This document shows positions 1 to 64,000 of a stretch of DNA of 64,000 nt, in pieces (the first letter of the stretch is position 1; each line of letters begins with the position of its first letter). The DNA is taken from IMG/VR virus record IMGVR_UViG_3300009164_000055; one strand, 5' to 3'. Below the pieces are notes generated by a model. It saw nothing but the letters and a program-made list of their open reading frames with translations, did no database searches and had not been told where the DNA came from. The DNA comes from a virus (Duplodnaviria > Heunggongvirae > Uroviricota > Caudoviricetes). A program made the position numbers and the translations under genes.

Positions 1-68
1 GAAGGGATCAAGTCGTTCAACGGAACATTCTTAAAAGATTAAAAATATAAATTTAATGAGGTATTGAA

Positions 69-887
69 ATGAAGAAATATTATTTTTGCGTAGCGACTAC
101 TTTTAAGAATGAAAGCTGGGGAATGAAAGAATGGGTCGAGCATTATAAAGCTCATGGTGCAGATCATATCTATATGGTGGATGATGGTAGTACTGATGAT
201 TTTCTTCCTATTCTACAACCATACATTGATGATGGATTTGTGACCCTATATTATAATAAATTTACGGAAAGATATAGGGGTAGACAAGACGATATCAGCC
301 GTCATTACTTTAAAAGCAATATGCACGAGACACAGTGGCTTTCTGTTATTGATATGGATGAGTATCTTTATTCTCCTATAGTGATGAACATGAAAGAATT
401 GCTTCAAAAATATCAAGAAGCCAATATAACTTATATTGAGGTTAATTGGGCATACTTCACTTCAAATGGCTACATCAAACAGCCAGAGAATGTTGTAGAA
501 TCTTTTACCAAGAGAGTGCCATATAAAGCTGTTGTACACGCACGTCTTCCACACATGGATGAACCCGGCCCTATCGATTCGCATAGCGTGAAGGTGATAT
601 TCAATACAGATTCAGATGTTGTCCATATTGGCATACATGATGTTTGGAATTCAGGCATTCGTGTAAACGGTTCCTTTGTTGCTAACGAAGAAAATCCACA
701 CTTCATCATCAATCACTACCAGCTTCAGTCTAGAGAATATTGGGAAAAGATTAAAATGCATCGTGGAGATGTTAACTTTTGGCTTGGAGGTAAACCAAGA
801 GATTTTGAAATCTTTGATGCATTTGATAAGATTGGAACTGTAGAAGACACTAAGCTGAGAGACATGAATAGAGGCATTAAGCTTTAA
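69..887 (+). CDS. glycosyltransferase-like protein (GT2/GT92-type N-terminal fold)
   Basis: 272 aa ORF with SD GAGG upstream; N-terminus FCVATTFKNE...WVEHY...DHIYMVDDGSTDD resembles nucleotide-sugar transferase DxD region. Confidence 0.45.
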   Translation: MKKYYFCVATTFKNESWGMKEWVEHYKAHGADHIYMVDDGSTDDFLPILQPYIDDGFVTLYYNKFTERYRGRQDDISRHYFKSNMHETQWLSVIDMDEYLYSPIVMNMKELLQKYQEANITYIEVNWAYFTSNGYIKQPENVVESFTKRVPYKAVVHARLPHMDEPGPIDSHSVKVIFNTDSDVVHIGIHDVWNSGIRVNGSFVANEENPHFIINHYQLQSREYWEKIKMHRGDVNFWLGGKPRDFEIFDAFDKIGTVEDTKLRDMNRGIKL

Positions 888-888
888 T

Positions 889-1614
889 ATGACTAGGTTC
901 TCCATTTGTATTCCATCATACGAGATGCATGGATATGGTCATACTGTAGTCAATGAGCTTATGCATGAATTAAAGATGCAGTCGTTTCAAGACTTTGATA
1001 TTGTTATCTCTGATCAGAGCAATGATTCGAAAATCCTAGACGTTGTACATGAGCATTCAAAAGACTTAGATATCAAGTTTATGACTGATCTTGCCAATCG
1101 TGGTAAGGCCACATCCAACATTAACAAGGCTATGCGTTATGCTGAAGGCGAGATTATCAAGATTATGTTTCAGGATGACTTCTTTGTCAACTTTGATGCA
1201 CTGAAGATTATCAGCGCAGAGTTTGACAAGGGCGCAAAGTGGACAACCAATTCGTTCACTCACACAGTCGATAAAAAGCAATTCTTCAACACCAAGCCAT
1301 CATACTATCAGGATAGTGTAATCACTAGTCGTAATTCTATTGGCAATCCATCAAACATTTCTGTTCATCGTGATGCACGTGTGTACATGGATACAGAATT
1401 GTATTACCTTTTTGACTGTGAATATTACTGGCAGTTGAAACATAAAAATGGTATGCCAAACGTCATCAATGATGTACTGGTATGCTCACGCCTACATCCT
1501 ACATCACAGTCACAGAACAAAGATGTAGTTGGTTTGCTGGAAAAAGAAACAGAATATTGTTGCAAAAAGTACAACATCAAAGCAGAGGATTATCAGTTTG
1601 ACATACGCCATTAA
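889..1614 (+). CDS. glycosyltransferase family 2-like protein
   Basis: 241 aa; N-terminal SICIPSYE...DIVISDQSND typical GT2 start; TAATATG overlap with upstream gene. Confidence 0.45.
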   Translation: MTRFSICIPSYEMHGYGHTVVNELMHELKMQSFQDFDIVISDQSNDSKILDVVHEHSKDLDIKFMTDLANRGKATSNINKAMRYAEGEIIKIMFQDDFFVNFDALKIISAEFDKGAKWTTNSFTHTVDKKQFFNTKPSYYQDSVITSRNSIGNPSNISVHRDARVYMDTELYYLFDCEYYWQLKHKNGMPNVINDVLVCSRLHPTSQSQNKDVVGLLEKETEYCCKKYNIKAEDYQFDIRH

Positions 1615-1618
1615 TTAT

Positions 1619-2341
1619 ATGCCAGTGTTCTACATTGGCTTCATTCGTGACTATAACTCATACCGTGAAAAGTTTGTCAACGATCCTTTGTTCTTTGCAA
1701 AAAAGCATGTTGATTTTCTTAACACCTGTGTTGACACTCCTATCAAGACTGCCACTATGGTCTACAACGAAGAAATTCCTAATGAATTAAAGCAGATGGC
1801 GGTTGAGCTAACAGGCACAATCACTACAATGGATGCACGTACTATTTTCCGTCCTAACGGCGGCTTCTCTTATGGCGGCTGGAATGACGTTATTGCCAAC
1901 GACATTCAAAATGGTATTAACCATGACTATCATTTTCTCACTGAGGATGATTATATACCAACACGTCCAGACTTTTATGAACATTTTATTAAGCGTATGG
2001 ATGAAACCTGTCCATTTGTTTGTTGCAAAATATCTCCACCAGAATGGGGTAAGGCATATCCTGAACGTCCTGATGGTATGATTCGTGAAGATGCTTGCAG
2101 ACAGGTATACGCCAAGTATGGTGAGGTGTTTATTACCAATCGTAAACTTGAATATCCTGCTGGTTGGGATACACAGATAAACTACATGAATAATTATGGG
2201 GCTGAAGGATTTGAGCTACGTGATATCTCAGATGAGTTTAAGATCACAACAATTTTAAATTGTAATATAAATGAAGCTCGTATGTGGGGTAAGGAAGATG
2301 GCGAATCAATCATGATGCCTATAATTTTACCGCCCATGTGA
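1619..2341 (+). CDS. hypothetical protein
   Basis: ORF track 1529..2341 trimmed to first ATG after upstream stop (MPVFYIGF...). Confidence 0.4.
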   Translation: MPVFYIGFIRDYNSYREKFVNDPLFFAKKHVDFLNTCVDTPIKTATMVYNEEIPNELKQMAVELTGTITTMDARTIFRPNGGFSYGGWNDVIANDIQNGINHDYHFLTEDDYIPTRPDFYEHFIKRMDETCPFVCCKISPPEWGKAYPERPDGMIREDACRQVYAKYGEVFITNRKLEYPAGWDTQINYMNNYGAEGFELRDISDEFKITTILNCNINEARMWGKEDGESIMMPIILPPM

Positions 2342-2351
2342 GTACAATGTT

Positions 2352-2795
2352 ATGTCTGTTCTTTTCGAATATATGATAGATTTCTGTGATGAACAAATGT
2401 CAGGATGGGAAAAAAATCTACCAACAAAAACGTGTTTGTATTGTAAGGAAGCTTTGCCAAAATCAGCATTTCCAAAACACATTCATCACAAAGATAATTT
2501 AGATTCAAGATGTTATTCTTGTAAGAAAAATGAAGATGATATAAGAGAAAAGCTTCGTTCAGTAGCACCATCAAAACCAACTATTTGTGAATGCTGTGGG
2601 GAAGAAGGAAAAATGATAAATTTGGATCATGATCATGATACACTAGAAATTCGTGGATGGATATGCAGTGCATGTAACACTGGAATAGGAAAACTAAGCG
2701 ATAGCATCGAAGGCGTAAAAAAAGCATTGACTTATCTACAAAAAGATAAGAAAGCATATAACACACGAAATGTGTGGATGATAAGACATAACTGA
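2352..2795 (+). CDS. 49: recombination endonuclease VII-like (T4 gp49-type) His-Me nuclease
   Basis: CxxC zinc pairs plus LDHDHDTLEIRGWICSACNTGIG motif matching Endonuclease_7 family signature. Confidence 0.6.
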   Translation: MSVLFEYMIDFCDEQMSGWEKNLPTKTCLYCKEALPKSAFPKHIHHKDNLDSRCYSCKKNEDDIREKLRSVAPSKPTICECCGEEGKMINLDHDHDTLEIRGWICSACNTGIGKLSDSIEGVKKALTYLQKDKKAYNTRNVWMIRHN

Positions 2796-2840
2796 AGAAG
2801 GCAATACAATCATAATGCCTTCTATGTAAGGAGATATATT

Positions 2841-3128
2841 ATGACCATTGATGAAGCAATTGAGTATGGTAGAAGCCTAGAACGTGCTGCTATAGTTGAA
2901 AGAATGTGCTATGTTCATTTTGAACTTATTTACATGAAAAATAGAGCACGAAGCCCACATAAAATAACTGAGTGGCAGCATCATGCTGATGCTTGTAAAC
3001 AAATGGCGGAATCAATCAATGACAAGTATCATCATCGTGACCAATATCTACAAATACTAGAAGCATCAAAACATAATAAACCAATTGGTAAATGCGCCAA
3101 TGAACTAAACATCGAAATCAAAGTATAA
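2841..3128 (+). CDS. hypothetical protein
   Basis: 95 aa ORF, SD AAGGAG 8 nt upstream. Confidence 0.4.
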   Translation: MTIDEAIEYGRSLERAAIVERMCYVHFELIYMKNRARSPHKITEWQHHADACKQMAESINDKYHHRDQYLQILEASKHNKPIGKCANELNIEIKV

Positions 3129-3132
3129 ACAA

Positions 3133-3684
3133 ATGAACATTTTTTATATTGATGAAGACCCAAGTCAATGTGCAGAGTGGATGGTTGATCGCCATGTAGT
3201 CAAGATGATTCTTGAGACTGCACAACTGCTGTCAACTGCTCATCGTGTTCTTGATGGTAAGGAAACAATTGTAGAAGGATGGGTTGATGAGTTTGGTATC
3301 AAACATAGAAAATCAAAGCACTGGACACTCACAGATGTTCGAGATAACATACTGTATAGTGCTACTCACATTAACCACCCTTCTGCTGTTTGGGTTCGTC
3401 AGTCTGTTGAAAATTATAACTGGCTCGTGGATCATCTCTATGCTCTTGGTGCTGAGTACACTTATAGGTACGGGAAGACCCATGCAACAATGCTTAAGAT
3501 GGCTTATGAGCTTCAGTCGCCGCCTCATGCACTGAAGGAATGGGATTGGACACCAATGCCATGTTGTATGCCAGACTGTTACAAAACCTCTGACAATCCT
3601 GTGATCAATTATAGGAATTATTACAGAGACGCTAAGTCTGAACTTCATAGTTGGAAGAAGAGAGACAAACCACATTGGATTTAA
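3133..3684 (+). CDS. conserved phage protein (MNIFY...HVVKMILETAQLLSTAH N-terminus; possibly pyrimidine-dimer glycosylase/Pyr_excise-like)
   Basis: 183 aa; characteristic N-terminal motif seen in marine T4-like phage proteins; followed by strong terminator. Confidence 0.35.
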   Translation: MNIFYIDEDPSQCAEWMVDRHVVKMILETAQLLSTAHRVLDGKETIVEGWVDEFGIKHRKSKHWTLTDVRDNILYSATHINHPSAVWVRQSVENYNWLVDHLYALGAEYTYRYGKTHATMLKMAYELQSPPHALKEWDWTPMPCCMPDCYKTSDNPVINYRNYYRDAKSELHSWKKRDKPHWI

Positions 3685-3690
3685 AGATCA

Positions 3691-3713
3691 GCCCCGCTTC
3701 GGCGGGGTTTTTC
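3691..3713 (+). terminator. rho-independent terminator (CCCCGC-TTCG-GCGGGG + T run)
   Basis: GC stem with UUCG tetraloop followed by TTTTTCTT. Confidence 0.7.
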
Positions 3714-3751
3714 TTGTATAAATAGTCATATGAATAATCAAGAGGACTATC

Positions 3752-4171
3752 ATGACTAGGTGGGTAAAAGGAAGGTTTGAGAGCGAAATTAAAAGCTTTA
3801 CGACTATTGCTAACAAAATTATAGGTAGCGCAAGTCAACAAGTTATTAAAAAGCAATTAGTTGATCAGATGCTGGAAGACTTCAAAAAGAATTATAATTC
3901 CAAGAATGTTCAGCAATTAAAAAATGTAACATGGAGAACACTTCAAGGCACCGAGTCTTGGAACTCTGATACAATGACAAAGATTGAAAAGCATCTTAAT
4001 AAATCTGAAATTGATGCGCTAAATAAAACAATCGTTGATATTTTGTCAATGAAGCCTGTCAGTGCTCCTATTATTATGATGCAAAACAATGTTGGTATGC
4101 TTGTTTGTGGAGAGTATACGCTAATTGCATGTAGGCTATTAAATATCCAACCAAAGGTAGTAATGTTCTAA
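3752..4171 (+). CDS. hypothetical protein
   Basis: 139 aa ORF. Confidence 0.4.
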   Translation: MTRWVKGRFESEIKSFTTIANKIIGSASQQVIKKQLVDQMLEDFKKNYNSKNVQQLKNVTWRTLQGTESWNSDTMTKIEKHLNKSEIDALNKTIVDILSMKPVSAPIIMMQNNVGMLVCGEYTLIACRLLNIQPKVVMF

Positions 4172-5079
4172 TGGCACAGTGGCGCATTGATCAACAGAAA
4201 AAAGTAGAACAGAACAGCAAGACCCTATATGAGTTGGGGATGATTGCTACTGTGAATGGTGATCCTGTCACTAATGCTAATCCGTTTCCTGTCACTCTAG
4301 GTTCCAATAATATTACAATCACTGGAAATGTGAATGTTGGTACAACAGTTGAAGTATCTAGTACTCCTGAAAATCCAGTACACAGCCATATTACTGAAGT
4401 TGGTAATAGTGGTATTTTAACAGTTTCGTATATGCCTGTTAGTGGTAATGTAGTAATTACATCAGGCAATCTAAATTCAAATGTTACTGGTATTGTTAAC
4501 GTAGGCAACTTCCCTGCATCACAGAATGTTGTTGTAACTTCTGGTAATATAAATATTACTAGTACTGTTACTGTTATTACAACACAAGAAGCGGGTGATT
4601 TATATGCCTTTAATAATCATGCAATAAATACGAATCGTGGTTGGACTATGGACGATACTATGCGTCCTGTTGTTAGTTTTAGAAATAATAGTGCAAGTGT
4701 TGCGGATTTAATAAAAATTATTGAATATGAAATTGGAAACAACAACGCTAATCAAAGCACTATTGTGTATGAGTGGTATGAAGGTGATCTAACAATAACT
4801 GGAGCAGCTATACCTGCTTGGACTACGTTTGGTGTTCACAGTCAATATCGTGTATATCAAGACAAATATTCTTCTAATCAAGGAAACACGTTTACTCCAA
4901 ACGGTTCAATAATGAGACATAGTGGTATCATTATTGGTAAGAATACATCTGGTGATGAAGGCCCAGCATCAATGCATGGCGGTGGAACTCCAAATATGCT
5001 TACTTTGTGTATGAGACGTGTTGATAATTCAACCAAACTAGACGTATGGTTTGCATTTACTATTAAGGAACTATCATAA
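4171..5079 (+). CDS. putative virion structural / fibre-like protein with repeated V(T/V)SGN-type beta motifs
   Basis: 302 aa; repeats ITITGNVNVG / VVITSGNLNSNVTGIVNVGN / VVVTSGNINITS. Confidence 0.4.
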   Translation: MAQWRIDQQKKVEQNSKTLYELGMIATVNGDPVTNANPFPVTLGSNNITITGNVNVGTTVEVSSTPENPVHSHITEVGNSGILTVSYMPVSGNVVITSGNLNSNVTGIVNVGNFPASQNVVVTSGNINITSTVTVITTQEAGDLYAFNNHAINTNRGWTMDDTMRPVVSFRNNSASVADLIKIIEYEIGNNNANQSTIVYEWYEGDLTITGAAIPAWTTFGVHSQYRVYQDKYSSNQGNTFTPNGSIMRHSGIIIGKNTSGDEGPASMHGGGTPNMLTLCMRRVDNSTKLDVWFAFTIKELS

Positions 5080-5080
5080 G

Positions 5081-5374
5081 ATGAAAACGCTAAAAGATTT
5101 TATTTCAGAATGTGTTCTCATAGAGCGTGGTGAAGACGGTAAAGGATATTACCGTGCAACAGAAGATGGTGCTGGTCTTACAAAGAAGGGTGCAGCGCAC
5201 TTTGGTATAAAGACTGCTGTAACAAAAAAGAATGTCGATCCTGATTCTAAGTCAGGTAAACGCCGTAAATCATTCTGTGCAAGAATGTCTGGTATGCCCG
5301 GCCCAATGAAAGATGAAAAAGGAAGACCTACACGTAAGGCAATGTCTCTAAAAAGGTGGAGATGTAAAGTTTAA
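5081..5374 (+). CDS. small basic protein with capsid-targeting-sequence-like N-terminus (MKTLKDFISE)
   Basis: ORF track 5051 trimmed to ATG immediately after upstream stop; N-terminus matches the MK(T)FK.FI.E family in this window. Confidence 0.45.
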   Translation: MKTLKDFISECVLIERGEDGKGYYRATEDGAGLTKKGAAHFGIKTAVTKKNVDPDSKSGKRRKSFCARMSGMPGPMKDEKGRPTRKAMSLKRWRCKV

Positions 5375-5554
5375 AAAGTATAAATAAAGAGTGGTTAAGG
5401 CTAAGGCAAACACCCATTTAAACAGATAAGCCCAAGGGAAACTCTGATGGATAGAACAAAAGTAACACCCAACAACCAATTTTCTTCTCCCAAGCTAGAT
5501 ACCGTTGTAGGAGAAATGGGTGCCTTAGTCTTAATCAACGGAATTTAATAGGAG

Positions 5555-5584
5555 GCTTCTTGTATTCTACAAGGGGCTTTTTTT
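5555..5584 (+). terminator. rho-independent terminator
   Basis: 10-bp stem GGCTTCTTGTA/TACAAGGGGC then TTTTTTT. Confidence 0.5.
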
Positions 5585-5600
5585 GTATATAGAGGAAAAT

Positions 5601-7217
5601 ATGAGCACACCTGAAAACATTAGAAATAAAGCTTATAGTGCAGCCAGACAACTCGTGAGAAATCGTCTTGCTGAGAGTGCTGGTGCTGCTTATGAAAAGC
5701 TTGGTCCAACTGAAAAGATGAACATTGACAGAGCGATTGAAACAAAGCAAACTCATATTAAAAAGATTGCTCTAAAATTAATTCCACAAATTGCCAATAA
5801 TGAAAAGAAGCGTAAAGATTCATTCACCGCTGGAAGTCCGTTATCGAATAATGGTTCCCCAGAAAAGGGTGATGTTCATGAAGCTCTTAATAAGAAATTC
5901 TCTTTAACAATCAAGTCTACTGAAAAGAAGCCTGAAACCAAGAAGGGTAAGTCACCTCACATCATAGTGCACAATACCTTTGGTGAAGAAGTTGCGCTTG
6001 ATAGTCCAGTATACAAAGCATTACTAAACAAAGCCGAAAAGGCAAATATCGATATTACCATCATTGGCGAAATTTATAATCGTGGTATTTCTGTATGGTA
6101 TGAAGACACAAATGTTTCACAACAACAATACGCATTTGCTCGTGTAAACTCTTTTATCAATAAGGGCAAAACATATTTCAATGAAGATTCAGATTTAGCA
6201 GAAGATTTGCGTAAATGGTTCGATCAGAAATGGGTTCGCATGGACACCAAGGGTAAGATCAAAGGCGACTGTGCTAGAGAAGAAGGTGAAGGCAAACCAA
6301 AGTGTCTTCCAATGGCTCAAGCACAAGCTATGGACCCAAAGGATAGAGCCAAAGCTGCTCGACGTAAGCGTAGAGAAGACCCTGTTGCCGATAGAGAAGG
6401 TAAGGGTGGTAAGCCAATTAATGTTGCAACAGAAGCTGTAAACCCAGCACAACAAGCTGCAATTGCTATTGCTATGAAGAAAGCTGGTAAGAAACCAATA
6501 AAAGAAGAACAGCTTGATGAAAAAAATTCTCCTACCAATCCAACACTTTGGTCAAAAGCGAAGTCTCTTGCTCGTCAAAAGTTTGACGTATACCCATCTG
6601 CTTATGCAAATGGTTGGGCTGCTAAGTGGTATAAATCAAAGGGTGGTGGATGGAATTCTGCTAACGAAGAATTTGTAGATACATCAAAAGGTCTAAATGA
6701 ATCTTTCAACATGGCATTTGACTATCAAGGAAAGCCAACACTGGCTCCTACAGCACATCAATTAATGATGAAAACTCAAGGTGGGTTTGCTCATCACAAT
6801 GATGTTAAAGACGTTATGAACGTCACTGCTATTAAGGAACAGATTGAGAAAGCATTTCAAGCCACCATCCTTGAAGAAGATAAGGATGAGCTATCAATCT
6901 CCATGGACAATCTAATTGATATGGTCAATGAAGCATTTGCTACAATTGAAAATATTAAATCAGCAAATATTGATCGTGATGCATGGTCACAAGCACAAAT
7001 CCTTAAGTTAGAACGCTATATTGAATCGGTTGCTGCATACATCAATAACATGAATGAAACTGTAAGAAGCGGTGAATCACATGGTGTTATCGTTCCTGCA
7101 CATACAATTGTTAGTCAGAAGACAGGACAGTCAATCACTATACCTGCTAAGACAAAGAATGTAAAAAAGAATGATGTTATTCTTCATCCACATGACAATC
7201 CATTCGACGGTAAATGA
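5601..7217 (+). CDS. Lys-rich hypothetical protein (possible virion internal protein)
   Basis: ORF track start (TTG) trimmed to ATG with SD AGAGGAAAAT; 538 aa, low-complexity K/A/E-rich segments. Confidence 0.4.
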   Translation: MSTPENIRNKAYSAARQLVRNRLAESAGAAYEKLGPTEKMNIDRAIETKQTHIKKIALKLIPQIANNEKKRKDSFTAGSPLSNNGSPEKGDVHEALNKKFSLTIKSTEKKPETKKGKSPHIIVHNTFGEEVALDSPVYKALLNKAEKANIDITIIGEIYNRGISVWYEDTNVSQQQYAFARVNSFINKGKTYFNEDSDLAEDLRKWFDQKWVRMDTKGKIKGDCAREEGEGKPKCLPMAQAQAMDPKDRAKAARRKRREDPVADREGKGGKPINVATEAVNPAQQAAIAIAMKKAGKKPIKEEQLDEKNSPTNPTLWSKAKSLARQKFDVYPSAYANGWAAKWYKSKGGGWNSANEEFVDTSKGLNESFNMAFDYQGKPTLAPTAHQLMMKTQGGFAHHNDVKDVMNVTAIKEQIEKAFQATILEEDKDELSISMDNLIDMVNEAFATIENIKSANIDRDAWSQAQILKLERYIESVAAYINNMNETVRSGESHGVIVPAHTIVSQKTGQSITIPAKTKNVKKNDVILHPHDNPFDGK

Positions 7218-7255
7218 TTCAATAAATAACAAACAACTAATTAACAGGAAATACC

Positions 7256-7696
7256 ATGAATGAATTAATTGAACAAATGAAGAAATTATTGGCTGATGTT
7301 TATGCGTATGGTCTAAAAGCTCAAAACTACCACTGGAATGTGGAAGGACCAGATTTTCCACAATATCACGGTTTGTTTGGTGGTATCTATGAAAAGGCTG
7401 CTGATGATGTGGATTTGGTTGCAGAACACATTCGTGCTCTAGATTCATATACCCCTGCTTCATTCGGACGCTTTCAAGAGCTAACATCAATTCAAGATGA
7501 GACAACTGTTCCTATTGCACTTGAGATGATTAATCGTCTCTATGGTGATAACGGCAAGGTTCTTGCTACTGCAAAGATTGCATGTGCAACTGCTGATGAA
7601 CTAAAGCAACATGGTGTTTTAAATTTCCTTGAAGGTCTAATTGATGATTACGAAAAGCAATCATGGATGCTTCGTTCAACTGTAAAGAGGGGCTAA
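7256..7696 (+). CDS. Dps-like ferritin-family protein
   Basis: NYHWNVEGPDFPQYHGLF...motif matches Dps ferroxidase-site region (NYHWNVKGP.F..LH). Confidence 0.55.
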   Translation: MNELIEQMKKLLADVYAYGLKAQNYHWNVEGPDFPQYHGLFGGIYEKAADDVDLVAEHIRALDSYTPASFGRFQELTSIQDETTVPIALEMINRLYGDNGKVLATAKIACATADELKQHGVLNFLEGLIDDYEKQSWMLRSTVKRG

Positions 7697-7697
7697 T

Positions 7698-8303
7698 ATG
7701 GCCAATTACAAATCGCTTGCATCATTTGTGAGAGAAATTTTAGAGAAGAAAGAACTGAGAGCTAAGAACAATCAGGCTCCTGGCGGTGGACCTGAGACTG
7801 ATATGAATGATCAGATTGCTGTTGGTTCATATAATACCAAAGCATTTGAAATGTCAAATAAGGCACAGAAGCTTTATTCAAATCTACCAAAAGAAACAGA
7901 TTCTAATAGTGCTGAACAGGCTGCTATTCATCTTGATCAACTATTTGCTCTTCATAAGACTGCCAAGGTAAAAGGTTATACTTCACCTGAAGCTGCCAAG
8001 ACTGCACAAGAACATGCAGATAAGGTAATGTATCTTGCCAAAGCCTTGAAGATGGAAAAACAATTTGGTGATATTGTTGATGATTCTATGAGCTATCTCA
8101 AAGGACAAACTGGTAAATATCCAAGCAATGAGATTGAACCAGATCAAGAAAAATCGCCTGAGAATGACAGCAGATTTAATACGCCATCTAAGGACTATAC
8201 CACAGACCGTAATAGTGACCGTGATGTTGACAACGTGAAGAACTTTTTGATCAAAAGATCATTGAAAGCTCAACGTAAGCTCAAGATTATCGATGACGAT
8301 TAA
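7698..8303 (+). CDS. hypothetical protein
   Basis: 201 aa. Confidence 0.4.
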   Translation: MANYKSLASFVREILEKKELRAKNNQAPGGGPETDMNDQIAVGSYNTKAFEMSNKAQKLYSNLPKETDSNSAEQAAIHLDQLFALHKTAKVKGYTSPEAAKTAQEHADKVMYLAKALKMEKQFGDIVDDSMSYLKGQTGKYPSNEIEPDQEKSPENDSRFNTPSKDYTTDRNSDRDVDNVKNFLIKRSLKAQRKLKIIDDD

Positions 8304-8347
8304 TTCATAACAAAAAAAAATAAATAGCATATCAATTGGAGAAGAAA

Positions 8348-10885
8348 ATGATCAAGAATAATAACTACCTAGACAGTCTATCAAAGAGCCTACTTGCTGA
8401 CGTTCGTGGTGTCATGGAAGGCAAGAAGAAAGCATGTAAGTGCGACAATAATTGCTCTTGTGGAAAAATGGACAATGAAAAGTCTGAAAAGAAAGCCGAC
8501 GATGAAAATGCTGAAATGAAGACTGAAGCTTATATTAAAAAGCCGCCAAAGGGCGATTATAAAAAGCCTGGCCAAAGAGTATCTGGCACTATTGGAAATG
8601 GCTATGTAGTTCATGGCTATAGGAATGATGATAATGTTGATAGAATTCATTATAAAGTAAAACTAATGCATAAGCCTGACGATGAATATAAAAAAGACTT
8701 TCCAGAAGCAAAATGGCAAGAACGTAAAGATGAACCAGAACATCCAAAGAAGTTTGGTTCAAAAGTTCGAGCATTTGCCTTCGCAAGAAAGCTTAGAGCC
8801 GAAAGAGATTCACAGACAAATGAAGCTTATGATGAGGTTGCTGTAAACAAGGCAATCAGTTCTTCAAATCGTTCTGGTAAAAAGATCAGTCCTAAAGCAG
8901 CAAGGAATATTCACGCTCTTCTAAAGGGTTCATCTGGCTACGCTGCAAAAAAGAATGCTGAAGAAACAAAGAAGACTTTTCCTAACGTAAAGCACCTTAC
9001 AAAGGATGGCCATCCTGATTGGAAGAAGCATGGCATGGGCGAAGAAGTTGAAATTGAAGAAGGTGAAGAAAAGGGCGGTGGTTATAATGCTCCAAAGTCC
9101 AGAGGAACTGAATTGACATATAAAAAGGTTCTTGGCCAACACACCGTTCATAAAGGCAATACTTTTCATAGATCATTCCCATCAGAAATCGAAGCAATGA
9201 ATTATGTTAAAAAGAATCAAAGCAACGAGCCTAAGAAGAAAACTTATTCTTATAATGAAGAAGCTGAACTTGACGAAGCATATTATTCTCAAGGTAGAAA
9301 TCCATACACAATTAAAAGAGTTGATGGCAAAGATGTAACAGTTAGCAAGCCTAAGCCTTTAAAAGGCAATGCTGCTATTAGAGCAGCTATGGCTGCTTCT
9401 GATGAAAGAATGAAGGCCAAAAAAGATGCTGAAAAGATTGATGAAGCCAAGGCTGAAAGCCCAATCAAAGGCACTCGTCTAATTTCAAAGCATCAAGGCA
9501 AAGATGGTCATCACGCAGAAGTTCGTTTTAATCCAGATTACAACGAATATCAAGTTCATCACTATGAAGGTGGTAAGCATATGGGTGAAGGTCCAGTTTC
9601 TTATCATGGCGAAGGCAAGGAAGGTAGAGAAGACGCTACTCATACTGCTGAGTATGAAGTAAAGAACTATCGTCCTAAGAATGGTTCTCTTCAAAAAGAA
9701 GCTTTAGAGCCTTGGATGAAAGAAAAGGATGCTGTAGACGGTACTGTTCCTGCTTACATGCGTAAGAAGAAGCATGAAGATGAAATGAAGAAGGCTACAG
9801 GCGGTCCTGCTGTTCGTACTGCTAAGAATGAAGAAGTCGAACTTGATGAAATTAGTCATAAAATACGTAGTAGCTGGTTATCTAAAACCTTTAACAATCA
9901 TTTCAATCATCGTGTAGATGATAGCGCCACTGCTTCGGGTTGGAGAATAGACCCACCTTTAAAAGGACCAATGTCAGATTCTCGTCTAAAAATTTATAAA
10001 ATAGCTAGTGATAAAGCTGAAAAGCAGAACTCGAAAGATTATCAAAATCATGTACGTAAGAAGCGTGAAGAACATACTCCTAAAGTTCATGATCTACGTC
10101 ACATGGATCATGACGAAGTATATGACCACACTCAGACTAGCGATAAAATTAAGGATGGAGATGTTATGCGTGTCAAAAATGGCACTGCTGCTCTAATTGG
10201 TGCATGGCCAACAATGATTCACGGTAAAAGTGATGTTCTTCATAGCTTCAAGCCTGGCACTTCTATTAAGACAATTGATGACGGTACATATCATAAGACT
10301 TCTGACCTAGCTGATCGAACTCATGGTATTAAAGAAGAAGTCGAGGTGGTCGATAATGAATTCAATAGAACTAATTATAAGCATTTAATTGGTAAAAGAT
10401 ATTCAGATGAAAAAGCACCGTCATATGCAAGAGTAAAGAAGATTGATAAACCTTTAGTTGGTGATCAACATAAGCTTGACAAGAACAAGAATGGTAGGCT
10501 CGACACACAAGACTTCAAGATGGTTCGTAAGGAAGAGACAATTGAAGAGAAGCTAAATCCTTCTATGGGTACTGCTAAATACATCGAAGACTTTGTTAAG
10601 TCAAAAGACCCTCGCTTTGAAGGTAAAACAAAGAAAGAACGTATTAAAATGGCGCTTGGTGCATACTATGGTGCCAAGAATGAATCAGTAGAAACTGAAG
10701 AAGTTGATACTATTGAAGAAGCCTATGGCAAAAAGAGGGATCATAAGCCATTACATATTATAGTAGGTGGCAGGTATATCGCTACAACAACTTGGGCAAA
10801 GAATGCAGAGGAAGCCAAAGCAAGGTTCCTTAAGTCACATCCAGAGCACAAGGATAAAAGAATTACTGTAGAGACAGAACGCTAA
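8348..10885 (+). CDS. large Lys/Glu-rich hypothetical protein
   Basis: 845 aa after trimming TTG start to ATG with SD GGAGAAG. Confidence 0.4.
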   Translation: MIKNNNYLDSLSKSLLADVRGVMEGKKKACKCDNNCSCGKMDNEKSEKKADDENAEMKTEAYIKKPPKGDYKKPGQRVSGTIGNGYVVHGYRNDDNVDRIHYKVKLMHKPDDEYKKDFPEAKWQERKDEPEHPKKFGSKVRAFAFARKLRAERDSQTNEAYDEVAVNKAISSSNRSGKKISPKAARNIHALLKGSSGYAAKKNAEETKKTFPNVKHLTKDGHPDWKKHGMGEEVEIEEGEEKGGGYNAPKSRGTELTYKKVLGQHTVHKGNTFHRSFPSEIEAMNYVKKNQSNEPKKKTYSYNEEAELDEAYYSQGRNPYTIKRVDGKDVTVSKPKPLKGNAAIRAAMAASDERMKAKKDAEKIDEAKAESPIKGTRLISKHQGKDGHHAEVRFNPDYNEYQVHHYEGGKHMGEGPVSYHGEGKEGREDATHTAEYEVKNYRPKNGSLQKEALEPWMKEKDAVDGTVPAYMRKKKHEDEMKKATGGPAVRTAKNEEVELDEISHKIRSSWLSKTFNNHFNHRVDDSATASGWRIDPPLKGPMSDSRLKIYKIASDKAEKQNSKDYQNHVRKKREEHTPKVHDLRHMDHDEVYDHTQTSDKIKDGDVMRVKNGTAALIGAWPTMIHGKSDVLHSFKPGTSIKTIDDGTYHKTSDLADRTHGIKEEVEVVDNEFNRTNYKHLIGKRYSDEKAPSYARVKKIDKPLVGDQHKLDKNKNGRLDTQDFKMVRKEETIEEKLNPSMGTAKYIEDFVKSKDPRFEGKTKKERIKMALGAYYGAKNESVETEEVDTIEEAYGKKRDHKPLHIIVGGRYIATTTWAKNAEEAKARFLKSHPEHKDKRITVETER

Positions 10886-10930
10886 TATTATAAATATTAC
10901 AAGAAACAATTTCTAAACGGAGAAGAAAAA

Positions 10931-11533
10931 ATGAGCCAATTGGGCATGATCGATAGAGCAAATAACTCACCACTTTTTGCTGCATCACTAGTAAACTTAA
11001 CACCATCTGCTGCTAATGCAAACAATGTTTTTGGTAACACAACTTTTGGTGTGTTCCTTAATAATGGCGTTGCAATGAAAAAGGCATTTGGTACATTCGG
11101 CATTAGTACTGTTGAAGCGGGTAATACTGTTTCTGGTGGTACGAAGGCAGCACACGCTGGTTGGAATACAAGAACAGCATTCACTGGTTATCTTGCAACT
11201 CTCACTGTTGCTACTGTAGGTAAGCTCTACACAAACGGTGATATCGTTACAGTAGCTCCTAGTGGTGGTACTCTAGTCAGTTCCAATGCTACTGCTGTTA
11301 TTACAACCAATGCATCAGGTAATATCGTTTCAACATCAATCACATCAGGCGGTGCTGGATTTATTACAGCAGCACCTACAGCTATCACTGTAGCGAACTC
11401 AACTGGTGGTGCAACAACTGGTAGTAACGCAGTATTTACTGCTGTTGCTGGTGGTCGTGCAGGACGTGTTCAGCTAGAGACTTTAGTTGCCGCTGGTTCA
11501 ATCACTGGTGATGGTGACGGAACATTATTCTAA
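10931..11533 (+). CDS. Ala/Thr/Gly-rich hypothetical structural protein
   Basis: 200 aa, low-complexity ATGS-rich; SD GGAGAAG. Confidence 0.4.
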   Translation: MSQLGMIDRANNSPLFAASLVNLTPSAANANNVFGNTTFGVFLNNGVAMKKAFGTFGISTVEAGNTVSGGTKAAHAGWNTRTAFTGYLATLTVATVGKLYTNGDIVTVAPSGGTLVSSNATAVITTNASGNIVSTSITSGGAGFITAAPTAITVANSTGGATTGSNAVFTAVAGGRAGRVQLETLVAAGSITGDGDGTLF

Positions 11534-11544
11534 TTTTGAAATAT

Positions 11545-11568
11545 GGGGTGGTTTAGGCCACCCCTTTT
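11545..11568 (+). terminator. rho-independent terminator
   Basis: GGGGTGG...CCACCCC stem then TTTTATT. Confidence 0.55.
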
Positions 11569-11585
11569 ATTAAGTATAAAAAAGC

Positions 11586-11969
11586 ATGAATTATGAAAAG
11601 CTTGACTCGAATAACTTTGTATTATTTGCTGCGAAACATTACGACAATCCGCAGTGTCATGATACAACAGAATTCTATGATGACTTAAAAAGATTTAAGT
11701 ATCTTAAAAGATTATTTGTTAAATATCACGAAACTAGTGAGTTGCGTGAGCGTTTAATACTAAATCATTTAATTATATTATACAATGTTTTTGGCGAAGC
11801 TACAACAAGAATGTTGTTTCTGAAGCTTGAAGGTCATTATTCATATTTAAAGCCATTCATTGTCATGCTTGGTCATATGCCTGATAAAATTGTGGTAGAA
11901 AACCGATTGTATTATAGCAGTGACATTTCAATGGACAGTCATATTGTAGAAGTTTTAAGGAAAATTTAA
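11586..11969 (+). CDS. hypothetical protein
   Basis: 127 aa. Confidence 0.4.
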   Translation: MNYEKLDSNNFVLFAAKHYDNPQCHDTTEFYDDLKRFKYLKRLFVKYHETSELRERLILNHLIILYNVFGEATTRMLFLKLEGHYSYLKPFIVMLGHMPDKIVVENRLYYSSDISMDSHIVEVLRKI

Positions 11970-12487
11970 TGGCAAAATCTGTAGATAAAGGCGAATACGA
12001 CTACGAAGGTGATATGGCCATGTCACAGCTTAAGAGTGTTATGAGAAATGCTCAGAAGATTCATGACATGCTAAGCCCTGATACAAATCTTCCTGAATGG
12101 GTTCAATCAAAAATTACCTTGGCTGAAGACTATATCACAACTGCTGCTAATTATCTTCAAAGTGAAGATGTAAATGAGTCGAATAATAAACCATACGTAA
12201 AACCATTTATGCATACTGGTAGTGACAAACAAGCAGGATGGAAAGCTTCAAATAAGCATGGTAAGTTAAAGTTTTTTGGTCTTGAATTTAAAAAATCTGC
12301 TGAGAAACATGCTGGTATTACCACTGAAGATGCTAGTGGAGCACCAGTAAATTCAACTGGTCCTGCTGTATATGGAACTAACAAGGGTGATGCTCCTCCA
12401 ATGTTCCCTAAAGCAATTGAAAAGTATAAGAAGAGCAATCAACCTCTCAAGCGTAAATCACTAGAGCAATTCCGAAAGGGAAACTAA
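11969..12487 (+). CDS. hypothetical protein
   Basis: 172 aa, TAATG overlap. Confidence 0.4.
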   Translation: MAKSVDKGEYDYEGDMAMSQLKSVMRNAQKIHDMLSPDTNLPEWVQSKITLAEDYITTAANYLQSEDVNESNNKPYVKPFMHTGSDKQAGWKASNKHGKLKFFGLEFKKSAEKHAGITTEDASGAPVNSTGPAVYGTNKGDAPPMFPKAIEKYKKSNQPLKRKSLEQFRKGN

Positions 12488-12488
12488 T

Positions 12489-13004
12489 ATGTTTGGTATG
12501 ATCCCATTCCCTGTTAAAATTCTTGCTATTATCTTTATTATATTGGGTGCTGCTGGTTGGGGGTATATGAAAGGCTCCGCACATGCAGAGATTGAACTTG
12601 CTAACTATCATGCCAAAGCAGAGAAACAAATCTCTGAGCTTAAGACAGAAAATGCAACCATCTCAAGTAAAGTTGTAACCGAATATGTTGATCGTGTCAA
12701 CACAATTCATGACAAAGAAATCATCTATAAGACTGCTACTGCAAAGATGGAACCACAGCATGATATGTCTAATGGCTGGATTGAACTTCACGATGCTTCT
12801 GCCAGACTAGCTAATCCTGATGCAATCTTAGCATCTGATAAGTCACCATCCGGTATAATGGATAACTCTGCATTAGCAGTTGTGATTGGTAACTATGCAG
12901 TATGCCACGAGAATAAACAGCAACTAATCAGTCTACAAAAGTGGATTGCAGATAATAAAACAGCGATTGATGCTGCTAACCTTAAAGCACCAAAGGGGAA
13001 ATGA
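12489..13004 (+). CDS. Rz-like inner-membrane spanin candidate
   Basis: N-terminal TM helix (ILAIIFIILGAAGWGY) then coiled-coil periplasmic region; C-terminal QQLISLQKWI resembles lambda Rz; overlaps downstream lipoprotein gene. Confidence 0.45.
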   Translation: MFGMIPFPVKILAIIFIILGAAGWGYMKGSAHAEIELANYHAKAEKQISELKTENATISSKVVTEYVDRVNTIHDKEIIYKTATAKMEPQHDMSNGWIELHDASARLANPDAILASDKSPSGIMDNSALAVVIGNYAVCHENKQQLISLQKWIADNKTAIDAANLKAPKGK

Positions 13005-13198
13005 TTATGAAAAGGTTGATTATATTATTACCTTTAGTGTTGCTCATGGGATGTGCTGGTAAGACACGTCTAGTGCCACAGGCTTACATGCCAGAGCCAC
13101 CAGAAATTCTTATGAAAGCACCTAAAGAACTAAATACGATTAAAGTCAATAAGACTTCCGTTATTATTAACAATACAGAAAAAGGTGAACCAAAATGA
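13001..13198 (+). CDS. Rz1-like outer-membrane spanin lipoprotein candidate
   Basis: signal peptide with lipobox LLMGC, Pro-rich short mature part (PQAYMPEPPEI). Confidence 0.45.
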   Translation: MIMKRLIILLPLVLLMGCAGKTRLVPQAYMPEPPEILMKAPKELNTIKVNKTSVIINNTEKGEPK

Positions 13199-13494
13199 GT
13201 CTATGGGAAAAAATTAAAGCTTTCTTCAATACAACTAAAGGCCCAACTATCGTTGAGCAATTTAAGGAAATCATTGAAGAAGAAAAAACTATCGCAAAAA
13301 ATGTCGAAGCTGTTGTTGAAGCTTCAATTAATAAAGTTGAAGAAATTATCAAAACAGAAGTAAAGGCTGTAGAAACTTCTATTCATAAAGCTGAAGAAGC
13401 TGTCAAGGTAGAAGTAAAGGCTGTTAACGATCAGATTACTGATGCAGTAACACAAGCTAAGGCTATCGTAAAGAAGCCACGCAAGAAAAAGTAA
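13195..13494 (+). CDS. hypothetical coiled-coil protein
   Basis: 99 aa, repeats of KAVE/KVE heptads. Confidence 0.35.
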   Translation: MSLWEKIKAFFNTTKGPTIVEQFKEIIEEEKTIAKNVEAVVEASINKVEEIIKTEVKAVETSIHKAEEAVKVEVKAVNDQITDAVTQAKAIVKKPRKKK

Positions 13495-13503
13495 GGGACA
13501 ACA

Positions 13504-13755
13504 ATGAAGAGCGTAATCGATTACATTAAGGGCGTACTTGCTGATGGTAAGGGATCGCCTTCTTCAAAAAGAGTAATCACATTTCTTTTTGCAGTATTGT
13601 TGGGAGTGGCATTCGTTGCCAATCTATTCTATGGATACCATGTAGATAAAGAACTTCTTGATTCAGTAATGTATATCGTGATCGCAGGATTTGGCTTTAC
13701 AGGCATTGAGAAGTTTGCTCCTAATGGTATAGCGGGGGCTTCGACAGCACAATGA
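13504..13755 (+). CDS. small two-TM membrane protein (holin-class candidate)
   Basis: 83 aa with two hydrophobic helices, adjacent to spanin pair. Confidence 0.3.
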   Translation: MKSVIDYIKGVLADGKGSPSSKRVITFLFAVLLGVAFVANLFYGYHVDKELLDSVMYIVIAGFGFTGIEKFAPNGIAGASTAQ

Positions 13756-14234
13756 CAACAGATAGTGACGTTAAGAAGTTATCAGAGAACGTAGCTTCCC
13801 TACAAAAAGATATGGCACAAGTCGGAACTTTGGTGGACCGTCTTGACGTTACTATTGAAAAACTAACAGAAGTGTCAACGGCTGTATCTCAGCTATTAGC
13901 AGTTCAAGGCAATCGTCTTGAGTTTCAAGAAAAAGTTCAAGAGAGATTAGAGAAGATGGTTGAAACTCGTCGTAGCGAAACAGATAAAAGTATCAAAGAT
14001 GTTTATATTCGTATTGAAAATGTAGAAAGAGGACTACAGGAAGATATGGATGATGGATATAACAAGATTGCTGGTAAAATTGAACAACTTAGTAAAGAAG
14101 GTACAGATCAGCATAAGGTACTAAATGACCGTATGACACGCATGGAAAAGTGGATGTGGATGCTCGTTGGCGGCGGTATTGTTATCGGAACTCTCTTCAA
14201 TCATCTCAAACTACCAGTACTTTTCGGGGGCTAA
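13752..14234 (+). CDS. coiled-coil protein with C-terminal TM anchor
   Basis: 160 aa; C-terminal WMWMLVGGGIVIGTLF. Confidence 0.35.
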   Translation: MTTDSDVKKLSENVASLQKDMAQVGTLVDRLDVTIEKLTEVSTAVSQLLAVQGNRLEFQEKVQERLEKMVETRRSETDKSIKDVYIRIENVERGLQEDMDDGYNKIAGKIEQLSKEGTDQHKVLNDRMTRMEKWMWMLVGGGIVIGTLFNHLKLPVLFGG

Positions 14235-14243
14235 CCTTTCTCC

Positions 14244-14272
14244 TTGACTCATTATAGCCGGATTGTTATAAT
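14244..14272 (+). promoter_or_regulatory. sigma70-type promoter TTGACT-N17-TATAAT upstream of primase gene
   Basis: exact consensus hexamers with 17 nt spacer. Confidence 0.5.
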
Positions 14273-14322
14273 CTGATTGTTGATACGAAATATATTCGAA
14301 TCATTTATATAATGGAAAACAA

Positions 14323-15351
14323 GTGGATTGGTTAGATAGAAAATATATTGGTTTCATATCCAATAGACTCCGCAACTATAAGCAGAAGTCACAGAATTTA
14401 TATAATTTCTCGTGTCCCATTTGCGGAGATTCCAAAACAGATAAGAGAAAAGCACGTGCTTACTTCTATGAAAAGAAGGGTAAGGCATGGATGTGCTGTC
14501 ACAACTGTGGTGTTGGTATGACAGTCGATAAGCTTGTCAAGCATCTAGACCAAGGTCTATATAATGAATATGTCAAAGAGCGTATGGTTGCTAATGGGCA
14601 AGAACGTAAAAAGACGGATGTTGAACTCTTCGCTGAAAAGATGAAGAAACCAAAGTTCATGAAGTCAAGTCCTTTGATGAAACTCAAAAAAGTATCTTTA
14701 CTCAATCCTGTCGGTCCAACACGTATGTATGTTGATGGTCGTAAAATTCCCACGTCTATGCATCACAAATTGTTTTATTGCAAGAACTTTAAGGCATGGG
14801 TGAACAGTTTTCTACCGGGTAAGTTTGAGCATGAAGACAATGATGAGGCTCGTTTGATCATTCCATTCATCGATCAAGATGGAGAGTTTTTTGGTCTTCA
14901 GGGTCGTTCACTGGCTAAGGAAAGCAACCTACGATACATCACGATCATTCTTGATGAGGATCAGCCAAAGATTTATGGTCTAGATAGTGTCAAACTGGAT
15001 AGACCTATATATGTGGTAGAAGGCCCAATTGATTCGATGTTTATTCCAAACGCTATCGCATCTGCTGGTAGTGATCTTATCTCTAACTTAAGGCAGGTTA
15101 ACACCGATAAGAGCAATTTTATTATTGTGTTTGATAATGAACCACGAAACAAGGAAATCGTAAAGAAGATAGAAAAGGCAATCGATCAAGGGTATAAGGT
15201 TTGTTTATGGCCTGAAACAATTGCAGAAAAAGATATTAATGATATGATTCTTGCTGGACTAACGTCGAAAAAAATTGTTGACATTATAAATGAGAATACA
15301 TACAATGACCTTTCGGCAAAAATGAAATTTGCAACATGGAAGAAAATTTAA
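14323..15351 (+). CDS. 61: DNA primase, T4 gp61 type
   Basis: 342 aa (same as T4 gp61); CPICGDSKTDKRKARAYFY zinc ribbon, RLIIPFID, QGRSLAK, YITIILDE, IYVVEGPIDSMFI, VFDNEPRN, DINDMI all align with T4 gp61. Confidence 0.85.
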   Translation: MDWLDRKYIGFISNRLRNYKQKSQNLYNFSCPICGDSKTDKRKARAYFYEKKGKAWMCCHNCGVGMTVDKLVKHLDQGLYNEYVKERMVANGQERKKTDVELFAEKMKKPKFMKSSPLMKLKKVSLLNPVGPTRMYVDGRKIPTSMHHKLFYCKNFKAWVNSFLPGKFEHEDNDEARLIIPFIDQDGEFFGLQGRSLAKESNLRYITIILDEDQPKIYGLDSVKLDRPIYVVEGPIDSMFIPNAIASAGSDLISNLRQVNTDKSNFIIVFDNEPRNKEIVKKIEKAIDQGYKVCLWPETIAEKDINDMILAGLTSKKIVDIINENTYNDLSAKMKFATWKKI

Positions 15352-15613
15352 TATGATTACAGATCGTTCTATTGAAACTATAGAAAAGTTCCCCGTTGAT
15401 CCAGATGGGCATATTCTCTATATCGTGTACAATAAGGATATGGTTCGTGCTGCTGAAGATTTGATTTCTGAAGTTCACGGTAAAGACTATTTTGATAATT
15501 TTGTATCAGTTACTCCTATTGGTGGAAAACTTAAGCCTAGCTTAGAAGGCAAGAGATGTATGATGTATTTTGATCCTATGTTTCATGCTCATAATGGAAA
15601 CGGATATAACTGA
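15329..15613 (+). CDS. hypothetical protein
   Basis: 94 aa. Confidence 0.35.
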   Translation: MQHGRKFNMITDRSIETIEKFPVDPDGHILYIVYNKDMVRAAEDLISEVHGKDYFDNFVSVTPIGGKLKPSLEGKRCMMYFDPMFHAHNGNGYN

Positions 15614-15749
15614 TGTGGCGCAGGTTTCTTTGCCGTATTGGATGGCACTGGTGGACACCATGGGATACTCCTAGAGCTATTCCTGATGGGCGTTCTCAGC
15701 AATTCCGTATGTGCAAAGTATGTAACAAACAACAAAGGTATATTTTCTA

Positions 15750-16115
15750 ATGAAGGTTATTATTGCGGGTAGTCGTAAAGTTGATGACTACAGCCTTATT
15801 ATTGAAGCGGTTAAGCGTTCTGGTTACAACATTACTGAAGTGGTGTGTGGCTGTGCTATTGGTATTGATCGCCTTGGTGAGAAATGGGCTATTGCAAATA
15901 ATATACCTATTAAGGAAATGCCAGCAGATTGGAACCGCAACGGCAAAGCTGCTGGTCCTATGCGTAATCGTGATATGGCAGAATATGCTGATGCTGCTAT
16001 TGTCGTTTGGGATGGTAAGTCACCCGGCACTCGCAACATGATTGAGAATATGATTCGCAGAAAGAAGCCTTATTATGTTGCGTTAACTTCAACAACATTA
16101 GAGGATTTCATTTAA
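15750..16115 (+). CDS. SLOG-superfamily (DUF2493/DprA-like Rossmann) protein
   Basis: IIAGSR...GCAIGIDRLGE...DAAIVVWDGKSPGTRNMI pattern. Confidence 0.45.
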   Translation: MKVIIAGSRKVDDYSLIIEAVKRSGYNITEVVCGCAIGIDRLGEKWAIANNIPIKEMPADWNRNGKAAGPMRNRDMAEYADAAIVVWDGKSPGTRNMIENMIRRKKPYYVALTSTTLEDFI

Positions 16116-16384
16116 TGGATATTTACAAAACAGATATGGCAGAATTGGGTCTTGAATACGTTCAATGGCCCATTACTGCTGTTCGTATACATAGAACAGA
16201 TGGTCAGTGGCTTGTAGAGTATAAGCGTAAGCCAAAGTGGTATTTTGATCAATGGTGGTGGTTCAATGACGGTAAGTTTGTTGACTATACAGACGCACAG
16301 GATCGTGCTGGTAAGCTAGCTGCACAAGGCTATACTATTTCTACTCGCTATCGCACTGATTATATACAGGTGAATAATGACTAA
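16115..16384 (+). CDS. hypothetical protein
   Basis: 89 aa. Confidence 0.35.
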   Translation: MDIYKTDMAELGLEYVQWPITAVRIHRTDGQWLVEYKRKPKWYFDQWWWFNDGKFVDYTDAQDRAGKLAAQGYTISTRYRTDYIQVNND

Positions 16385-16534
16385 TAATACTGCCGTGATG
16401 AGCGTTTTATTATATAACGCTATCGTAATAGGTATTATGACATTTTTGTTTGTTCATTTTGAAAATGGTTGGCCAGTATTGATGGTATTCCTACTTGCTA
16501 ATTTTAGCACTGATGATAAAAAGGGAGGTTCTTA

Positions 16535-16705
16535 ATGAGCAAAGTTAATTGTATAGCATGTGATGATACACCAGAGCCAGCCATGTATATCCGCTATACA
16601 CAATTTGCGGGTGATCATCCTTTGTGCGAAAAACACGCAAAAGAAGATAAAAATTTTATGAATGATGATGATTATGCTTTTTGGGAGGTGATAGAAAGTG
16701 ACTAA
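16535..16705 (+). CDS. small zinc-ribbon-like protein (56 aa, below ORF-track cutoff)
   Basis: strong SD AAGGGAGG 5 nt upstream of ATG; CIACDD...PLCEKH. Confidence 0.4.
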   Translation: MSKVNCIACDDTPEPAMYIRYTQFAGDHPLCEKHAKEDKNFMNDDDYAFWEVIESD

Positions 16706-16853
16706 AGAAGAACTTGATGTAAAATGTAGAGACGTAGCCAAGAGACTTGATGAAGCTTCTATTGATGATTTTGAATTGATGAAGAAACTATTAAAAGAAA
16801 CTGAAGAGTTGCGTTTAGAATTTGTTAAACTATATGGATTAGATGATGAGTGA
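16698..16853 (+). CDS. small acidic protein (51 aa, GTG start)
   Basis: SD TGGGAGG upstream; ends overlapping thyX start. Confidence 0.25.
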   Translation: MTKEELDVKCRDVAKRLDEASIDDFELMKKLLKETEELRLEFVKLYGLDDE

Positions 16854-17547
16854 AGTGAATCTAGTTGGCATTACACAGCCAAATTATAAATATACAGGTT
16901 GCGATACTGCACAGGAACTAATTGGTTGGTGTGCTCGTATTTCAAATCCTGCTAATCAACAAAAGCACAGTACAGCACCAAAGTTGATCCAATCATTACT
17001 ACGTGATAAGCATTGGTCGCCACTAGAAATGGTTGATGCATCAATGGAAATCAAGACCACACGTGATATTGCACGTCAAATCTTGCGTCATCATTCATTC
17101 TCATTCCAAGAGTATAGCCAGCGTTACGCTGATCCTACCAAGGATTTAGGCTTTGTCACAAGAGAAGCAAGACTTCAAGATGCCAAGAACCGTCAGAATT
17201 CCATTGAAACTGAAGACACTGAGCTTCAAACAGAATGGAATATGAGACAACGAAAGGTAATGTCAGAGGCTCTGATCCAGTATCGTTGGGCTATTGAAAA
17301 TGGTATTGCAAAGGAACAGGCTCGTGCTGTACTTCCTGAAGGTAACACCGAATCAACTATAATTATGAAGGGTTCACTTCGTTCTTGGGTACACTATTGT
17401 GATCTACGTATGAAGTGGGACACACAGAAAGAACACCGTATTGTTGCTAAACAGTGCTGGAACATTATTGAAGAACAATTTCCAGATATCAAGATTGCTC
17501 TTGACAATATTAAAGCATGGCAGGAATTTGAAAGAAAGCTTCCATGA
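16843..17547 (+). CDS. thyX: flavin-dependent thymidylate synthase ThyX
   Basis: RHHSFSFQEYSQRY = ThyX motif RHRxxSxxxxSxR; 234 aa. Confidence 0.85.
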   Translation: MMSEVNLVGITQPNYKYTGCDTAQELIGWCARISNPANQQKHSTAPKLIQSLLRDKHWSPLEMVDASMEIKTTRDIARQILRHHSFSFQEYSQRYADPTKDLGFVTREARLQDAKNRQNSIETEDTELQTEWNMRQRKVMSEALIQYRWAIENGIAKEQARAVLPEGNTESTIIMKGSLRSWVHYCDLRMKWDTQKEHRIVAKQCWNIIEEQFPDIKIALDNIKAWQEFERKLP

Positions 17548-17702
17548 CTAAGGTAACGGTAGAATTTGATGAAGATTTGCAAGAATATTACATCTCTTCA
17601 TCAATATTAGAAAAACATTTTGATGTAGGGGATACTGTCGAATGGACAGAACAATCTACAGGCGTATACATATTAACCAAAGTAAAAGATAAAGGCGAAT
17701 AA
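17544..17702 (+). CDS. small hypothetical protein (52 aa)
   Basis: ATGA overlap with thyX stop; fills gap before nrdA. Confidence 0.3.
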   Translation: MTKVTVEFDEDLQEYYISSSILEKHFDVGDTVEWTEQSTGVYILTKVKDKGE

Positions 17703-17705
17703 TAA

Positions 17706-19514
17706 ATGACAACTGAAAGTTATCTTGGGATTACCATTGATAAAGAAAGAGATGCTCTTTTCGATGAACTTGGATTAAAGCGTCTTAAAGAATCTTATAT
17801 GAAAGATGATGAAACATCACCCCAAGAGAGATTTGCTTTTGTTTCAACTGCCTTTGCTACAGACGCTGCACACGCTCAGCGTCTATATGACTATTCCAGT
17901 AAGCATTGGCTATCATATGCCACACCAATCCTCTCGTTTGGTCGTACAACAAATGGTATGCCCATTAGCTGCTTCCTTAACTATATCGAAGATACTGCTG
18001 AAGGTTTGGTAAAGAACTATGAAGAAACAAGTCGCTTGTCTATGATGGGCGGCGGTGTTGGTATTGGGTTTGGTATTCGTTCTGCTGGCGATAAGTCAAC
18101 AGGAGTTATGCCTCACCTTAAGACATATGATTCTGGTTCAATGGCATATCGTCAAGGTCGTACTCGTCGTGGTTCGTATGCAACATACTTGAATATCAGC
18201 CACCCTGATATCACAATGTATCTTGAGATGCGTAAGCCTACTGGTGATCCGAATGTTCGCTGTTTGAACCTTCACCATGCTGTAAACATCACAGATGACT
18301 TCATGGAAATTATCGAACGCTGTATGATTGATCCAGAAGCAGATGATTCGTGGCATCTACGTGACCCACATTCTGGTGAAATTCGTGATACTGTTTCTGC
18401 TAAGAATTTATGGCAGTCTTTGCTTGAAATTCGTATGCAGACAGGCGAACCATACATTCACTTCATCGATACTTCTAATCGTCAAATGAAGGACTTCCAG
18501 AAGGCACTTGGTCTACGTATTAACCAAAGCAATCTTTGCAGTGAAATCATTCTACCAACTGACAAGAGCCGCACTGCTGTATGTTGTTTGTCTTCACTAA
18601 ACCTAGATCATTTTGATGCATGGAGTAAGGCTGGCATCATTGAACCATTCATTCGTGATGTTGCTGAGATGTTGGATAATGTTCTTCAGTACTTCATTGA
18701 CAATGCTGATCGTAAAGTGAAACGTGCTATCTATTCTGCTACTCGTGAACGCTCTATTGGTGTTGGTGCTCTAGGTTTCCATGCTTATCTACAGAAGAAG
18801 AATGTTCCTTTTGAAAGTGCTGTTGCTAAGGCAATCAACATCAAGATTTTCAAGAACATCAATGCTGCTATGGAAAAGGCTAATCTTGATATAGGTACAG
18901 AACGTGGTGAAGCTCCTGATGCTGTTGGTACTGGTCGCCGCTTCTCTAACTGTATGGCGATTGCTCCTAATGCATCATCATCATTGATCATGGGTAACAC
19001 TTCAGCTTCTATTGAGCCAATGCCAGCCAACGCATATCGTCAAGATACATTGTCCGGTGCATTTCTTAATAAAAATAAATACCTTGATTTGATCATCAAG
19101 AAGGAAGCTGAAGACAAGAAAGATGGTTGGTATGATGACGTTTGGTCAAGCATCATTGCAAACGATGGTTCTGTTCAGCATTTAAATTGGCTTGACGATG
19201 ACACTAAGCTAGTATATAAGACTGCAATGGAAATTGATCAGCGTTGGGTTATTGACCTTGCTGCTGATCGCCAACAGTTTATTGATCAATCTCAATCACT
19301 TAACGTATTCTTTAGACCAACTGCCAATATCAAATATATTCATGCAGTCCACTTCCTTGCTTGGAAGCGTGGTCTTAAGACACTTTATTACTGCCGCTCA
19401 GAAAAGATCGGTAAGGCTGATAAGGTTTCGAAGAGAATTGAGCGTGAAGTCATTAAAGAAATTGATATGCAGAGCCTAGTAGATGGCGATACCTGCATCG
19501 CATGTGAAGGTTAA
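17706..19514 (+). CDS. nrdA: ribonucleotide reductase large subunit (NrdA-type, no long ATP-cone)
   Basis: 602 aa; RNR catalytic barrel motifs, C-terminal CxxC (CIACEG); followed by nrdC/nrdB. Confidence 0.8.
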   Translation: MTTESYLGITIDKERDALFDELGLKRLKESYMKDDETSPQERFAFVSTAFATDAAHAQRLYDYSSKHWLSYATPILSFGRTTNGMPISCFLNYIEDTAEGLVKNYEETSRLSMMGGGVGIGFGIRSAGDKSTGVMPHLKTYDSGSMAYRQGRTRRGSYATYLNISHPDITMYLEMRKPTGDPNVRCLNLHHAVNITDDFMEIIERCMIDPEADDSWHLRDPHSGEIRDTVSAKNLWQSLLEIRMQTGEPYIHFIDTSNRQMKDFQKALGLRINQSNLCSEIILPTDKSRTAVCCLSSLNLDHFDAWSKAGIIEPFIRDVAEMLDNVLQYFIDNADRKVKRAIYSATRERSIGVGALGFHAYLQKKNVPFESAVAKAINIKIFKNINAAMEKANLDIGTERGEAPDAVGTGRRFSNCMAIAPNASSSLIMGNTSASIEPMPANAYRQDTLSGAFLNKNKYLDLIIKKEAEDKKDGWYDDVWSSIIANDGSVQHLNWLDDDTKLVYKTAMEIDQRWVIDLAADRQQFIDQSQSLNVFFRPTANIKYIHAVHFLAWKRGLKTLYYCRSEKIGKADKVSKRIEREVIKEIDMQSLVDGDTCIACEG

Positions 19515-19517
19515 AAA

Positions 19518-19751
19518 ATGAAAGCAATTATTTACTCTAAGCCCGACTGTGGCTTTTGCGTTAAAGCAAAGGAATTTATGTGGGGGGCTGATATTGAGTA
19601 TAGTGAGTATACTGTAGGCATGGATGTTTTATGGGAAAATGTTCAGGCACGTGCACCAGTTGATATTACAACTGTTCCACAGATTTGGATTGATGGTCAA
19701 TATGTCGGTGGTTACACAGAGTTAGTCAAATGGTATTCGGAGAATCTCTAA
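19518..19751 (+). CDS. nrdC: glutaredoxin/thioredoxin-like NrdC
   Basis: 77 aa, CGFC active site, VPQIWIDGQYVGGY glutaredoxin C-terminal motif. Confidence 0.7.
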   Translation: MKAIIYSKPDCGFCVKAKEFMWGADIEYSEYTVGMDVLWENVQARAPVDITTVPQIWIDGQYVGGYTELVKWYSENL

Positions 19752-20743
19752 TGGCAAAGAAAAGTACAGAATCGTCCTTAATGGATACAAGGTCTTATTT
19801 TAAGCCTTTTAATTATAGTTGGGCATATGATGCTTGGCTAAAGCACGAACAAAGTCATTGGCTTCACACTGAAGTACCAATGCTTGAAGACCTTCAAGAT
19901 TGGAAGAAATTTCTTACCAGTGAAGAAAAGTATTTCCTAACCAACATCTTTCGTTTCTTCACACAAGGCGATATTGACGTTGCAAACGGTTATGTAAATA
20001 ACTACCTGCCACACTTTCGTCAACCTGAAGTACGTATGATGTTGTTGGGTTTTGCTGCTCGTGAAGCATTGCATATTGCTGCATACTCACACTTGATTGA
20101 AACTCTTGGTATGCCTGAAGCAACATACTCAGAATTTCTTGAGTATGAAGCTATGAAGGATAAGCACGAATATATCATAGAGATGGCTATTGCTGATAAT
20201 AACAAGCAAACGATTGCTGCAAACATTGCTGCATTCTCAGCCTTTACTGAAGGTATGCAGTTATTCTCTTCATTCATTATGCTATTGAACTTCCCTCGTC
20301 ATGGTCGTATGAAGGGTATGGGTCAGATTGTTACATGGTCAATTGTTGACGAAACAATCCATGCCGAATCAATGATCAAGGTATTCCGTACATATATTCA
20401 AGAGAATAATGAAATCTGGAATGATGAACTCAAGGAACGTATCTACGGTATTGCTGAAAAGATGGTTGCTCTTGAAGACAAGTTTATTGATCTATCATTC
20501 AGTATGGGTCCAATGCAGAACTTAACTTCTGATGAAGTGAAGAAGTATATTCGATATATTGCTGATCGTCGTTTGATTGCTCTTGGGCTAAAGGGTATCT
20601 TTAAAGTAAAGAAGAATCCACTTCCATGGGTTGAAGGTATGATCAATGCTCCATCTCATACAAACTTCTTTGAAAATCGTTCTACAGACTATGCTAAGGG
20701 CGCTCTGAGTGGAACTTGGCAGGATGTTTGGGCAGCATCATGA
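19751..20743 (+). CDS. nrdB: ribonucleotide reductase small subunit NrdB
   Basis: ferritin-like di-iron radical protein; start trimmed to TAATG-overlapping ATG. Confidence 0.8.
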   Translation: MAKKSTESSLMDTRSYFKPFNYSWAYDAWLKHEQSHWLHTEVPMLEDLQDWKKFLTSEEKYFLTNIFRFFTQGDIDVANGYVNNYLPHFRQPEVRMMLLGFAAREALHIAAYSHLIETLGMPEATYSEFLEYEAMKDKHEYIIEMAIADNNKQTIAANIAAFSAFTEGMQLFSSFIMLLNFPRHGRMKGMGQIVTWSIVDETIHAESMIKVFRTYIQENNEIWNDELKERIYGIAEKMVALEDKFIDLSFSMGPMQNLTSDEVKKYIRYIADRRLIALGLKGIFKVKKNPLPWVEGMINAPSHTNFFENRSTDYAKGALSGTWQDVWAAS

Positions 20744-20876
20744 TAAGTTATAGTATTGATATAATTGATGGAAAGTATTTTCTGAAATGTGAAGGTATGG
20801 ACTTCAATTTATTGCACAAGTATAGAAAACAAATAAAAAGAATGTGTGGTATTGAAATTTCAGGATGGGATTATAG

Positions 20877-21197
20877 ATGAAGAAATCTAAAACTTCTCTT
20901 TTTACTGAGAGAAATAAAGCGTCCTATTCTGGTGTTATTGAAGGTAGTACTTGGCGACACTACAAAGGAACAATATATAGAGTAACTGACATTGCATTTG
21001 ATTGTGATACAAATGCAATGTTGGTTGTATATCAGGTCGAAGATGAGTATGAAAAGGAATATCCATTCAGCTTTTCTAGACCATATAGTCAATGGCACGA
21101 TGAAGTTGAAGAAGGCGTTAGACGCTTTGAGCAGGTTGATGCCAGAACACTATACATGACAGATAAAGAATATTGTGATTATCATAGGAGTAAATGA
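20877..21197 (+). CDS. hypothetical protein
   Basis: 106 aa. Confidence 0.35.
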   Translation: MKKSKTSLFTERNKASYSGVIEGSTWRHYKGTIYRVTDIAFDCDTNAMLVVYQVEDEYEKEYPFSFSRPYSQWHDEVEEGVRRFEQVDARTLYMTDKEYCDYHRSK

Positions 21198-21391
21198 TGA
21201 TTAAAAAAGGTGATTGGATTACATTAGATAATGATAAGTGGTACGATCATGGAAGAAGATATCATGTCCTAGACTTTAATTGTCGTGAAGGTTCAACCGC
21301 TGTTGATCTTCATCTTGAGGATGAAGATGATAATATGTTTCATCGTACTGAATCTTCTAATATAATTATTGTGGAAAAGATAAATGATTGA
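21194..21391 (+). CDS. hypothetical protein
   Basis: 65 aa. Confidence 0.3.
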   Translation: MMIKKGDWITLDNDKWYDHGRRYHVLDFNCREGSTAVDLHLEDEDDNMFHRTESSNIIIVEKIND

Positions 21392-21560
21392 ACCATATGC
21401 TAATGTAGATGCTGCTGTTGATGACATTGCTAATCAACACTGGAAAAACATTACAACAGCAATGCTTACTCGTAATGTTGACTTGTTATATGATAATGCA
21501 ATTTCATTGAAAGCTTTGGAAGAAGCCAGAAAATCAGTTAAAAAGAAACTAAAACAATAA
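21384..21560 (+). CDS. small hypothetical protein (58 aa)
   Basis: fills 21392-21573 gap, overlaps upstream stop. Confidence 0.25.
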   Translation: MIEPYANVDAAVDDIANQHWKNITTAMLTRNVDLLYDNAISLKALEEARKSVKKKLKQ

Positions 21561-21573
21561 AAGGAAAAAAGGA

Positions 21574-21720
21574 ATGAAGTGGTACGAATGTGGAAGCTGT
21601 TTATCAGAATTTCGTGTTGTGTCTGATATTGATGACCCCATTGATTATTGCCCCTTCTGTGGTTCTGAAATAGAAAACAAAGAAGAAGAAGACGAAGATG
21701 GTTATGATTATAACGACTAA
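21574..21720 (+). CDS. small zinc-ribbon protein (48 aa)
   Basis: CGSC...CPFC pairs; SD AAGGAAAAAAGGA upstream. Confidence 0.35.
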   Translation: MKWYECGSCLSEFRVVSDIDDPIDYCPFCGSEIENKEEEDEDGYDYND

Positions 21721-21746
21721 ATAATACTCCTGAAGTGGAGTATAAA

Positions 21747-22169
21747 ATGTGGTTATATAAAAACAAAGAATTAACTGAATTGCCAGCAGGGTGTGAGGCA
21801 TTTGTCTACTTGATTACTAACAAAATATCTGGTATGATGTATGTTGGTAAAAAGTTAGCAAAGTTTAAAATCACAAAGCCACCGCTTAAAGGCAAGAAAA
21901 ACAAAAGACGTTCTACAAAAGAAAGTGATTGGCGAGAATATTGGGGTTCTAGCGACAGACTAAATGCCGATGTAGAACAACTTGGCCCTGAAAATTTTAC
22001 AAGAGAAATTTTGCATTTTTGTCCAAGTAGAGGTATTGCTAGTTATCTGGAAGCAAGAGAACAATTTGAACGTAGAGTATTAGAAACCGATGATTACTAT
22101 AATGGTATCATAAACGTAAGAATTGGTGGATCAAACATTTTGAAAGAACATTTAAAAACTATAGAATAA
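21747..22169 (+). CDS. GIY-YIG nuclease-domain protein
   Basis: VYLITNKISGMMYVGKK matches GIY-(10)-YIG spacing; 141 aa. Confidence 0.5.
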   Translation: MWLYKNKELTELPAGCEAFVYLITNKISGMMYVGKKLAKFKITKPPLKGKKNKRRSTKESDWREYWGSSDRLNADVEQLGPENFTREILHFCPSRGIASYLEAREQFERRVLETDDYYNGIINVRIGGSNILKEHLKTIE

Positions 22170-22183
22170 AGGGAATTTATGAG

Positions 22184-22570
22184 TTGCTACAGATATTGGA
22201 ACATAAGCATCTAATTGTACGAGCAGAATTGTTTAATCCGCCACAGTGCGTTGAAGCAATTCAAGATTGGATGAAGAAGCTCGTGGATAAGATTGGCATG
22301 AAAATTCTCATGGGTCCATATGCAGTGTATTCTGATATGGTTGGTAATAGGGGCTTGACTGCTGTTACAATTATTGAGACTAGTCATATTGCTATGCATG
22401 TCTGGGATGAAGTTGATCCTGCACTTATGCAACTTGATGTATATACGTGCTCTACGTTAGATATTAAAAATGTGTTTGATGCATTAGAAGAATTCGGTCC
22501 TACAGAAATTGAGTATAAGTATATTGATCGTGAACATAATTTGACTGTTCTAGATCATGGTAAAAAATGA
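22184..22570 (+). CDS. speD: S-adenosylmethionine decarboxylase proenzyme (pyruvoyl, SpeH/SpeD class)
   Basis: LEHKHLIV N-terminus and ETSHIAMHVWDE matching the ESHISIHTWPE self-cleavage site; TTG start inferred. Confidence 0.65.
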   Translation: MLQILEHKHLIVRAELFNPPQCVEAIQDWMKKLVDKIGMKILMGPYAVYSDMVGNRGLTAVTIIETSHIAMHVWDEVDPALMQLDVYTCSTLDIKNVFDALEEFGPTEIEYKYIDREHNLTVLDHGKK

Positions 22571-22584
22571 AAGGTGAATAAACT

Positions 22585-22854
22585 ATGGGTAAGAAGCGCA
22601 GTCGTAAGACACAGGTGTCGAAGGGTGAACGCCGTTCAATTGGACGTTGGGCAGTAAATGCTGTTCGTCGTGATAGATCAGAATTTGATAAGATGATTAA
22701 CAAGCTTGAGGCTTGGAGAAAGGGGCAGAATCCTTGGATTACAGTTCCCGGCACAGCAAGCAACATGCGTTTCATTAGGGTACGTGCAAACACACTCTAT
22801 GGCAGTCCAAAAGCTGCTAGAGCAAATATTTATGGAAACAAAGGTGAAGAATGA
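22585..22854 (+). CDS. small basic hypothetical protein
   Basis: 89 aa, Arg/Lys rich. Confidence 0.35.
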   Translation: MGKKRSRKTQVSKGERRSIGRWAVNAVRRDRSEFDKMINKLEAWRKGQNPWITVPGTASNMRFIRVRANTLYGSPKAARANIYGNKGEE

Positions 22855-23849
22855 GTGAATTGAATATTTTTGGTAAGGATACTCAGGCAAAGAATGCCAT
22901 GGGTGGAACTGAGCTTATGAAGTATGGTCTTGAGAAACGTCTTCCTAAAGACCTCCTGTCAAACTTTCAAATCTTTGTGTCTCGTATTGAAGAAGACTTT
23001 GATGAGACAAAGATTCGTCTACTATGGTGTCATGATCTTCCAAACGATCCAGCATCCCATCATCTAGCCAATAATGGATGGAAGAATTTCCATCGTATTA
23101 TCTTTGCGTCTAATTGGCAGATGCAAGCATACATTCAAACATATAACATTCCTTGGTCACATTGTGTGGTCATGCAGAATGCAATTGATCCTATTGAAGA
23201 TCACAAGAAGCCAAACGATGGTACGATTCGTCTTGCCTATTGGTCAACACCACATCGTGGTCTGAACATTCTTGTTCCTGTATTCGATAAGCTATGCGAG
23301 AAGTATGATAACATCGAACTTGATGTTTATTCTTCGTTTAAGCTTTATGGTTGGGAGCAACGTGATAAGGAATTCCAGCCGCTGTTTGATCAGTGCAAGA
23401 ATCATCCAAAGATCAACTATCATGGTACTGTTCCAAATGAAACTCTTCGTAAGAACCTGAAGAACACCCATATTCTTGCCTACCCATCAACTTGGCCTGA
23501 AACATCATGCATCACATTGATGGAAGGTATGTCTGCTGGTCTAATGTGTGTACATCCTAACTTTGCAGCACTCTATGAGACTTCTGCAAACTGGTCACAC
23601 ATGTATCAGTGGCAAGAAGACCCTAACCAACACGCATCTGTTTTCTACAGTGTTCTAGATAGCTCAATTCAAAGCTTCTGGGACGAAGGTGTGCAGTCAC
23701 GTCTATCCTCACAGTCATCATATGCAAACGTGTATTATAACTGGAATATTCGTGCATTGCAATGGGAAAGTTTATTGACAACTCTTTTGGATATGCCACG
23801 TGCATTGCCAAAGCCAGAAGGTCAATTTTTCCAGTATAGAACTCCATAA
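22851..23849 (+). CDS. glycosyltransferase (GT1/GT4-like C-terminal domain)
   Basis: PETSCITLMEGMSAGLMCV matches E..G...EAMA.G.P motif of GT4 family. Confidence 0.45.
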   Translation: MSELNIFGKDTQAKNAMGGTELMKYGLEKRLPKDLLSNFQIFVSRIEEDFDETKIRLLWCHDLPNDPASHHLANNGWKNFHRIIFASNWQMQAYIQTYNIPWSHCVVMQNAIDPIEDHKKPNDGTIRLAYWSTPHRGLNILVPVFDKLCEKYDNIELDVYSSFKLYGWEQRDKEFQPLFDQCKNHPKINYHGTVPNETLRKNLKNTHILAYPSTWPETSCITLMEGMSAGLMCVHPNFAALYETSANWSHMYQWQEDPNQHASVFYSVLDSSIQSFWDEGVQSRLSSQSSYANVYYNWNIRALQWESLLTTLLDMPRALPKPEGQFFQYRTP

Positions 23850-23916
23850 AACTCCTTGACATTCCTCATGGATGCTCTATTATGATTGATCTACTTATAG
23901 TATCCATGAGGATTTT

Positions 23917-25026
23917 ATGATTAAAACAACAAAAAGAAAAGCCACCACTCGTCGCCCAAAGTTTGCCGATGAGCGTTGGACAGGACCAGAGCCAGAAAAC
24001 GATGTTGCTATTGTTGACAGCAATGATCTTCGTTATGGCAAAGCGTTAAGTTGGTATAATTATTATTATGATAATGAACAAGCAAAAGCTTGGTTGTTGG
24101 AATATATGAAGAATAATAATTATGCTGAAACTTTAATTGCAGATGTTAAGTCTGCACCACCAATCCGCACAATAACCACTGTGGGATGGACGGCTAGACT
24201 TATGCTTAAGGGATGGTCGTTCCCTGATAAGTCTATGGAAAAATTTAATTCTCACATTCAAGAAAATGCTTCTTTTGCTAAGCATGAAAAGAATAACGAT
24301 GCGCCAAAGGTTGTTGTCAACATTCAAGACAAGATCGCCGCAAAGGCTCGTGAGCTTCGTGGTAAGCTTGACGAACATATTGATAAGTTTGTTTTTGATG
24401 GCGTTGATGAAAAATTTTCTTTGTACAACTTTCTTCAGGTTGAGAAGCCATCTCCTGTTGGTATGAATATGGTTTTGACTTACGTTACTTCTCTATATCA
24501 AGAGTTGTTGAGTAAGGATGGATATGAACACCTTTCAACATGGAAGTATAATTCATGGCTTAAGTTCTATAAGACACTAGCTGACGATGCTGATCGCTAT
24601 CACGCAAACATGAAGATTACACGTCAGGTTCGTAAGCCACGTGCTATCAAGGTAAAGCCAGCAGCTAAGCTTGTCGAAAAGGTAAAGTTCAAGAAGGAAG
24701 ATGCTGAGCAAAAGCTTGTGAGTATCAATCCAGTTGACATTATCAAGGCTCAAACTCTCTGGGTTTACAACACTAAATATAGACAGCTATCAGTGTATCA
24801 TGCTATTGATGATGGTGGTTTGTCAGTTAAGGGTACGACTGTTACTCAGTTTGATGAGAAAAAGTCTGTATCAAAGCGTCTACGCAAACCACAAGAAGTT
24901 CTACCTCAATTGCTTGGTGCAGGTAAGATTGCTCTTAGGTCATTCATGGATGGCATTAAGACCAACACAACCGTACCAACTGGTCGCATCAACGAAGATG
25001 TAATATTATTGAGGATAACTAAATGA
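23917..25026 (+). CDS. hypothetical protein
   Basis: 369 aa. Confidence 0.4.
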   Translation: MIKTTKRKATTRRPKFADERWTGPEPENDVAIVDSNDLRYGKALSWYNYYYDNEQAKAWLLEYMKNNNYAETLIADVKSAPPIRTITTVGWTARLMLKGWSFPDKSMEKFNSHIQENASFAKHEKNNDAPKVVVNIQDKIAAKARELRGKLDEHIDKFVFDGVDEKFSLYNFLQVEKPSPVGMNMVLTYVTSLYQELLSKDGYEHLSTWKYNSWLKFYKTLADDADRYHANMKITRQVRKPRAIKVKPAAKLVEKVKFKKEDAEQKLVSINPVDIIKAQTLWVYNTKYRQLSVYHAIDDGGLSVKGTTVTQFDEKKSVSKRLRKPQEVLPQLLGAGKIALRSFMDGIKTNTTVPTGRINEDVILLRITK

Positions 25027-25385
25027 AAGATAACGTAGTAATGTTCCCAAAGGCTAAGAGGGACAGTCCTCTTAATACTAGAGAAGAAGTTGAAGCAAAA
25101 GTCGTTGAAGGCAGAAAAGAGCACGTTGAATATATCATTGACGAAACTCTTTCATTTGTTTTCAGTCGTTGTTATGAAGAAGGTTTTAATCTGAATAATG
25201 ATGATTGCTTTAAAACTACTGGTATGCTAGTAGAGTCGATGAGAGCAGCACTATTTAAAAGCGTTGGAATTGTCCATCCATTACACCTAGTAGCTGAAGA
25301 GCTTTTTGTTAGTGATGAAGATGCAATTGAGCAAACTGAAAGTATTATGGCAAAAAGTCTTGATGAGGAATACTTGGAAGACTAA
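25023..25385 (+). CDS. hypothetical acidic protein
   Basis: 120 aa. Confidence 0.35.
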   Translation: MKDNVVMFPKAKRDSPLNTREEVEAKVVEGRKEHVEYIIDETLSFVFSRCYEEGFNLNNDDCFKTTGMLVESMRAALFKSVGIVHPLHLVAEELFVSDEDAIEQTESIMAKSLDEEYLED

Positions 25386-25414
25386 ATAGATCATGAAATA
25401 TAAGGTATGATAAT

Positions 25415-26272
25415 GTGTTTATAGTCGATTTATCTCAAACAATGATTTCTACGTTCATGGCAACGATTGGAAATCATACTAACATCCCTGTAGAAGAAGA
25501 CCTTCTACGACATATGGTGCTAAATGCTATTCGTAGTTACAACGTCAAGTTCCGTAGAGAATATGGACAGATGATTATTGCTTGCGATGACCGCCGTAGT
25601 TGGCGTAAAGAGCTATACCCATATTACAAGGCGAACCGCCATAAGGATCGTGAAGAATCTGAGATTGATTGGAACACCGTGTTCGAAGTTCTCAACAAGG
25701 TTCGTGACGAACTCAAAGAATATTTCCCATACAAAGTTATTCATATCGATAGAGCAGAAGCTGATGATATCATTGGTACGCTAGTTCATGAGAACGGCAA
25801 CACCCTTGAGAAGATCATGATTGTTTCTGGCGATAAAGACTTTCGTCAATTGCAAACGTATACCAACGTCAAGCAATACGATCCCACACGCAAAAAATAT
25901 CTAGAAGAACGTGATCCTGATCGTTATCTACGTGAGCACATTTTACGTGGCGACAGAGGCGATGGTGTGCCTAACTTCCTTTCACAAGACGATTGTTTTG
26001 TGCTTGGTGTAAGGCAGAAGCAGTTAAGGGAAACAAAGATTGATCAGTGGGTCAATCAAAACCCTGATGAATTTTGTGATGAAGTAATGTTGAAGCGTTA
26101 CAATAGAAATAAGCAGATGGTTGATCTGTCTCTGATTCCTGATGATATCAAGGCATCAATCAATCAATCATATGCAGAACAGGAAGATGTGAAGAAGAGC
26201 AGAAATGATTTGTTCAACTACTTCATTCAACACAAACTAAAACATCTAATTGACAATATTAATGAATTTTGA
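25415..26272 (+). CDS. rnh: RNase H / 5'-3' flap exonuclease, T4 rnh type
   Basis: DRAEADD, SGDKDFRQL, NVKQYDP, RGDRGDGV and C-terminal NINEF align with T4 RNase H; GTG start. Confidence 0.85.
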   Translation: MFIVDLSQTMISTFMATIGNHTNIPVEEDLLRHMVLNAIRSYNVKFRREYGQMIIACDDRRSWRKELYPYYKANRHKDREESEIDWNTVFEVLNKVRDELKEYFPYKVIHIDRAEADDIIGTLVHENGNTLEKIMIVSGDKDFRQLQTYTNVKQYDPTRKKYLEERDPDRYLREHILRGDRGDGVPNFLSQDDCFVLGVRQKQLRETKIDQWVNQNPDEFCDEVMLKRYNRNKQMVDLSLIPDDIKASINQSYAEQEDVKKSRNDLFNYFIQHKLKHLIDNINEF

Positions 26273-26283
26273 TAGGAAAAATA

Positions 26284-26697
26284 ATGGCACGTAAATCAAT
26301 CGCATGGATTTTGGACTTTACTTCAAAGTTACCAAATGAAGAAGAGCAAATTAGATGCTTACAAGCAAATGATACCTTTGCTCTAAGAACTGTTCTAGCA
26401 GGAGCATTTGATCCTAACATCAAGTGGCTTCTTCCAGAAGGTGATGCTCCATATACTCCATGCGAATATCCAAACATGGAAAACTCGCTTTATCTTGAAG
26501 CGAGACGTATGTACCTTTTTGTTGATGGTGGAAATAATAACTTGAACCCTCGCAAGAGAGAAGCTATGTTCTTAGAACTGCTTCAAACCGTAACCCCTGA
26601 AGATGCAAAGCTTCTAATTGCTGTAAAGGATAAGAAGCTACCATTCGAAGGACTTTCTGCAAAAACCGTGCTAAAAGCATTTCCAAAGCTTTTTTAA
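26284..26697 (+). CDS. hypothetical protein
   Basis: start trimmed to ATG with SD. Confidence 0.35.
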   Translation: MARKSIAWILDFTSKLPNEEEQIRCLQANDTFALRTVLAGAFDPNIKWLLPEGDAPYTPCEYPNMENSLYLEARRMYLFVDGGNNNLNPRKREAMFLELLQTVTPEDAKLLIAVKDKKLPFEGLSAKTVLKAFPKLF

Positions 26698-26715
26698 ATA
26701 CCACCGGAGTTATTA

Positions 26716-26886
26716 ATGAGTAAGAAGTTTTCACGCAGCCCACAGTTTGATGACTATTATGACGAAGATGAATACAACAATGGATATCATGATAGTTTAA
26801 AAGAACGTAGAAAGCTGAAGAGAATGAAGAATGCGTTGAAAACACGCAATGTCGATTACCTCTTAGACCTAGACGAAGAGTTTTAA
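26716..26886 (+). CDS. small hypothetical protein (56 aa)
   Basis: fills gap; acidic/basic mixed. Confidence 0.25.
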   Translation: MSKKFSRSPQFDDYYDEDEYNNGYHDSLKERRKLKRMKNALKTRNVDYLLDLDEEF

Positions 26887-26889
26887 TTA

Positions 26890-27198
26890 ATGCCGATATA
26901 TTCTGTCCACAATACAGAAACAGATGAGCCAGAAGAAGACTTCTGGGGATCGTGGGATGCTCTTCAAACATATCTTGAAGAGCATCCACATCTACGACAA
27001 ACAATTACCGCACCCAACTTTGTTTCTGGGGTAGCAGGTATCACCCATAAAAATGACAGTGGATTTAAAGATATGCTTTCACGCATATCTGATGCTAACC
27101 CACATTCACCTCTTGCTCAAACACATGGCAAAAAGGGTGTCAAAGAAACTAAAACTAGAGAGGCTGTGAACAAAGCAAGAGCAAAACAGCCTTACTAG
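26890..27198 (+). CDS. hypothetical protein
   Basis: 102 aa. Confidence 0.35.
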   Translation: MPIYSVHNTETDEPEEDFWGSWDALQTYLEEHPHLRQTITAPNFVSGVAGITHKNDSGFKDMLSRISDANPHSPLAQTHGKKGVKETKTREAVNKARAKQPY

Positions 27199-27253
27199 AC
27201 AGGTATATATTATGCTTCAGTGATAACACTAACAACACTAGGAGCCAACCAAT

Positions 27254-28009
27254 ATGGTAGCCAGAAGCACTCAGCGTTTAACTAGAAGACAACAGAGACT
27301 AGCTGAAAAGGGAACAATAAAACTTGTTCCAACTATCAAGCAACAACACTTTGATTTAGAAGATATCTACCCAATGACTGATAATCAAGTGGCGACATTT
27401 GATGCATATGATGAGGGTAAAAATCTGTTCTTACATGGTTGTGCTGGTACTGGCAAAACTTTCATTTCAATGTTTCTTGCACTTAACGAAATCATGAATG
27501 AAAGAACACCTCGCAAAAAACTCGTTATCATTCGCAATACGCAGTCATCAAAAGATCAAGGATTTTTACCAGGTAATGTCAAAGAAAAGGGAGAGATTTT
27601 CGAAGCAGCCTATAGAGCTATCTGCTGCGAGTTGTTCCACCGTGATGATGCTTATGAAATCCTTAAGCAAAAAGGAATCATCGAATTCCACACCACATCA
27701 TTCCTTCGTGGAACCACCATCGACAACGCCATTATCCTCGTAGATGAAGTTCAAAACCAACGCTATGTTGAGCTAAGAACCGTCTTGACAAGAACTGGAG
27801 ATAATAGTAAAGTGATTCTTTGTGGCGACACAAAGCAGGATGACCTGTCTTCGACTCGCTACAATGAAGTGTCCGGTCTTAAGGATATGATGAAAGTATT
27901 TGAACGCATGGGCCTTATGTCTACCGTTCAATTTGGTATTGATGATATTGTGCGCTCTGGCTTTGTCAAATCGTTCATTATCGCTGAGTATGAATTAGGA
28001 CTATATTGA
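27254..28009 (+). CDS. phoH: PhoH-like ATPase
   Basis: Walker A GCAGTGKT, Walker B LVDEVQN; typical marine phage phoH length. Confidence 0.85.
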   Translation: MVARSTQRLTRRQQRLAEKGTIKLVPTIKQQHFDLEDIYPMTDNQVATFDAYDEGKNLFLHGCAGTGKTFISMFLALNEIMNERTPRKKLVIIRNTQSSKDQGFLPGNVKEKGEIFEAAYRAICCELFHRDDAYEILKQKGIIEFHTTSFLRGTTIDNAIILVDEVQNQRYVELRTVLTRTGDNSKVILCGDTKQDDLSSTRYNEVSGLKDMMKVFERMGLMSTVQFGIDDIVRSGFVKSFIIAEYELGLY

Positions 28010-28023
28010 TAAAGGAATGAAAA

Positions 28024-28269
28024 ATGGATAATGAAAATGCACAAATAATTTTTAATAAAATGAATGAAACACTCCCTTTTATTAAAGAAATGGATTTTAT
28101 AAGTGAGTTTGTATTGAAGCACTATAATATTGGAGATAGTAATTTACATGATATTATTTATGAAGCTCAATGTTGTTTTGAAGAAATTTGGGATGCTGCT
28201 TTTAAATCCAATAAGGGTCACATTCTAGGTTTTGATAAACGTTTAGTGAAAGGAATACAAAATGGATAA
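28024..28269 (+). CDS. hypothetical protein
   Basis: 81 aa. Confidence 0.3.
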   Translation: MDNENAQIIFNKMNETLPFIKEMDFISEFVLKHYNIGDSNLHDIIYEAQCCFEEIWDAAFKSNKGHILGFDKRLVKGIQNG

Positions 28270-28423
28270 GCGTGAATTTGTACAATATTATTTGATTGAA
28301 AATTATGATGGCGGTAATATGTATATGATGATTGATACTGCTGTAAAAATTTTTGATGCAATTGAAGAAACTTTTGTAAAGCCTGTAGTTTCTACTGATC
28401 TTTGGAAAAATGAACAAAGGTAA
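28262..28423 (+). CDS. small hypothetical protein (53 aa)
   Basis: fills gap, TAATG overlap with next gene. Confidence 0.25.
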   Translation: MDKREFVQYYLIENYDGGNMYMMIDTAVKIFDAIEETFVKPVVSTDLWKNEQR

Positions 28424-29091
28424 TGTTCAACCTTGATCTAATAGAGCTACCAAAGCTATTGCAGATTAATGGACCGAAAAGATACTATCAAATCCCTAAC
28501 GGGAAGAAGTATCCCTCTGTTACCACAATCCTTGGCGCTATGACAGACAAGTCTGGTCTTGATCGTTGGCGTGAAAGGGTTGGAGAAGAAGAAGCCAATC
28601 GTAAGATGAAGCAAGCTTCTGCTCGTGGTACAGCGGTCCATGCAATCTGTGAAAAGTATGTGTTGAATGAAGCTGTAGATATGGCTGGTGAAATGCCTTT
28701 GACAACTCGTTGTTATTATCAACTTCGAAACTTTGTCAGGGATAACGTCAACAATATTCGAAGTTCTGAAGGACAGTTATATTCAGACACATTGAAGACT
28801 GCTGGTTCAGTCGATCTGGTTGCTGAGTATCGTGGTCTTCCATCGATCATCGATTTCAAAACATCCGAAAAAGAAAAGAAAGAAGAATGGATTGAGAGTT
28901 ATTTTCTCCAAACGTCCATGTACTCTTTCATGCTTTGGGAAAGAACAGGAATGCTATATCCCAACATCGTTGTCGCAATTGGTGTAGACGAACGTAGCGA
29001 AGCACAAATCTTTGTCCGTAAGGCTAAGGACTATCTACCAAAAGCAAAGAAAATGTGCATTGAATATCATGAAAGGTATGAAAATGAGTGA
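28423..29091 (+). CDS. PD-(D/E)XK nuclease (RecB/Cas4-like fold)
   Basis: GTAVHAICE (motif I) ... DLVAEY ... IIDFKTSEK (D-x-K motif III). Confidence 0.55.
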   Translation: MFNLDLIELPKLLQINGPKRYYQIPNGKKYPSVTTILGAMTDKSGLDRWRERVGEEEANRKMKQASARGTAVHAICEKYVLNEAVDMAGEMPLTTRCYYQLRNFVRDNVNNIRSSEGQLYSDTLKTAGSVDLVAEYRGLPSIIDFKTSEKEKKEEWIESYFLQTSMYSFMLWERTGMLYPNIVVAIGVDERSEAQIFVRKAKDYLPKAKKMCIEYHERYENE

Positions 29092-29494
29092 GATTAATCT
29101 AAACAAGTATGCAGACTTCACATTTGAACTTGCATCACTTGCCAGCAAAGACCTACAGACATTGATTGCACGTCTGATTGAACTTGATCAACATGAAACT
29201 GTCAATATTCCATTATTGCTAACTGGTGCTTTTGGACTTGGTAGCGAGGGCGGTGAGTTTCAGGAAATCGTCAAGAAGATGTTATTTCAAGGTAAGCCCT
29301 TGAATGAAGACAATATTTTTCATATGAAGCGTGAGCTTGGAGATATTGCTTGGTATTGGGTAAATGCTTGTAATGCTTTGGGTATCGATCCAAACGAAGT
29401 GATCGCTGAGAATGTTGAGAAACTGAAGGCACGTTATCCTAGTGGTGCCTTTGATCCTTACTACAGCGAAAATCGCAAGGAAAATGACCTCTAA
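29084..29494 (+). CDS. mazG: MazG-like nucleotide pyrophosphohydrolase
   Basis: EGGEFQE...ELGDIAWYW...NVEKLKARYP = MazG EExGE / ELGD signature; start trimmed to ATG with SD. Confidence 0.8.
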   Translation: MSEINLNKYADFTFELASLASKDLQTLIARLIELDQHETVNIPLLLTGAFGLGSEGGEFQEIVKKMLFQGKPLNEDNIFHMKRELGDIAWYWVNACNALGIDPNEVIAENVEKLKARYPSGAFDPYYSENRKENDL

Positions 29495-30015
29495 TGTATC
29501 AGAGCATAGAATCTTCTCGTGGTATGTCTGGTGCTTTAAAATCTTTTGATAATACAGAACATAAGATTTATGATACCAAGGGCAAGGATGCCATGATATC
29601 TGTGCTCAATAAAAACTGTCCTCAATACAAAAATATCGAAAATCCCAACACCTTTGGCATTGATGTGCTTACCCTAAACAATAGCGGTAAGGTTGTCGGG
29701 TGTTGGGAAGTCGAAGTTCGTCATGGAAACTGGCAGGGAGATGTTTCATTTCCTTTCAGAGAAATCAATTGCATCGAACGCAAGGATTATCAATGGCGTA
29801 GGGACCAAGAATTTTTGGACAAGATACCATATGAGATGGCTGACAAATATAAGGTGTACTATGTACAGATGAACAGAGAATGCACCAGAGCAGTTATCAT
29901 TGATGGTGATATTATTCTCGATTACCCATTGAAAGAATGGAGAAATCGTAAAGCTGATGGCGAGTGCGTTAGACAAATTCCTATCTCAAAAACAATTCAA
30001 ATAAAATTGAGTTGA
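29494..30015 (+). CDS. hypothetical protein (possible nuclease fold; GIDVL...CWEVEVR)
   Basis: 173 aa. Confidence 0.35.
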   Translation: MYQSIESSRGMSGALKSFDNTEHKIYDTKGKDAMISVLNKNCPQYKNIENPNTFGIDVLTLNNSGKVVGCWEVEVRHGNWQGDVSFPFREINCIERKDYQWRRDQEFLDKIPYEMADKYKVYYVQMNRECTRAVIIDGDIILDYPLKEWRNRKADGECVRQIPISKTIQIKLS

Positions 30016-30040
30016 CACAAAAAACGAATCGTTTTATATT
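30012..30040 (+). promoter_or_regulatory. early-type sigma70 promoter TTGACA-N17-TATATT (family member P0)
   Basis: TTGACACAAAAAACGAATCGTTTTATATT; ORF-track N-terminal extension 30012.. is this promoter. Confidence 0.5.
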
Positions 30041-30068
30041 CTCTTTATCAAGACGAAAGGGAAATGAA

Positions 30069-30224
30069 ATGACCGTAAATGATTTGATCAATGCTCTTCA
30101 AGCTAACGTCGATAGCTACAAAGCAATCATCAGCAATCCTTCCAGTGATGCTGATCACGTCGAAAGACTGAAGCGTGTAGTTGTTGGATATGAAGCAGAC
30201 ATTCGTGAACTAAAAGGTGAATGA
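30069..30224 (+). CDS. small hypothetical protein (51 aa)
   Basis: ATG with SD AAAGGGAAAT downstream of P0. Confidence 0.35.
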   Translation: MTVNDLINALQANVDSYKAIISNPSSDADHVERLKRVVVGYEADIRELKGE

Positions 30225-30420
30225 TATGATCCCCTATAAAATCTTTAACGCTCCTGTCGATCCAAAGTGGCCAGACTATGGTTGCAACATCTACAAGGAT
30301 GAAGTCTTTGTTGAAGGTCGAATCTATTCCAACTATAGCGGAAACGCCATGATGGATGAAATGAAAGACCTTAAGAGATATGAATTCAAACCTGAAGATG
30401 GATACAAGATAGAATGGTAA
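30217..30420 (+). CDS. small hypothetical protein
   Basis: 67 aa. Confidence 0.35.
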   Translation: MNDMIPYKIFNAPVDPKWPDYGCNIYKDEVFVEGRIYSNYSGNAMMDEMKDLKRYEFKPEDGYKIEW

Positions 30421-30425
30421 AGAAC

Positions 30426-30456
30426 TCCCTCAGAGAAATCTGGGGGATTTTTTTTT
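30426..30456 (+). terminator. rho-independent terminator with GAAA tetraloop and T9
   Basis: TCCCTCAGA-GAAA-TCTGGGGGA then TTTTTTTTT. Confidence 0.65.
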
Positions 30457-30459
30457 ATG

Positions 30460-30488
30460 TTGACACGAATCACAAATGATTATATAAT
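30460..30488 (+). promoter_or_regulatory. early-type promoter TTGACACGAATCACAAATGATTA-TATAAT (P1)
   Basis: perfect -35/-10 consensus, 17 nt spacer, directly after terminator. Confidence 0.55.
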
Positions 30489-30517
30489 CACTTCATCAAG
30501 ACGGAAGGATATACATT

Positions 30518-31168
30518 ATGTCGATTTATCTTAGCATCAATCAAATTCATGAAATTGCCAACGAGAACGAAGTGTCTCTTCGGGTTGCTAACCTTTATGC
30601 TGAGTATGTTGCAAAGGCGAAGGAAAAGAATATGGTCCTGAAGATGGGCCGTAATACGCTTCGTGATAGCACCCGCCAGAAGACCTATAACGCCGAAAAC
30701 AAGTTCATGGCAACTCATGGTCGTGGTGTATGGTTCACCACTGTAGAGGAAGCTCAGAAGTTTGCTGACAAGGTGTTTGCTTCGAAGGTGTGGGAAAAGC
30801 ATAAGACCAATCGTGTCAGCAGCACTTCACCCCGCATCGAATATTCTAACAAGATGACTCGCTACAGCGGGATGGCTTATAGCAATCGTATCACCCTTAG
30901 TCGTAACGGGATGAACGCATACATCCTGCTTCATGAACTGGCGCACACCAATGGCCATCGTCATCACGACTCAACATTCCGTAAGTGCCTCGTTGCCTTT
31001 GTCACCAAGTTCATGGGCAAGGAGCAGGGTGAACTTCTCAATAAGCACTTCAAGGATGCTGGTCTTAAGATGACCGTTCCTACCATCAAGTCGGTGAAGG
31101 AATTCAAAGATTGGCACATCATGTTCAAGCGCATGGAAACTGCACGTCAGGTAAAAAATAATTATTAA
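30518..31168 (+). CDS. putative zinc metallopeptidase-like protein (HExxH)
   Basis: ILLHELAHTNGHRHHD motif; GC-richer codon usage than neighbours. Confidence 0.4.
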   Translation: MSIYLSINQIHEIANENEVSLRVANLYAEYVAKAKEKNMVLKMGRNTLRDSTRQKTYNAENKFMATHGRGVWFTTVEEAQKFADKVFASKVWEKHKTNRVSSTSPRIEYSNKMTRYSGMAYSNRITLSRNGMNAYILLHELAHTNGHRHHDSTFRKCLVAFVTKFMGKEQGELLNKHFKDAGLKMTVPTIKSVKEFKDWHIMFKRMETARQVKNNY

Positions 31169-31176
31169 ATTGTTTG

Positions 31177-31205
31177 TTGACACGAATCAACGAATCGACT
31201 ATTGT
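31177..31205 (+). promoter_or_regulatory. early-type promoter TTGACACGAATCAACGAATCGAC-TATTGT (P2)
   Basis: conserved TTGACACGAATCA box; weaker -10. Confidence 0.4.
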
Positions 31206-31235
31206 CATTTCACAGACAGAGAAAAGGAATTCAAA

Positions 31236-31577
31236 ATGCAAATCACGGTTATTCATAAAGACTTCGAAACCAACAAGCAGGAAGCTGTTGCCGTTGTTAC
31301 CTTTAATGGTACTGATATCATTGCTGGTCTTGATTATGCTTATCGTTGGACCAATAATCTTGATGGTTCATGGTCGCAGGGTGAAGAGTTTGCAATGGAC
31401 GGTCAACTCTATGATAATCCTGACTTCAACGAGAACGTCAAGGTTCTGGCTCCTCTGCGTAAGTTCATGGGTCGTACCATTGGTCATCGCTCTTCGTCAG
31501 TTGGCGATACGATGATTGTCGATGGCGAAGCATACAAGGTTGCTTCATTCGGTTTTGAAAAGATGGAAAACGCTTAA
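31236..31577 (+). CDS. hypothetical protein
   Basis: ORF-track TTG extension lies in promoter; ATG with SD GAAAAGGAA. Confidence 0.4.
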   Translation: MQITVIHKDFETNKQEAVAVVTFNGTDIIAGLDYAYRWTNNLDGSWSQGEEFAMDGQLYDNPDFNENVKVLAPLRKFMGRTIGHRSSSVGDTMIVDGEAYKVASFGFEKMENA

Positions 31578-32101
31578 TGGGTAAGCGTTCAGACTTCGAT
31601 AGGGTAGAGAGAGATTTCTACCCTACACCCATGAAGGCTGTGCTTCCTTTACTTCCACACCTAAAACCAGAAAGCTGGTTCATTGAGCCTTGCGCTGGTG
31701 ATGGTCGCCTTATAGATCATCTACAGGCGCATGGGCACAGGTGTACGTATGGTGTCGATGTTGAACCCATATGGCCTATTCAAAGGGTTGGTGATGCAAC
31801 TTCGATGCAGTATAATCATGGCGAAAATGATTACTTCATTACCAATCCACCATGGGACAGGAAAATACTCCATCCTATGATTGAAAATCTCAGCAACCAG
31901 TTGCCCACGTGGCTTTTGTTTGATGCTGATTGGATGCACACAAAACAAGCCGTACCCTACTTGACACGTCTCATAAGGGTTGTTAGTATCGGAAGGGTAA
32001 AATGGATAGAAGATAGCAAGTCTGTCGGAAAAGACAATTGCTGCTGGTATCTGTTCTGGCATAAGAATGTCTCGCAAACGCAATTTTTTGGAAAGATTTA
32101 A
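31577..32101 (+). CDS. small DNA N6-adenine/N4-cytosine methyltransferase (motif I EPCAGDG, motif IV NPPW)
   Basis: 174 aa; FIEPCAGDGRL and FITNPPW. Confidence 0.55.
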   Translation: MGKRSDFDRVERDFYPTPMKAVLPLLPHLKPESWFIEPCAGDGRLIDHLQAHGHRCTYGVDVEPIWPIQRVGDATSMQYNHGENDYFITNPPWDRKILHPMIENLSNQLPTWLLFDADWMHTKQAVPYLTRLIRVVSIGRVKWIEDSKSVGKDNCCWYLFWHKNVSQTQFFGKI

Positions 32102-32102
32102 T

Positions 32103-32315
32103 ATGAAGATGTGGTTGATACTTTGGTTCTTCAATCTGGATGGTCAATACATTCAGAAAGTGGAGCTTCCCTATAAAAACCGTGTAGAGTGTGTACAGGC
32201 TGCTGGTAATATGGCTAAGAAGTTTGTAAATAAATCATTCGCAATCTCTGCATTCTGTGTTACCGATAACCACCATAAGGGATTGACGATTGATCCCGGC
32301 GTACCAATGGACTAA
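32103..32315 (+). CDS. small hypothetical protein with hydrophobic N-terminus
   Basis: ATG directly after upstream stop. Confidence 0.3.
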   Translation: MKMWLILWFFNLDGQYIQKVELPYKNRVECVQAAGNMAKKFVNKSFAISAFCVTDNHHKGLTIDPGVPMD

Positions 32316-32325
32316 GGAATTTATT

Positions 32326-32502
32326 ATGACTGAAGGTTTGATCAGAATTGAACATCACATGTACAAGTCTTGGATTCGTGAGAATCCAGAGATTGCTATG
32401 CGTAGGATGATGGAACATCATAATAAGATGATGGGCCTTGGTATGATGGTTCGTGTCGAAGAAGACGAACATTATTATGATGTAATTGGAGAAAAGATGT
32501 GA
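32326..32502 (+). CDS. small hypothetical protein
   Basis: SD AAGGA upstream of ATG. Confidence 0.3.
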   Translation: MTEGLIRIEHHMYKSWIRENPEIAMRRMMEHHNKMMGLGMMVRVEEDEHYYDVIGEKM

Positions 32503-33626
32503 ACTACGATTTCCCTATCATCAATAACATTAGTGACGTGCTTCCTGCTATTGAAGGTAGGGATGAGTTCACTGTGGCCGTCAAGGAAGGCTACACTGTC
32601 ATCAACTATAACGTGATGATGAGTGATACCTTTGACTGCCCCATTCGCCGTGAGTGTCGTGGTATCATCTTCGACACTGCTTCTGGTGATATCATTCGCC
32701 GTCCCTTCCAAAAGTTCTTCAACGTGAATGAGCGTGAAGAAACTCAGGATCATGTGGTCGATCTATCACGTCCTCACGCTATCCTTGAGAAGCTTGATGG
32801 TTCAATGATAGCACCTTTCATTGTGAATGGTCAAATGATCTGGGGTACGAAGATGGGCGCTACTGACGTGGCAAAGCCTGTTGAGGAGTTTGTGAAGAAC
32901 AATCCAGATTATCAATTTTTAGCTGAAGAAGCTATTAGCTATGGTTATACTCCAATCTTCGAATGGTGCTCTCGTAAGCAGCGTATCGTTCTTGATTATC
33001 AGGAAGACCAATTAATTCTCACTGCTGTTCGAAATATGACAACTGGTAATTATGCTTTTTTTAAGGCATGGAATCATCTTGTTCCTTTGGTTCGTGAATT
33101 CGATCCACAGACTGACATGAAGGAATTCATTGAGTATGTTCGTGGTCTAGAAGACCTAGAAGGCTTCGTGGTTCGTTTTGATGATGGCCATATGATCAAG
33201 CTGAAGTGTGATTGGTATGTCCAAATTCACAAGGCGAAGGAAGCTATTCTACAGGATCGCAACATCGTTGAGTTGATCCTTGACGATAAGTTGGACGATA
33301 TCAAGGCGCACCTTCCTGCTGAAGATCGTGATCGCCTGACTTACTTCGAGTCTCAGATTAACAGTCGTATTCTTGATAGGTCTGCTCATCTTTCTGATGC
33401 AACAAATACTGAACAGGATTTGGGTGATCGTAAATATTTTGCTCTAAACCGTGCACAAGAATATAACTCATATTCTAAGGCGATTGTGTTTGCTCTTTGG
33501 GATGACAATTCTTATGAGCGTTCTTCAGAATTGGTTCGTAGAACTGTTCGTAATAATCTTGGTCGTACTACCAAGTGGGAAGAGTTGCGTGATCATTGGT
33601 TTGAGGGAGTAACTTATAATGGATGA
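32499..33626 (+). CDS. rnlA: RNA ligase 1 (T4 RnlA type)
   Basis: ECRGIIFD, QKFFNVNERE and nucleotidyl-lysine motif KLDGSM parallel T4 Rnl1 ECRGIMFE/KFFNLNE/KEDGSL; 375 aa. Confidence 0.75.
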   Translation: MNYDFPIINNISDVLPAIEGRDEFTVAVKEGYTVINYNVMMSDTFDCPIRRECRGIIFDTASGDIIRRPFQKFFNVNEREETQDHVVDLSRPHAILEKLDGSMIAPFIVNGQMIWGTKMGATDVAKPVEEFVKNNPDYQFLAEEAISYGYTPIFEWCSRKQRIVLDYQEDQLILTAVRNMTTGNYAFFKAWNHLVPLVREFDPQTDMKEFIEYVRGLEDLEGFVVRFDDGHMIKLKCDWYVQIHKAKEAILQDRNIVELILDDKLDDIKAHLPAEDRDRLTYFESQINSRILDRSAHLSDATNTEQDLGDRKYFALNRAQEYNSYSKAIVFALWDDNSYERSSELVRRTVRNNLGRTTKWEELRDHWFEGVTYNG

Positions 33627-33792
33627 ATACCCCATGATTGCCCTTTGGATGGGAAAGCCCCTGACATATTATACCAAAGAAGAGCTTATTGAAATTGTCA
33701 CTACGCTAGGACGTGAAGTAGAATCAGAACGTGCTAGACATAAGGCAACATTGGATGTATGGTCTTCTATGCGAAAGAGACAAGAGGCATAA
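33619..33792 (+). CDS. small hypothetical protein (57 aa)
   Basis: below ORF-track cutoff; overlaps rnlA end. Confidence 0.25.
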   Translation: MDEYPMIALWMGKPLTYYTKEELIEIVTTLGREVESERARHKATLDVWSSMRKRQEA

Positions 33793-33793
33793 A

Positions 33794-34030
33794 GTGAAGA
33801 AGTATAGAATTAAAGAAAAACTAGACGGATCGTGGAAGGTAGAGCATAAAGGATTTTTAGGGTTCTGGGTCAACTCTGTTGATGATTATTATGGTAGCCC
33901 CAATAACAAATGGACATATTATCAATGCAAAGATTATATTAAAAGGCGACACGAGATAGCTGCCTTTAAGCCAAAGATTTTATATCCTCCGTTTCCAGAT
34001 AGTGACCCAAACTATGGTCATGGTGTTTAA
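33794..34030 (+). CDS. hypothetical protein (GTG start)
   Basis: ORF track 33731.. trimmed; SD AGAGG upstream. Confidence 0.3.
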   Translation: MKKYRIKEKLDGSWKVEHKGFLGFWVNSVDDYYGSPNNKWTYYQCKDYIKRRHEIAAFKPKILYPPFPDSDPNYGHGV

Positions 34031-34047
34031 TTTAAAGGAAAAACGAA

Positions 34048-34524
34048 ATGCCTAAGTGTACAATTCTTGTCGGTGTTCCTGCCTCTGGTAAGTCCACGTG
34101 GGTTCAGGAAAACATGTCTGAAAGGACATGGGTTGTCTCGACTGATAATATTATTGAAAGTCTTGCTACGAGGTATGGCTTTACATATAATGAAATCTTT
34201 AAGGAAACGATTCGCTTTGCTGATATGGTAATGGTAAAGCATATGATCATGAATGCTGAAATTGGTTATGATTTGATCATTGATCGTACTAATCTTTCTG
34301 AGAAGAGCCGCCATCAGTTTATCACTAAGCTGAAAAAGTATGGCTATACCTTTGATGCTATGGTTTTTGAAACCCCTGAAAAGGAAGAGTGGAGCCGCCG
34401 CCTGACAAACCGTGACGGCAAGACCATTCCTGCTGAAGTTTTGAAGAAGATGCAGGATAGCTATGAGATACCCCTATATTCTGAAGGTTTCGAGAATATC
34501 AATTTTATTGAAAATAATTGTTGA
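34048..34524 (+). CDS. pnk: P-loop polynucleotide kinase (T4 Pnk kinase domain only, no phosphatase domain)
   Basis: ILVGVPASGKSTW, LIIDRTNLSEKSR, and C-terminal region align with T4 PseT N-terminal kinase domain; adjacent to rnlA. Confidence 0.6.
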   Translation: MPKCTILVGVPASGKSTWVQENMSERTWVVSTDNIIESLATRYGFTYNEIFKETIRFADMVMVKHMIMNAEIGYDLIIDRTNLSEKSRHQFITKLKKYGYTFDAMVFETPEKEEWSRRLTNRDGKTIPAEVLKKMQDSYEIPLYSEGFENINFIENNC

Positions 34525-34549
34525 CACGAATCACAAATAGTTTTATATT
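34521..34549 (+). promoter_or_regulatory. early-type promoter TTGACACGAATCACAAATAGTTT-TATATT (P3)
   Basis: identical 29-mer to P4. Confidence 0.55.
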
Positions 34550-34578
34550 GTGATCCTCAATAGAAAAAGGAACACCCT

Positions 34579-34860
34579 ATGGAAAAGACTTTTAATTTTC
34601 ACTCTGATTGTGGTCATGGTTGGTTGGCTGTTAAGATTGCTGATCTGAGCAAGGTCAATCTGCCACTGAGCGATATCAGCAACTATTCTTTTGTTCGAGG
34701 CAAGACCTTATATCTTGAAGAAGATTGTGATGCACCTAAGTTTATAAAGGCTTATGAAGCCACTTACGGTACATGCATGAAGTATGTTGAAAAGCATACT
34801 AGCCGTAGCACTATTCGCTCTTATGATGGTGTTTGTACACTTCGTCGTATTGCTGCTTAA
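34579..34860 (+). CDS. hypothetical protein
   Basis: 93 aa, SD AAAAAGGAA. Confidence 0.4.
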   Translation: MEKTFNFHSDCGHGWLAVKIADLSKVNLPLSDISNYSFVRGKTLYLEEDCDAPKFIKAYEATYGTCMKYVEKHTSRSTIRSYDGVCTLRRIAA

Positions 34861-35002
34861 AAGTTACCAACCACAAACCTTAAATGGCCGACATTCTCAG
34901 CGGCCACGAAGGGTATCCACCGGAAGGAACAAACGCCATTGTGAGTTGGCATATTTTTTTGGCGTGAATGGGTACCAATGAGAAACTTTTTGGAGATATA
35001 TT

Positions 35003-35458
35003 ATGCGTGTTGCAGTTGAATATGATCAGTATTGTAATGAAGATTATCACTCAGGTGAACAGTATGGTGAATGGAGAACTAGTTTTAGTTCGTCAGTAAC
35101 TGGCGTTCGTGTGCTTGGTGAAAAAGAAAAGGCTGAATATACCAGTGAGGTTTTTATTCTTCCTGATGATGCCACCACAGCCTACGTTGTCTATATGATC
35201 TATAGCAGCGGTGATAGCTTTGGTAATTCTAACGGAAACATCGATATCATTCATTGCACTTCTAGCTCTGAAAAAGCACATGAACTAGCAAAGAAGATCA
35301 CTGAAAACTCAGAAGATTTCACAATTAAGTTCATTGATGATTTTGATCGTGAAATCAGCATTCACAACAACGGTGCTGGCTACTTCGAACATATTGATTA
35401 TGTTGAAGTTCTTTCGTTTGATCTAAATGGTCAACCTCGTCGTTATCGTGTGAACTAA
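35003..35458 (+). CDS. hypothetical protein
   Basis: 151 aa. Confidence 0.4.
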   Translation: MRVAVEYDQYCNEDYHSGEQYGEWRTSFSSSVTGVRVLGEKEKAEYTSEVFILPDDATTAYVVYMIYSSGDSFGNSNGNIDIIHCTSSSEKAHELAKKITENSEDFTIKFIDDFDREISIHNNGAGYFEHIDYVEVLSFDLNGQPRRYRVN

Positions 35459-35481
35459 AAAAAAAACAAAAAAATGTTTGA

Positions 35482-35536
35482 CAGTCCTTTCCGACTTATG
35501 TAGAAGAAATTCAACAGAGACGGAAAGGACTTTTTT
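35482..35536 (+). terminator. long-loop hairpin (11-bp stem AGTCCTTTCCG/CGGAAAGGACT) + T6, overlapping a TTGACA -35 box
   Basis: perfect inverted repeat followed by TTTTTT immediately before ATG 35537. Confidence 0.45.
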
Positions 35537-35851
35537 ATGATCAAGTTTATCGCAATCAAGGAAGACGGTAAGTACAAGCATCAGTACAAGATTGTATCTG
35601 AAACGAACCGAGGTTACACCTTTGGCCGTATTCGCTTCGAACCTACTGGTCCCAAGGGTGCTGGTTGGAATGTTCGTTGCAGCGAATGTGATGAAGACCT
35701 TGAAGATGCAGTTCGTGCCAAGTTCATCCAGCATGGTCGCCGCTTTCCTATGAAGAAAGCAATGGAGCTTTTCGCTGAAGCTCAACAGGAACTGGAAATG
35801 GAATATCGTGCAGAGAAAAATAATTGGGAAAAAATGTACGAGGCAGCATAA
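35537..35851 (+). CDS. hypothetical protein
   Basis: 104 aa; GC-richer codons. Confidence 0.4.
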   Translation: MIKFIAIKEDGKYKHQYKIVSETNRGYTFGRIRFEPTGPKGAGWNVRCSECDEDLEDAVRAKFIQHGRRFPMKKAMELFAEAQQELEMEYRAEKNNWEKMYEAA

Positions 35852-35857
35852 AAAGCT

Positions 35858-35886
35858 GTTGACACGAATCACAAATAGTTTTATAT
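35858..35886 (+). promoter_or_regulatory. early-type promoter (P4), identical 29-mer to P3
   Basis: TTGACACGAATCACAAATAGTTTTATATT. Confidence 0.55.
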
Positions 35887-35915
35887 TCTCTTCATAGAAA
35901 CGAAAGGAACCCCAC

Positions 35916-36269
35916 ATGGGCGTTTATCAGTACACACTCCGCAAGGAAACTAAGACTGTCGATGGCACCAAGATTGGCCGCTATGGCTATGCTTACAAGC
36001 ATTCTTATTTCCGTCACTACAATCAGGACCGCTATGCTACAATGTACAACCGTCTGGTTGGCAGCGTTGAAGCAGCCGCTGATCGTGCTTTTGAAGCTAA
36101 CTCCGATCTGGAATATGCTGCAATCGGTGAATGGAAGTATGCCAGTGAAGATGAAGGTCTGACTGTCATCAAGGTCAAGAATTCTTCGTTTGCTGACGAT
36201 ACTGCTAATCATGAAGTGGTCGGCTTCTTGAAGAAGCAAGGTCGTAAGTTTAAGTTCGTCAAAAAGTAA
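35916..36269 (+). CDS. hypothetical protein
   Basis: 117 aa. Confidence 0.4.
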   Translation: MGVYQYTLRKETKTVDGTKIGRYGYAYKHSYFRHYNQDRYATMYNRLVGSVEAAADRAFEANSDLEYAAIGEWKYASEDEGLTVIKVKNSSFADDTANHEVVGFLKKQGRKFKFVKK

Positions 36270-36291
36270 GAAACTCAAAAGGAATTATATT

Positions 36292-36897
36292 ATGGGTACA
36301 CGTCATCTTATCGCAGTGCAGAAGAACCATGAGTACAAGGTCGCTCAGTATGGTCAGTGGGATGGTTATCTCTCTGGTCAGGGTGATAGCATCCTTAAGT
36401 TCTTCCATAGAACCGATCTTGAAGCATTCCGTGCCAAGGTTGATAACTGCTTCTATGGTACTCAGGAACAGATTGATGAGGCATACACACCATATACCAA
36501 TGGTGATGGGTGGATGACCTTTAAACAGTCTGCTGAGTTTAAGAAGTCAGAATTCGGTCATATTGGTCGTGATACTGGCTCTGAAATTCTGAGTGTTATT
36601 CTGAATTCAGATGGTCCACTTATGTTGATTGATCAGATTGATTTCGCCAAGGAATCTTTGTTCTGTGAATATGCCTACGTGATCGATCTGGACGATAACG
36701 TCCTTGAAGTCTATCAAGGTTTCAACAAAGAACCACTTCCTGATAGTGCACGTTTCACTGGCACCTCTAAGGATAATGGAGAATATCAGGCTGTGAAGCT
36801 GGTTGCTTCTTTCCCACTTGGAAACCTGCCTGAGAACTTTGATGAGCTTGAAAAGGAACTTTATCCTGATGAAGTTTATGATGAGGATGAAGGATAA
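36292..36897 (+). CDS. hypothetical protein
   Basis: 201 aa. Confidence 0.4.
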   Translation: MGTRHLIAVQKNHEYKVAQYGQWDGYLSGQGDSILKFFHRTDLEAFRAKVDNCFYGTQEQIDEAYTPYTNGDGWMTFKQSAEFKKSEFGHIGRDTGSEILSVILNSDGPLMLIDQIDFAKESLFCEYAYVIDLDDNVLEVYQGFNKEPLPDSARFTGTSKDNGEYQAVKLVASFPLGNLPENFDELEKELYPDEVYDEDEG

Positions 36898-36915
36898 AAA
36901 AAATTAAAATTAGTT

Positions 36916-36944
36916 GTTGACACGAATCACAAATAATTTTATAA
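36916..36944 (+). promoter_or_regulatory. early-type promoter TTGACACGAATCACAAATAATTT-TATAAA (P5) with A-rich UP element
   Basis: preceded by AAAAAAATTAAAATTAGTTG shared with P6. Confidence 0.5.
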
Positions 36945-36950
36945 AGGTGT

Positions 36951-37020
36951 CACTGAGCGGGGAACGAATGGTCTTTCGTAAATTGGCAGATGCCTAAGTG
37001 GACTTCCCCGCTTTTTTTTT
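36951..37020 (+). ncRNA. candidate small RNA / transcription attenuator: multi-hairpin element closed by GCGGGGAA/TTCCCCGC and T10, lying entirely downstream of P5 TSS
   Basis: promoter then ~70 nt structured RNA then TTTTTTTTTT then SD+ATG of 37035 gene. Confidence 0.3.
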
Positions 37021-37034
37021 GAAAGGAATACATT

Positions 37035-37223
37035 ATGCGTATTGGTGAAAAGTATACATTCAAGCGGTTCAAGAAGACCATTGGTCGCCGCCCTGTTGGT
37101 GAAGTTGTTCGTAAGGCTGGTGCTCTGACTTATTTCAAGAAGAGCAATGGTGAAATAGTTCCCATTCAAACCCGCTTCATCGAATACTACTATGTCTATC
37201 TTCCTAACAAGAAGGTGGCGTGA
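37035..37223 (+). CDS. small basic hypothetical protein
   Basis: 62 aa. Confidence 0.35.
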   Translation: MRIGEKYTFKRFKKTIGRRPVGEVVRKAGALTYFKKSNGEIVPIQTRFIEYYYVYLPNKKVA

Positions 37224-37224
37224 C

Positions 37225-37584
37225 ATGGACGAATATAAACATTTATTTGATGAACATATGGCCTATTTTACTAGGCATAATGGTAAAAAAGGACCACGTG
37301 GTACAGATGACGATGTTTTCATCATCATCTATGGTACTGGTAATTTTGGTGTCCTCACAAAAAGTGATATGGACCTTCTTAAATGGGAAGATGGCGATGT
37401 TGAAGATTTTGCAGGTCAGGCAAATCCTTTTATGGACTATATGCAGATAAAAATTCTTGCATACTGTAACATTACAAAATTTCTCATAGAAGATTCTATG
37501 GAATTGAAAGAAGAATTCACCAAAGAAAATATTGTTAAAACTCGTGAAGAACTTCATCGATTTCATCGTTACGATCCTTGGTGA
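37225..37584 (+). CDS. hypothetical protein
   Basis: ORF track 37192 trimmed to ATG after upstream stop. Confidence 0.35.
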   Translation: MDEYKHLFDEHMAYFTRHNGKKGPRGTDDDVFIIIYGTGNFGVLTKSDMDLLKWEDGDVEDFAGQANPFMDYMQIKILAYCNITKFLIEDSMELKEEFTKENIVKTREELHRFHRYDPW

Positions 37585-37612
37585 GAAGACTAAAAAAAAC
37601 TAAAATTAGTTG

Positions 37613-37641
37613 TTGACACGAATCAAAAACTATTCTAAAAC
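37613..37641 (+). promoter_or_regulatory. early-type promoter TTGACACGAATCAAAAACTATTC-TAAAAC (P6, weak -10)
   Basis: same UP element + -35 box as P5. Confidence 0.4.
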
Positions 37642-37691
37642 CAATTCATCAGATGGCGATGTGCCACTGACTACTTGAAGGAAATTATATT

Positions 37692-38654
37692 ATGTCTCAT
37701 GAACTTGAAATGCTCAATGGCGTTGCTCAGATGGCTTACGCTGGTGAAACCCCTTGGCACGGTCTTGGTGTTAAGGTTTCGAATGACCTTACCCCTGATC
37801 AGATGCTTAAGGCTGCTGGTCTTGATTGGTCGGTTAGCAAGGCTCCTGCCTTCGTCAACATCGATGGTGAACAGGTTGATATTGGCCGTTCGGCACTGAT
37901 CCGCAACACGGACAACAGCATTCTGGATATCGTCTCTGACGATTGGAACCCTTGCCAGAACACTGAAGCTTTCGAATTCTTCAATGACTTCGTTGCTGCT
38001 GGTGACATGGAAATGCACACTGCTGGTTCGCTCAAGGACGGCAAGATTGTTTGGGCTTTGGCTAAGGTCAAGGATAGCTTCGAACTCTTTGGTGGTCGTG
38101 ATCAGGTCGATGCTTACCTGCACTTCACCAATCCTCACCAGTATGGTCAGTCGATTGACGTTCGCTTCACTCCAATTCGTGTTGTGTGCAACAACACCTT
38201 GACCCTCTCGCTCAACATGAAGAGCAAAAATATGGTCAAGATCAGCCATGCACGTCAGTTTGACGGTGACATGGTGAAGGAAGCTCTTGGCGTTGCCAAG
38301 GAAAAGCTGAGCACCTACAAGGAAATGGCTCAGTACCTGTCGCAGAAGCGTTTCAGCAATGAGAACATTGTTGACTACTTCAAGCGTGTCTTCCCTGTTG
38401 TTACGACTAAGGAAGAAGCAAAGAAGGAACTGTCCCTCAATGCACGTACCGCTCTAGAAGCCCTCCACATCCAGCCTGGTGCTGAACTTGGCGAAGGTAC
38501 ATGGTGGCAAGCTTTTAACGCTGTGACCTTCATGACCGATCACGTCATGGGTCGTACCGCTGACAACCGCCTCCACAACGCATGGTACGGTGTCAACAAG
38601 AACCTTAAGACCAAGGCTCTTCAGACCGCTGTAGAGATGGCTGAAGCATCCTAA
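37692..38654 (+). CDS. DUF932-family protein (MxHELE...TPWHGLG N-terminus)
   Basis: 320 aa; conspicuously GC-rich codon usage vs genome, suggesting horizontal acquisition. Confidence 0.45.
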   Translation: MSHELEMLNGVAQMAYAGETPWHGLGVKVSNDLTPDQMLKAAGLDWSVSKAPAFVNIDGEQVDIGRSALIRNTDNSILDIVSDDWNPCQNTEAFEFFNDFVAAGDMEMHTAGSLKDGKIVWALAKVKDSFELFGGRDQVDAYLHFTNPHQYGQSIDVRFTPIRVVCNNTLTLSLNMKSKNMVKISHARQFDGDMVKEALGVAKEKLSTYKEMAQYLSQKRFSNENIVDYFKRVFPVVTTKEEAKKELSLNARTALEALHIQPGAELGEGTWWQAFNAVTFMTDHVMGRTADNRLHNAWYGVNKNLKTKALQTAVEMAEAS

Positions 38655-38660
38655 TTGGAA

Positions 38661-38688
38661 GGGGGGAGAAATCCCCCCAACCTTTTTT
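38661..38688 (+). terminator. rho-independent terminator GGGGGG-AGAAAT-CCCCCC + T6
   Basis: perfect G6/C6 stem. Confidence 0.65.
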
Positions 38689-38689
38689 G

Positions 38690-38718
38690 TTGACAGACCT
38701 GATTTACTCAGCTATTGA
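38690..38718 (+). promoter_or_regulatory. promoter TTGACA-N17-TATTGA (P7)
   Basis: directly follows terminator (PeSL-like arrangement). Confidence 0.4.
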
Positions 38719-38731
38719 AGGTTTAACGAAA

Positions 38732-38977
38732 ATGGAGTGTGACATGATTGCTCTTAGCAAACTTGATAATCCCGGTTTAGTTAAAGAACTTAACAAATGG
38801 AAAGATGTTGAGTTTCGTATCGACAATGCAGGTAAGCACATTAAGTTCTATCTGACTGTCAACAACAAATCACGGTTTGTTCTTTTCTCAAAGACAATCG
38901 GTGATTGGCGAGGAAAACACCGCCAAGTGTCTGATGTACGTAAGACACTAATTGAACTTGGCGCTGAAAAAAAGTAA
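38732..38977 (+). CDS. hypothetical protein
   Basis: start trimmed to first ATG downstream of P7. Confidence 0.35.
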   Translation: MECDMIALSKLDNPGLVKELNKWKDVEFRIDNAGKHIKFYLTVNNKSRFVLFSKTIGDWRGKHRQVSDVRKTLIELGAEKK

Positions 38978-38987
38978 AGGAAATAAT

Positions 38988-39209
38988 ATGTCTGAATCAA
39001 GTTCTGTATCAGTAAACTTTCCCTTCTTGGGAATTCTCACCCTGATCTTTATCACCCTTAAGCTCACTGGTCATATTGCATGGTCTTGGTGGTGGGTGCT
39101 TGCTCCTATGTGGATTCCTCTGGCAATCATTCTTGGTATTGGTATCATCGTTGTAATTATTGCTATGATTACTGGCGCTAACATCAATGTTAGGAAGCGT
39201 AAGCCATGA
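38988..39209 (+). CDS. small integral membrane protein (2 TM, Trp-rich)
   Basis: 73 aa after trimming to ATG with SD AAAGG. Confidence 0.4.
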   Translation: MSESSSVSVNFPFLGILTLIFITLKLTGHIAWSWWWVLAPMWIPLAIILGIGIIVVIIAMITGANINVRKRKP

Positions 39210-39418
39210 AGATTTCTATGAAATACGCTGCATTGCCTTTGGGTGCATTTGCAGTGTTCTTCCTAATACCCAAACTATTTCAGTTTCTGATCAATGCACA
39301 CTCAGATTTTGGAATTGTAATTGCTGTTACCGTTGTGTGCGTTATCGCCAGTATTGTTATTGGTGTAATTAACAAAATTATGAAATCCACCAAAAAGGAA
39401 AATGTTAATGAAGATTAA
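39206..39418 (+). CDS. small integral membrane protein (2 TM)
   Basis: 70 aa. Confidence 0.4.
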   Translation: MKISMKYAALPLGAFAVFFLIPKLFQFLINAHSDFGIVIAVTVVCVIASIVIGVINKIMKSTKKENVNED

Positions 39419-40235
39419 GAATATCGTTCTGGTTGCTCTTGCGGCTCTCTCACTTGCCGCATGTAGTCGTGTCGAACCGGGTCATGTTGGTATCAAGGTT
39501 GACCAGTATGGTTCATCTGCTGGTGTTGCCGCCGAATCTCTTCCAGTTGGTACATACTTTACTGGACCAGGCACAAGCATCTATGAATATCCAGTGTTCA
39601 CCAATACGTACACATGGACAAAGGATACTGAGGAAGGTTCTGCTTCAAATCAGGAATTTAGTTTCTCTGATAAGAATGGTATGACCGTCACCGCTGATGT
39701 TGCTGTTAGCTATCATGTTGATGCGACTAAGGCTCCTATTCTGTTCCAAAAGTATCGTACTGATATGGATGGTATTGTTGCTGGTCCTATGCGTGTTGCT
39801 ATTCGTGACGCTATCAACCAAGAAGCTAGTGGCATGACAGTAGAAGAAGTCTATGGTTCACGTAAGGCGGAACTTATCACTAAGTCGCTTCTACGTGTTC
39901 AAAAGTTCTTTGCTCCTTTTGGTCTGAATGTTGAACAGCTTTATTGGGCTTCACCAGTACGTGTCCCTGATCAAATCAAGGCACAGATCAATCAGAAGAT
40001 TGCTAACGAACAACAGGCTCTAGCCGCTCAGGCTAATGTTGCTACGGCAGAAGCTAATGCTCGTGCAAGAGTTGCTGAAGCAGAAGGTCGTGCTAAGGCT
40101 ACACAGATTGAAGCAAATGCTATCTCTTCAAATCCGCAGATTCTTACTCAGCGCATGATTGAAAAGTGGGATGGTCATTATCCTCAGTATGTTGGTGGTG
40201 GTATGCCTTTGCCTACCATTGCTATCAAGAAGTAA
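39402..40235 (+). CDS. SPFH/band-7 (prohibitin/HflC-like) lipoprotein
   Basis: signal peptide with lipobox LAAC; SPFH core; Ala/Gln-rich coiled C-terminus typical of band-7. Confidence 0.6.
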   Translation: MLMKIKNIVLVALAALSLAACSRVEPGHVGIKVDQYGSSAGVAAESLPVGTYFTGPGTSIYEYPVFTNTYTWTKDTEEGSASNQEFSFSDKNGMTVTADVAVSYHVDATKAPILFQKYRTDMDGIVAGPMRVAIRDAINQEASGMTVEEVYGSRKAELITKSLLRVQKFFAPFGLNVEQLYWASPVRVPDQIKAQINQKIANEQQALAAQANVATAEANARARVAEAEGRAKATQIEANAISSNPQILTQRMIEKWDGHYPQYVGGGMPLPTIAIKK

Positions 40236-40249
40236 AACCATACATAATG

Positions 40250-40282
40250 ATACCCTCAGCAGCAATGTCGGGGGTATTTTTT
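40250..40282 (+). terminator. putative terminator
   Basis: ATACCC...GGGTAT stem then TTTTTT. Confidence 0.4.
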
Positions 40283-40295
40283 ATAAAAATAATGC

Positions 40296-40324
40296 TTGAC
40301 TTATTTCTAAAAGTATGTTATAAT
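40296..40324 (+). promoter_or_regulatory. sigma70 consensus promoter TTGACT-N17-TATAAT (P8)
   Basis: exact hexamers. Confidence 0.5.
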
Positions 40325-40357
40325 GGTTTATAAGGTCAATTGAAGAGGAACTTAAAC

Positions 40358-40510
40358 ATGTATGCTTTTGATAAGTGGAGAGCCGAAAATTCCGAAACTC
40401 TTGATTCGGATTTGATATACGGAAAGTTTACTAGAGATCAATTACAGATTTTATTTTCATGGATGGAATCTGCTTATGAGGCTGGATTTGATGATGGCAG
40501 CGAAACATAA
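40358..40510 (+). CDS. small acidic hypothetical protein (50 aa) forming a stand-alone promoter-ORF-terminator unit
   Basis: SD GAAGAGGA upstream; flanked by P8 and terminator 40580..40604. Confidence 0.35.
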   Translation: MYAFDKWRAENSETLDSDLIYGKFTRDQLQILFSWMESAYEAGFDDGSET

Positions 40511-40579
40511 ACTCTGATAAGAGAGATTTATGATATTCTTATCAAGAAGTAAAAACTCACATCATAGCACAGAAAAAAG

Positions 40580-40604
40580 GGGGGAGCAATCCTCCCTTTT
40601 TTTT
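40580..40604 (+). terminator. putative terminator GGGAG-CAATC-CTCCC + T8
   Basis: short GC stem, 8 T. Confidence 0.4.
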
Positions 40605-40639
40605 GTTTTGATAAATAATACAAACCTAATGGAGAAACC

Positions 40640-41107
40640 ATGAAAACTTTTAAAGAATTTTTTGATGAGGCTACTAGAACTATTGATAGAGCATTAAAGC
40701 TTGGTGATCGATTAGCTGACAAATCAAAAAAAGATTGGGTAAAACAACCACCAAGCTATATGCAGAATAAAGCGTTGTCTTCACCATCACACAAACTGAT
40801 AAGCGGTTCTAAACCAGATTATACTGGAATGAGTGCATATAAAGCTAAGGCTGAAAGAGGCACAGACGTATTTGATCCAAAAATTAATGAACCAAATAAA
40901 ACACGAATTGATATAAAAAAATTAATCCCATCACAAGCCTTTACTGATTGGAATTCTAAAAAGGCAAAAGAAAAAATCAATGATGAAAATCCTATTTTAG
41001 TACTACATCATAACAATAAGCATTATGTTATAGATGGTCATCATAGAATTGTAGCAGCGAGACTTAAAGGTGATACTCACATAATCGCAAATATTCAGAA
41101 AGTATAA
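40640..41107 (+). CDS. ParB-like nuclease-domain protein with capsid-targeting-like N-terminus (MKTFKEFFDEA)
   Basis: C-terminal HYVIDGHHRIVAARLKG = ParB/Srx DGHHR motif. Confidence 0.55.
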   Translation: MKTFKEFFDEATRTIDRALKLGDRLADKSKKDWVKQPPSYMQNKALSSPSHKLISGSKPDYTGMSAYKAKAERGTDVFDPKINEPNKTRIDIKKLIPSQAFTDWNSKKAKEKINDENPILVLHHNNKHYVIDGHHRIVAARLKGDTHIIANIQKV

Positions 41108-41111
41108 TATA

Positions 41112-41981
41112 ATGCTGACCAATTTTAAAGATTTTATGGACAATGTTATTGTTGAAAATCTCCACCCAGAACTTCAGGACGTGGTTCGTACAGGTTCTAG
41201 TAGAAAAACTAAACAAAAGCAACTTGCTGATAAGATCAAAGACCTTACATCACGTGGTGAAAAAACAGGCATTGAAGGTAACATGCCTAAAGGTTCTTCT
41301 CGTGCTTACATGCAACATGCAGAGCCTGAGAATATCATTGTAGACAAGAAGATTGTACCTATGAAAGTTGGCACAAAGGTTGCTATTCGTTCCCCATTAG
41401 ACAGGTTTCACAATTCAAAAGAACATGATGGGCTTCACCTTGGTGCAATGCAAAATCATGCTGAAGGTGGGGATCATTGGGTGAACAGTAACTATCGCAC
41501 ATTGACAGACAAAGGTCATGGTCATTTCGAAACAAATGATGAAGGCATTTTTCCACCACTTGTTGACCATGATGATAAGGATCATCAGTGGACTAAAATA
41601 GGTCATGCACGTGATATTAAAGCTGGGGATTGGAAGAAGCTAACCAAAACAAAAGAGTATCCACAGGGTATAACTCATGATGATTTTACAAGCACTCTCC
41701 TACGTTTTCATAATCGTAATATTGGTAATCATTGGAAAAGTACTGATAATCACGAAAGACATATGGATCATATTGAACAACATCCGCTTGTACAAAAGTT
41801 TCTTGATTATCATGGCAATACAGGCAATTCCCCTGCTGATTATAGACAGCAAAAAAATCTTGGAGTATGGAAACACCCTGTTACTGGTCAAGAACATATT
41901 GTAGCACGTGATCATGGCTTCAGTAATGAAGTTGAACGTGCGTATAGAGATGCTAGAAAGAAACAATACGGCAACCGTTAA
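41112..41981 (+). CDS. His-rich hypothetical protein with CTS-like N-terminus (MLTNFKDFMDN)
   Basis: 289 aa. Confidence 0.4.
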   Translation: MLTNFKDFMDNVIVENLHPELQDVVRTGSSRKTKQKQLADKIKDLTSRGEKTGIEGNMPKGSSRAYMQHAEPENIIVDKKIVPMKVGTKVAIRSPLDRFHNSKEHDGLHLGAMQNHAEGGDHWVNSNYRTLTDKGHGHFETNDEGIFPPLVDHDDKDHQWTKIGHARDIKAGDWKKLTKTKEYPQGITHDDFTSTLLRFHNRNIGNHWKSTDNHERHMDHIEQHPLVQKFLDYHGNTGNSPADYRQQKNLGVWKHPVTGQEHIVARDHGFSNEVERAYRDARKKQYGNR

Positions 41982-42031
41982 TATTATAAATACATATGAA
42001 TATGTTCATATACCTAAAGGAATCCAAATAA

Positions 42032-43276
42032 ATGATTAATTTTAAATCTTTCATGACTGAAGCAACTGGTAGCACTGCACTTACAACACTTCCTGGTGTC
42101 CCAGAAAATCTTCACAACTTCCTTTTCCACCTTAGTGGTCCTTCTGATCCTACCAAGCTTCTCAACGAAGCTGCTGAGTATTATGATCAGATTGAAGAAG
42201 AGGAACGTAAAAGAGATGTTATGGATGTAAGTCAGCCAAAATTTAATCCTGATGAAGCTGCACATCCTTCAATGAATTTACCTAAAACACGTAATCTTAT
42301 TGATATGGGCCGTAGAGACATTCCAGCGGGAAACGTCCATAAGCGTATTGGTGAAGGCTTTCAATCAACATTCAAATCAATGGCAAATGAAACTCCAAAG
42401 GAATCAAGAGCAAAGCTTTCAGAATCACATAAGGTTCTAAGCGATTTTGCTAAGTCACGTGGTTTCAAGAGCAAGTTTCCCCTTTTGGGCGAAAACATGA
42501 AGACAGAAAAATCTTCTGGTGAGGGCGTTCTAACCAAAGGTCTAACACTAGCTCCACATACAACATCAGGTCTACATGGCTTTAACTCATGCGTTAAGGC
42601 ATCAACTGAATGTAAGAGGGGTTGCCTTGGTCTTACTGCTGGTGGCAATCGTCAGTACCCAGATGCTGCTCTATCAAGCAAGGTTATCAGAACACACTTC
42701 ATTGCAAAGCATCCTGAACATGCTGCACGTATCCTAGACAACGAAATCGGCAATCACGTCAAGAATGCCGCTAAGAAGGGCATGAAGCCTGGTGTGCGTC
42801 TAAACGTGACTTCAGATATCTCATGGGAAAAACATGCTCCACAACTATTTGATCGTCATCCAGATGCTCAATTCTATGACTATACCAAGCTCTCTAATCG
42901 TGTAGGCCATCCTGATCTACCAAAGAACTATCACCTTACCCTATCACACACAGGTACGGATCACGCTGAATCAAACGATAAGGCTGCTGTAGATACCTTG
43001 AAGAGAGGCCACGTGGTTGCGATGGTTTATCACCGTGGTAAGAAAATTCCACATCCAACACACGTTGAAGACGTTAAGACAGGCACTCGTTATCCAATCG
43101 TAAATGGCGATAAGGATGACAACACATTTGACCGTCATGAATCAATCGGCAGAACTGAAGGCAAGAAGGGACATGGAGTTGTGTCTGGTCTACAGCTTAA
43201 GGGCATTAAGAACGAAGAAGCTGGTAAATTTGCCAATCCAGTTGATAAAGATGGTATCATTCGTATCAATAAGTAA
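42032..43276 (+). CDS. hypothetical protein with CTS-like N-terminus (MINFKSFMTEA)
   Basis: 414 aa. Confidence 0.4.
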   Translation: MINFKSFMTEATGSTALTTLPGVPENLHNFLFHLSGPSDPTKLLNEAAEYYDQIEEEERKRDVMDVSQPKFNPDEAAHPSMNLPKTRNLIDMGRRDIPAGNVHKRIGEGFQSTFKSMANETPKESRAKLSESHKVLSDFAKSRGFKSKFPLLGENMKTEKSSGEGVLTKGLTLAPHTTSGLHGFNSCVKASTECKRGCLGLTAGGNRQYPDAALSSKVIRTHFIAKHPEHAARILDNEIGNHVKNAAKKGMKPGVRLNVTSDISWEKHAPQLFDRHPDAQFYDYTKLSNRVGHPDLPKNYHLTLSHTGTDHAESNDKAAVDTLKRGHVVAMVYHRGKKIPHPTHVEDVKTGTRYPIVNGDKDDNTFDRHESIGRTEGKKGHGVVSGLQLKGIKNEEAGKFANPVDKDGIIRINK

Positions 43277-43321
43277 GGTTCAATAATGATATATAATAAT
43301 AAAAGTAAAATATAAAAACTT

Positions 43322-43359
43322 ATGGGGGCGACATTTTTTAATGATGCCCCCATTTTTTT
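43322..43359 (+). terminator. rho-independent terminator ATGGGGGC...GCCCCCAT + T7
   Basis: 8-bp stem, 16-nt loop. Confidence 0.55.
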
Positions 43360-43361
43360 AC

Positions 43362-43390
43362 TTTACACGAGTTGCAACTGCCGTTATAAT
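43362..43390 (+). promoter_or_regulatory. promoter TTTACA-N17-TATAAT
   Basis: follows terminator, precedes 43438 gene. Confidence 0.45.
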
Positions 43391-43437
43391 CCGTTTGTCG
43401 GCATGAAATATTACTAACATATTACAGAAAGACTCAC

Positions 43438-43647
43438 ATGGAACAAGAAGACAAGAATAGAAACACATTCTATGCCATACCATGTAGAATGGATGACGAA
43501 GATGATGATGAATATATGTTCTTCCTTACATTTAATACAAGGAATGAAAAGGAAGCATTGAGATTAGCTAGTTGTGTTTGTGGTGAAGAGTCTAAACGTA
43601 GCTTAGTGGTTATTACAGATAATGGTGATTATTACGATTGCTATTGA
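43438..43647 (+). CDS. small acidic, Cys-containing hypothetical protein
   Basis: 69 aa. Confidence 0.35.
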   Translation: MEQEDKNRNTFYAIPCRMDDEDDDEYMFFLTFNTRNEKEALRLASCVCGEESKRSLVVITDNGDYYDCY

Positions 43648-43659
43648 CTGATACATCAG

Positions 43660-43854
43660 TCATTTTTCTTTTGGAAATATTTCAGGATATCTTTCATACA
43701 TACAGTAATATAATACAGTGCCTCTAAGCTTGCTATAAAATGTTGTCTGTTCTTTACCGTCCATCATACACTCATACTTAGATGGATGTACGTGAACAAT
43801 CCTTGCCTTTAAATCTCCATTATAAAAAATGTAAGCAATCATCCACCAAGTCAT
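43660..43854 (-). CDS. small hypothetical protein, last gene of minus-strand operon
   Basis: ATGA overlap with cyclase stop. Confidence 0.35.
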   Translation of the reverse strand: MTWWMIAYIFYNGDLKARIVHVHPSKYECMMDGKEQTTFYSKLRGTVLYYCMYERYPEIFPKEK

Positions 43855-45905
43855 TTACTGGTAGCACGGTAAACACCGTCCCAATTATTTGGTGCAGACT
43901 TTTGCTCATTCATGCGATCTATCATAGCGTTGTAATAGCCAGAAAGTTCACCTTTCCACACTGGTCCCATTTCATAAGCCATAGCTAAAGCTCTACCCCA
44001 TTCACCAGTACGATAATAATTTAAAAATTTATTATGAGCTTTTTCTGCTGCACTATCTTTCTTTTCAACCACAGTATAAATCTTTACTGGTTCTGTCTTG
44101 CCCTTAACAGCAATGAGGTCCAGTTCAATTATTTGGTATACATCCCTAACCAATTCGGCAGTTTCTGGCCCAATAATGAGTTTGACTCCATAAGGCTTGG
44201 ATTGACCTTCCAAACGAGAAGCCAGATTAACGCCATCCCCCAAGCAAGTATAGTCAAAACGCTGATCACTGCCCATATTACCAACAACCACAGTGGCAGT
44301 GTTAATACCAAGACCCATCCCAAAAGCGGGTACACCTTCTCTTGTAACTTCATCATTAAATTCCTTTAGTGAGTTTAGCATCTGGAATGCAGTCTTCACA
44401 GCATCTAGAGCATGTTGTTCATTGTTTAGTGGTGCATTCCAGAATGCCATCTGAGCGTCACCGATATACTTATCAAGCGTTCCTTTGTTCTCTAGGATTG
44501 CCTTTGTCATGGCAGTCATGTAGCGATTCATGATCTTAGTTAAACCTTGAACGTCTCTTCCATAGTGTTCTGAGATTGTTGTGAAGCCACGAACGTCTGT
44601 GAACATGATAGAGAGCTTTTGCTCTGTTCCACCTAGCTGTAGCAAGTCTGGTTGCTTTTGCAACTGTGCAACAAGGTCTGGTGACAGATATGTACCAAAC
44701 TGTTTCTTGATTTGTTGCTTCTGAAGGAATTCTGAGATATAATTGACGATGTTGACATGTAGGTATATAAGAATCATTGATCCAATAATGAAACTTGAAT
44801 CAAGTAGAATTTTATAATGTTCCATCGCATAGTATGGTGCATATACAGCCGCTGCTAATAATCCACCTACCCAAACGAATGAGAAGCGTACACGTGAAAG
44901 ACCAATCACCAAAATGCCAAGGGTTAGGAAACCAGCCCATTCCACTAAAGGAACCCATGACGGAATGGAAACGCTTGATCCGTCAAGAAGGGTCTGCAAT
45001 AATGAAGCTTGAATATACTGTGGAGACTTTGCTCCCACAGGAGTTGGAACAGGGTTCTGAATTCCTTCAGCAGTTACGCCAAGAATTACAAACTTATTTT
45101 GAAGAGATGGTAATGGGGAACCAACATCATACTCCTGAAATGCCTTGTTCCAATTTACAAACACTCGACTATAAGGGTCTGTTGAAATTGTATCGTACTG
45201 AGGGACACGAACAGCCTCAACACCTGTCTCATTTATCTTTGCTTGATATGATGTATCACCAGCCGCATTTCGAAGCATCTCAAGAGCAAAAGATGGGTAA
45301 TACTCATTATTTGACATTGCCAAAAGAGGAATACGACGAACAACGCCGTCAACTTCTGGAAGGGTTGATGTTACGCCAATCCCAGAAGCTTTATTTTGGA
45401 CCGTAGCTACGTTATCAAGAATGCATTTATATTGTGGTAGATAATCGGTGGCTTTGCCGTCACCAACAACTGCTACACCTGTACGCTTTGTGTTTGAGTT
45501 ATCTCTAGCGCACTTTTCACTAGCAACTTGAGATAAGACTACAGGATTAGATAAAAGTGATTGTTGTAGATCGGTGTCATGATTGAAGCGATCTGGCTCA
45601 GGATATAGTATGGTAGTACCGACTAAGCCAGCACCGCTGCTGTAAGCGTCATTAATAACCTTAGCATAAACATCTCTTGAGAATGGATACTGCCCATACT
45701 TTTCCAAAGTTTTTTCGGAAATATTGAGCAATACAACATCAGTACTAACAACTTGCTGCTCTGCTACCATCAGGTTATCGTAGAAATTCAAGCGGGTTGA
45801 TTCGATAAGGCGAGGATCAGCTACCTTCAATGTGATCAGAAGAGAAAAAGTAAGTAAAGCTAACCATGGGGACAATAATGTCTTTTTAATTTTGTTGACT
45901 AACAA
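43851..45905 (-). CDS. CHASE2 sensor domain - class III adenylate/guanylate cyclase
   Basis: N-terminal signal/TM + large periplasmic CHASE2-like region + TM cluster, then FTDVRGFTTISEH...GDGVNLASRLE class III cyclase catalytic motifs. Confidence 0.75.
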   Translation of the reverse strand: MLVNKIKKTLLSPWLALLTFSLLITLKVADPRLIESTRLNFYDNLMVAEQQVVSTDVVLLNISEKTLEKYGQYPFSRDVYAKVINDAYSSGAGLVGTTILYPEPDRFNHDTDLQQSLLSNPVVLSQVASEKCARDNSNTKRTGVAVVGDGKATDYLPQYKCILDNVATVQNKASGIGVTSTLPEVDGVVRRIPLLAMSNNEYYPSFALEMLRNAAGDTSYQAKINETGVEAVRVPQYDTISTDPYSRVFVNWNKAFQEYDVGSPLPSLQNKFVILGVTAEGIQNPVPTPVGAKSPQYIQASLLQTLLDGSSVSIPSWVPLVEWAGFLTLGILVIGLSRVRFSFVWVGGLLAAAVYAPYYAMEHYKILLDSSFIIGSMILIYLHVNIVNYISEFLQKQQIKKQFGTYLSPDLVAQLQKQPDLLQLGGTEQKLSIMFTDVRGFTTISEHYGRDVQGLTKIMNRYMTAMTKAILENKGTLDKYIGDAQMAFWNAPLNNEQHALDAVKTAFQMLNSLKEFNDEVTREGVPAFGMGLGINTATVVVGNMGSDQRFDYTCLGDGVNLASRLEGQSKPYGVKLIIGPETAELVRDVYQIIELDLIAVKGKTEPVKIYTVVEKKDSAAEKAHNKFLNYYRTGEWGRALAMAYEMGPVWKGELSGYYNAMIDRMNEQKSAPNNWDGVYRATSK

Positions 45906-46947
45906 TTATGCTACTCCCGCCATCGTTTAATTGAATAATATTTGTTTTTCCATTATCAGTGAATGATATATTTAGGTTTGATGTTTTTTCTGTAAGGATC
46001 GATGCCGTATTGTTTTGAATTCTAGTAAACTGGATAGTAACCTGTTCAACAAATGTGTATATCTTTGTTGTGCTATCAAGACCAAAATTTGTACCAATCA
46101 ATCGAATATTATCTTTAGTAACTTCTCCACCTTCAGAATATGTTAAATCATCCTCAAAAAAGTTTACATCAAGTCTATTGATACTAAGATCATTGTCGTT
46201 GATATCATTCTTTTCAAGTTCATCGTTCTTTAGGAAGTCAATATCTAGTTCTGATAGATCAAGAATATTGGCTCTTTTATCAACTATATCCTGTTGTTTA
46301 ACCACATCTGGTGGAGACACGATCAACATATTGTCGATCATGCTTAGGTCTAGGTTGAGAATGACAGGTTTTGTTGGTGGTGTATCAGCCGTCAGAACAA
46401 TAGTTGATTGAAAGGCTTTATCTAAAATAACAGTCCCTGCACTATTCGACACAGTAATCTGCCCAACATGACCGTTTTCTTCTGGTAGAAGAATAAACAG
46501 GCTCTTACCCATTTCATCTACGGTTGTTGTGAAATCTGTTCCTCTAACCGCTATGGTAGCAGTAGGAGTTTTAAGGTTGATACCTTTCTTACCCATGGAA
46601 CCAGTTACGAACCTAGCAGTACCTGAAGCAAATCGAAGATTCATCTTTCCTTTACTAGCATCGCCATCATAAACAAAATCATCGATCACAAGCTTTGATT
46701 GTTCTGTGAGTTTAACCTTAGTGTTGTCAACAAATGTTATTTCGATGCGACCATTACCAGTACGCACGTTATCCATTTTTTGCACAGGTAAGCGAGGCTG
46801 TGTAGGAATTTTTTGTGTTTTCCTAACAACCTCGCTTGGTCCTCTTAGCTCAGTAACACTGCCAATATTAGCAGTTGCCGCTATTGCATTGTGTGATGTT
46901 AATAATACCACCAGTAGCAGTAGTATTAAGTTTAATCGTATCCACAT
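45886..46947 (-). CDS. FecR-domain periplasmic protein
   Basis: signal peptide; FecR-like beta domain (GSVTELRGPSEV..., MGKSLFILLPEENGHVG); start overlaps curlin gene by ~80 nt so start codon uncertain. Confidence 0.5.
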   Translation of the reverse strand: MWIRLNLILLLLVVLLTSHNAIAATANIGSVTELRGPSEVVRKTQKIPTQPRLPVQKMDNVRTGNGRIEITFVDNTKVKLTEQSKLVIDDFVYDGDASKGKMNLRFASGTARFVTGSMGKKGINLKTPTATIAVRGTDFTTTVDEMGKSLFILLPEENGHVGQITVSNSAGTVILDKAFQSTIVLTADTPPTKPVILNLDLSMIDNMLIVSPPDVVKQQDIVDKRANILDLSELDIDFLKNDELEKNDINDNDLSINRLDVNFFEDDLTYSEGGEVTKDNIRLIGTNFGLDSTTKIYTFVEQVTIQFTRIQNNTASILTEKTSNLNISFTDNGKTNIIQLNDGGSSIIVSQQN

Positions 46948-47572
46948 TCAATGTACTCTTCTGATCGATATTAATAGTATTCAATGAACCTAGTACGTTC
47001 ATATCGATGTTCTTACCAGCATAACCAGTTTGAGTAGTTGTAATGGTATTTTGATCACCAGTTACGTTTATTGTATTGGTAACATCATCTGTATTGATAT
47101 TTGCCAGTAATGTATTATAGTCTCCTGAGATTACATAATTCAGAAGAGCATTTGTTGCTGATGAATAATCACCATGATTAAATGTTGTTTTATTGTTATC
47201 ACCAGTAATTGTCATATTTTGGGTTGTACCTGCAACAGAAGCACTACTGCCTGTGTTGAAGATATTTTCGTTAGAATTACCAGTAATATTAAGGTTATAA
47301 TTCACACCAGATGCATTTGTTATACGTCCAGTAAGAATGTTGTTTGAACCAGTTTGAGTAATAGTGATATCTTGTGAGTTTCCTTCAAGATTAAATCTAT
47401 TATTTTCAGAACCGATCTTATTATCTTGGCCTGTTTGCGTTACTGTTATCTTACTTGTTTCGCCTACTTGCTCAATATAGATTGCGTTTGGATTTGCAAT
47501 CGCTGTGGATGAAATCATGACCATCAAGAGTGATAACATCTTGATTTTCTTTAACATATCTTTTAACTCCAA
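46868..47572 (-). CDS. curlin-repeat (CsgA/CsgB-like) secreted protein
   Basis: signal peptide then imperfect repeats TVTQTGQDNKIGS / ITITQTGSNNILTG / MTITGDNNKTT / INVTGDQNTITTTQTGYAGKN resembling S-x5-Q-x-G-x-G-N curlin repeats. Confidence 0.5.
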   Translation of the reverse strand: MELKDMLKKIKMLSLLMVMISSTAIANPNAIYIEQVGETSKITVTQTGQDNKIGSENNRFNLEGNSQDITITQTGSNNILTGRITNASGVNYNLNITGNSNENIFNTGSSASVAGTTQNMTITGDNNKTTFNHGDYSSATNALLNYVISGDYNTLLANINTDDVTNTINVTGDQNTITTTQTGYAGKNIDMNVLGSLNTINIDQKSTLNVDTIKLNTTATGGIINITQCNSGNC

Positions 47573-48330
47573 TATCCCTTAATTCTGCCTTGTTTGATTA
47601 GTTCGACTACTGCCGCTTCAATTGTCATCTTAACCGCAATCGTGTTTGCTTCATTTTCGGTTATACCTACTTCTGTTTCAACAAGTTTGGTTCCTACATC
47701 AATAAATTTAAATAATGTAAAGTCTGTACCAGTTGAAAGGATTGTTTTTGAAACCTGTACGTTCATAATGACTTCGCCAGTGTTTGTTGAAACCGCCCTT
47801 AGTGCTACTGTTACTTGGTCTTTGCGATATTTTGTGCTTGAACCGATACCAAGATATCTGGCTCCAGCACCACCAGTAACAATATTGGTATCGTAACCAA
47901 TAATGCCACCTTGAATCATTATTCCTGCAAAGACTAAAGGTTCAAGCTTATTAGCGCCTTCACCTTGGTATTCTTCACGAGTTTGACGAACAATTTGACG
48001 TTCTTTAGTAAGATCGTCTATTCTTTGACGTTCGACAACTCTAAACCACTTTCCACGTCCAGCATTTTTCAATGCATCAATTAATAAACTTGTTCCGCCT
48101 TGAGTTACGGAAGTTGAAAATGTCGCTACACCATCTTTATCTTTTCTTTGACCTGTAAGATCAGGAAAGTCATACACAGCTACTACTGCTGGCATTTGTG
48201 GTGGTCTAATATCTAACAGTGGCTTATATGCCACACTATCAACAACAGGTAAATTTCTGTTGAAGTCATGTAGAGCAGGGGTTGCACAACCACCTAGCAA
48301 TAGTAATAATGCTAAACCTATGCTTTTCAT
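47563..48330 (-). CDS. csgG: curli production assembly/transport lipoprotein CsgG
   Basis: lipobox LLGGC; long blocks align with E. coli CsgG (VAVYDFPDLTGQ..., FSTSV...LLIDALK, MIQGGIIGYDTNIVTGGAGARYLGIGSSTKY...SKTILS...FKFID). Confidence 0.85.
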   Translation of the reverse strand: MKSIGLALLLLLGGCATPALHDFNRNLPVVDSVAYKPLLDIRPPQMPAVVAVYDFPDLTGQRKDKDGVATFSTSVTQGGTSLLIDALKNAGRGKWFRVVERQRIDDLTKERQIVRQTREEYQGEGANKLEPLVFAGIMIQGGIIGYDTNIVTGGAGARYLGIGSSTKYRKDQVTVALRAVSTNTGEVIMNVQVSKTILSTGTDFTLFKFIDVGTKLVETEVGITENEANTIAVKMTIEAAVVELIKQGRIKGYWS

Positions 48331-48854
48331 TAGAATTTAAATGACCCTGCTGTTGGAATGGTGATTGAAGTTGATGTACCATCTGGCTGTGTTATTGTCA
48401 GTGTTATACCATTTAAGTCTTTTTGAAATGCAACGGTATTTCCATCAAGCTCAAAGGTTCCTGAATCCTGTGCGTTTGGACCGAAAAGACTATCTGTCAG
48501 TTGTTTGGCTAGTTGAGAATATATACGAGACTGCAAATTGGTCATGAATTTGTTCATGATTGAATTTTGCTCAGCTTGAACTGCTGCTTTCAAATCTGAT
48601 TCAATTTTGTCTTGAATTGTTTTACGTCTGGTTGCTTCTTGATTTTCAATTGTTAACCAATGTGCAGAAGTGCCAACTCCACTAAATGAAGGGCTTTTGA
48701 ATTGCTGAACAATTTCTGTGGAATGTGCAGGACTACTTAGAAACAGTAGGCTTGCTAGTATCAGGCTCTTTCTTAGCAACTTCTTCTTCCTTTTTCTTTT
48801 TATTATTTTCAGAAGAAAGATCGAATTCAAGTTTGAAGATTTTGATGATTTCAA
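48330..48854 (-). CDS. csgF: CsgF-like curli assembly protein
   Basis: signal peptide then EIVQQFKSPSFSG (cf. CsgF TMTFQFRNPNFGG) and C-terminal ITLTITQPDGTSTSITIP (cf. LNVTDRKTGQTSTIQVSG). Confidence 0.55.
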   Translation of the reverse strand: MKSSKSSNLNSIFLLKIIKRKRKKKLLRKSLILASLLFLSSPAHSTEIVQQFKSPSFSGVGTSAHWLTIENQEATRRKTIQDKIESDLKAAVQAEQNSIMNKFMTNLQSRIYSQLAKQLTDSLFGPNAQDSGTFELDGNTVAFQKDLNGITLTITQPDGTSTSITIPTAGSFKF

Positions 48855-49114
48855 TTTTTAGGCTTATAATCACCGTGATCTTCCTTTATCTGTAGTACTA
48901 CATTCACCTTCTGGTTCAACCGAATGAGGTCATTGTCCAACATGCGAACACGATCAATCAGTGCGATTAAAATAACATTGGTTTCGCCAATCAACGGCAT
49001 TAATTTATCTGTAACAAACTTATAGATGAAGAATACGAAATATCCCATACCGACTGCGGCAACAATTGGGAATCCATATTGCTTCACAAATTGAGCAATT
49101 AGATCGGGTGACAT
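48851..49114 (-). CDS. small single-TM protein (paralog of next gene)
   Basis: shares D.I....GFPI.AA...G.F.....I...L.....I..L..RV....D.IR pattern with 49114..49401. Confidence 0.4.
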   Translation of the reverse strand: MSPDLIAQFVKQYGFPIVAAVGMGYFVFFIYKFVTDKLMPLIGETNVILIALIDRVRMLDNDLIRLNQKVNVVLQIKEDHGDYKPKN

Positions 49115-49401
49115 TAGTCTCTCCTAGCATCGTTCTTCCCGTCTGCTCGTGCAATTCTTTCAAGATCAGGCTTAAGACCTAATGCAGAACTTACTACGGC
49201 ATCAACACGGATAATATCATGGTTCATTGTTTTGACTCGATTATCGAGTCCCATAATAATACCCTGCATTCCTTTGATGGCTTTGAGGACGCTTTCTAGG
49301 ATGTAGTTAATAACAAAGTACACGAAGACACCACCCAACAACGCTGCTGCGATGGGGAACCCTACGTCACCAATCAGTTTGAATATAACATCGTATCCCA
49401 T
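49114..49401 (-). CDS. small single-TM protein, first gene of minus-strand operon
   Basis: ORF-track TTG start (49554) trimmed to ATG giving paralog-length product. Confidence 0.35.
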   Translation of the reverse strand: MGYDVIFKLIGDVGFPIAAALLGGVFVYFVINYILESVLKAIKGMQGIIMGLDNRVKTMNHDIIRVDAVVSSALGLKPDLERIARADGKNDARRD

Positions 49402-49673
49402 GCTTATATTTATGCAAATGGCATCTTTGTATGTAGCATACGAAAAAAAAAAAGTTGACAATCCATTTTTTTCTGCTATTTGCGTCTCAACTTGTATAAA
49501 TAAATGTAAGAAACTATTTACTAAGAAAGACTTAAAGTGCAACTCACCTATCAACCCATTATGAAAGATATGAAACCAGCCAGTTCATTCGAACATGGCC
49601 GCTTTGCGTCTGTCAATAATGGTGCGTGGACAGATGAGATGTAACTGAAGTACGACATAAGTATAACTTGTCA

Positions 49674-49705
49674 AGCTTCGGTCCACAAAACCGGAGCTTT
49701 TTTTT
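49674..49705 (+). terminator. rho-independent terminator AGCTTCGG...CCGGAGCT + T8
   Basis: 8-bp stem incl. one G-U, then TTTTTTTT. Confidence 0.55.
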
Positions 49706-49716
49706 ATGATAGTGGG

Positions 49717-49744
49717 TTGACACTGATGGAACGAAACGTATAAT
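49717..49744 (+). promoter_or_regulatory. sigma70 consensus promoter TTGACA-N16-TATAAT driving tRNA array
   Basis: 12 nt upstream of first tRNA. Confidence 0.55.
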
Positions 49745-49756
49745 ACAACCCATAAC

Positions 49757-49832
49757 GCCGCTATAGCTCAGTTGGTAGAGCGTCTGCCTTGTAAGCAGAA
49801 TGTCTGGGGTTCGATTCCTCATGGCGGCACCA
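49757..49832 (+). tRNA. tRNA-Thr (anticodon TGT)
   Basis: cloverleaf by eye; GCTCAGTTGGTAGAGC D-arm, GGTTCGATTCC T-arm, CCA encoded. Confidence 0.7.
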
Positions 49833-49839
49833 GAATTTC

Positions 49840-49915
49840 GGGGACTTAGCTCAGTTGGGAGAGCGATAGCTTTGCAAGCTATAGGTCAAGGGTTCGATCC
49901 CCTTAGTCTCCACCA
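49840..49915 (+). tRNA. tRNA-Ala (TGC)
   Basis: acceptor GGGGACT/AGTCTCC incl. G3-U70, anticodon loop TTTGCAA. Confidence 0.7.
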
Positions 49916-49985
49916 AGTTAGGGGTTGACGTTTAATAAGCACGGATGTAATGTAATTGAATGTTGGCTTCGACAAAATAGATTAT

Positions 49986-50064
49986 AGCGGGATAGAGGAG
50001 TATGGCCGTCCTCGCCAGTTTCATAAGCTGGAAATCGTCGGTTCAAATCCGGCTCCCGCAACCA
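49986..50064 (+). tRNA. initiator tRNA-fMet (CAT)
   Basis: 3' half ATCGTCGGTTCAAATCCGGCTCCCGCAACCA nearly identical to E. coli tRNA-fMet; 1-72 mismatch (A·A). Confidence 0.65.
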
Positions 50065-50103
50065 ATCTATGCTCTTTGACATTGTTAGAAACGTAATATT
50101 TTA

Positions 50104-50180
50104 CGGGGATTAGCGCAGTCCGGTAGCGCACCTGCTTTGGGAGCAGGGGGTCGTAGGTTCGAATCCTACATTCCCGACCA
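50104..50180 (+). tRNA. tRNA-Pro (TGG)
   Basis: anticodon loop TTTGGGA, T-arm GTAGGTTCGAATCCTAC. Confidence 0.7.
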
Positions 50181-50310
50181 TTAAGTTTTCTTGTTTTTCC
50201 TTTAAAAAACAAGTGGTGGATCGCAGAATTAGATGCTAATTCGGCCCCAAATGTGGTGTATGCCAAAGACCATTGAAAGAGATGGGCAGCGAATGGGAGC
50301 TTCGCAGTAT

Positions 50311-50386
50311 GGTGGCTGTAGCTCAGAGGCAGAGCGTTGGGTTGTGAACCCAAATGTCGGGATTTCGAAACTCCTCAGTCACCCCA
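50311..50386 (+). tRNA. tRNA-His (GTG) with encoded G-1
   Basis: G-1 opposite C73, anticodon loop TTGTGAA; T-arm GGGATTTCGAAACTCCT imperfect. Confidence 0.55.
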
Positions 50387-50387
50387 T

Positions 50388-50465
50388 GTCGGTGTAGCTT
50401 AGCCCGGTCTAAAGCAACGGTCTCCAAAACCGTGATCGTGAGTTCGAATCTCACCACCTTCGCCA
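50388..50465 (+). tRNA. tRNA-Trp (CCA)
   Basis: anticodon arm ACGGTCTCCAAAACCGT identical to E. coli tRNA-Trp; acceptor stem shows two mismatches as read. Confidence 0.5.
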
Positions 50466-50487
50466 TTTTTTAAACAATAGGTGATTT

Positions 50488-50925
50488 ATGATTGAAGAAG
50501 CAAAACAGGCAATCTTGGCATCAAGTCAAAGTTCTTCTGTTTACATCGGTGCTGACAGCATCCGTTACAAAAAAGACGGTAAGTGGTATGCTAAGTATTC
50601 GACTGTGATTGTTCTTCACATAGATTCTAAGCGGGGCTGCAAACTATTCCATAACAGCGTTGATTTGCCAGACTATGGCAACTTAAAACAACGCTTGCTA
50701 ACAGAAGTTGGATATGCTATTGAAGCAGCAATCGAGATTATTGATGTGGTTGGTAAACGTCATTTGGAAGTTCATATTGACGTTAATCCAAATCCAAAGC
50801 ATAAATCTTCTGTTGCAATCAAGGAAGCCTTGGGTTATGTTAAGGGTTCACTTGGTATAGATGCTATTCCAAAGCCAAATGGATGGGCAGCTACTCATGC
50901 TGCTGACCATATGGCAAGACACTAA
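50488..50925 (+). CDS. RNase H-like fold protein (YkuK/DUF458-like) embedded in tRNA array
   Basis: VYIGADS...KYSTVIVLH pattern reminiscent of DUF458; 145 aa. Confidence 0.35.
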   Translation: MIEEAKQAILASSQSSSVYIGADSIRYKKDGKWYAKYSTVIVLHIDSKRGCKLFHNSVDLPDYGNLKQRLLTEVGYAIEAAIEIIDVVGKRHLEVHIDVNPNPKHKSSVAIKEALGYVKGSLGIDAIPKPNGWAATHAADHMARH

Positions 50926-50930
50926 ATAAT

Positions 50931-51005
50931 GCCTGATTAGCTCAGCGGTAGAGCAAATCCTTTACACGGATAAGGTCGGCGGTTCAATCCCGTCATCAGG
51001 TACCA
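50931..51005 (+). tRNA. tRNA-Val (TAC)
   Basis: close to E. coli tRNA-Val1 3' half (GGTCGGCGGTTCAATCCCGTCATCA). Confidence 0.7.
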
Positions 51006-51013
51006 AAGTTCAT

Positions 51014-51088
51014 TCCCTGATAGCTCAATGGTAGAGCTTTCGGCTGTTAACCGGACGGTTGTAGGTTCGAGTCCTACTCAGGGAGCCA
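51014..51088 (+). tRNA. tRNA-Asn (GTT)
   Basis: anticodon loop CTGTTAA; acceptor TCCCTGA/TCAGGGA. Confidence 0.7.
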
Positions 51089-51444
51089 GAGTTTAGTGAG
51101 TGTTATAGTTAGACGGCACTGTGTGTAAACTAATCGATTGTTGTAACACAGTAAAAGATGACGGTGCAAGTACGCAACATAGATAAACCATCTGCTCTCT
51201 ATCAATTTATAACGTACCCTAAGAACGCAAGTTCAATAGCAGAGGCGCTGATAAATTCTGCATAATGCTCCATTGTTGGGTTGGAGGCTCACTAATTCAA
51301 GTTTACTAGGCGGGTGCAGTACACCGTAAGTCCTCAGAAGTTGGGGAATGGCAAAGTGCTCAACGGCTATACAACTACTATTGTATAGCAACTGTAGTAG
51401 CAGTGTTGATGTGGTGCAAGTCCATACGTTCCCCTCATTTTAAT

Positions 51445-51520
51445 GGATCGTTAGCTCAATCGGGAGAGCACCGCACTGTCCATGCGGAGGTAAGGGGATC
51501 GAAACCCCTACGATTCGCCA
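51445..51520 (+). tRNA. tRNA-Asp (GTC), non-canonical T-loop ATCGAAA
   Basis: anticodon loop CTGTCCA; T-arm AGGGG-ATCGAAA-CCCCT (A at position 54). Confidence 0.55.
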
Positions 51521-51525
51521 TCAAT

Positions 51526-51600
51526 GGCCCTGTCGTCTAGTGGCTAGGACGCTAGGTTTTCAACCTAGAGAAGCGGGATCGAAACCCGTCAGGGCTACCA
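51526..51600 (+). tRNA. tRNA-Glu (TTC), 3-bp D-stem, T-loop ATCGAAA
   Basis: anticodon loop TTTTCAA. Confidence 0.55.
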
Positions 51601-51622
51601 TTTTTTAAGGTTGACAAACGAT

Positions 51623-51793
51623 ATGGATAACGATAATAAAGAAGCCGTATTGCTTAGTTTAAAGGAACGTAAAACTGCATGTTGGGCAATGGCTAAAGTG
51701 TTTCTCTTGAATGAAGATGCACACGGCGTTCACGACATGGGAGTTGAAATTCAAGCTTTAGACAGAGCAATCAAAGAGATTGAAAGTCTTTAA
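51623..51793 (+). CDS. doubtful small ORF (56 aa) without RBS, overlapping a TTGACA-N17-TAATAA promoter-like site
   Basis: ORF track 51611..51793 trimmed to ATG; may be non-coding. Confidence 0.2.
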   Translation: MDNDNKEAVLLSLKERKTACWAMAKVFLLNEDAHGVHDMGVEIQALDRAIKEIESL

Positions 51794-51800
51794 AGTTTAG

Positions 51801-51883
51801 GGTGACTAAAGTCGATAGTTTCGGCAATCGGTCTGTAAAACCGATCTTTCGGGGAGTGGAGCGTAACCACAGTCACCCACCAA
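51801..51883 (+). pseudogene. tRNA-Tyr-like degenerate element (acceptor GGTGACT/AGTCACC, anticodon arm with CTGTAAA loop, no T-arm)
   Basis: anticodon loop identical to E. coli tRNA-Tyr; 3' tail ...AGTCACCCACCA; lacks recognisable T-loop. Confidence 0.3.
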
Positions 51884-51910
51884 GTTTTTTGAGATAGTGA
51901 AAAATAGTTG

Positions 51911-51939
51911 TTGATATAAAGACAACGAATCACTATATT
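51911..51939 (+). promoter_or_regulatory. early-type promoter TTGATA-N17(…CGAATCAC)-TATATT in front of the large ORF-free region
   Basis: shares CGAATCAC spacer element with P1-P6 family. Confidence 0.4.
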
Positions 51940-51945
51940 GAGTTC

Positions 51946-53090
51946 AACAAAGAGATAAATGGCGGTGTAGCGTCAATAGGGTAAGGTCGGGTAACTGATC
52001 CCAAAGCAAGTTCTCCTACAGAACTGCGCCAGTGATGGTCCATCTATGCAAGCCTGAACAAACCCGAAAGGGTCCGTCAGTAGAATGGCGGTAGGCATTA
52101 AGTGCTGGTCGAAGGTCCGAAAGGATAGGTTACAGAGCCACATCGGTGAGTAGCTAAATGGGGTGGTACCCATACCAAGTCAAACCAACAGTACGATTGC
52201 TGAATGTTAACAGGTAGTTATTGAGTCTGACCCTGCAAGGAAAGGCAAGATAGCAGTCACAAAGTTGAAGGGATGACCGGAGACTTGAAGGATCGTTGAG
52301 TAGTTCGCAAGACGAAAGACAGGAGGTGTGCAGTATTTTGTATCCCAAAAGGATATGAAGCAGCAGTAGCAGCACATCTTGGTAGGTTTCTTACTTTGCA
52401 CAAACTTTAGGTGTCTGATCGCAAATCAAACAAAAAAAAGCAAAGTCTGCTACGGTACTATGTGAAAGGTGCTTAATACCACACTCGAAAGGGAATGTGG
52501 TTCATGGATACTCGCAAGGTTGAAGTGATTGTTCGGATTGAAAACGTAAGAGCTTAGCGGCTCCTAACTGCTCGTAAGGTAGACGGAAGATTGAGGGATG
52601 AATAGCATAGTATGACAGGTCAAACGCCAGACCTTAAAAAAGGCAGCACTGAGAGATACTAGATGACTGTAAAAAGCTCTAGTGGATAACGAGTTAACAA
52701 TCCTCGCAAGGGACTTGGTACGGCTCAAAGGCTCTCATATGAAGCAGTAATCTCATGCTTCTCAAAGACTTTTTAGATGAACACATTCTATAAGACTTAC
52801 GGCCTTCGGGTACGCTTGAGTGTGTTCTTCTAAAAAGTTTTGATGAACACACCAAACAGGACGCTGGCTCGTTGAAGTATTTGGGGGAAGTAGCTGCCCT
52901 TGGGTATGGAGAGATGAGTGTGTTCTTCTAAACTTTTTAAATCTACTCTGCTGGGGGTAGCAGTGTATGGACGCATACACTATGTGAGGATAGGGCCATC
53001 TTACCCTCACTGACATAACCCTAGCAATGGCTTAGGACAGGAAGCACCTGACTCCGAAATTCGCTCATGAGCAGAGTAGATTTAAATAGT
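51946..53090 (+). ncRNA. candidate large structured non-coding RNA (~1.15 kb, GNRA-tetraloop-rich, GC-enriched; GOLLD/ROOL-class or novel)
   Basis: no + strand ORF >=60 aa across 1.3 kb in an otherwise tightly packed genome; many C(n)GAAAG(n) / CGCAAG hairpins; 17-bp long-range inverted repeat 52936-52952 / 53069-53085; flanked by tRNAs. Confidence 0.45.
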
Positions 53091-53094
53091 TTAT

Positions 53095-53169
53095 GCCAGT
53101 ATAGCTCAGCGGTAGAGTACGGGACTCATATTCCCTTGGTCGCTAGTTCGATCCTAGCTACTGGTACCA
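53095..53169 (+). tRNA. tRNA with CAT anticodon, tRNA-Ile2 (lysidine) type more likely than elongator Met
   Basis: ACTCATATTCCCTTGGTCGCTAGTTCGATCC resembles E. coli tRNA-Ile2 (TTGGTC variable loop). Confidence 0.55.
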
Positions 53170-53220
53170 ATTTGTGGATTATTTTACAACTATATACAAT
53201 GTCTTTATATAAAGGAAATT

Positions 53221-53784
53221 ATGATGAATAATAACAATTTGCCACATCATTTGGGTGGACACGAAAACATGACACATGTTGATGATGGTGCTCTTCAATT
53301 TTTGATTGAACGCTATGATGCTAAGTCATTTCTTGATGTTGGCTGTGGTCCTGGTGGAATGGTTGACCTATCACTTGAAAAAGGATTGATTGCTCATGGT
53401 GTTGATGGAGATTTTACAGTAAATCATAAAAATCCAAATAACATTACCATTCATGATTATGTTACTGGTCCTGTAAAGCTCAATAGAAATTATGATATTG
53501 GTTGGTCTTGTGAATTTCTAGAGCATGTTGAAGAAGTTTATATGGCTAATTATATGGATACCTTCAAGTATTGTAAAGTTATTGCAGTCACACATGCTTT
53601 TCCAAATCAACAGGGCCATCATCATGTTAACTTGAAAAGTCCAGAATATTGGATTGAAAAGTTTTCTTTTTATGGTTTTTCACAGGATATTGAAGCAACT
53701 CAGTTGATCCGTGAAAAGTCAACAATGGGCGATGAATACATTCGTTTGAGCGGTCTTGTATTTTTGAATTCAAATTTTAGTTAA
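53221..53784 (+). CDS. class I SAM-dependent methyltransferase
   Basis: motif I FLDVGCGPGGM, motif II-like ITIHDYV. Confidence 0.55.
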   Translation: MMNNNNLPHHLGGHENMTHVDDGALQFLIERYDAKSFLDVGCGPGGMVDLSLEKGLIAHGVDGDFTVNHKNPNNITIHDYVTGPVKLNRNYDIGWSCEFLEHVEEVYMANYMDTFKYCKVIAVTHAFPNQQGHHHVNLKSPEYWIEKFSFYGFSQDIEATQLIREKSTMGDEYIRLSGLVFLNSNFS

Positions 53785-53789
53785 ATATT

Positions 53790-53864
53790 GCACCATTAGC
53801 TCAGTAGTAGAGCATTCGACTGATAATCGAAAGGTGACAGGGGCGGTACCTGTATGGTGTACCA
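53790..53864 (+). tRNA. tRNA-Ile (GAT), unusual T-loop GGCGGTA
   Basis: anticodon arm TTCGA-CTGATAA-TCGAA; T-arm ACAGG-GGCGGTA-CCTGT. Confidence 0.5.
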
Positions 53865-53908
53865 AAAATTACTAATACTTCTAGTAAATGGAAGTTTCTA
53901 TAATTTGT

Positions 53909-53985
53909 GGCCGTGTAGTCCAACTGGCAGAGACACTAGTTTTAGGTACTAGGTGTTGGGAGTTCGAATCTCTCCACGGCTACCA
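53909..53985 (+). tRNA. class-I tRNA with anticodon TAG (Leu-decoding anticodon but short 5-nt variable loop)
   Basis: anticodon arm CTAGT-TTTAGGT-ACTAG; variable loop GTGTT; canonical T-arm. Confidence 0.45.
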
Positions 53986-53990
53986 TTTAT

Positions 53991-54067
53991 ATCCTTGTAG
54001 CTCAACTGGAGAGAGCACTTGATTACGAATCAAGAGGTTACAGGTTCGAATCCTGTCAAGGATGCCA
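53991..54067 (+). tRNA. tRNA-Arg (ACG)
   Basis: anticodon loop TTACGAA, perfect acceptor ATCCTTG/CAAGGAT. Confidence 0.7.
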
Positions 54068-54108
54068 ATCCTTATAAATAGTAAAAACTATTTCGTTGAG
54101 GACAATAC

Positions 54109-54813
54109 ATGAAACCTTTTAAATCATTTATCGAAGAATCATTGATTAAACAACTTACGTTGAAGTATCATGGTAAGCTTAATCCAAAGATTTGGAAGAA
54201 AGATCAACTGAAGGATGGTATCGCTGAACTTTTGATTAAGAAAGCATATGAGTTTGCCGTCTATTCTGGTGTGAGCAAAGGTCGTATTAAAGATATTGTC
54301 ATCACTGGCGGTAATGTCAATTACAACTATACCAAGTTCTCTGATATCGATGTTCATTTAATGTGTGATGTTGACGGCTTGAATAGCGATAAGCTTTATG
54401 AAAAGAAAGTTTCATGGACAGCTAGTCACAAGAATTTGAAGGTTGCTGGATATCCATTAGAGTTTTATGCTGCTAATAACAAAGATCATTTTCCAAAGGG
54501 ACAGGGTGTATATTCTATCCTTGAAAATAAATGGTTGATCATACCAAAACATCTTGATCATTTAGATATTCTGCATGATCCAAAAGTGATTGACAAGATC
54601 AATTACTATGTTAAGTATATCAGAACACTTCTAAAAAGTGGAACAGAAACAGAAATCAAGGCTTTTAAAGATAAGCTACATACAATGCGTGGTGCTGGAT
54701 TGCATCATGGTGGTGAATTTTCGGTTGAGAATGTTCTTTATAAAGACCTTCGTAATCGTGGTCTGCTTGATAAGTTGAATGCAAAAATTCACCATACAGG
54801 TGAAGAAGTTTAA
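54109..54813 (+). CDS. nucleotidyltransferase-fold protein with CTS-like N-terminus (MKPFKSFIEES)
   Basis: GGNVNYNYTKFSDIDVHL fits hG[GS]x9-13Dh[DE]h pol-beta NTase motif. Confidence 0.45.
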   Translation: MKPFKSFIEESLIKQLTLKYHGKLNPKIWKKDQLKDGIAELLIKKAYEFAVYSGVSKGRIKDIVITGGNVNYNYTKFSDIDVHLMCDVDGLNSDKLYEKKVSWTASHKNLKVAGYPLEFYAANNKDHFPKGQGVYSILENKWLIIPKHLDHLDILHDPKVIDKINYYVKYIRTLLKSGTETEIKAFKDKLHTMRGAGLHHGGEFSVENVLYKDLRNRGLLDKLNAKIHHTGEEV

Positions 54814-54818
54814 AGTTT

Positions 54819-54890
54819 GCGGGTAAGCATAAGGTATGCAGTCGGTCTTCCAAACCGTACATAGAGTGAGTTCGATTCTCATTATCCGCT
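54819..54890 (+). pseudogene. tRNA-Gly(TCC)-like element with truncated D-loop (possible tRNA pseudogene)
   Basis: acceptor GCGGGTA/TATCCGC, anticodon loop CTTCCAA, T-arm GTGAG-TTCGATT-CTCAT, but 5-nt D-loop and no CCA. Confidence 0.3.
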
Positions 54891-54955
54891 CATAGAGTTC
54901 CAGACCACCAACACCTTTTTTAGGAAAATCTCATTCATTAGAAACTAAGAAAAAA

Positions 54956-55099
54956 ATGAGTGAATCTAAAAAAGGAAAATTTACTGGTGAAAAAAATTCA
55001 CAATATGGTACAATGTGGATAACCAATGGAAATATAAATAAAAAAGTAAAATGTGATGATATCATCCCTGATGGATGGTATAAAGGAAGATTGAAATAA
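54956..55099 (+). CDS. homing-endonuclease C-terminal DNA-binding module remnant (47 aa)
   Basis: TGEKNSQYGTMWITNG...IPDGWYKGR resembles repeated G.K.S.E...G..W..NG / P.GW..GR modules of T4 Seg/Tev-type endonucleases; no catalytic domain. Confidence 0.35.
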   Translation: MSESKKGKFTGEKNSQYGTMWITNGNINKKVKCDDIIPDGWYKGRLK

Positions 55100-55192
55100 T
55101 AGTTTGATGTGAATACAAAGCGTTCGTCGCTGTCGCAATATCACACACATTCGTACCAATACGTGCGGTACAGATTTATTATGAGGGAACAT

Positions 55193-56443
55193 ATGTTAAA
55201 CAATGCTTATATTTTATATCTAGATGAACCAAAATCATTAAAGTATCTACAAGACTGCATCGATTCATGTGAGCAGTTTCCTAATATCAATCCCATTCCA
55301 GTAGCTGGTCCACTTCGTGCTTCATACAAAGAATTGTGTGAAGAATTTGGTATCGGCATCATTCCTTATTACGTTAATCAGATGGCCACCAATGCACAGA
55401 CGTTGAACAATACGTTCTCCTGTAATGGTGGTCATTATCGTATTTGGAAGAAGATTGTCGAAAGCGGTGAAGCTGGTGTTGTGTTTGAGCACGATGTAGT
55501 TGTCAAGCAAGACTTTACAACTCTTGAGCCAGTTGATGGTGAAATTCTCTGGCTTGGTCCACGTATTCATAATGTAGATGACTACAACTATCCTGATGGA
55601 TGGGAAAGCAGATACGTAGAAGTTGATCGTTGGGAAGGCACCCATGCCTATGCCATTACACCAAACACAGCACAGATGCTGCTTGACTGTATTGATGAGT
55701 ATGGCATCAATGATTCGATTGATGGTCAGTTAGGTATGAGAAATATCTTTGACATGCGTATGAGGGCGGTTGATCCACCTCCTGCTGTAGCTGTTGTTTC
55801 TGGTGATCGTCAATCAACGATTGAACTTAGCGGAAATGCTGCAACATGGAATGCGTATAGTACTGATGGATTTCGTGCTGGTCTGAAGGCTGGTATGGAG
55901 CCACCTGTTCGTCAGCTATATTTCACTAACAGTAGCTTCATGAAACACACTGGTGTTCTTGATACTATTCTTAAGGAAAATGGCTTCTACGAAAACAAAC
56001 CATTAAAGGTTCTTGTTATCGGTGGTGAAGAAGGTATGTCAACTTTATGGTTGAGCAATAAGTTGCTTCGTCATGACGACAGTCAGTTATTCTGTGCTGG
56101 TGGCTTTGAAAAAAAGAATTTGGAAATATTCAACTTCAACACATATTTCAGTAAGTACTATTACAAGTTGAACGCAATCAATTGTGATGATCCCACTGAT
56201 CTTTTGATTGCAAGCTGTGGTGATCCTGATATTGTCTTAGATGTTGTGTATATTGGCGGTAATACAAACACAAAAAATACAGTATTTAATGGTACTGCTT
56301 CTTTCTCAATGTTAAGGGATGGTGGTCTGATTATTTTTGATAATTATGATCAGCCAATCGTTAAGGCGGGTGTTGATATCATTGATAATGCAACCTGTAT
56401 GGAATCGCTTTACAAAGGCGATGTTGCAGTGTACAAATACTGA
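55193..56443 (+). CDS. putative glycosyltransferase (GT25-like N-terminus) with uncharacterised C-terminal domain
   Basis: start chosen at ATG with SD GAGGG; ORF track offers 55109 GTG. Confidence 0.3.
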   Translation: MLNNAYILYLDEPKSLKYLQDCIDSCEQFPNINPIPVAGPLRASYKELCEEFGIGIIPYYVNQMATNAQTLNNTFSCNGGHYRIWKKIVESGEAGVVFEHDVVVKQDFTTLEPVDGEILWLGPRIHNVDDYNYPDGWESRYVEVDRWEGTHAYAITPNTAQMLLDCIDEYGINDSIDGQLGMRNIFDMRMRAVDPPPAVAVVSGDRQSTIELSGNAATWNAYSTDGFRAGLKAGMEPPVRQLYFTNSSFMKHTGVLDTILKENGFYENKPLKVLVIGGEEGMSTLWLSNKLLRHDDSQLFCAGGFEKKNLEIFNFNTYFSKYYYKLNAINCDDPTDLLIASCGDPDIVLDVVYIGGNTNTKNTVFNGTASFSMLRDGGLIIFDNYDQPIVKAGVDIIDNATCMESLYKGDVAVYKY

Positions 56444-56447
56444 GTGT

Positions 56448-56521
56448 TGCCCTTTCCTCTAATGGTAAGAGAGCGGACTTTGAATCCGTCAATTGGGGTT
56501 CGAGTCCCTGAAGGGCATCCA
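56448..56521 (+). tRNA. tRNA-Gln (TTG)
   Basis: anticodon loop CTTTGAA; 3-bp D-stem; CCA encoded. Confidence 0.6.
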
Positions 56522-56549
56522 AATTTTATTTTATAATGGAGAAAAAACT

Positions 56550-56786
56550 ATGAGTGACAATATTTCTGTAAATGAACTACGTCAGTACATTGAACGTATT
56601 GAGCGTCTTGAAGAAGAACTTGATGGTATCAAGGGTGATCGTAAGGACGTATATGCTGAAGTTAAGGCTGTAGGCTTTGACGTTAAGGCAGTACGCAAGA
56701 TTGTTCGTATTCGCAAGATGGACCCAACACAGCGCCAGATTGAAGAAGCGGTAGAAGATACATATCGTACTGCATTAGGTCTATAA
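56550..56786 (+). CDS. hypothetical coiled-coil protein
   Basis: ORF track 56493 trimmed (5' part overlaps tRNA-Gln); SD GGAG. Confidence 0.4.
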   Translation: MSDNISVNELRQYIERIERLEEELDGIKGDRKDVYAEVKAVGFDVKAVRKIVRIRKMDPTQRQIEEAVEDTYRTALGL

Positions 56787-56801
56787 TAAAAGGATATATT
56801 T

Positions 56802-57032
56802 ATGGCAAAAACACTTGTAAATTTTCTTGTTGAAGAAGCTGATCTTCGTCGTTTTGATAACATAGCAGAAATTTTAGGAAGAACTCGCACATCAATTTTG
56901 AGAGAATACATAAATGACTTTTCTGCTGAACAGTCTATTATGATAGCACAGAAAAAGCTTAAACTACAGGAATTAGATCGTATTCTTGCAGAATATAAAT
57001 CGGTACTCACGCCTTCACAAGAACAAGACTAG
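56802..57032 (+). CDS. ribbon-helix-helix (CopG/Arc-like) DNA-binding protein
   Basis: KTLVNFLVEEADLRRFDNIAEILGRTRTSILREYIN fits beta-strand + two helices RHH pattern. Confidence 0.45.
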   Translation: MAKTLVNFLVEEADLRRFDNIAEILGRTRTSILREYINDFSAEQSIMIAQKKLKLQELDRILAEYKSVLTPSQEQD

Positions 57033-57066
57033 GCTTTAATAAATATACTAAAAGAAGGGAAACCAA

Positions 57067-57699
57067 ATGAAAACTTTTAGTGCATTTATTTCAGAAGAGC
57101 GTGAGAACAATACACGTAAGACACAGGTTGCCACAACTGGTGGTACCTATAGAAAGACAGGCGAATTCCTTAAGGATAAGCTTGCTCCTAAGTCAAAGAT
57201 CATCAGCATTGGTGCTGGTCTAGATCAAACACGTGAGGGTCTTCGTGCTGGTCTTGGTGACGGTCATACTATTGATGATCATGAACCAAATCCTGAAGGA
57301 CGTAAGACCAAGCCTGAATTCACAGATGCATCACGTATTCCAAAGAACGGATATGATGCTGCTGTATCACACAATGTTTTAAATGTTGTTGAACCACATG
57401 TACGTGAACAGGTTATGCATTCGATCTTTAATTCCGTCAAGGAAGGTGGTCATGCTATTATCGGTACACGTAAGTGGAGTGGTGATATCAACACCAACAA
57501 GAACTTTGAAAAGGGCGATGAACCTAAATCAATGTGGGTCAAGAAGGGTAATGCCACATCATATCAAAAGGGATTTGATGGTAACGAACTAAAGGACTAC
57601 GTTGAAGACTATGCAAAGCGCAATGGTCATCAGGTTGAAGTCAAGAAGGTTCCATTAGCAGCCAATGGCGTACATATAAAAATTATAAAAAAGGGTTGA
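57067..57699 (+). CDS. methyltransferase-like Rossmann protein with CTS-like N-terminus (MKTFSAFISEE)
   Basis: IISIGAGLD (motif I-like), DAAVSHNVL, EGGHAIIG. Confidence 0.4.
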   Translation: MKTFSAFISEERENNTRKTQVATTGGTYRKTGEFLKDKLAPKSKIISIGAGLDQTREGLRAGLGDGHTIDDHEPNPEGRKTKPEFTDASRIPKNGYDAAVSHNVLNVVEPHVREQVMHSIFNSVKEGGHAIIGTRKWSGDINTNKNFEKGDEPKSMWVKKGNATSYQKGFDGNELKDYVEDYAKRNGHQVEVKKVPLAANGVHIKIIKKG

Positions 57700-58085
57700 T
57701 GATGAAAAGTTTATCACAATTCATTGCAGAATCTTTATTTAGCGGCGAACATGTATTACAGCATTTCAACAATACCCATCATGAGCATGGACAAAATCCT
57801 GAGATGGAAAAATATATAAAAAATACAAAGTTTAAACTCACTAAAATACATCCTGACAAACTTCCAAGCGAAGAGAGTTTATGGGATAAAGACGATCCAT
57901 TTCATAGAGTTGTTGATATCGATAATGATACCGTCAAAAAGAATGAAATGAGAATTGATGCTGGTAAAAAATTACCACCAATTATCATGGGTAAAGGTGC
58001 CATAATCGATGGTCATCACAGGGCTTTAGCAGCAAAAAATAAAAATAAACATATTGATGCATATGTCCCTGTAGAAAAGGGTTGA
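57699..58085 (+). CDS. ParB-like nuclease-domain protein with CTS-like N-terminus (MMKSLSQFIAES)
   Basis: GAIIDGHHRALAAK DGHHR motif; paralogous in domain content to 40640..41107. Confidence 0.5.
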   Translation: MMKSLSQFIAESLFSGEHVLQHFNNTHHEHGQNPEMEKYIKNTKFKLTKIHPDKLPSEESLWDKDDPFHRVVDIDNDTVKKNEMRIDAGKKLPPIIMGKGAIIDGHHRALAAKNKNKHIDAYVPVEKG

Positions 58086-58110
58086 CACCCACCTCATAAT
58101 TGCATACTAT
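58082..58110 (+). promoter_or_regulatory. promoter TTGACA-N17-TACTAT
   Basis: precedes SD GGAGG and arfA-like ORF. Confidence 0.4.
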
Positions 58111-58136
58111 AAGTTCATAAGCGATGGAGGAAAGTC

Positions 58137-58283
58137 ATGAAATCACGTAATCCAATAGCCCGATCACTTCGCAGTGCACATCTTAAGCCTAAGATTGTAC
58201 GTGCAAAGAAGGGTAAAGGTTCTTATCGCCGTAGCAACAAAAAAATTGCTACGGCGGTTGACTCTTTTCTCCGTATTGCTTAA
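58137..58283 (+). CDS. ArfA-like alternative ribosome-rescue factor candidate (48 aa)
   Basis: PIARSLRSAHLKPKIVRAKKGKGSYRR parallels E. coli ArfA [27 protein letters not shown] including the KGKGS motif; strong SD GGAGG. Confidence 0.4.
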   Translation: MKSRNPIARSLRSAHLKPKIVRAKKGKGSYRRSNKKIATAVDSFLRIA

Positions 58284-58312
58284 TAAAATTTGAGATAAAC
58301 GGAGATTGTATT

Positions 58313-58645
58313 ATGACAGATTGTTATTGGTATCAGCGTGGAAAGTATCAGCAATTGGCTGAAGCTCTTCAGAGCCGTATTCCTATGCAGGGTGAGATTG
58401 CTAATAAGGATGAAAATCCCAAGCTTGAAGAGTATCGTAAGGTTTCTAACCAGTACTACGATCTTTTCAACAACGGACTGCATAATCAACCATATCACTT
58501 CAAGCGCCGTTTTGGTGTAACTGTTGTGGAAGCTCGTTCCATTCTTCGTGTTGGTGGTATCCTTGAGTGTGATATTCTTCGCACCATTGAAGCTAGCGTA
58601 GATCAGTTCATTCTTGAAGCTGCTGCTGAACAAGGATTAATTTAA
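58313..58645 (+). CDS. hypothetical protein
   Basis: 110 aa, SD GGAG. Confidence 0.4.
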   Translation: MTDCYWYQRGKYQQLAEALQSRIPMQGEIANKDENPKLEEYRKVSNQYYDLFNNGLHNQPYHFKRRFGVTVVEARSILRVGGILECDILRTIEASVDQFILEAAAEQGLI

Positions 58646-58653
58646 TAATTTAT

Positions 58654-58730
58654 GGACCCTTAGCTCATTTGGTTAGAGCGTCCGACTTTTAATCGGAAGG
58701 TGCTGGGTTCGAGTCCCAGAGGGTCCACCA
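58654..58730 (+). tRNA. tRNA-Lys (TTT)
   Basis: perfect acceptor GGACCCT/AGGGTCC, anticodon loop CTTTTAA. Confidence 0.75.
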
Positions 58731-58736
58731 TAACTC

Positions 58737-58801
58737 GCCATATGTGTCAATATATGATTAGTTATAGTACTTAATTAGCCATATGTGACCATATATGATC
58801 A
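58737..58801 (+). repeat. two 24-nt direct repeats GCCATATGTG(T/A)C(A/C)ATATATGAT(T/C)A between tRNA-Lys and tRNA-Ser
   Basis: copies at 58737-58760 and 58778-58801. Confidence 0.5.
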
Positions 58802-58805
58802 CTTA

Positions 58806-58893
58806 GGAACGTGGGCAGGATGGTAATGCAATCGCTTGCTAAGCGACACACCCTGAAAGGGGTGACAGGGTTCGATTCCCTGACGTTCCGCCA
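58806..58893 (+). tRNA. tRNA-Ser (GCT), class II
   Basis: 88 nt, variable-arm hairpin CACCC-TGAAA-GGGGTG. Confidence 0.7.
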
Positions 58894-58901
58894 TTCTATT
58901 G

Positions 58902-58930
58902 TTGACAAGACTATATACTTTGGTTATTGT
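58902..58930 (+). promoter_or_regulatory. promoter TTGACA-N17-TATTGT
   Basis: precedes 58962 gene. Confidence 0.4.
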
Positions 58931-58961
58931 AACAGTCGTTTGAAATTATCTGGAGATTAGT

Positions 58962-59225
58962 ATGCCATCATTAGATAAATGGTTTGATGATCCTGATACC
59001 ATTCAGGAAGATGAACCAACAACAAATGAATGGATTGATATGCCTGAGTTTGTTCAGGAAAGCAAACCACCATTTGCTAAGATTATTTTTCGTTTTGACA
59101 GTCAAGAAGACTTGGATGAATTTTCTAAGTTGATTGGCCAGAAATTGACACCAAAGACTAAAAGTGCTTGGTATCCAGAACTAGAGCGAGGCAAAAATGC
59201 TGCAAAGCGTTGGATACAAGAATAA
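58962..59225 (+). CDS. hypothetical acidic protein
   Basis: 87 aa. Confidence 0.35.
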   Translation: MPSLDKWFDDPDTIQEDEPTTNEWIDMPEFVQESKPPFAKIIFRFDSQEDLDEFSKLIGQKLTPKTKSAWYPELERGKNAAKRWIQE

Positions 59226-60111
59226 GCGTGAGAACCGCTATCCTGTGTATATTGTATCGAAAGGTCGCTATACCAATATGCTAACTAATAGGTCGCTGAA
59301 TAGACTTGGCGTTCCTTTTAGGGTTATTGTAGAGGAAGAAGAGTTTGACGAATACGCTAAGGTTGTTGGTGCAGAAAAGCTTCTGATCCTTCCTAAGAAA
59401 TACAAAGAAGAATATGAAGTTCTTGATGATCTTGGGCTGACAAAGAGCACAGGACCCGGTCCTGCTCGTAACTTTGCATGGGACCATTCTATTTCTGAAG
59501 GTCATGCATGGCATTGGGTATTAGATGATAATCTTGATGACTTCCATCGTCTAAATAGAAACATGAAGTCTCCTATGAGGACTAATGTGAATTTTGTGGC
59601 GACTGAAGATTTTGTAGATAGGTATGAGAACCTAGCAATTGCTGGCTTTAACTATTACTCTTTCTGTAAGTGTGATGCTAAAGCTAACCCATATGTTTTG
59701 AATACAAGGATTTATTCTTGTCTTCTTATTCGCAACGACATTCCTTTCAAATGGCGTGGTCGTTATAACGAAGACACTATCCTGTGTCTTGACGTGTTGA
59801 CTGCTGGATGGGCAACTATTCAGTTGAATGCTTTTTTACAAGGCAAGGTCACTACTCAGCGCATGGGTGGTGGTAACAGCAAAGACTTCTATGAAGTTGA
59901 AGGTACACTTGCTAAGTCTAAGATGTTAGCAGATGCATATCCTGATATTGCATCTGTTGTATGGAAGTTTAATCGCTGGCATCATCATGTGGATTATAGT
60001 CCGTTTAAGAATAATTCATTGAAGAGAAAGGCAAGTTTTATCCCACAAAATCAAATCAATGAATATGGTTTGAAACTTATTGATGGCGATAAAAACGATA
60101 AAAGGGATTAA
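59197..60111 (+). CDS. hypothetical protein (start uncertain: 59197 ATG, 59245 GTG or 59278 ATG)
   Basis: 304 aa. Confidence 0.35.
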   Translation: MLQSVGYKNKRENRYPVYIVSKGRYTNMLTNRSLNRLGVPFRVIVEEEEFDEYAKVVGAEKLLILPKKYKEEYEVLDDLGLTKSTGPGPARNFAWDHSISEGHAWHWVLDDNLDDFHRLNRNMKSPMRTNVNFVATEDFVDRYENLAIAGFNYYSFCKCDAKANPYVLNTRIYSCLLIRNDIPFKWRGRYNEDTILCLDVLTAGWATIQLNAFLQGKVTTQRMGGGNSKDFYEVEGTLAKSKMLADAYPDIASVVWKFNRWHHHVDYSPFKNNSLKRKASFIPQNQINEYGLKLIDGDKNDKRD

Positions 60112-60116
60112 AATAG

Positions 60117-60194
60117 GAGTCGGTGGCGGAGTGGTCCAACGCAAGGGATTGCAAATCCCTAAAGCCGTGAGTTCGAATCTCACCCGGCTCTCCA
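60117..60194 (+). tRNA. tRNA-Cys (GCA)
   Basis: anticodon arm AGGGA-TTGCAAA-TCCCT as in E. coli tRNA-Cys. Confidence 0.65.
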
Positions 60195-60209
60195 ACATAT
60201 GGGAACACA

Positions 60210-60962
60210 ATGCAAAAATATAAAACTATTTTTATCAGCGATGTACATTTGGGATCAAAAGATTGCAAAGCTGCATACCTAGATAACTTTCTCAAGCATA
60301 ATAGCTGTGAAACTCTATATCTTGTCGGTGATATTATAGATGCTTGGAAAATCCAACAAAATAAAGTAAAATGGAAAAAATCACACACAGATGTTATTCG
60401 TAGAATTTTAAAGCTTACAAAAAGAAATACCAAGGTCATATATGTTGCTGGCAATCATGACGAATTTCTTCGTCCTATGATACCATATGCAGCAAATTTT
60501 GGTACTGTACAAATCTGTAATCAGATAACTCATATCGGCGTTGATGGTAAAAAGTATCTCGTTGTTCATGGCGATCTATTTGATGGTATTACCAGATTAG
60601 CCCCATGGTTAAGTTTTCTTGGTGATCGTGCATATGACTTTATACTTAATGTAAATGGAAGATTTAATTGGATACGCCACAGGCTTGGATTTGGATATTG
60701 GTCATTAAGTAAGTGGCTGAAGCACAGAGTTAAAAAAGCTATTGACTTTATATTCATGTTTGAAAAAACCATAACTGACTATGCTAAAAAGCGTGGATTT
60801 GATGGTGTTATATGTGGTCATATTCATCATGCAGAAATAAAAGATATAAATGGTATCGTCTATATGAATGATGGTGATTGGGTAGAATCTCTCACTGCCC
60901 TTGTCGAACACCATGATGGAACGTGGGAAATTGTGACATGGCAAGAAATGGTGTATAAATGA
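60210..60962 (+). CDS. calcineurin-like metallophosphoesterase (LpxH-like layout)
   Basis: FISDVHLG, GDIIDAW, AGNHDEF, VVHGDLFD, CGHIHH phosphoesterase motifs. Confidence 0.65.
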   Translation: MQKYKTIFISDVHLGSKDCKAAYLDNFLKHNSCETLYLVGDIIDAWKIQQNKVKWKKSHTDVIRRILKLTKRNTKVIYVAGNHDEFLRPMIPYAANFGTVQICNQITHIGVDGKKYLVVHGDLFDGITRLAPWLSFLGDRAYDFILNVNGRFNWIRHRLGFGYWSLSKWLKHRVKKAIDFIFMFEKTITDYAKKRGFDGVICGHIHHAEIKDINGIVYMNDGDWVESLTALVEHHDGTWEIVTWQEMVYK

Positions 60963-61357
60963 AAATTGCAATTATCACTGATGCTACTCCACCACAGGTG
61001 AATGGAGTTGTTATGACATATGAAAATACTGTCGTAGAACTTGTGAACATGGGCCATAGCGTTATGGTGATCAAAGGTGTAGAGTGTAAAAAAGTACCTG
61101 TTATTGGATACAAAGAAATTAAAGTTGCTATCAATCCATGGAAAATTAAAAATCATATTGATGTTGCTATTGAGAATGAATTTACAATCCACATCGCCAC
61201 TGAAGGTCCGCTTGGATTATTTGCTAGATTATACCTGCAATATAAAAAATATCCTTTTACTACCTGCTATCATACTAAGTTTCCAGAATTTGTGGCTGCT
61301 AGATCAAAGCTAAAGGCTGATTGGATTTACTCATATTTTCGCTGGTTCCATAGTTAA
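60959..61357 (+). CDS. glycosyltransferase GT4-type N-terminal half
   Basis: KIAIITDATPPQVNGVVMTYENTVVEL; terminated by in-frame TAA 61355-61357. Confidence 0.5.
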   Translation: MKIAIITDATPPQVNGVVMTYENTVVELVNMGHSVMVIKGVECKKVPVIGYKEIKVAINPWKIKNHIDVAIENEFTIHIATEGPLGLFARLYLQYKKYPFTTCYHTKFPEFVAARSKLKADWIYSYFRWFHS

Positions 61358-61366
61358 TCAAGATGT

Positions 61367-61930
61367 GTGATGGTTCCTACCAATGATATGAAAACTTTCC
61401 TAGAAAATAAAGGTTTTGCTAATATCAAAATTTGGACACGTGGTGTCAATTCAAAACAATTTTATCCTGAAACAGAGACGGGTAAATATATCGTTTGTGT
61501 GTCTAGGGTATCAAAGGAAAAGAATTTAGATGCTTTCTGTCAACTCGACTATCCACACAAGGTTATAGTTGGGGATGGTCCATATCTTGAAGAGTTAAAG
61601 AAAAAATATCCAGATGTAATCTATGATGGAAAACTCACTGGAAATTCTCTTAGACGTGCATACGCAGATGCCCAATGTTTTGTGTTCCCATCAAAAGAAG
61701 ACACGTTTGGTATAGTTCTACTGGAAGCAATTGCTTGTGGTACGCCAATTGCTGCATATCCTGAGCCGGGTCCAAAAGAAGTTGTCAATGAGGACAATGG
61801 ACAAATGTCTGAAGACTTGCAATATGCATTAGAAATGGCCTTGAAAAAAGACCGCAAAAAAGTATATGCAACGTCAAAGAAATGGACATGGCGTTCTGCT
61901 ACTGAAAATTTTATAAAAAACTTAGGCTAA
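61367..61930 (+). CDS. glycosyltransferase GT4-type C-terminal half (same frame as upstream half)
   Basis: GDGPYLEELKKKYPDVIY...FPSKEDTFGIVLLEAIACGTPIAAY = GT1 catalytic domain motif. Confidence 0.5.
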   Translation: MMVPTNDMKTFLENKGFANIKIWTRGVNSKQFYPETETGKYIVCVSRVSKEKNLDAFCQLDYPHKVIVGDGPYLEELKKKYPDVIYDGKLTGNSLRRAYADAQCFVFPSKEDTFGIVLLEAIACGTPIAAYPEPGPKEVVNEDNGQMSEDLQYALEMALKKDRKKVYATSKKWTWRSATENFIKNLG

Positions 61931-61932
61931 AC

Positions 61933-62106
61933 ATGAGTGTATTTGACACACCAGAATTTAAGAAAGCTTTTTGGAAGTGGTTTGATGCTTTACCAAGGCA
62001 GGAACGCAAGCGTTTTCAGGAATACCCTGCTGATATGGCAGAGTTGAACTTTTATAACAGGGTATACAAGAATTCCATTGACAGCCGTGATTCGTCCCTA
62101 TATTAA
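61933..62106 (+). CDS. small hypothetical protein (57 aa)
   Basis: below ORF-track cutoff; fills gap. Confidence 0.25.
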   Translation: MSVFDTPEFKKAFWKWFDALPRQERKRFQEYPADMAELNFYNRVYKNSIDSRDSSLY

Positions 62107-62136
62107 TAATAGGACAGACAATCTAAGGAATATATT

Positions 62137-63651
62137 ATGGCATTCGTACCTTCTCCGTATCAGCAAGCAATTTTTGATGCAGTAACCGATCCATCACTTG
62201 GCTCAATCATTGTTGATGCTAAGGCTGGTTCTGGTAAGACCACCACTATCATTGAAGCTGCAAAGCTCATGAAGGGTGACATTTTTCTTGGCGCATTCAA
62301 TAAGAAGATGGCTGATGAACTGTTCCTTCGTTGTAAGGGCATGTTCAATGTAAAGGCTGGCACATTTCACTCTGCTGGTTATCAGGCTATCCGAAAGGTC
62401 ATGCCAAACATTGGTAGTCCTACCAATAAAATTTTTGGTATTGCCAAAGCTCTGAATGACAATGGTCATAAGGATGATGATTTCGACAAGCAAGCTTTTC
62501 AGATTGCTCGTATCGTCTCTATGGCTAAGCAGCGTGGTATCGGTGCAATTATTCCTGATGAACTGGATGTTTGGGAAAACATGATCCTAACCTTTGGTCT
62601 TGATGAAAATCTTCCTGAGCGTTTTGATGATCGTTCAGAGATGACGTATCTTATCAAGTTCTGTCAGGAAGTATTAAACTACGATTTCAATAACTCTGAA
62701 ATTATTGACTTTGACGATATGATCTATCTGCCACTCAAGATGAACCTTGAAATGCCGCAGTATGATTGGGTTATGATCGATGAAGCACAGGATACCAATC
62801 CTTCTCGCCGTGAACTGGCTAAGCGTATGCTGAAGCCTACTGGACGTATGCTGGCTGTTGGTGATCCGTATCAGGCAATCTATGGCTTTACTGGTGCTGA
62901 TAATGATGCGCTAGATCAAATTCGTGATGACTTTAATGCTATCACTCTTCCTCTTTCGGTGACGTATCGTTGCCCTAAGAAGGTAGTTGCACTGGCACAG
63001 AATTACGTTACTGGCATTGAAGCTCATGAGAGCGCCCCTGAAGGCGAAATTGATAGCATTCTATACCATAGCCTAGCTGACACGGTACAGCCCGGTGAGG
63101 TCATTCTCTCACGCTACAACAAGTATCTGGTTAACCTCTGCTTCAAGTTTATTCGTCAAGGTAAGGGCGCAAAGATTGAAGGTCGTGAAGTTGGTGCTAA
63201 TCTGATTTCACTTGCCAAGAAGTGGCGCACTAAGGATTTCGATCAGCTTTCCATGCACATTCGTGAGTGGACAAAGAAGGAAATCGAACGTGCAAAGAAG
63301 AAGGGTGTAGAACGCACTGACTTCATCACTGATCGTGCTGAAACATTGAATGTTCTGATTGATCGTGCAAAGGAACTGAAGCTTAAGGACAAGGATGATC
63401 TTATTGAGATGATCGAAGGTCTTTTTGTTGATGACTTGAATGGTCATAAGAACAAGGTTCTACTATGCTCTGTTCATCGTGCTAAGGGTCTTGAATGGGA
63501 TACTGTCTATCTGCTTGGACGTAATGAGATTATGGGTAAGCAGTGCACTATGCAATGGCAGACTGATCAGGAAAGAAATCTGGTATACGTTGGTGTAACT
63601 CGTGCTAAGAAGCGTTATGTTGATGTAACGCAAGTACCAAAGAAGTTATAA
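62137..63651 (+). CDS. SF1 DNA helicase (UvrD/Dda-like)
   Basis: YQQAIFDAV...VDAKAGSGKTTTI Walker A, DEAQD Walker B, C-terminal VYVGVTRAKKRYV like T4 Dda LYVGVTRGRY. Confidence 0.7.
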   Translation: MAFVPSPYQQAIFDAVTDPSLGSIIVDAKAGSGKTTTIIEAAKLMKGDIFLGAFNKKMADELFLRCKGMFNVKAGTFHSAGYQAIRKVMPNIGSPTNKIFGIAKALNDNGHKDDDFDKQAFQIARIVSMAKQRGIGAIIPDELDVWENMILTFGLDENLPERFDDRSEMTYLIKFCQEVLNYDFNNSEIIDFDDMIYLPLKMNLEMPQYDWVMIDEAQDTNPSRRELAKRMLKPTGRMLAVGDPYQAIYGFTGADNDALDQIRDDFNAITLPLSVTYRCPKKVVALAQNYVTGIEAHESAPEGEIDSILYHSLADTVQPGEVILSRYNKYLVNLCFKFIRQGKGAKIEGREVGANLISLAKKWRTKDFDQLSMHIREWTKKEIERAKKKGVERTDFITDRAETLNVLIDRAKELKLKDKDDLIEMIEGLFVDDLNGHKNKVLLCSVHRAKGLEWDTVYLLGRNEIMGKQCTMQWQTDQERNLVYVGVTRAKKRYVDVTQVPKKL

Positions 63652-63662
63652 ATAAAACTACT

Positions 63663-63750
63663 GGGAGCGTGGGTGAGCGGTTTAAACCTACAGTCTTGAA
63701 AACTGTCGTACCGCAAGGTACCGTGGGTTCGAATCCCACCGCTTCCTCCA
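63663..63750 (+). tRNA. tRNA-Ser (TGA), class II
   Basis: 88 nt; variable arm GTACC-GCAA-GGTAC; anticodon loop CTTGAAA. Confidence 0.65.
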
Positions 63751-63764
63751 ATAAAAAAAAACTA

Positions 63765-63793
63765 TTGACACTCCCTTTTGAATCGTCTATAAA
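63765..63793 (+). promoter_or_regulatory. promoter TTGACA-N17-TATAAA overlapping a terminator hairpin (63770..63819, ACTCCCTTT/AAAGGGAGT + T7)
   Basis: PeSL-like promoter/stem-loop pair before last gene. Confidence 0.4.
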
Positions 63794-63819
63794 GGACTTC
63801 TTCGAAAGGGAGTTTTTTT

Positions 63820-64000
63820 ATGGCTTTTGCCCCACACACCAACACTGACATTAAACACGGCAAGAATTTGCCTTTGGTTCTTGGTAGCTTTGTTGAGAAG
63901 GACAAGCGTAATCTTTTTGAGTATGCTATTCGTCCTGATGAAGGTATCGACTTTGCACCCGACTGTCCGCACATTGTCTATGTGACCAATGTTGTTGATG
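63820..64000 (+). CDS. hypothetical protein, 5' part only (runs off window)
   Basis: ATG 63820 after T-run. Confidence 0.3.
   Translation, partial: MAFAPHTNTDIKHGKNLPLVLGSFVEKDKRNLFEYAIRPDEGIDFAPDCPHIVYVTNVVD

What the first reader, a model, noticed from the sequence alone, without database searches (positions are those of the whole stretch)
46868..49401. Curli-type amyloid secretion set (CsgG, CsgF-like, curlin-repeat protein) encoded by a T4-like phage
The ORF at 47563-48330 matches E. coli CsgG in long blocks; a repeat of the window-wide mis-assignment check found these blocks colinear along the protein. The next gene starts with EIVQQFKSPSFSG, like the CsgF N-terminus, and ends with a TSTSITIP block. 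The third gene carries a signal peptide and TQTG(Q/S)(D/N)N curlin-like repeats. Two paralogous single-TM mini-proteins lead the operon. All start/stops overlap (ATGA, shared codons), so this is one transcription unit and the only minus-strand island in the window. A complete outer-membrane amyloid export channel plus candidate substrate in a lytic T4-like genome is not part of the known T4 gene repertoire. It could remodel the host surface for superinfection exclusion, aggregation or decoy adsorption, or export a phage-encoded amyloid.
Basis: partly seen in the sequence, partly recalled or inferred. Interest (0 to 1): 0.85.

Follow-up and report, generated by a model that had tools for sequence, protein, structure and literature searches.

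The report
Phage curli-secretion and cAMP-signalling gene module

Summary

The minus-strand unit runs from 49401 down to 43660. It also encodes a conserved 46-aa micro-protein, a secreted FecR-domain protein and a CHASE2 adenylate cyclase.

The same gene order is annotated in Pelagibacter phage HTVC008M and Methylophilales phage Melnitz, and was analysed in papers from 2020 and 2022. It is therefore not new, and it is not an assembly chimera.

Four points go beyond those papers:
- The five-gene core (CsgF to cyclase) is a resident chromosomal operon in Caulobacteraceae and Henriciella genomes.
- The three small genes are a phage-only, highly conserved cassette that persists in natural variants that lost the core.
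- T4-type late-promoter motifs precede the cassette, and precede the core where the two are separate.
- The published "histidine kinase" label for the small proteins is unsupported.

Most likely function: late-infection export of a curlin-like fibre, coupled to periplasm-sensing cAMP synthesis. This is inferred, not shown.

The parts
49407..49414 (-). CATAAATA, a T4-type late-promoter-like motif ending 5 nt before the miniA ATG
   Evidence: Read from the sequence. [TC]ATAAATA occurs within 60 nt upstream of miniA in 51 of 82 distinct homologous loci, against 0.47% of random 60-nt windows from the same loci. In 27 loci it ends exactly 5 nt before the ATG. Promoter function is inferred, not shown.
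49114..49401 (-). miniA, a 95-aa single-helix membrane protein and first gene of the phage-only small-gene cassette
   Evidence: phrog_18771 E 6.5e-29. 2656 homologues, the best 120 at 73-98% identity. AF2 models one continuous helix, residues 3-74, pLDDT 79. No Pfam family at significance even when hits up to E = 10 were listed.
48851..49114 (-). miniB, an 87-aa paralogue of miniA
   Evidence: phrog_18771 E 5.3e-31. Cross-hits miniA at 30-35% identity. Its start overlaps the miniA stop as TAATG.
48733..48873 (-). Conserved 46-aa micro-ORF (GTG start) overlapping the 3' end of miniB and the 5' end of CsgF; third gene of the cassette
   Evidence: Called in independent assemblies. The conserved core is M.I.LKIEILKvFsLEF.LSS followed by a Lys/Glu-rich tail. 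It moves with miniA/B when the cassette is relocated (L007, L010, L012). It is kept when the core is deleted (L120, L122). HTVC008M gp013 lies at the same position, but no sequence match to it was found.
48330..48779 (-). CsgF homologue, 149 aa from the TTG at 48779 (the longest ORF would start at 48854); has a signal peptide
   Evidence: Pfam PF10614 E 9.1e-19, profile positions 7-132 of 132. A family profile hits E. coli CsgF 6l7a at E 0.005. That alignment places FeFknPsFsG on FqFrnPnFgG.
47563..48330 (-). CsgG homologue, 255 aa, a lipoprotein (LLGGC)
   Evidence: Pfam PF03783 E 3.3e-52. Solved E. coli CsgG E 2e-47 over residues 6-254. 47-50% identical to the CsgG of HTVC008M and Melnitz.
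46868..47557 (-). Curlin-like repeat protein, 229 aa with a signal peptide; candidate secreted fibre subunit
45886..46947 (-). Secreted FecR-domain protein, 353 aa. Its signal peptide is encoded in the 80 nt that overlap the end of the curlin-like gene
   Evidence: Pfam PF04773 E 3.2e-15; phrog_37870 E 2e-63. The N-terminal extension aligns from residues 1-12 in distant phage and bacterial homologues.
43851..45905 (-). Membrane adenylate cyclase with a periplasmic CHASE2 sensor, 684 aa
   Evidence: Pfam CHASE2 E 5e-37 and Guanylate_cyc E 2e-19. The best solved relatives are adenylate cyclases, for example P. aeruginosa CyaB 3r5g at E 6e-34. The motifs FTDVRGFT, KYIGD and DYTCLGDGVNLASRLE are aligned to it.
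43660..43854 (-). 64-aa ORF whose start overlaps the cyclase stop (ATGA); last gene on the strand
   Evidence: It is conserved at 91% in the closest relatives L112-L115 and at 77% in L155, and was found in no other locus. It has no family hit. Its membership of the module is doubtful.

Best explanation
This is a copy of the phage-borne type VIII (curli-type) secretion plus cAMP-signalling module already described in pelagiphages and in Methylophilales phage Melnitz. It sits in an uncultured T4-like phage of a different clade.

Shown here:
- The module has two separable parts.
- The five-gene core is CsgF, CsgG, a curlin-like beta-solenoid protein, a secreted FecR-domain protein and a CHASE2 class III adenylate cyclase. 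The same core exists as a resident chromosomal operon in some Caulobacterales.
- The phage-only cassette is miniA, miniB and a 46-aa micro-protein.

Inferred mechanism:
- Both parts are transcribed from T4-type late promoters.
- The Sec system exports CsgG, CsgF, the curlin-like protein and the FecR-like protein.
- CsgG, as a lipoprotein, forms the outer-membrane channel, and CsgF plugs into it through its conserved N-terminal F-x-N-P-x-F-G motif.
- The curlin-like subunit passes through unfolded and polymerises on the surface of the infected cell.
- In parallel, the FecR-like periplasmic protein and the CHASE2 domain sense an envelope or external cue and set cAMP output in the cytoplasm.
- The small inner-membrane proteins adapt the system to a host that lacks it, or tie it to late phage functions.

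The ecological pay-off (aggregation, exclusion of other phages) is unknown.
For: Identity:
- CsgG and CsgF pass Pfam thresholds and match solved structures.
- The cyclase keeps its catalytic motifs when aligned to CyaB.

Same module in known phages: HTVC008M gp011-gp019 and Melnitz genes 97-104 share the gene order at 29-51% amino-acid identity.

Conservation: CsgF-CsgG-repeat-FecR-cyclase is contiguous in every sufficiently long locus of the 27 found with CsgG, and in two contigs of about 300 kb. 57 of 80 loci found with miniA carry the core.

Bacterial operon: the Caulobacteraceae loci L032 and L033 and the Henriciella locus L034 carry the five-gene core without the cassette. For L032 and L034, where flanks were scanned, these are housekeeping genes (TonB-dependent receptor, acyl-CoA dehydrogenase, TetR). 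The GC content of the module is close to that of its flanks in L032 and L034; in L033 it matches the right flank but lies about 10 points below the left.

Late-promoter motif: it lies upstream of miniA in 62% of distinct loci against 0.5% in the background. It also lies directly upstream of CsgF in six loci where the core stands apart from the cassette.

Not a chimera.
Against: - No experiment shows fibres, secretion or cAMP. Buchholz et al. saw no clumping of Melnitz-infected cultures.
- No CsgE gate and no second (CsgB-like) subunit is present in this window.
- In the CsgG constriction only the Phe is kept; the positions of E. coli Tyr51 and Asn55 differ.
- Natural variants that lost the core but kept the cassette show that the core is dispensable.
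- The promoter assignment rests on a motif only. In this window the motif ends 5 nt before the ATG, which would imply a nearly leaderless mRNA.
Confidence: 0.6

Rival explanations
1. The CsgG/CsgF pore has been repurposed for lysis control. It would act as a pinholin-like or secretin-like channel whose opening late in infection depolarises or permeabilises the envelope. The small membrane proteins would act like holin or antiholin partners (the idea of Buchholz et al. 2022).
For: - Late-promoter motifs precede the unit.
- The cassette encodes small one-helix membrane proteins of holin or antiholin size. miniB gives a weak, partial hit to a holin PHROG, E 0.0013 over 19 residues.
- No clumping was seen in Melnitz cultures.
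Against: - The same five-gene core is a chromosomal operon in Caulobacterales, where lysis is not at issue.
- A curlin-like substrate and the CsgF plug motif are conserved across all phage clades. A bare pore would not need either.
- Close relatives of this phage have lost the core, which is unexpected for a core lysis function.
- CsgG is an outer-membrane lipoprotein, not an inner-membrane holin.
Confidence: 0.12
2. An ungated CsgG channel (there is no CsgE) serves as an uptake route for nutrients or cofactors during infection. FecR would point to iron or siderophore import (suggested in PMC7029224 and PMC9599517).
For: No CsgE-like gene lies in the module. The FecR Pfam domain is present.
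Against: - The FecR-domain protein has a cleavable signal peptide and gave no family hit other than the FecR domain.
- It is always paired with a CHASE2 cyclase. In Sinorhizobium meliloti a FecR-domain extracytoplasmic protein belongs to the regulon of CHASE2 cyclases and has no link to iron.
- CsgF and the curlin-like gene would be superfluous for uptake.
- Late expression leaves little time for nutrient uptake to pay off.
Confidence: 0.07
3. The repeat protein is a monomeric beta-helix surface protein (an adhesin or a decoy) rather than a polymerising amyloid subunit. The system would then be a secretion device for a folded-on-arrival surface protein.
For: - The protein models as a closed nine-coil solenoid.
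- A conserved C-terminal Cys-x4-5-Cys motif occurs in this clade.
- There is only one curlin-like gene here and no nucleator paralogue.
Against: Solved CsgA fibres are built from the same kind of solenoid monomers stacked end to end. Sequence-profile similarity is specific to curlins. CsgF, which anchors and nucleates fibres in E. coli, is conserved.
Confidence: 0.15
4. Assembly chimera: bacterial DNA joined to a phage contig.
For: None found. The island is on the opposite strand from the rest of the window.
Against: - Both junctions (cyclase-orf64-orf69-GP88 on one side, the tRNA/RNaseH-like region on the other) recur in two independent assemblies from different samples, and the cyclase-side junction in four.
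- The island's GC content is 38.3%, against 39.2% for the rest of the window.
- The same module sits in two cultured phage genomes.
Confidence: 0.01

Closest known systems
T8SS/curli module of Pelagibacter myophage HTVC008M (gp011-gp019), Methylophilales phage Melnitz (genes 97-104) and HTVC023P-type pelagipodophages (Zaragoza-Solas 2020; Buchholz 2022; PMC9599517, 2022)
   Same: Same gene order: two small membrane proteins, (micro-ORF), CsgF, CsgG, curlin-repeat protein, FecR-domain protein, adenylate cyclase. All proteins are homologous at 29-51% identity. The genome context is T4-like.
   Different: - This window lacks the second curlin-repeat gene that lies between FecR and the cyclase in HTVC008M and Melnitz.
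- Its CsgG, FecR and cyclase group with a separate phage clade next to Caulobacterales sequences in neighbour-joining trees.
- Relatives occur on contigs of 170-360 kb.
- Sample names and a GOLLD RNA hint at fresh water, but this was not verified.
- The published 'histidine kinase' label for the small proteins is not supported here.
Chromosomal CsgF-CsgG-curlin-like-FecR-CHASE2 cyclase operon of Caulobacteraceae and Henriciella genomes (found here: L032, L033, L034)
   Same: The five core genes are in the same order. Identity to the window is 60-65% for CsgG, 42-54% for the cyclase and 43-49% for FecR.
   Different: These loci have no miniA/miniB/micro-ORF cassette and no TATAAATA motif upstream. 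Their GC content is 50-53% and, where scanned (L032, L034), their flanks are housekeeping genes. They carry one long or two curlin-like genes. PMC9599517 stated that FecR and the cyclase are not part of bacterial T8SS operons.
Escherichia coli / Salmonella curli system (csgBAC-csgDEFG)
   Same: CsgG lipoprotein channel, CsgF with the N-terminal plug motif, and a secreted Gln/Asn/Gly-ladder beta-solenoid subunit.
   Different: The module has no CsgE, CsgC, CsgD or distinct CsgB, and the subunit has no Gly-rich N22 targeting segment. The repeats are about 25 aa rather than 22 aa. The module is linked to a cyclase and a FecR-domain protein, and is encoded by a lytic phage.
Sinorhizobium meliloti CHASE2 adenylate cyclases CyaD1/CyaD2/CyaK with the FecR-domain protein SMc02177
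   Same: An alphaproteobacterial membrane cyclase with a CHASE2 sensor is functionally tied to an exported FecR-domain protein. Removing CHASE2 makes the cyclase constitutive.
   Different: No secretion channel or amyloid subunit is linked to it. It works through the Clr regulator in symbiosis. That cyaD1 and smc02177 are neighbouring genes is from my memory and was not checked here.
Caulobacter holdfast anchor HfaA/HfaB/HfaD
   Same: It is a CsgG-family lipoprotein (HfaB) with curlin-like partners in Caulobacterales. The window's CsgG hits the HfaB model weakly, E 3.5e-7 and 30 bits.
   Different: The score is far below the HfaB cut-off of 300 bits, there is no CsgF in that system, and it anchors a polysaccharide adhesin.

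Membership tests
CsgG (PF03783, curli outer-membrane channel) | CsgG domain above the curated threshold, colinear with solved CsgG | tested here: met
   177 bits against a cut-off of 20.8. E 2e-47 to 3x2r/4uv3 over residues 6-254.
CsgG (PF03783, curli outer-membrane channel) | Lipoprotein signal peptide with a lipobox cysteine | tested here: met
   MKSIGLALLLLLGGC, read from the sequence. Gly14 and Cys15 are nearly invariant in alignment A2.
CsgG (PF03783, curli outer-membrane channel) | Constriction-loop residues (E. coli Tyr51, Asn55, Phe56; numbering from my memory) | tested here: inconclusive
   In the alignment, E. coli ...kpyp-asnfst... pairs with ...kdkdgvatfst.... Phe is kept, Asn becomes Thr, Tyr is not kept, and there is a one-residue insertion. 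In relatives the Phe position is F, L or I.
CsgG (PF03783, curli outer-membrane channel) | Nonameric 36-strand barrel in the outer membrane | not testable with these tools
   Needs multimer modelling or an experiment.
CsgF (PF10614) | CsgF domain above the curated threshold | tested here: met
   68.4 bits against a cut-off of 25.8, profile positions 7-132 of 132.
CsgF (PF10614) | N-terminal F-x-F-(R/K)-N-P-x-F-G-G segment that inserts into the CsgG barrel | tested here: met
   The mature N-terminus is TEIVQQFKSPSFSG. F27, P30 and F32 are invariant in alignment A4. The profile aligns this segment to that of E. coli CsgF 6l7a, E 0.005. A single-sequence search did not find CsgF.
Curlin subunit (CsgA/CsgB, Pfam Curlin_rpt PF07012) | Curlin_rpt hit on the protein itself | tested here: not met
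   No Pfam hit at E 0.1 or below. There is only an NCBIfam CsgA hit at 19 bits against a cut-off of 160.
Curlin subunit (CsgA/CsgB, Pfam Curlin_rpt PF07012) | Homology to curlins at family level | tested here: met
   22 of 42 aligned homologues hit Curlin_rpt, best E 6e-8. The family profile hits Pontibacter CsgA 8c50 at E 1.7e-9 and E. coli CsgA 8enq at E 0.006.
Curlin subunit (CsgA/CsgB, Pfam Curlin_rpt PF07012) | Two-strand-per-coil beta-solenoid with a Gln/Asn/Gly ladder | tested here: met
Curlin subunit (CsgA/CsgB, Pfam Curlin_rpt PF07012) | Forms extracellular amyloid fibres dependent on CsgG and CsgF | not testable with these tools
   Needs expression and fibre assays.
Canonical enterobacterial curli operon set | CsgE, CsgC/CsgH, CsgD and a separate CsgB nucleator present | tested here: not met
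   None of the nine ORFs of the island hits these families in Pfam, PHROGs or NCBIfam. The rest of the genome is not in the window.
Pelagiphage-type T8SS-FecR-cyclase module | Gene order small membrane protein(s) - CsgF - CsgG - curlin-like - FecR - (second curlin-like) - adenylate cyclase, homologous gene by gene | tested here: met
   tblastn of every window protein against HTVC008M and Melnitz gives colinear hits, matching their annotations. The second curlin-like gene is absent here.
CHASE2-class III adenylate cyclase | CHASE2 sensor plus a cyclase domain with metal-binding Asp residues, a substrate Lys and Thr, and transition-state Asn and Arg | tested here: met
   Pfam hits for both domains. 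The alignment to CyaB 3r5g shows FTDVRGFT / DKYIGD / DYTCLGDGVNLASRLE opposite FSDIRGFT / DKFVGD / DYTIIGREVNLASRLE. The assignment of roles to these residues is from my knowledge of class III cyclases.
Histidine kinase (published label for the small proteins) | HisKA/DHp domain with a phospho-accepting His, and a HATPase_c domain | tested here: not met
   The proteins are 87-95 aa, with no kinase-related Pfam hit even when hits up to E = 10 were listed. AF2 models a single long helix. The only His in the conserved helix of miniA (NHD) is Asn in miniB.
Holin | Significant match to a holin family; lysis-cassette context | tested here: inconclusive
   The only hit is phrog_4898 at E 0.0013 over residues 6-24 of miniB. 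No endolysin lies next to it.

The most novel reading that the evidence does not exclude
The secretion genes and the cyclase are one functional device native to Caulobacterales. T4-like phages have put it under late promoters and coupled it to an ultra-conserved, phage-only trio of small membrane proteins. On this reading the module is a late-infection envelope sensor-effector rather than a simple adhesin system. cAMP output, set by a periplasmic cue read through FecR/CHASE2, would be tied to amyloid export and, through the small proteins, to the timing of late events such as lysis or exclusion. The small cassette, which persists without the core, would be a new class of phage membrane regulator.
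Probability: 0.15. Interest if true: 0.6.

Novelty: new member of a known kind. Interest (0 to 1): 0.3.

Why it matters
The headline, a lytic phage carrying an amyloid secretion system, has been in the literature since 2013-2022, so the finding itself adds another, divergent example.

Four results bear on the open question of what the system does:
1. A bacterial chromosomal counterpart exists with the cyclase and the FecR-domain protein inside the operon. This gives a culturable-lineage context in which to study the core, and it contradicts the published statement that these genes are not linked to T8SS in bacteria.
2. The likely late timing narrows the range of plausible roles.
3. The three small genes are a separate, far more conserved unit, so they deserve their own study rather than the label "histidine kinase".
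4. Natural core-less variants provide ready-made comparisons for fitness tests.

Tried and rejected
- The afdb50 library was unavailable.
- A single-sequence search of CsgF against the PDB returned only designed repeat proteins, which are spurious. A profile was needed.
- Pfam, PHROGs and NCBIfam gave nothing for orf64, the micro-ORF or the C-terminal half of the FecR protein.
- The weak Pfam HPTransfase hit (E 0.06) and the NCBIfam ChpT hit on the repeat protein were dismissed as chance.
- The weak YvrJ hit (E 0.07, 12 residues) on miniA was noted but is not significant.
- Chimera hypothesis: rejected.
- A second minus-strand gene at 35423-35917: rejected as spurious.
- Recent phage-to-bacterium insertion as the explanation for L032-L034: not favoured, because the module's GC content is close to that of the bacterial flanks and no phage genes are nearby. 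However, the direction of transfer cannot be settled from unsupported neighbour-joining trees.
- An o-spanin reading of the micro-ORF was rejected, because it has no signal peptide and no lipobox cysteine.

Full report
WHAT IS THERE

The window is phage DNA with T4-type replication genes: NrdA/B, a gp61-like primase, an RNA ligase and a Dda-like helicase. Almost everything is on the plus strand. The one exception is a block from 49401 down to 43660. The only other long minus-strand ORF (35423-35917) is an artefact lying opposite real plus-strand ORFs.

In transcription order the block encodes:

| Gene | Coordinates | Product |
|---|---|---|
| miniA | 49401-49114 | 95 aa |
| miniB | 49114-48851 | 87 aa |
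| micro-ORF | 48873-48733 | 46 aa |
| CsgF | 48779-48330 | 149 aa |
| CsgG | 48330-47563 | 255 aa |
| repeat protein | 47557-46868 | 229 aa |
| FecR-domain protein | 46947-45886 | 353 aa |
| CHASE2 adenylate cyclase | 45905-43851 | 684 aa |
| orf64 | 43854-43660 | 64 aa |

Junctions are TAATG, ATGA, a 5-nt gap, or overlaps of 20-80 nt.

CHECK OF THE ASSIGNMENTS

- **CsgG.** It scores 177 bits on Pfam PF03783. It aligns end to end with solved E. coli CsgG at E 2e-47 and has a lipobox (LLGGC). In the constriction loop only the Phe is conserved.
- **CsgF.** It scores 68 bits on PF10614 across the whole model. A profile of phage and bacterial homologues finds E. coli CsgF (6l7a) and aligns the N-terminal F-x-F-K-N-P-S-F-S-G segment with the one that plugs into the CsgG barrel. 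This argues against the suggestion in PMC9004378 that the phage CsgF no longer pairs with CsgG.
- **Cyclase.** It has CHASE2 and class III cyclase domains, and its catalytic motifs align with P. aeruginosa CyaB.
- **FecR-domain protein.** It has a convincing signal peptide, MWIRLNLILLLLVVLLTSHNAIA. The peptide is encoded in an alternative frame over the last 80 nt of the repeat gene. That N-terminus aligns in distant homologues, so the long form is probably real.

IT IS ALREADY KNOWN

A DNA search found only Pelagibacter phage HTVC008M. Its record annotates the same order: three small hypothetical proteins, CsgF, CsgG, "curlin-associated protein", two hypothetical proteins and an adenylate cyclase. 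Methylophilales phage Melnitz is annotated likewise, including "FecR domain protein".

Three papers treat the cluster:

- Zaragoza-Solas et al. 2020 call it a curli operon of unclear function and propose "sibling capture".
- Buchholz et al. 2022 propose a role in lysis timing.
- PMC9599517 (2022) describes the full module as "histidine kinase(s)", CsgF, CsgG, CsgA/B, FecR, a second CsgA/B and the cyclase. It finds this module in pelagiphage podoviruses and myoviruses, shows it is transcribed in the ocean, and infers an alphaproteobacterial origin.

The claim that this lies outside the known repertoire of T4-like phages therefore does not stand. The window's proteins are only 29-51% identical to those of the cultured phages, so it is a new and fairly distant member.

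NOT A CHIMERA

- Both junctions recur in two independently assembled contigs from different samples, and the cyclase-side junction in four. On one side they carry the cyclase, orf64, the 69-aa ORF and the GP88-domain gene. On the other they carry the RNaseH-like gene of the tRNA region. Identity to the window is 90-99%.
- The island's GC content is 38.3%, against 39.2% for the rest of the window.

WHAT THE COMPARISON ADDS

1. **Conservation of the core.** The five genes from CsgF to the cyclase stay together in every sufficiently long locus of the 27 IMG/VR loci found with CsgG and in two contigs of about 300 kb.

2. **A bacterial counterpart.** A scan of one genome per bacterial species found about 70 alphaproteobacterial and other loci with CsgF-CsgG alone. 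It also found three loci with the whole five-gene core: two Caulobacteraceae genomes and one Henriciella genome.
   - These three have 60-65% CsgG identity and 42-54% cyclase identity to the window, and no small-gene cassette.
   - Where scanned (L032, L034), their flanks hold a TonB-dependent receptor, acyl-CoA dehydrogenase, TetR and amidohydrolase genes.
   - Their GC content of 50-53% is close to that of their flanks.
   - FecR and the cyclase therefore do belong to a bacterial T8SS operon in at least one lineage, contrary.
   - In rough neighbour-joining trees these bacterial sequences sit beside the window's phage clade, apart from HTVC008M and Melnitz. The direction of transfer is open.
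   - Five further "bacterial" hits carry the phage cassette and are probably phage contigs binned into MAGs.

3. **The small genes are a unit of their own.**
   - miniA is far more conserved than its neighbours. It is 85-96% identical in loci where CsgG is 46-70% identical, and the best 120 of 2656 homologues are at 73% or above. Its C-terminal tail is almost invariant.
   - The 46-aa ORF has a conserved core and follows miniB wherever the cassette goes.
   - The cassette lies directly upstream of the core in this window. In other phages it lies downstream on the other strand, or between the FecR gene and the cyclase.
   - Among cultured phages it occurs only where CsgG does.
   - Among 51 IMG/VR loci with at least 7.5 kb of sequence downstream of miniA, four lack the core entirely. 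Two more keep only CsgF and cyclase stubs.
   - One core-less locus, L122, is 98% identical in miniA and 92% in GP88 to this window. L120, an ENA contig found separately, keeps a 37-aa cyclase remnant.
   - The core can therefore be lost while the cassette stays.

4. **The "histidine kinase" label is unsupported.** The small proteins are 87-95 residues long and have no kinase-related Pfam hit even when hits up to E = 10 were listed. They model as one long helix.

5. **Late-promoter motifs.**
   - The T4 late-promoter word TATAAATA (or CATAAATA) lies within 60 nt upstream of miniA in 51 of 82 distinct loci. The background rate in random windows of the same loci is 0.5%.
   - It ends 5 nt before the ATG in 27 of those loci, including this window at 49407-49414.
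   - Where the core is detached from the cassette, the same word sits about 25-30 nt upstream of the CsgF start in six loci. Four others have a one-mismatch version, and the bacterial loci have none.
   - In the window TATAAATA occurs ten times, all on the plus strand, against 4.6 expected.
   - None of the three papers reports a promoter for the module.
   - That the word marks late promoters in T4-like phages is established knowledge. Its function here is inferred.

MECHANISM

Shown here are the identities and domain content of the proteins, the export signals, the conservation of the CsgF plug motif and of the cyclase catalytic motifs, the two-part architecture, and the bacterial counterpart.

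The rest is inferred:

- Late in infection the Sec system exports CsgG, CsgF, the curlin-like subunit and the FecR-like protein.
- CsgG and CsgF form the outer-membrane channel, and the subunit is exported and polymerises on the surface.
- The FecR-like protein and the CHASE2 domain set cyclase activity from the periplasmic side. In S. meliloti, deleting CHASE2 makes such a cyclase constitutive, and a FecR-domain exported protein belongs to the same circuit.
- Reading FecR as an iron regulator seems unwarranted. The protein gave no family hit beyond the FecR domain itself and is always paired with the cyclase.

I give this mechanism about 0.6. The identity of the module as a member of the published kind I put at about 0.95.

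The main rivals are:

- a lysis-timing pore (0.12);
- a monomeric surface beta-helix rather than an amyloid (0.15);
- an uptake channel (0.07).

The bacterial operon, the conserved substrate and the core-less phage variants argue against a pore-only or lysis-essential role. The late timing and the lack of observed clumping keep the lysis-timing idea alive.

VERDICT

The finding is a new member of a known kind, so its interest is modest. What may be worth following up are the Caulobacterales operon, the separable and highly conserved small-gene cassette, and the late-promoter signal. No paper in the searchable library mentions both CsgG and CHASE2.

Noticed in passing
window 52323-52759 (+): Full-length GOLLD RNA (Rfam RF02032), 203 bits against a gathering score of 150, lying inside the tRNA array.
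   Followed up: no
window 49757-63750 (+); promoter-like site at 49717-49744: A large tRNA array: 18 tRNAs by ARAGORN, 20 Rfam tRNA hits. It begins 13 nt after a perfect sigma-70 consensus (TTGACA, 16 nt, TATAAT; 12 of 12), and so diverges from the minus-strand module. An RNaseH-like gene (50488-50925) is interspersed.
   Followed up: partly
window 46868-46947 (-): There is an 80-nt overlap between the curlin-like gene and the FecR-domain gene. The whole signal peptide of the FecR-domain protein is encoded in the alternative frame of the repeat protein's C-terminus. Overlaps of 70-77 nt recur in L003, L004 and L017. Automatic gene calls in close relatives chose a shorter 332-aa form.
   Followed up: partly
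L122 (IMGVR_UViG_3300009154_000082), L120, L127, L130, L136, L151, L153: These are natural variants that keep miniA, miniB and the micro-ORF but have lost CsgF through the cyclase. L120 retains a 37-aa cyclase remnant, and L151 and L153 retain CsgF and cyclase stubs. L122 is a close relative of this window (miniA 98%, GP88 92%).
   Followed up: partly
L116 (357-kb contig, ENA ERZ19043865): A mosaic module. Its cassette (85% and 78%) and cyclase (69%) are of the window type. Its CsgF, CsgG and repeat protein are only 29-46% identical and group with HTVC008M and Melnitz. This suggests recombination inside the module.
   Followed up: no
L035, L036, L039, L040, L042 (genome contigs): These contigs are filed in MAGs of Saprospirales, Sphingobacteriales, Rhodobacteraceae and Synechococcus. 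They carry the phage-only cassette together with the module and are probably phage contigs mis-binned into bacterial genomes. Two of them are 121 kb and 142 kb long.
   Followed up: no
window, ten sites on the + strand (e.g. 10889, 41985, 54073, 55033): TATAAATA occurs 10 times, all on the plus strand, against 4.6 expected. Several sites lie 35-45 nt upstream of ORF starts, for example ahead of the GP88-domain gene at 42032. This fits T4-type late promoters being in use in this phage.
   Followed up: partly
window 46868-46900 (-), C-terminus of the repeat protein: A Cys-x4-5-Cys motif (QCNSGNC) at the very C-terminus is conserved in the window's clade of curlin-like proteins. It is absent from the marine HTVC008M/Melnitz-like group, whose proteins end in ITQSD.
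   Followed up: no
window 43645-43662: A palindromic terminator-like hairpin lies exactly where the minus-strand unit (orf64 stop at 43660) meets the converging plus-strand 69-aa ORF (stop at 43647).
   Followed up: no

What the first reader, a model, noticed from the sequence alone, without database searches (positions are those of the whole stretch)
51946..53090. About 1.15 kb ORF-free, GC-enriched, tetraloop-rich region inside the tRNA array: candidate large ornate ncRNA
In a genome where genes overlap or are separated by under 60 nt, a stretch over 1.1 kb has no + strand ORF of 60 aa or more. It is visibly GC-richer than its surroundings, as structured RNAs in AT-rich genomes are. It contains many GNRA-capped hairpins:
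- ACCCGAAAGGGT
- GGTCCGAAAGGAT
- CTCGCAAGGTTG
- CCTCGCAAGGGAC
- CACTCGAAAGGGAATGTGG
It also holds a perfect 17-bp long-range pairing (52936-52952 with 53069-53085) enclosing further hairpins, and internal sequence repeats (GAGTGTGTTCTTCTAAA at about 52818 and about 52916). An early-type promoter (51911-51939) precedes it, and it is flanked by tRNA genes. That flanking is the genomic context reported for the large bacterial/phage RNAs GOLLD and ROOL. It may be a member of that class or a new large phage ncRNA.
Basis: partly seen in the sequence, partly recalled or inferred. Interest (0 to 1): 0.8.

Follow-up and report, generated by a model that had tools for sequence, protein, structure and literature searches.

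The report
GOLLD RNA plus unclassified small RNA
The gene-free stretch holds a phage copy of GOLLD, a known giant RNA that assembles into hollow RNA-only cages, followed by two long hairpins and a small conserved structured RNA that matches no catalogued RNA family.

Summary

**GOLLD.** Rfam's GOLLD model (RF02032) matches 52323-52759 end to end at 203 bits (curated cut-off 150, E 7e-56). That is the conserved 3' domain. The ~365 nt upstream are the matching 5' domain. They are homologous in about 20 metagenomic phage loci, and 66 of 88 predicted pairs show compensatory changes. A sigma-70/T4-early-type promoter (51911-51939) drives it.

**The stretch is not one RNA.** GOLLD ends at 52759. After it come:
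- two tandem long hairpins (52765-52939) of a recurrent stem family that the closest relative lacks;
- a separate ~165-nt structured RNA (52929-53093) that abuts tRNA-Met.

**The small RNA.** It has 26 distinct homologues, all inside phage tRNA arrays. Helices covary and there is a pseudoknot. Nothing in Rfam 15 matches it (E up to 10), and T4 rnaC/rnaD do not match either. In relatives it sits upstream of GOLLD, so it is an independent gene.

**A difference from relatives.** This GOLLD's internal linker has lost the tRNA that 17 of 21 relatives carry there.

**Verdict.** A new member of a known family, ordinary for a phage tRNA island, with a modestly novel neighbour. All functions remain inferred.

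The parts
51911..51939 (+). Sigma-70 / T4-early-type promoter of GOLLD (-35 TTGATA, 17-nt spacer, -10 TATATT). The predicted start of transcription is about 51946.
   Evidence: Consensus scan, 10 of 12 positions. Conserved as a perfect TTGACA-17-TATAAT in L003. Similar GTTTACA/GTTGACA...TATAAT-like boxes lie 10-25 nt upstream of GOLLD in at least 8 relatives. The start site is inferred.
51957..52322 (+). GOLLD 5' domain, the variable half of the family. It contains the GNRA hairpins ACCCGAAAGGGT and GUCCGAAAGGAU.
   Evidence: nhmmer finds homologues directly upstream of the GOLLD core in about 20 loci, with E from 1e-101 to 1e-10, and a weak hit in Phaeobacter phage MD18. RNAalifold on 18 sequences predicts 88 pairs, 66 of them with compensatory changes. 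There is no sequence-level match to the 5' domain of the cryo-EM construct env-38.
52323..52759 (+). GOLLD 3' domain, the universally conserved half.
   Evidence: Rfam RF02032, 203.2 bits against a gathering score of 150, E 6.6e-56, model positions 1-416 of 416. The 3' end coincides with the end of the env-38 construct used for cryo-EM. In relatives L108, L080 and L055 an intrinsic-terminator-like hairpin follows exactly here.
52384..52440 (+). GOLLD internal linker, A-rich. In the published structure this segment is disordered and lies inside the cage. Here it has no tRNA and appears to hold a relic of a deleted tRNA-Lys.
   Evidence: It is the unpaired stretch of the Rfam alignment. ARAGORN finds a tRNA or tRNA-like gene in this linker in 17 of 21 relatives, but none in the window or L061. 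The window linker aligns to fragments of the tRNA-Lys(CUU) in the L003 linker. The relic reading is inferred.
52765..52841 (+). HP1, a long hairpin. The arms are 52765-52788 and 52818-52841, about 23 bp with one U.U mismatch, around a 29-nt interior.
   Evidence: Inverted repeat I2 and fold. The same arm sequences (AGACUUAUUAGAUGAACACA / UGUGUUCUUCUAAUAAGUUU) flank unrelated interiors of 20-100 nt in 22 fetched loci, some from the same contigs. The inner stem covaries.
52831..52939 (+). HP2, a second hairpin of the same family. The arms are 52831-52852 and 52918-52939 around a 65-nt interior. It shares 11 nt with HP1 on one side and with the next element on the other.
   Evidence: Inverted repeat I3 and fold. 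HP1 and HP2 together are absent from the closest relative L061, where the small RNA follows GOLLD directly.
52929..53093 (+). Independent ~165-nt structured RNA with no Rfam family. Features: closing stem P1 (52929-52952 with 53070-53093); P2; P3 with an invariant GACG loop (52970-52973); P4 whose loop GCCAU (52995-52999) pairs with AUGGC (53027-53031) as a pseudoknot; P5 with an AAGCA loop (53042-53046). It ends 1 nt before tRNA-Met.
   Evidence: My covariance model R1 scores 133 bits (E 4e-30) here and nothing else in the window. It gives 40 hits, 26 distinct sequences counting the window's, in fetched loci. 22 of 33 pairs show compensatory change, and 0 of 500 shuffles reach that. P1 is built from at least 7 unrelated sequences. 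The fold z-score is -6.8. No Rfam family matches at E up to 1 here or up to 10 in five relatives.
53095..53169 (+). tRNA-Met (CAU). It bounds the region and is probably co-transcribed.
   Evidence: ARAGORN and Rfam tRNA at 62 bits. No + strand terminator-like site lies between the promoter and this tRNA.

Best explanation
The ORF-free stretch is a composite, rightward-transcribed RNA locus inside the tRNA array of an uncultured T4-like myophage. The phage is distantly related to Pelagibacter phage HTVC008M and Methylophilales phage Melnitz.

**1. GOLLD.** From an early-type promoter at 51911-39 the phage makes a GOLLD RNA of about 800 nt (about 51946/51957-52759).
- It has a clade-specific 5' domain and the universally conserved 3' domain.
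- By homology with the solved GOLLD env-38, it most likely folds into two domains and self-assembles, without protein, into a closed multimeric RNA shell. env-38 forms a 14-mer with D7 symmetry, and its internal linker faces the lumen.
- Its biological role is unknown for the whole family. Here the linker has lost the tRNA that most relatives carry.

**2. Read-through.** There is no terminator, so transcription most likely continues through two long hairpins (HP1 and HP2), a ~165-nt independently folding small RNA, and tRNA-Met.

**3. Processing.** The long, sequence-conserved stems probably define and protect RNA ends. RNase P cleavage at the tRNA 5' end would leave a 3' end at the foot of a stem of about 24 bp. 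The stems are also of RNase III substrate size. The result would be separate stable RNAs: GOLLD, the small RNA and the tRNA.

**Shown:** family membership, domain boundaries, covariation, modular independence of the small RNA, and the tRNA-array context.
**Inferred:** start of transcription, co-transcription, processing, cage formation, and any function.
For: **GOLLD identity and extent**
- Rfam GOLLD scores 203.2 bits against a cut-off of 150, over the full model.
- The 5' domain is homologous in about 20 loci, with 66 of 88 pairs showing compensatory changes.
- Promoters are conserved upstream of GOLLD.
- The GOLLD 3' end equals the end of the env-38 construct. Terminators sit at that point in L108, L080 and L055.
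- Published GOLLD facts come from Kretsch et al. 2025 (PMC12286853): a 5' domain at 1-420 and a 3' domain at 421-833, a disordered linker at 497-538, a 14-mer D7 cage, tRNAs sometimes in the linker, and a location in phages near tRNA islands.
- Linker tRNAs occur in 17 of 21 relatives but not here.

**The small RNA is a separate gene**
- It directly follows GOLLD in L061, but lies about 0.5-1 kb upstream of it, before a tRNA-Thr, in L041, L125, L158 and L176.
- It occurs without a detectable GOLLD in many loci.
- Covariation is and the variety of P1 sequences.
- In L149 it fills the 176-nt gap between two tRNAs.

**The hairpin family**
- It recurs directly in front of tRNAs.
- No + strand terminator lies in 51946-53169.

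**Phage type**
- T4-like genes are present (RNR, RnlA-like RNA ligase, Dda-like helicase).
- One cyclase-domain protein is 37% identical to its HTVC008M and Melnitz counterparts.
Against: - There are no expression data, so the transcript ends, co-transcription and processing are all unverified.
- The 5' domain has no detectable sequence similarity to that of the solved env-38 RNA. In env-38 that domain makes the cap contacts. The L21b loop that forms one env-38 bridge is a plain GNRA tetraloop in this clade. Stoichiometry or assembly may therefore differ here.
- Folding energy does not separate the GOLLD part from coding DNA (z -0.96).
- The hairpin arms are conserved in sequence, not only in pairing. 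This fits a sequence-specific factor or DNA-level recombination as well as it fits RNase III or end protection.
- HP1 and HP2 are missing from the closest relative, so they are dispensable for GOLLD.
Confidence: 0.87

Rival explanations
1. The whole 1.15 kb is one new giant ncRNA: a GOLLD variant with a 330-nt 3' extension that belongs to the functional RNA.
For: No terminator separates the parts. A long hairpin follows the GOLLD 3' end within 6-25 nt in at least 10 relatives. The elements share overlapping stem arms.
Against: The Rfam model and the cryo-EM construct both end at 52759. Some relatives terminate there. HP1 and HP2 are absent in the closest relative, L061. The small RNA lies upstream of GOLLD, or without GOLLD, in other loci. 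The interiors of the hairpins are unrelated between the window and L003, although their GOLLD sequences are highly similar.
Confidence: 0.06
2. HP1 and HP2, and the outer stem of the small RNA, are DNA-level elements rather than functional RNA stems. They would be miniature inverted-repeat insertions or recombination cassettes that shuffle cargo within phage tRNA arrays.
For: - The 22-24-bp inverted arms are conserved in sequence while the interiors are unrelated and vary from 20 to 100 nt.
- HP1 and HP2 look like an insertion relative to L061, flanked by a 20-nt direct repeat (52759-78 and 52923-42, 75% identical).
- Two copies at different sites occur in L038, L099 and L176.
Against: - Copies occur only inside tRNA arrays, on the tRNA strand, and usually end 0-5 nt before a tRNA. 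There are none elsewhere in the 64-kb window.
- Inner-stem positions covary to keep pairing, and a U.U mismatch is invariant. Both point to selection on the RNA or hairpin form.
- No transposase or integrase was seen nearby, though I did not search for one systematically.
Confidence: 0.15
3. The region hides a protein gene, either frameshifted, in an alternative genetic code, or on the minus strand.
For: Minus-strand ORFs of 64-84 aa exist.
Against: These ORFs have no Pfam match. The substitution pattern in relatives is compensatory base-pairing, not codon-periodic. The full-length GOLLD match stands.
Confidence: 0.01
4. The ~165-nt element is a diverged member of a known class: tmRNA (which follows GOLLD in roseophages), a Y-RNA-like RNA, an RNase P fragment, T4 rnaC/rnaD, or a self-cleaving ribozyme.
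For: In Phaeobacter phage MD18 and DSS3_MAL1 a permuted tmRNA lies about 100-200 nt downstream of GOLLD. T4 keeps two small stable RNAs in its tRNA cluster. By eye, short strings resemble the CR-I and CR-V regions of RNase P.
Against: No Rfam family matches at E up to 1 here, or at E up to 10 at the element's position in five relatives. ARAGORN finds no tmRNA. Model R1 finds nothing in the T4 tRNA region (best 9.5 bits, not at rnaC or rnaD). The RNase-P-like strings occur in the wrong order for a P4 helix (read from the sequence).
Confidence: 0.08

Closest known systems
GOLLD RNA (Rfam RF02032; Weinberg et al. 2009; cryo-EM of env-38, Kretsch et al. 2025, PDB 9MEE)
   Same: Full-length, above-threshold match to the conserved 3' domain. 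Total size about 800 nt with a two-domain layout. An A-rich internal linker follows the first 3'-domain hairpin. It is phage-encoded, inside a tRNA island and next to a tRNA-Met. The conserved CAAAA hairpin loop and the 3'-terminal GUAAUCUCA motif are present.
   Different: The 5' domain is a clade-specific variant with no sequence similarity to that of env-38. The linker has no tRNA, unlike 17 of 21 relatives. The L21b loop is a GNRA tetraloop rather than the env-38 kissing loop. There is an extra insertion in the penultimate hairpin. Oligomeric state was not tested.
ROOL RNA (RF03087)
   Same: Same kind of genomic context (phage tRNA islands), large ornate structure, and cage-forming in published work.
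   Different: No match at E up to 1. It is a different family.
T4 rnaC / rnaD (species 1 and 2 small stable RNAs in the T4 tRNA cluster)
   Same: This is the closest analogy for the ~165-nt element. They are small, stable, non-tRNA RNAs of unknown function, encoded in a T4-like phage's tRNA cluster right next to tRNAs. From my own knowledge, they are released from the tRNA precursor, and species 1 is an RNase III substrate in vitro.
   Different: No homology: model R1 scores no more than 9.5 bits anywhere in the T4 tRNA region. T4 rnaC carries a tRNA-like T-arm, which this element lacks.
Permuted tmRNA downstream of GOLLD in roseophages (Phaeobacter phage MD18, DSS3_MAL1)
   Same: A second structured RNA gene placed just 3' of GOLLD within a tRNA array.
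   Different: The element here is not a tmRNA by ARAGORN or by the Rfam tmRNA models.
RNase III processing stems and 3' protective hairpins (rRNA operon stems, phage T7 R sites, REP-type stabilisers)
   Same: HP1, HP2 and P1 are stems of 18-25 bp with a conserved internal mismatch. They bracket structured cargo in a polycistronic RNA.
   Different: The arm sequence is conserved across divergent phages, and no cleavage data exist. The resemblance is functional inference only.

Membership tests
GOLLD (RF02032) | Covariance-model score at or above Rfam's gathering threshold, covering the whole model | tested here: met
   203.2 bits against 150, model positions 1-416 of 416, E 6.6e-56.
GOLLD (RF02032) | A structured 5' domain of about 400 nt, less conserved than the 3' domain, contiguous with it, for a total of about 800 nt | tested here: met
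   51957-52322 is homologous in about 20 GOLLD loci. 66 of 88 predicted pairs are compensatory. The total is about 800-815 nt.
GOLLD (RF02032) | A variable, unstructured linker after the first hairpin of the 3' domain, sometimes carrying a tRNA | tested here: met
   A-rich linker at 52384-52440. tRNAs are present in the same place in 17 of 21 relatives and absent here.
GOLLD (RF02032) | Encoded by phages or prophages, typically next to tRNA islands | tested here: met
   18-21 tRNA genes in 49757-63750. T4-like phage genes are present.
GOLLD (RF02032) | Protein-free self-assembly into a closed 14-mer (D7) nanocage | not testable with these tools
   Known only for env-38 (PMC12286853). The 5' domain and the L21b loop differ here.
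GOLLD (RF02032) | Expression rising during lytic growth | not testable with these tools
   No transcript data. Only a conserved early-type promoter is seen.
ROOL (RF03087) | Match to the family covariance model | tested here: not met
   No hit at E up to 1 in 51600-53200.
tmRNA (RF00023, RF01849, RF04321), considered for 52929-53093 | A tRNA-like domain plus a tag reading frame, with a match to the tmRNA models | tested here: not met
   ARAGORN finds no tmRNA. Rfam gives no hit at E up to 1. The same search does find tmRNA in the roseophage loci.
T4 rnaC/rnaD-type small stable RNAs, considered for 52929-53093 | Sequence and structure homology to T4 rnaC or rnaD | tested here: not met
   Model R1 against the T4 tRNA region with filters off: best 9.5 bits, not at rnaC or rnaD.

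The most novel reading that the evidence does not exclude
The ~165-nt element at 52929-53093 is a previously undescribed class of structured phage RNA.
- It has a junction closed by a long stem, a loop-to-junction pseudoknot, and 47 invariant positions.
- It lives only in phage tRNA arrays and would be cut out by the tRNA-processing machinery.
- The contrast between strongly conserved joining regions and freely covarying stems is what ribozymes and ligand- or protein-binding RNAs show.
- It may act on tRNAs or on tRNA-targeting host factors, or work together with GOLLD, with which it shares arrays in at least 7 distinct contigs.

Separately, this GOLLD clade (different 5' domain, tRNA-less linker) might assemble with a different stoichiometry from the solved 14-mer.
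Probability: 0.55. Interest if true: 0.6.

Novelty: new member of a known kind. Interest (0 to 1): 0.4.

Why it matters
**GOLLD.** GOLLD is among the largest bacterial and phage ncRNAs and forms an RNA-only nanocage, yet nobody knows what it does. One more member is not news in itself: 806 non-redundant members were already reported.

This locus and its relatives do offer useful natural variation:
- a clade in which nearly every GOLLD carries a tRNA in the lumen-facing linker, with anticodons that include amber- and opal-reading ones;
- two members, this window and L061, that have lost that tRNA;
- a 5' domain unlike the solved one.

Comparing these could test whether the cage exists to hold the linker tRNA.

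**The neighbours.** The adjacent small RNA and the conserved stem cassettes show that phage tRNA arrays carry more non-tRNA structured RNAs than current annotation captures.

Tried and rejected
- **Folding energy as evidence of structure.** The z-score is -0.96 for the GOLLD part and no different from coding controls. It is uninformative.
- **Long-range pairing 52170-81 with 52712-23** (12 nt, I5). It is kept only in the two closest relatives and is at chance level (4-8 of 12) in 15 others. The 5' partner is already in a covarying local helix. Rejected.
- **Mapping env-38 numbering onto the window.** A pairwise MAFFT alignment gave 48% identity and was unreliable. A 5'-domain profile did not find env-38. 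The env-38 sequence I used, read from the supplementary PDF, is 816 nt rather than 833, so some letters were lost.
- **HP2 or the third domain of L003 as decayed copies of the small RNA.** Model R1 finds only one copy in the window, and none in L003. Not supported, despite a CAG-GACG-CUG hairpin in HP2.
- **T4 rnaC/rnaD homology.** None.
- **RNase P resemblance.** GGCUUA and GGAAGCACC resemble CR-V and CR-I, but in the wrong order, and there is no Rfam hit. Dismissed.
- **First DNA pattern for viral contigs**. My spacing was wrong, so it matched nothing, not even the window. One scan wasted.
- **GenBank phages.** No near match. The only distant matches are two roseophage GOLLD cores.
- **Bacterial and archaeal genomes.** The small RNA's signature is absent from 185,579 species genomes.
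- **Fremin et al. 2023 catalogue of 8,495 viral candidate structured RNAs.** It might already list the small RNA, but its supplements are not held. Untested.
- **HTVC008M.** The first 50 kb shows no tRNA array next to the homologous cyclase gene. I did not pursue this further.

Full report
**What is there**

I read 51500-53600 and scanned the whole window with ARAGORN and Rfam. Rfam reports one non-tRNA family: GOLLD (RF02032) at 52323-52759 on the + strand. The score is 203.2 bits against a gathering score of 150, with E 6.6e-56, and the match covers model positions 1-416 of 416. A more permissive scan of 51600-53200 (E up to 1) adds nothing except tRNA-Met and one chance hit. It finds no ROOL, intron, RNase P or tmRNA.

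- There is no + strand ORF of 60 aa or more.
- GC is 0.449, against 0.391 for the window and 0.34-0.38 for neighbouring ORFs.
- The quoted GNRA hairpins are present and modestly enriched: 7 against 2.8 +/- 1.7, with 16 of 500 shuffles reaching 7.
- The long inverted repeat and the exact 18-nt direct repeat are real.
- A promoter-like site lies at 51911-39.
- tRNAs flank both sides.

Folding energy alone does not mark the region, with z -0.96.

**GOLLD: extent and anatomy**

The Rfam model covers only the conserved 3' domain. Kretsch et al. 2025 (PMC12286853) describe the solved env-38 RNA:
- It is 833 nt, with a 5' domain at 1-420 and a 3' domain at 421-833.
- It has a disordered linker at 497-538 that faces the inside of a 14-mer cage with D7 symmetry.
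- Their construct ends with GGUGUAUUCUCAGCCU. That is the end of the Rfam model and corresponds to window position 52759.

To find the 5' half I collected relatives:
- One locus came from a neighbouring methyltransferase gene (L003).
- At least 120 GOLLD loci came from IMG/VR, using a pattern built from two conserved 3'-domain motifs.

nhmmer shows that 51946-52322 is homologous to the sequence just upstream of the GOLLD core in about 20 of them. An 18-sequence alignment gives a consensus fold of 88 pairs, and 66 of these have compensatory changes.

Conservation starts at about 51957. The promoter is a perfect TTGACA-17-TATAAT in L003. T4-early-like boxes sit 10-25 nt upstream of GOLLD in many relatives. 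GOLLD is therefore about 51946/51957-52759, roughly 800 nt.

The 5' domain of this clade has no sequence-level similarity to that of env-38. This is in line with the family's known 5' variability.

**The linker**

ARAGORN finds a tRNA or tRNA-like gene inside the GOLLD linker in 17 of 21 relatives. The anticodons include CUU, UCU, UAG, GAU, GCU, UUU, and the stop-reading UCA and CUA. The window and its closest relative L061 have none. Their 57-nt linker aligns to scattered fragments of the L003 tRNA-Lys, so I read it as a deletion relic. That is an inference.

**Beyond GOLLD: two hairpins**

The last 330 nt are not part of GOLLD. Three long inverted repeats follow one another:
- HP1: 52765-88 with 52818-41.
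- HP2: 52831-52 with 52918-39.
- A third: 52929-52 with 53070-93.

HP1 and HP2 belong to a recurrent family. Its arms read AGACUUAUUAGAUGAACACA and UGUGUUCUUCUAAUAAGUUU, with an invariant U.U mismatch and a covarying inner stem. The interiors are unrelated and span 20-100 nt.

Members of this family follow the GOLLD 3' end and directly precede a tRNA in at least 10 relatives. Some arrays have a second copy elsewhere. They are absent in L061. In L108, L080 and L055 a terminator-like hairpin sits in their place.

I conclude that a stable hairpin at the GOLLD 3' end is the common theme. The stems probably define or protect RNA ends, through RNase III, or through RNase P at the next tRNA leaving a hairpin-capped 3' end. 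A DNA-level cassette or MITE reading is not excluded.

**Beyond GOLLD: a separate small RNA**

The third repeat closes a ~165-nt element whose fold z-score is -6.8.

*Position in relatives.* nhmmer finds it right after GOLLD in L061, but upstream of GOLLD in L041 and L125.

*Homologues.* Pattern scans of IMG/VR and metagenomes gave 41 instances and 26 distinct sequences. The pattern left the stem positions of one helix (P5) free.

*Structure.* On a 23-sequence alignment, a structure of four helices plus a loop-to-junction pseudoknot pairs 88.7% of cells. 22 of 33 pairs show compensatory change. No shuffle of 500 reaches this, and slid controls fall to 33-45% paired. Further details:
- Helices P2, P3 and P5 covary.
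- The pseudoknot (GCCAU with AUGGC) has one covarying pair, G-C to A-U, seen in two sequences (L041 and L148).
- The closing stem P1 uses at least 7 unrelated sequences.

*Family searches.* A covariance model built from this alignment (R1) gives these results:
- It hits only this site in the window, at 133 bits.
- It hits 40 sites in fetched loci.
- It finds nothing in the T4 tRNA region, including rnaC and rnaD.

Rfam 15 has no match at the element's position at E up to 10 in five relatives. The signature is absent from 185,579 bacterial and archaeal species genomes.

*Context.* Every instance lies in a tRNA array on the tRNA strand. Most end within a few nucleotides of the next tRNA, and some begin at the CCA end of the previous one. 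In L149 the element fills the 176-nt gap between two tRNAs in an array of 20.

It is therefore an independent, conserved, structured RNA gene. Its function is unknown. My best guess is a stable trans-acting RNA released by tRNA-processing enzymes.

**Host phage**

The window encodes ribonucleotide reductase, an RnlA-like RNA ligase and a Dda-like helicase. One 683-aa cyclase-domain protein is 37% identical to proteins of Pelagibacter phage HTVC008M and Methylophilales phage Melnitz. No GenBank phage shares the region at the DNA level, apart from the GOLLD cores of two roseophages. Those two are already in the published GOLLD set.

**Verdict**

The locus adds three things:
- a tRNA-less linker variant of GOLLD;
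- a conserved family of hairpin cassettes;
- a small structured RNA that I could not place in any described family.

The novelty of the small RNA is provisional. A 2023 catalogue of viral candidate structured RNAs (PMC10690425) could not be checked, because its supplements are not held.

Noticed in passing
window 51800-51883 (+), just upstream of the GOLLD promoter: An unannotated tRNA-like gene, GGGUGACU...AGUCACCC-ACCA. It has an 8-bp acceptor stem, a 6-bp anticodon stem with loop CUGUAAA (anticodon GUA), a 4-bp T stem with an odd loop AGCGUAA, and an encoded CCA. ARAGORN and the Rfam tRNA model do not call it. It is conserved in at least 10 related loci. In L165 its homologue scores 33.7 bits on the tRNA-Sec model, below that model's threshold. 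The 8/4 stem geometry recalls the 'allo-tRNAs' with non-standard cloverleaves.
   Followed up: partly
GOLLD linkers of related loci, e.g. L042:11094-11167 and L055:6491-6565; also L003, L038, L041, L099, L078: In this GOLLD clade 17 of 21 linkers carry a tRNA or tRNA-like gene with varied anticodons. Two would read stop codons: UCA in L042 and CUA in L055. If the linker sits inside the cage, these would be caged suppressor-type tRNAs.
   Followed up: partly
L001 3542-3957 and L002 3388-3804 (Phaeobacter phage MD18, DSS3_MAL1): In these roseophages a permuted alphaproteobacterial tmRNA lies about 60-210 nt downstream of GOLLD, and a tRNA-Arg sits in the GOLLD linker. In MD18 neither GOLLD nor the tmRNA is annotated.
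   Followed up: no
window 53790-53861 and 54819-54890 (+): Rfam calls two further tRNAs here (54.6 and 33.9 bits) that ARAGORN did not report.
   Followed up: no
window 52759-52778 and 52923-52942: A 20-nt direct repeat (TTCTCAAAGACTTTTTAGAT and TTCTTCTAAACTTTTTAAAT, 75% identical) brackets HP1 and HP2. This is exactly the segment missing in the closest relative L061. It looks like the footprint of a tandem duplication or insertion.
   Followed up: partly
window 43851-45905 (-): A 683-aa protein matches phrog_35576 end to end (E 6e-224). It is 37% identical to the 'adenylate/guanylate cyclase' proteins of Pelagibacter phage HTVC008M and Methylophilales phage Melnitz, and is useful as a marker of the phage lineage.
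   Followed up: no
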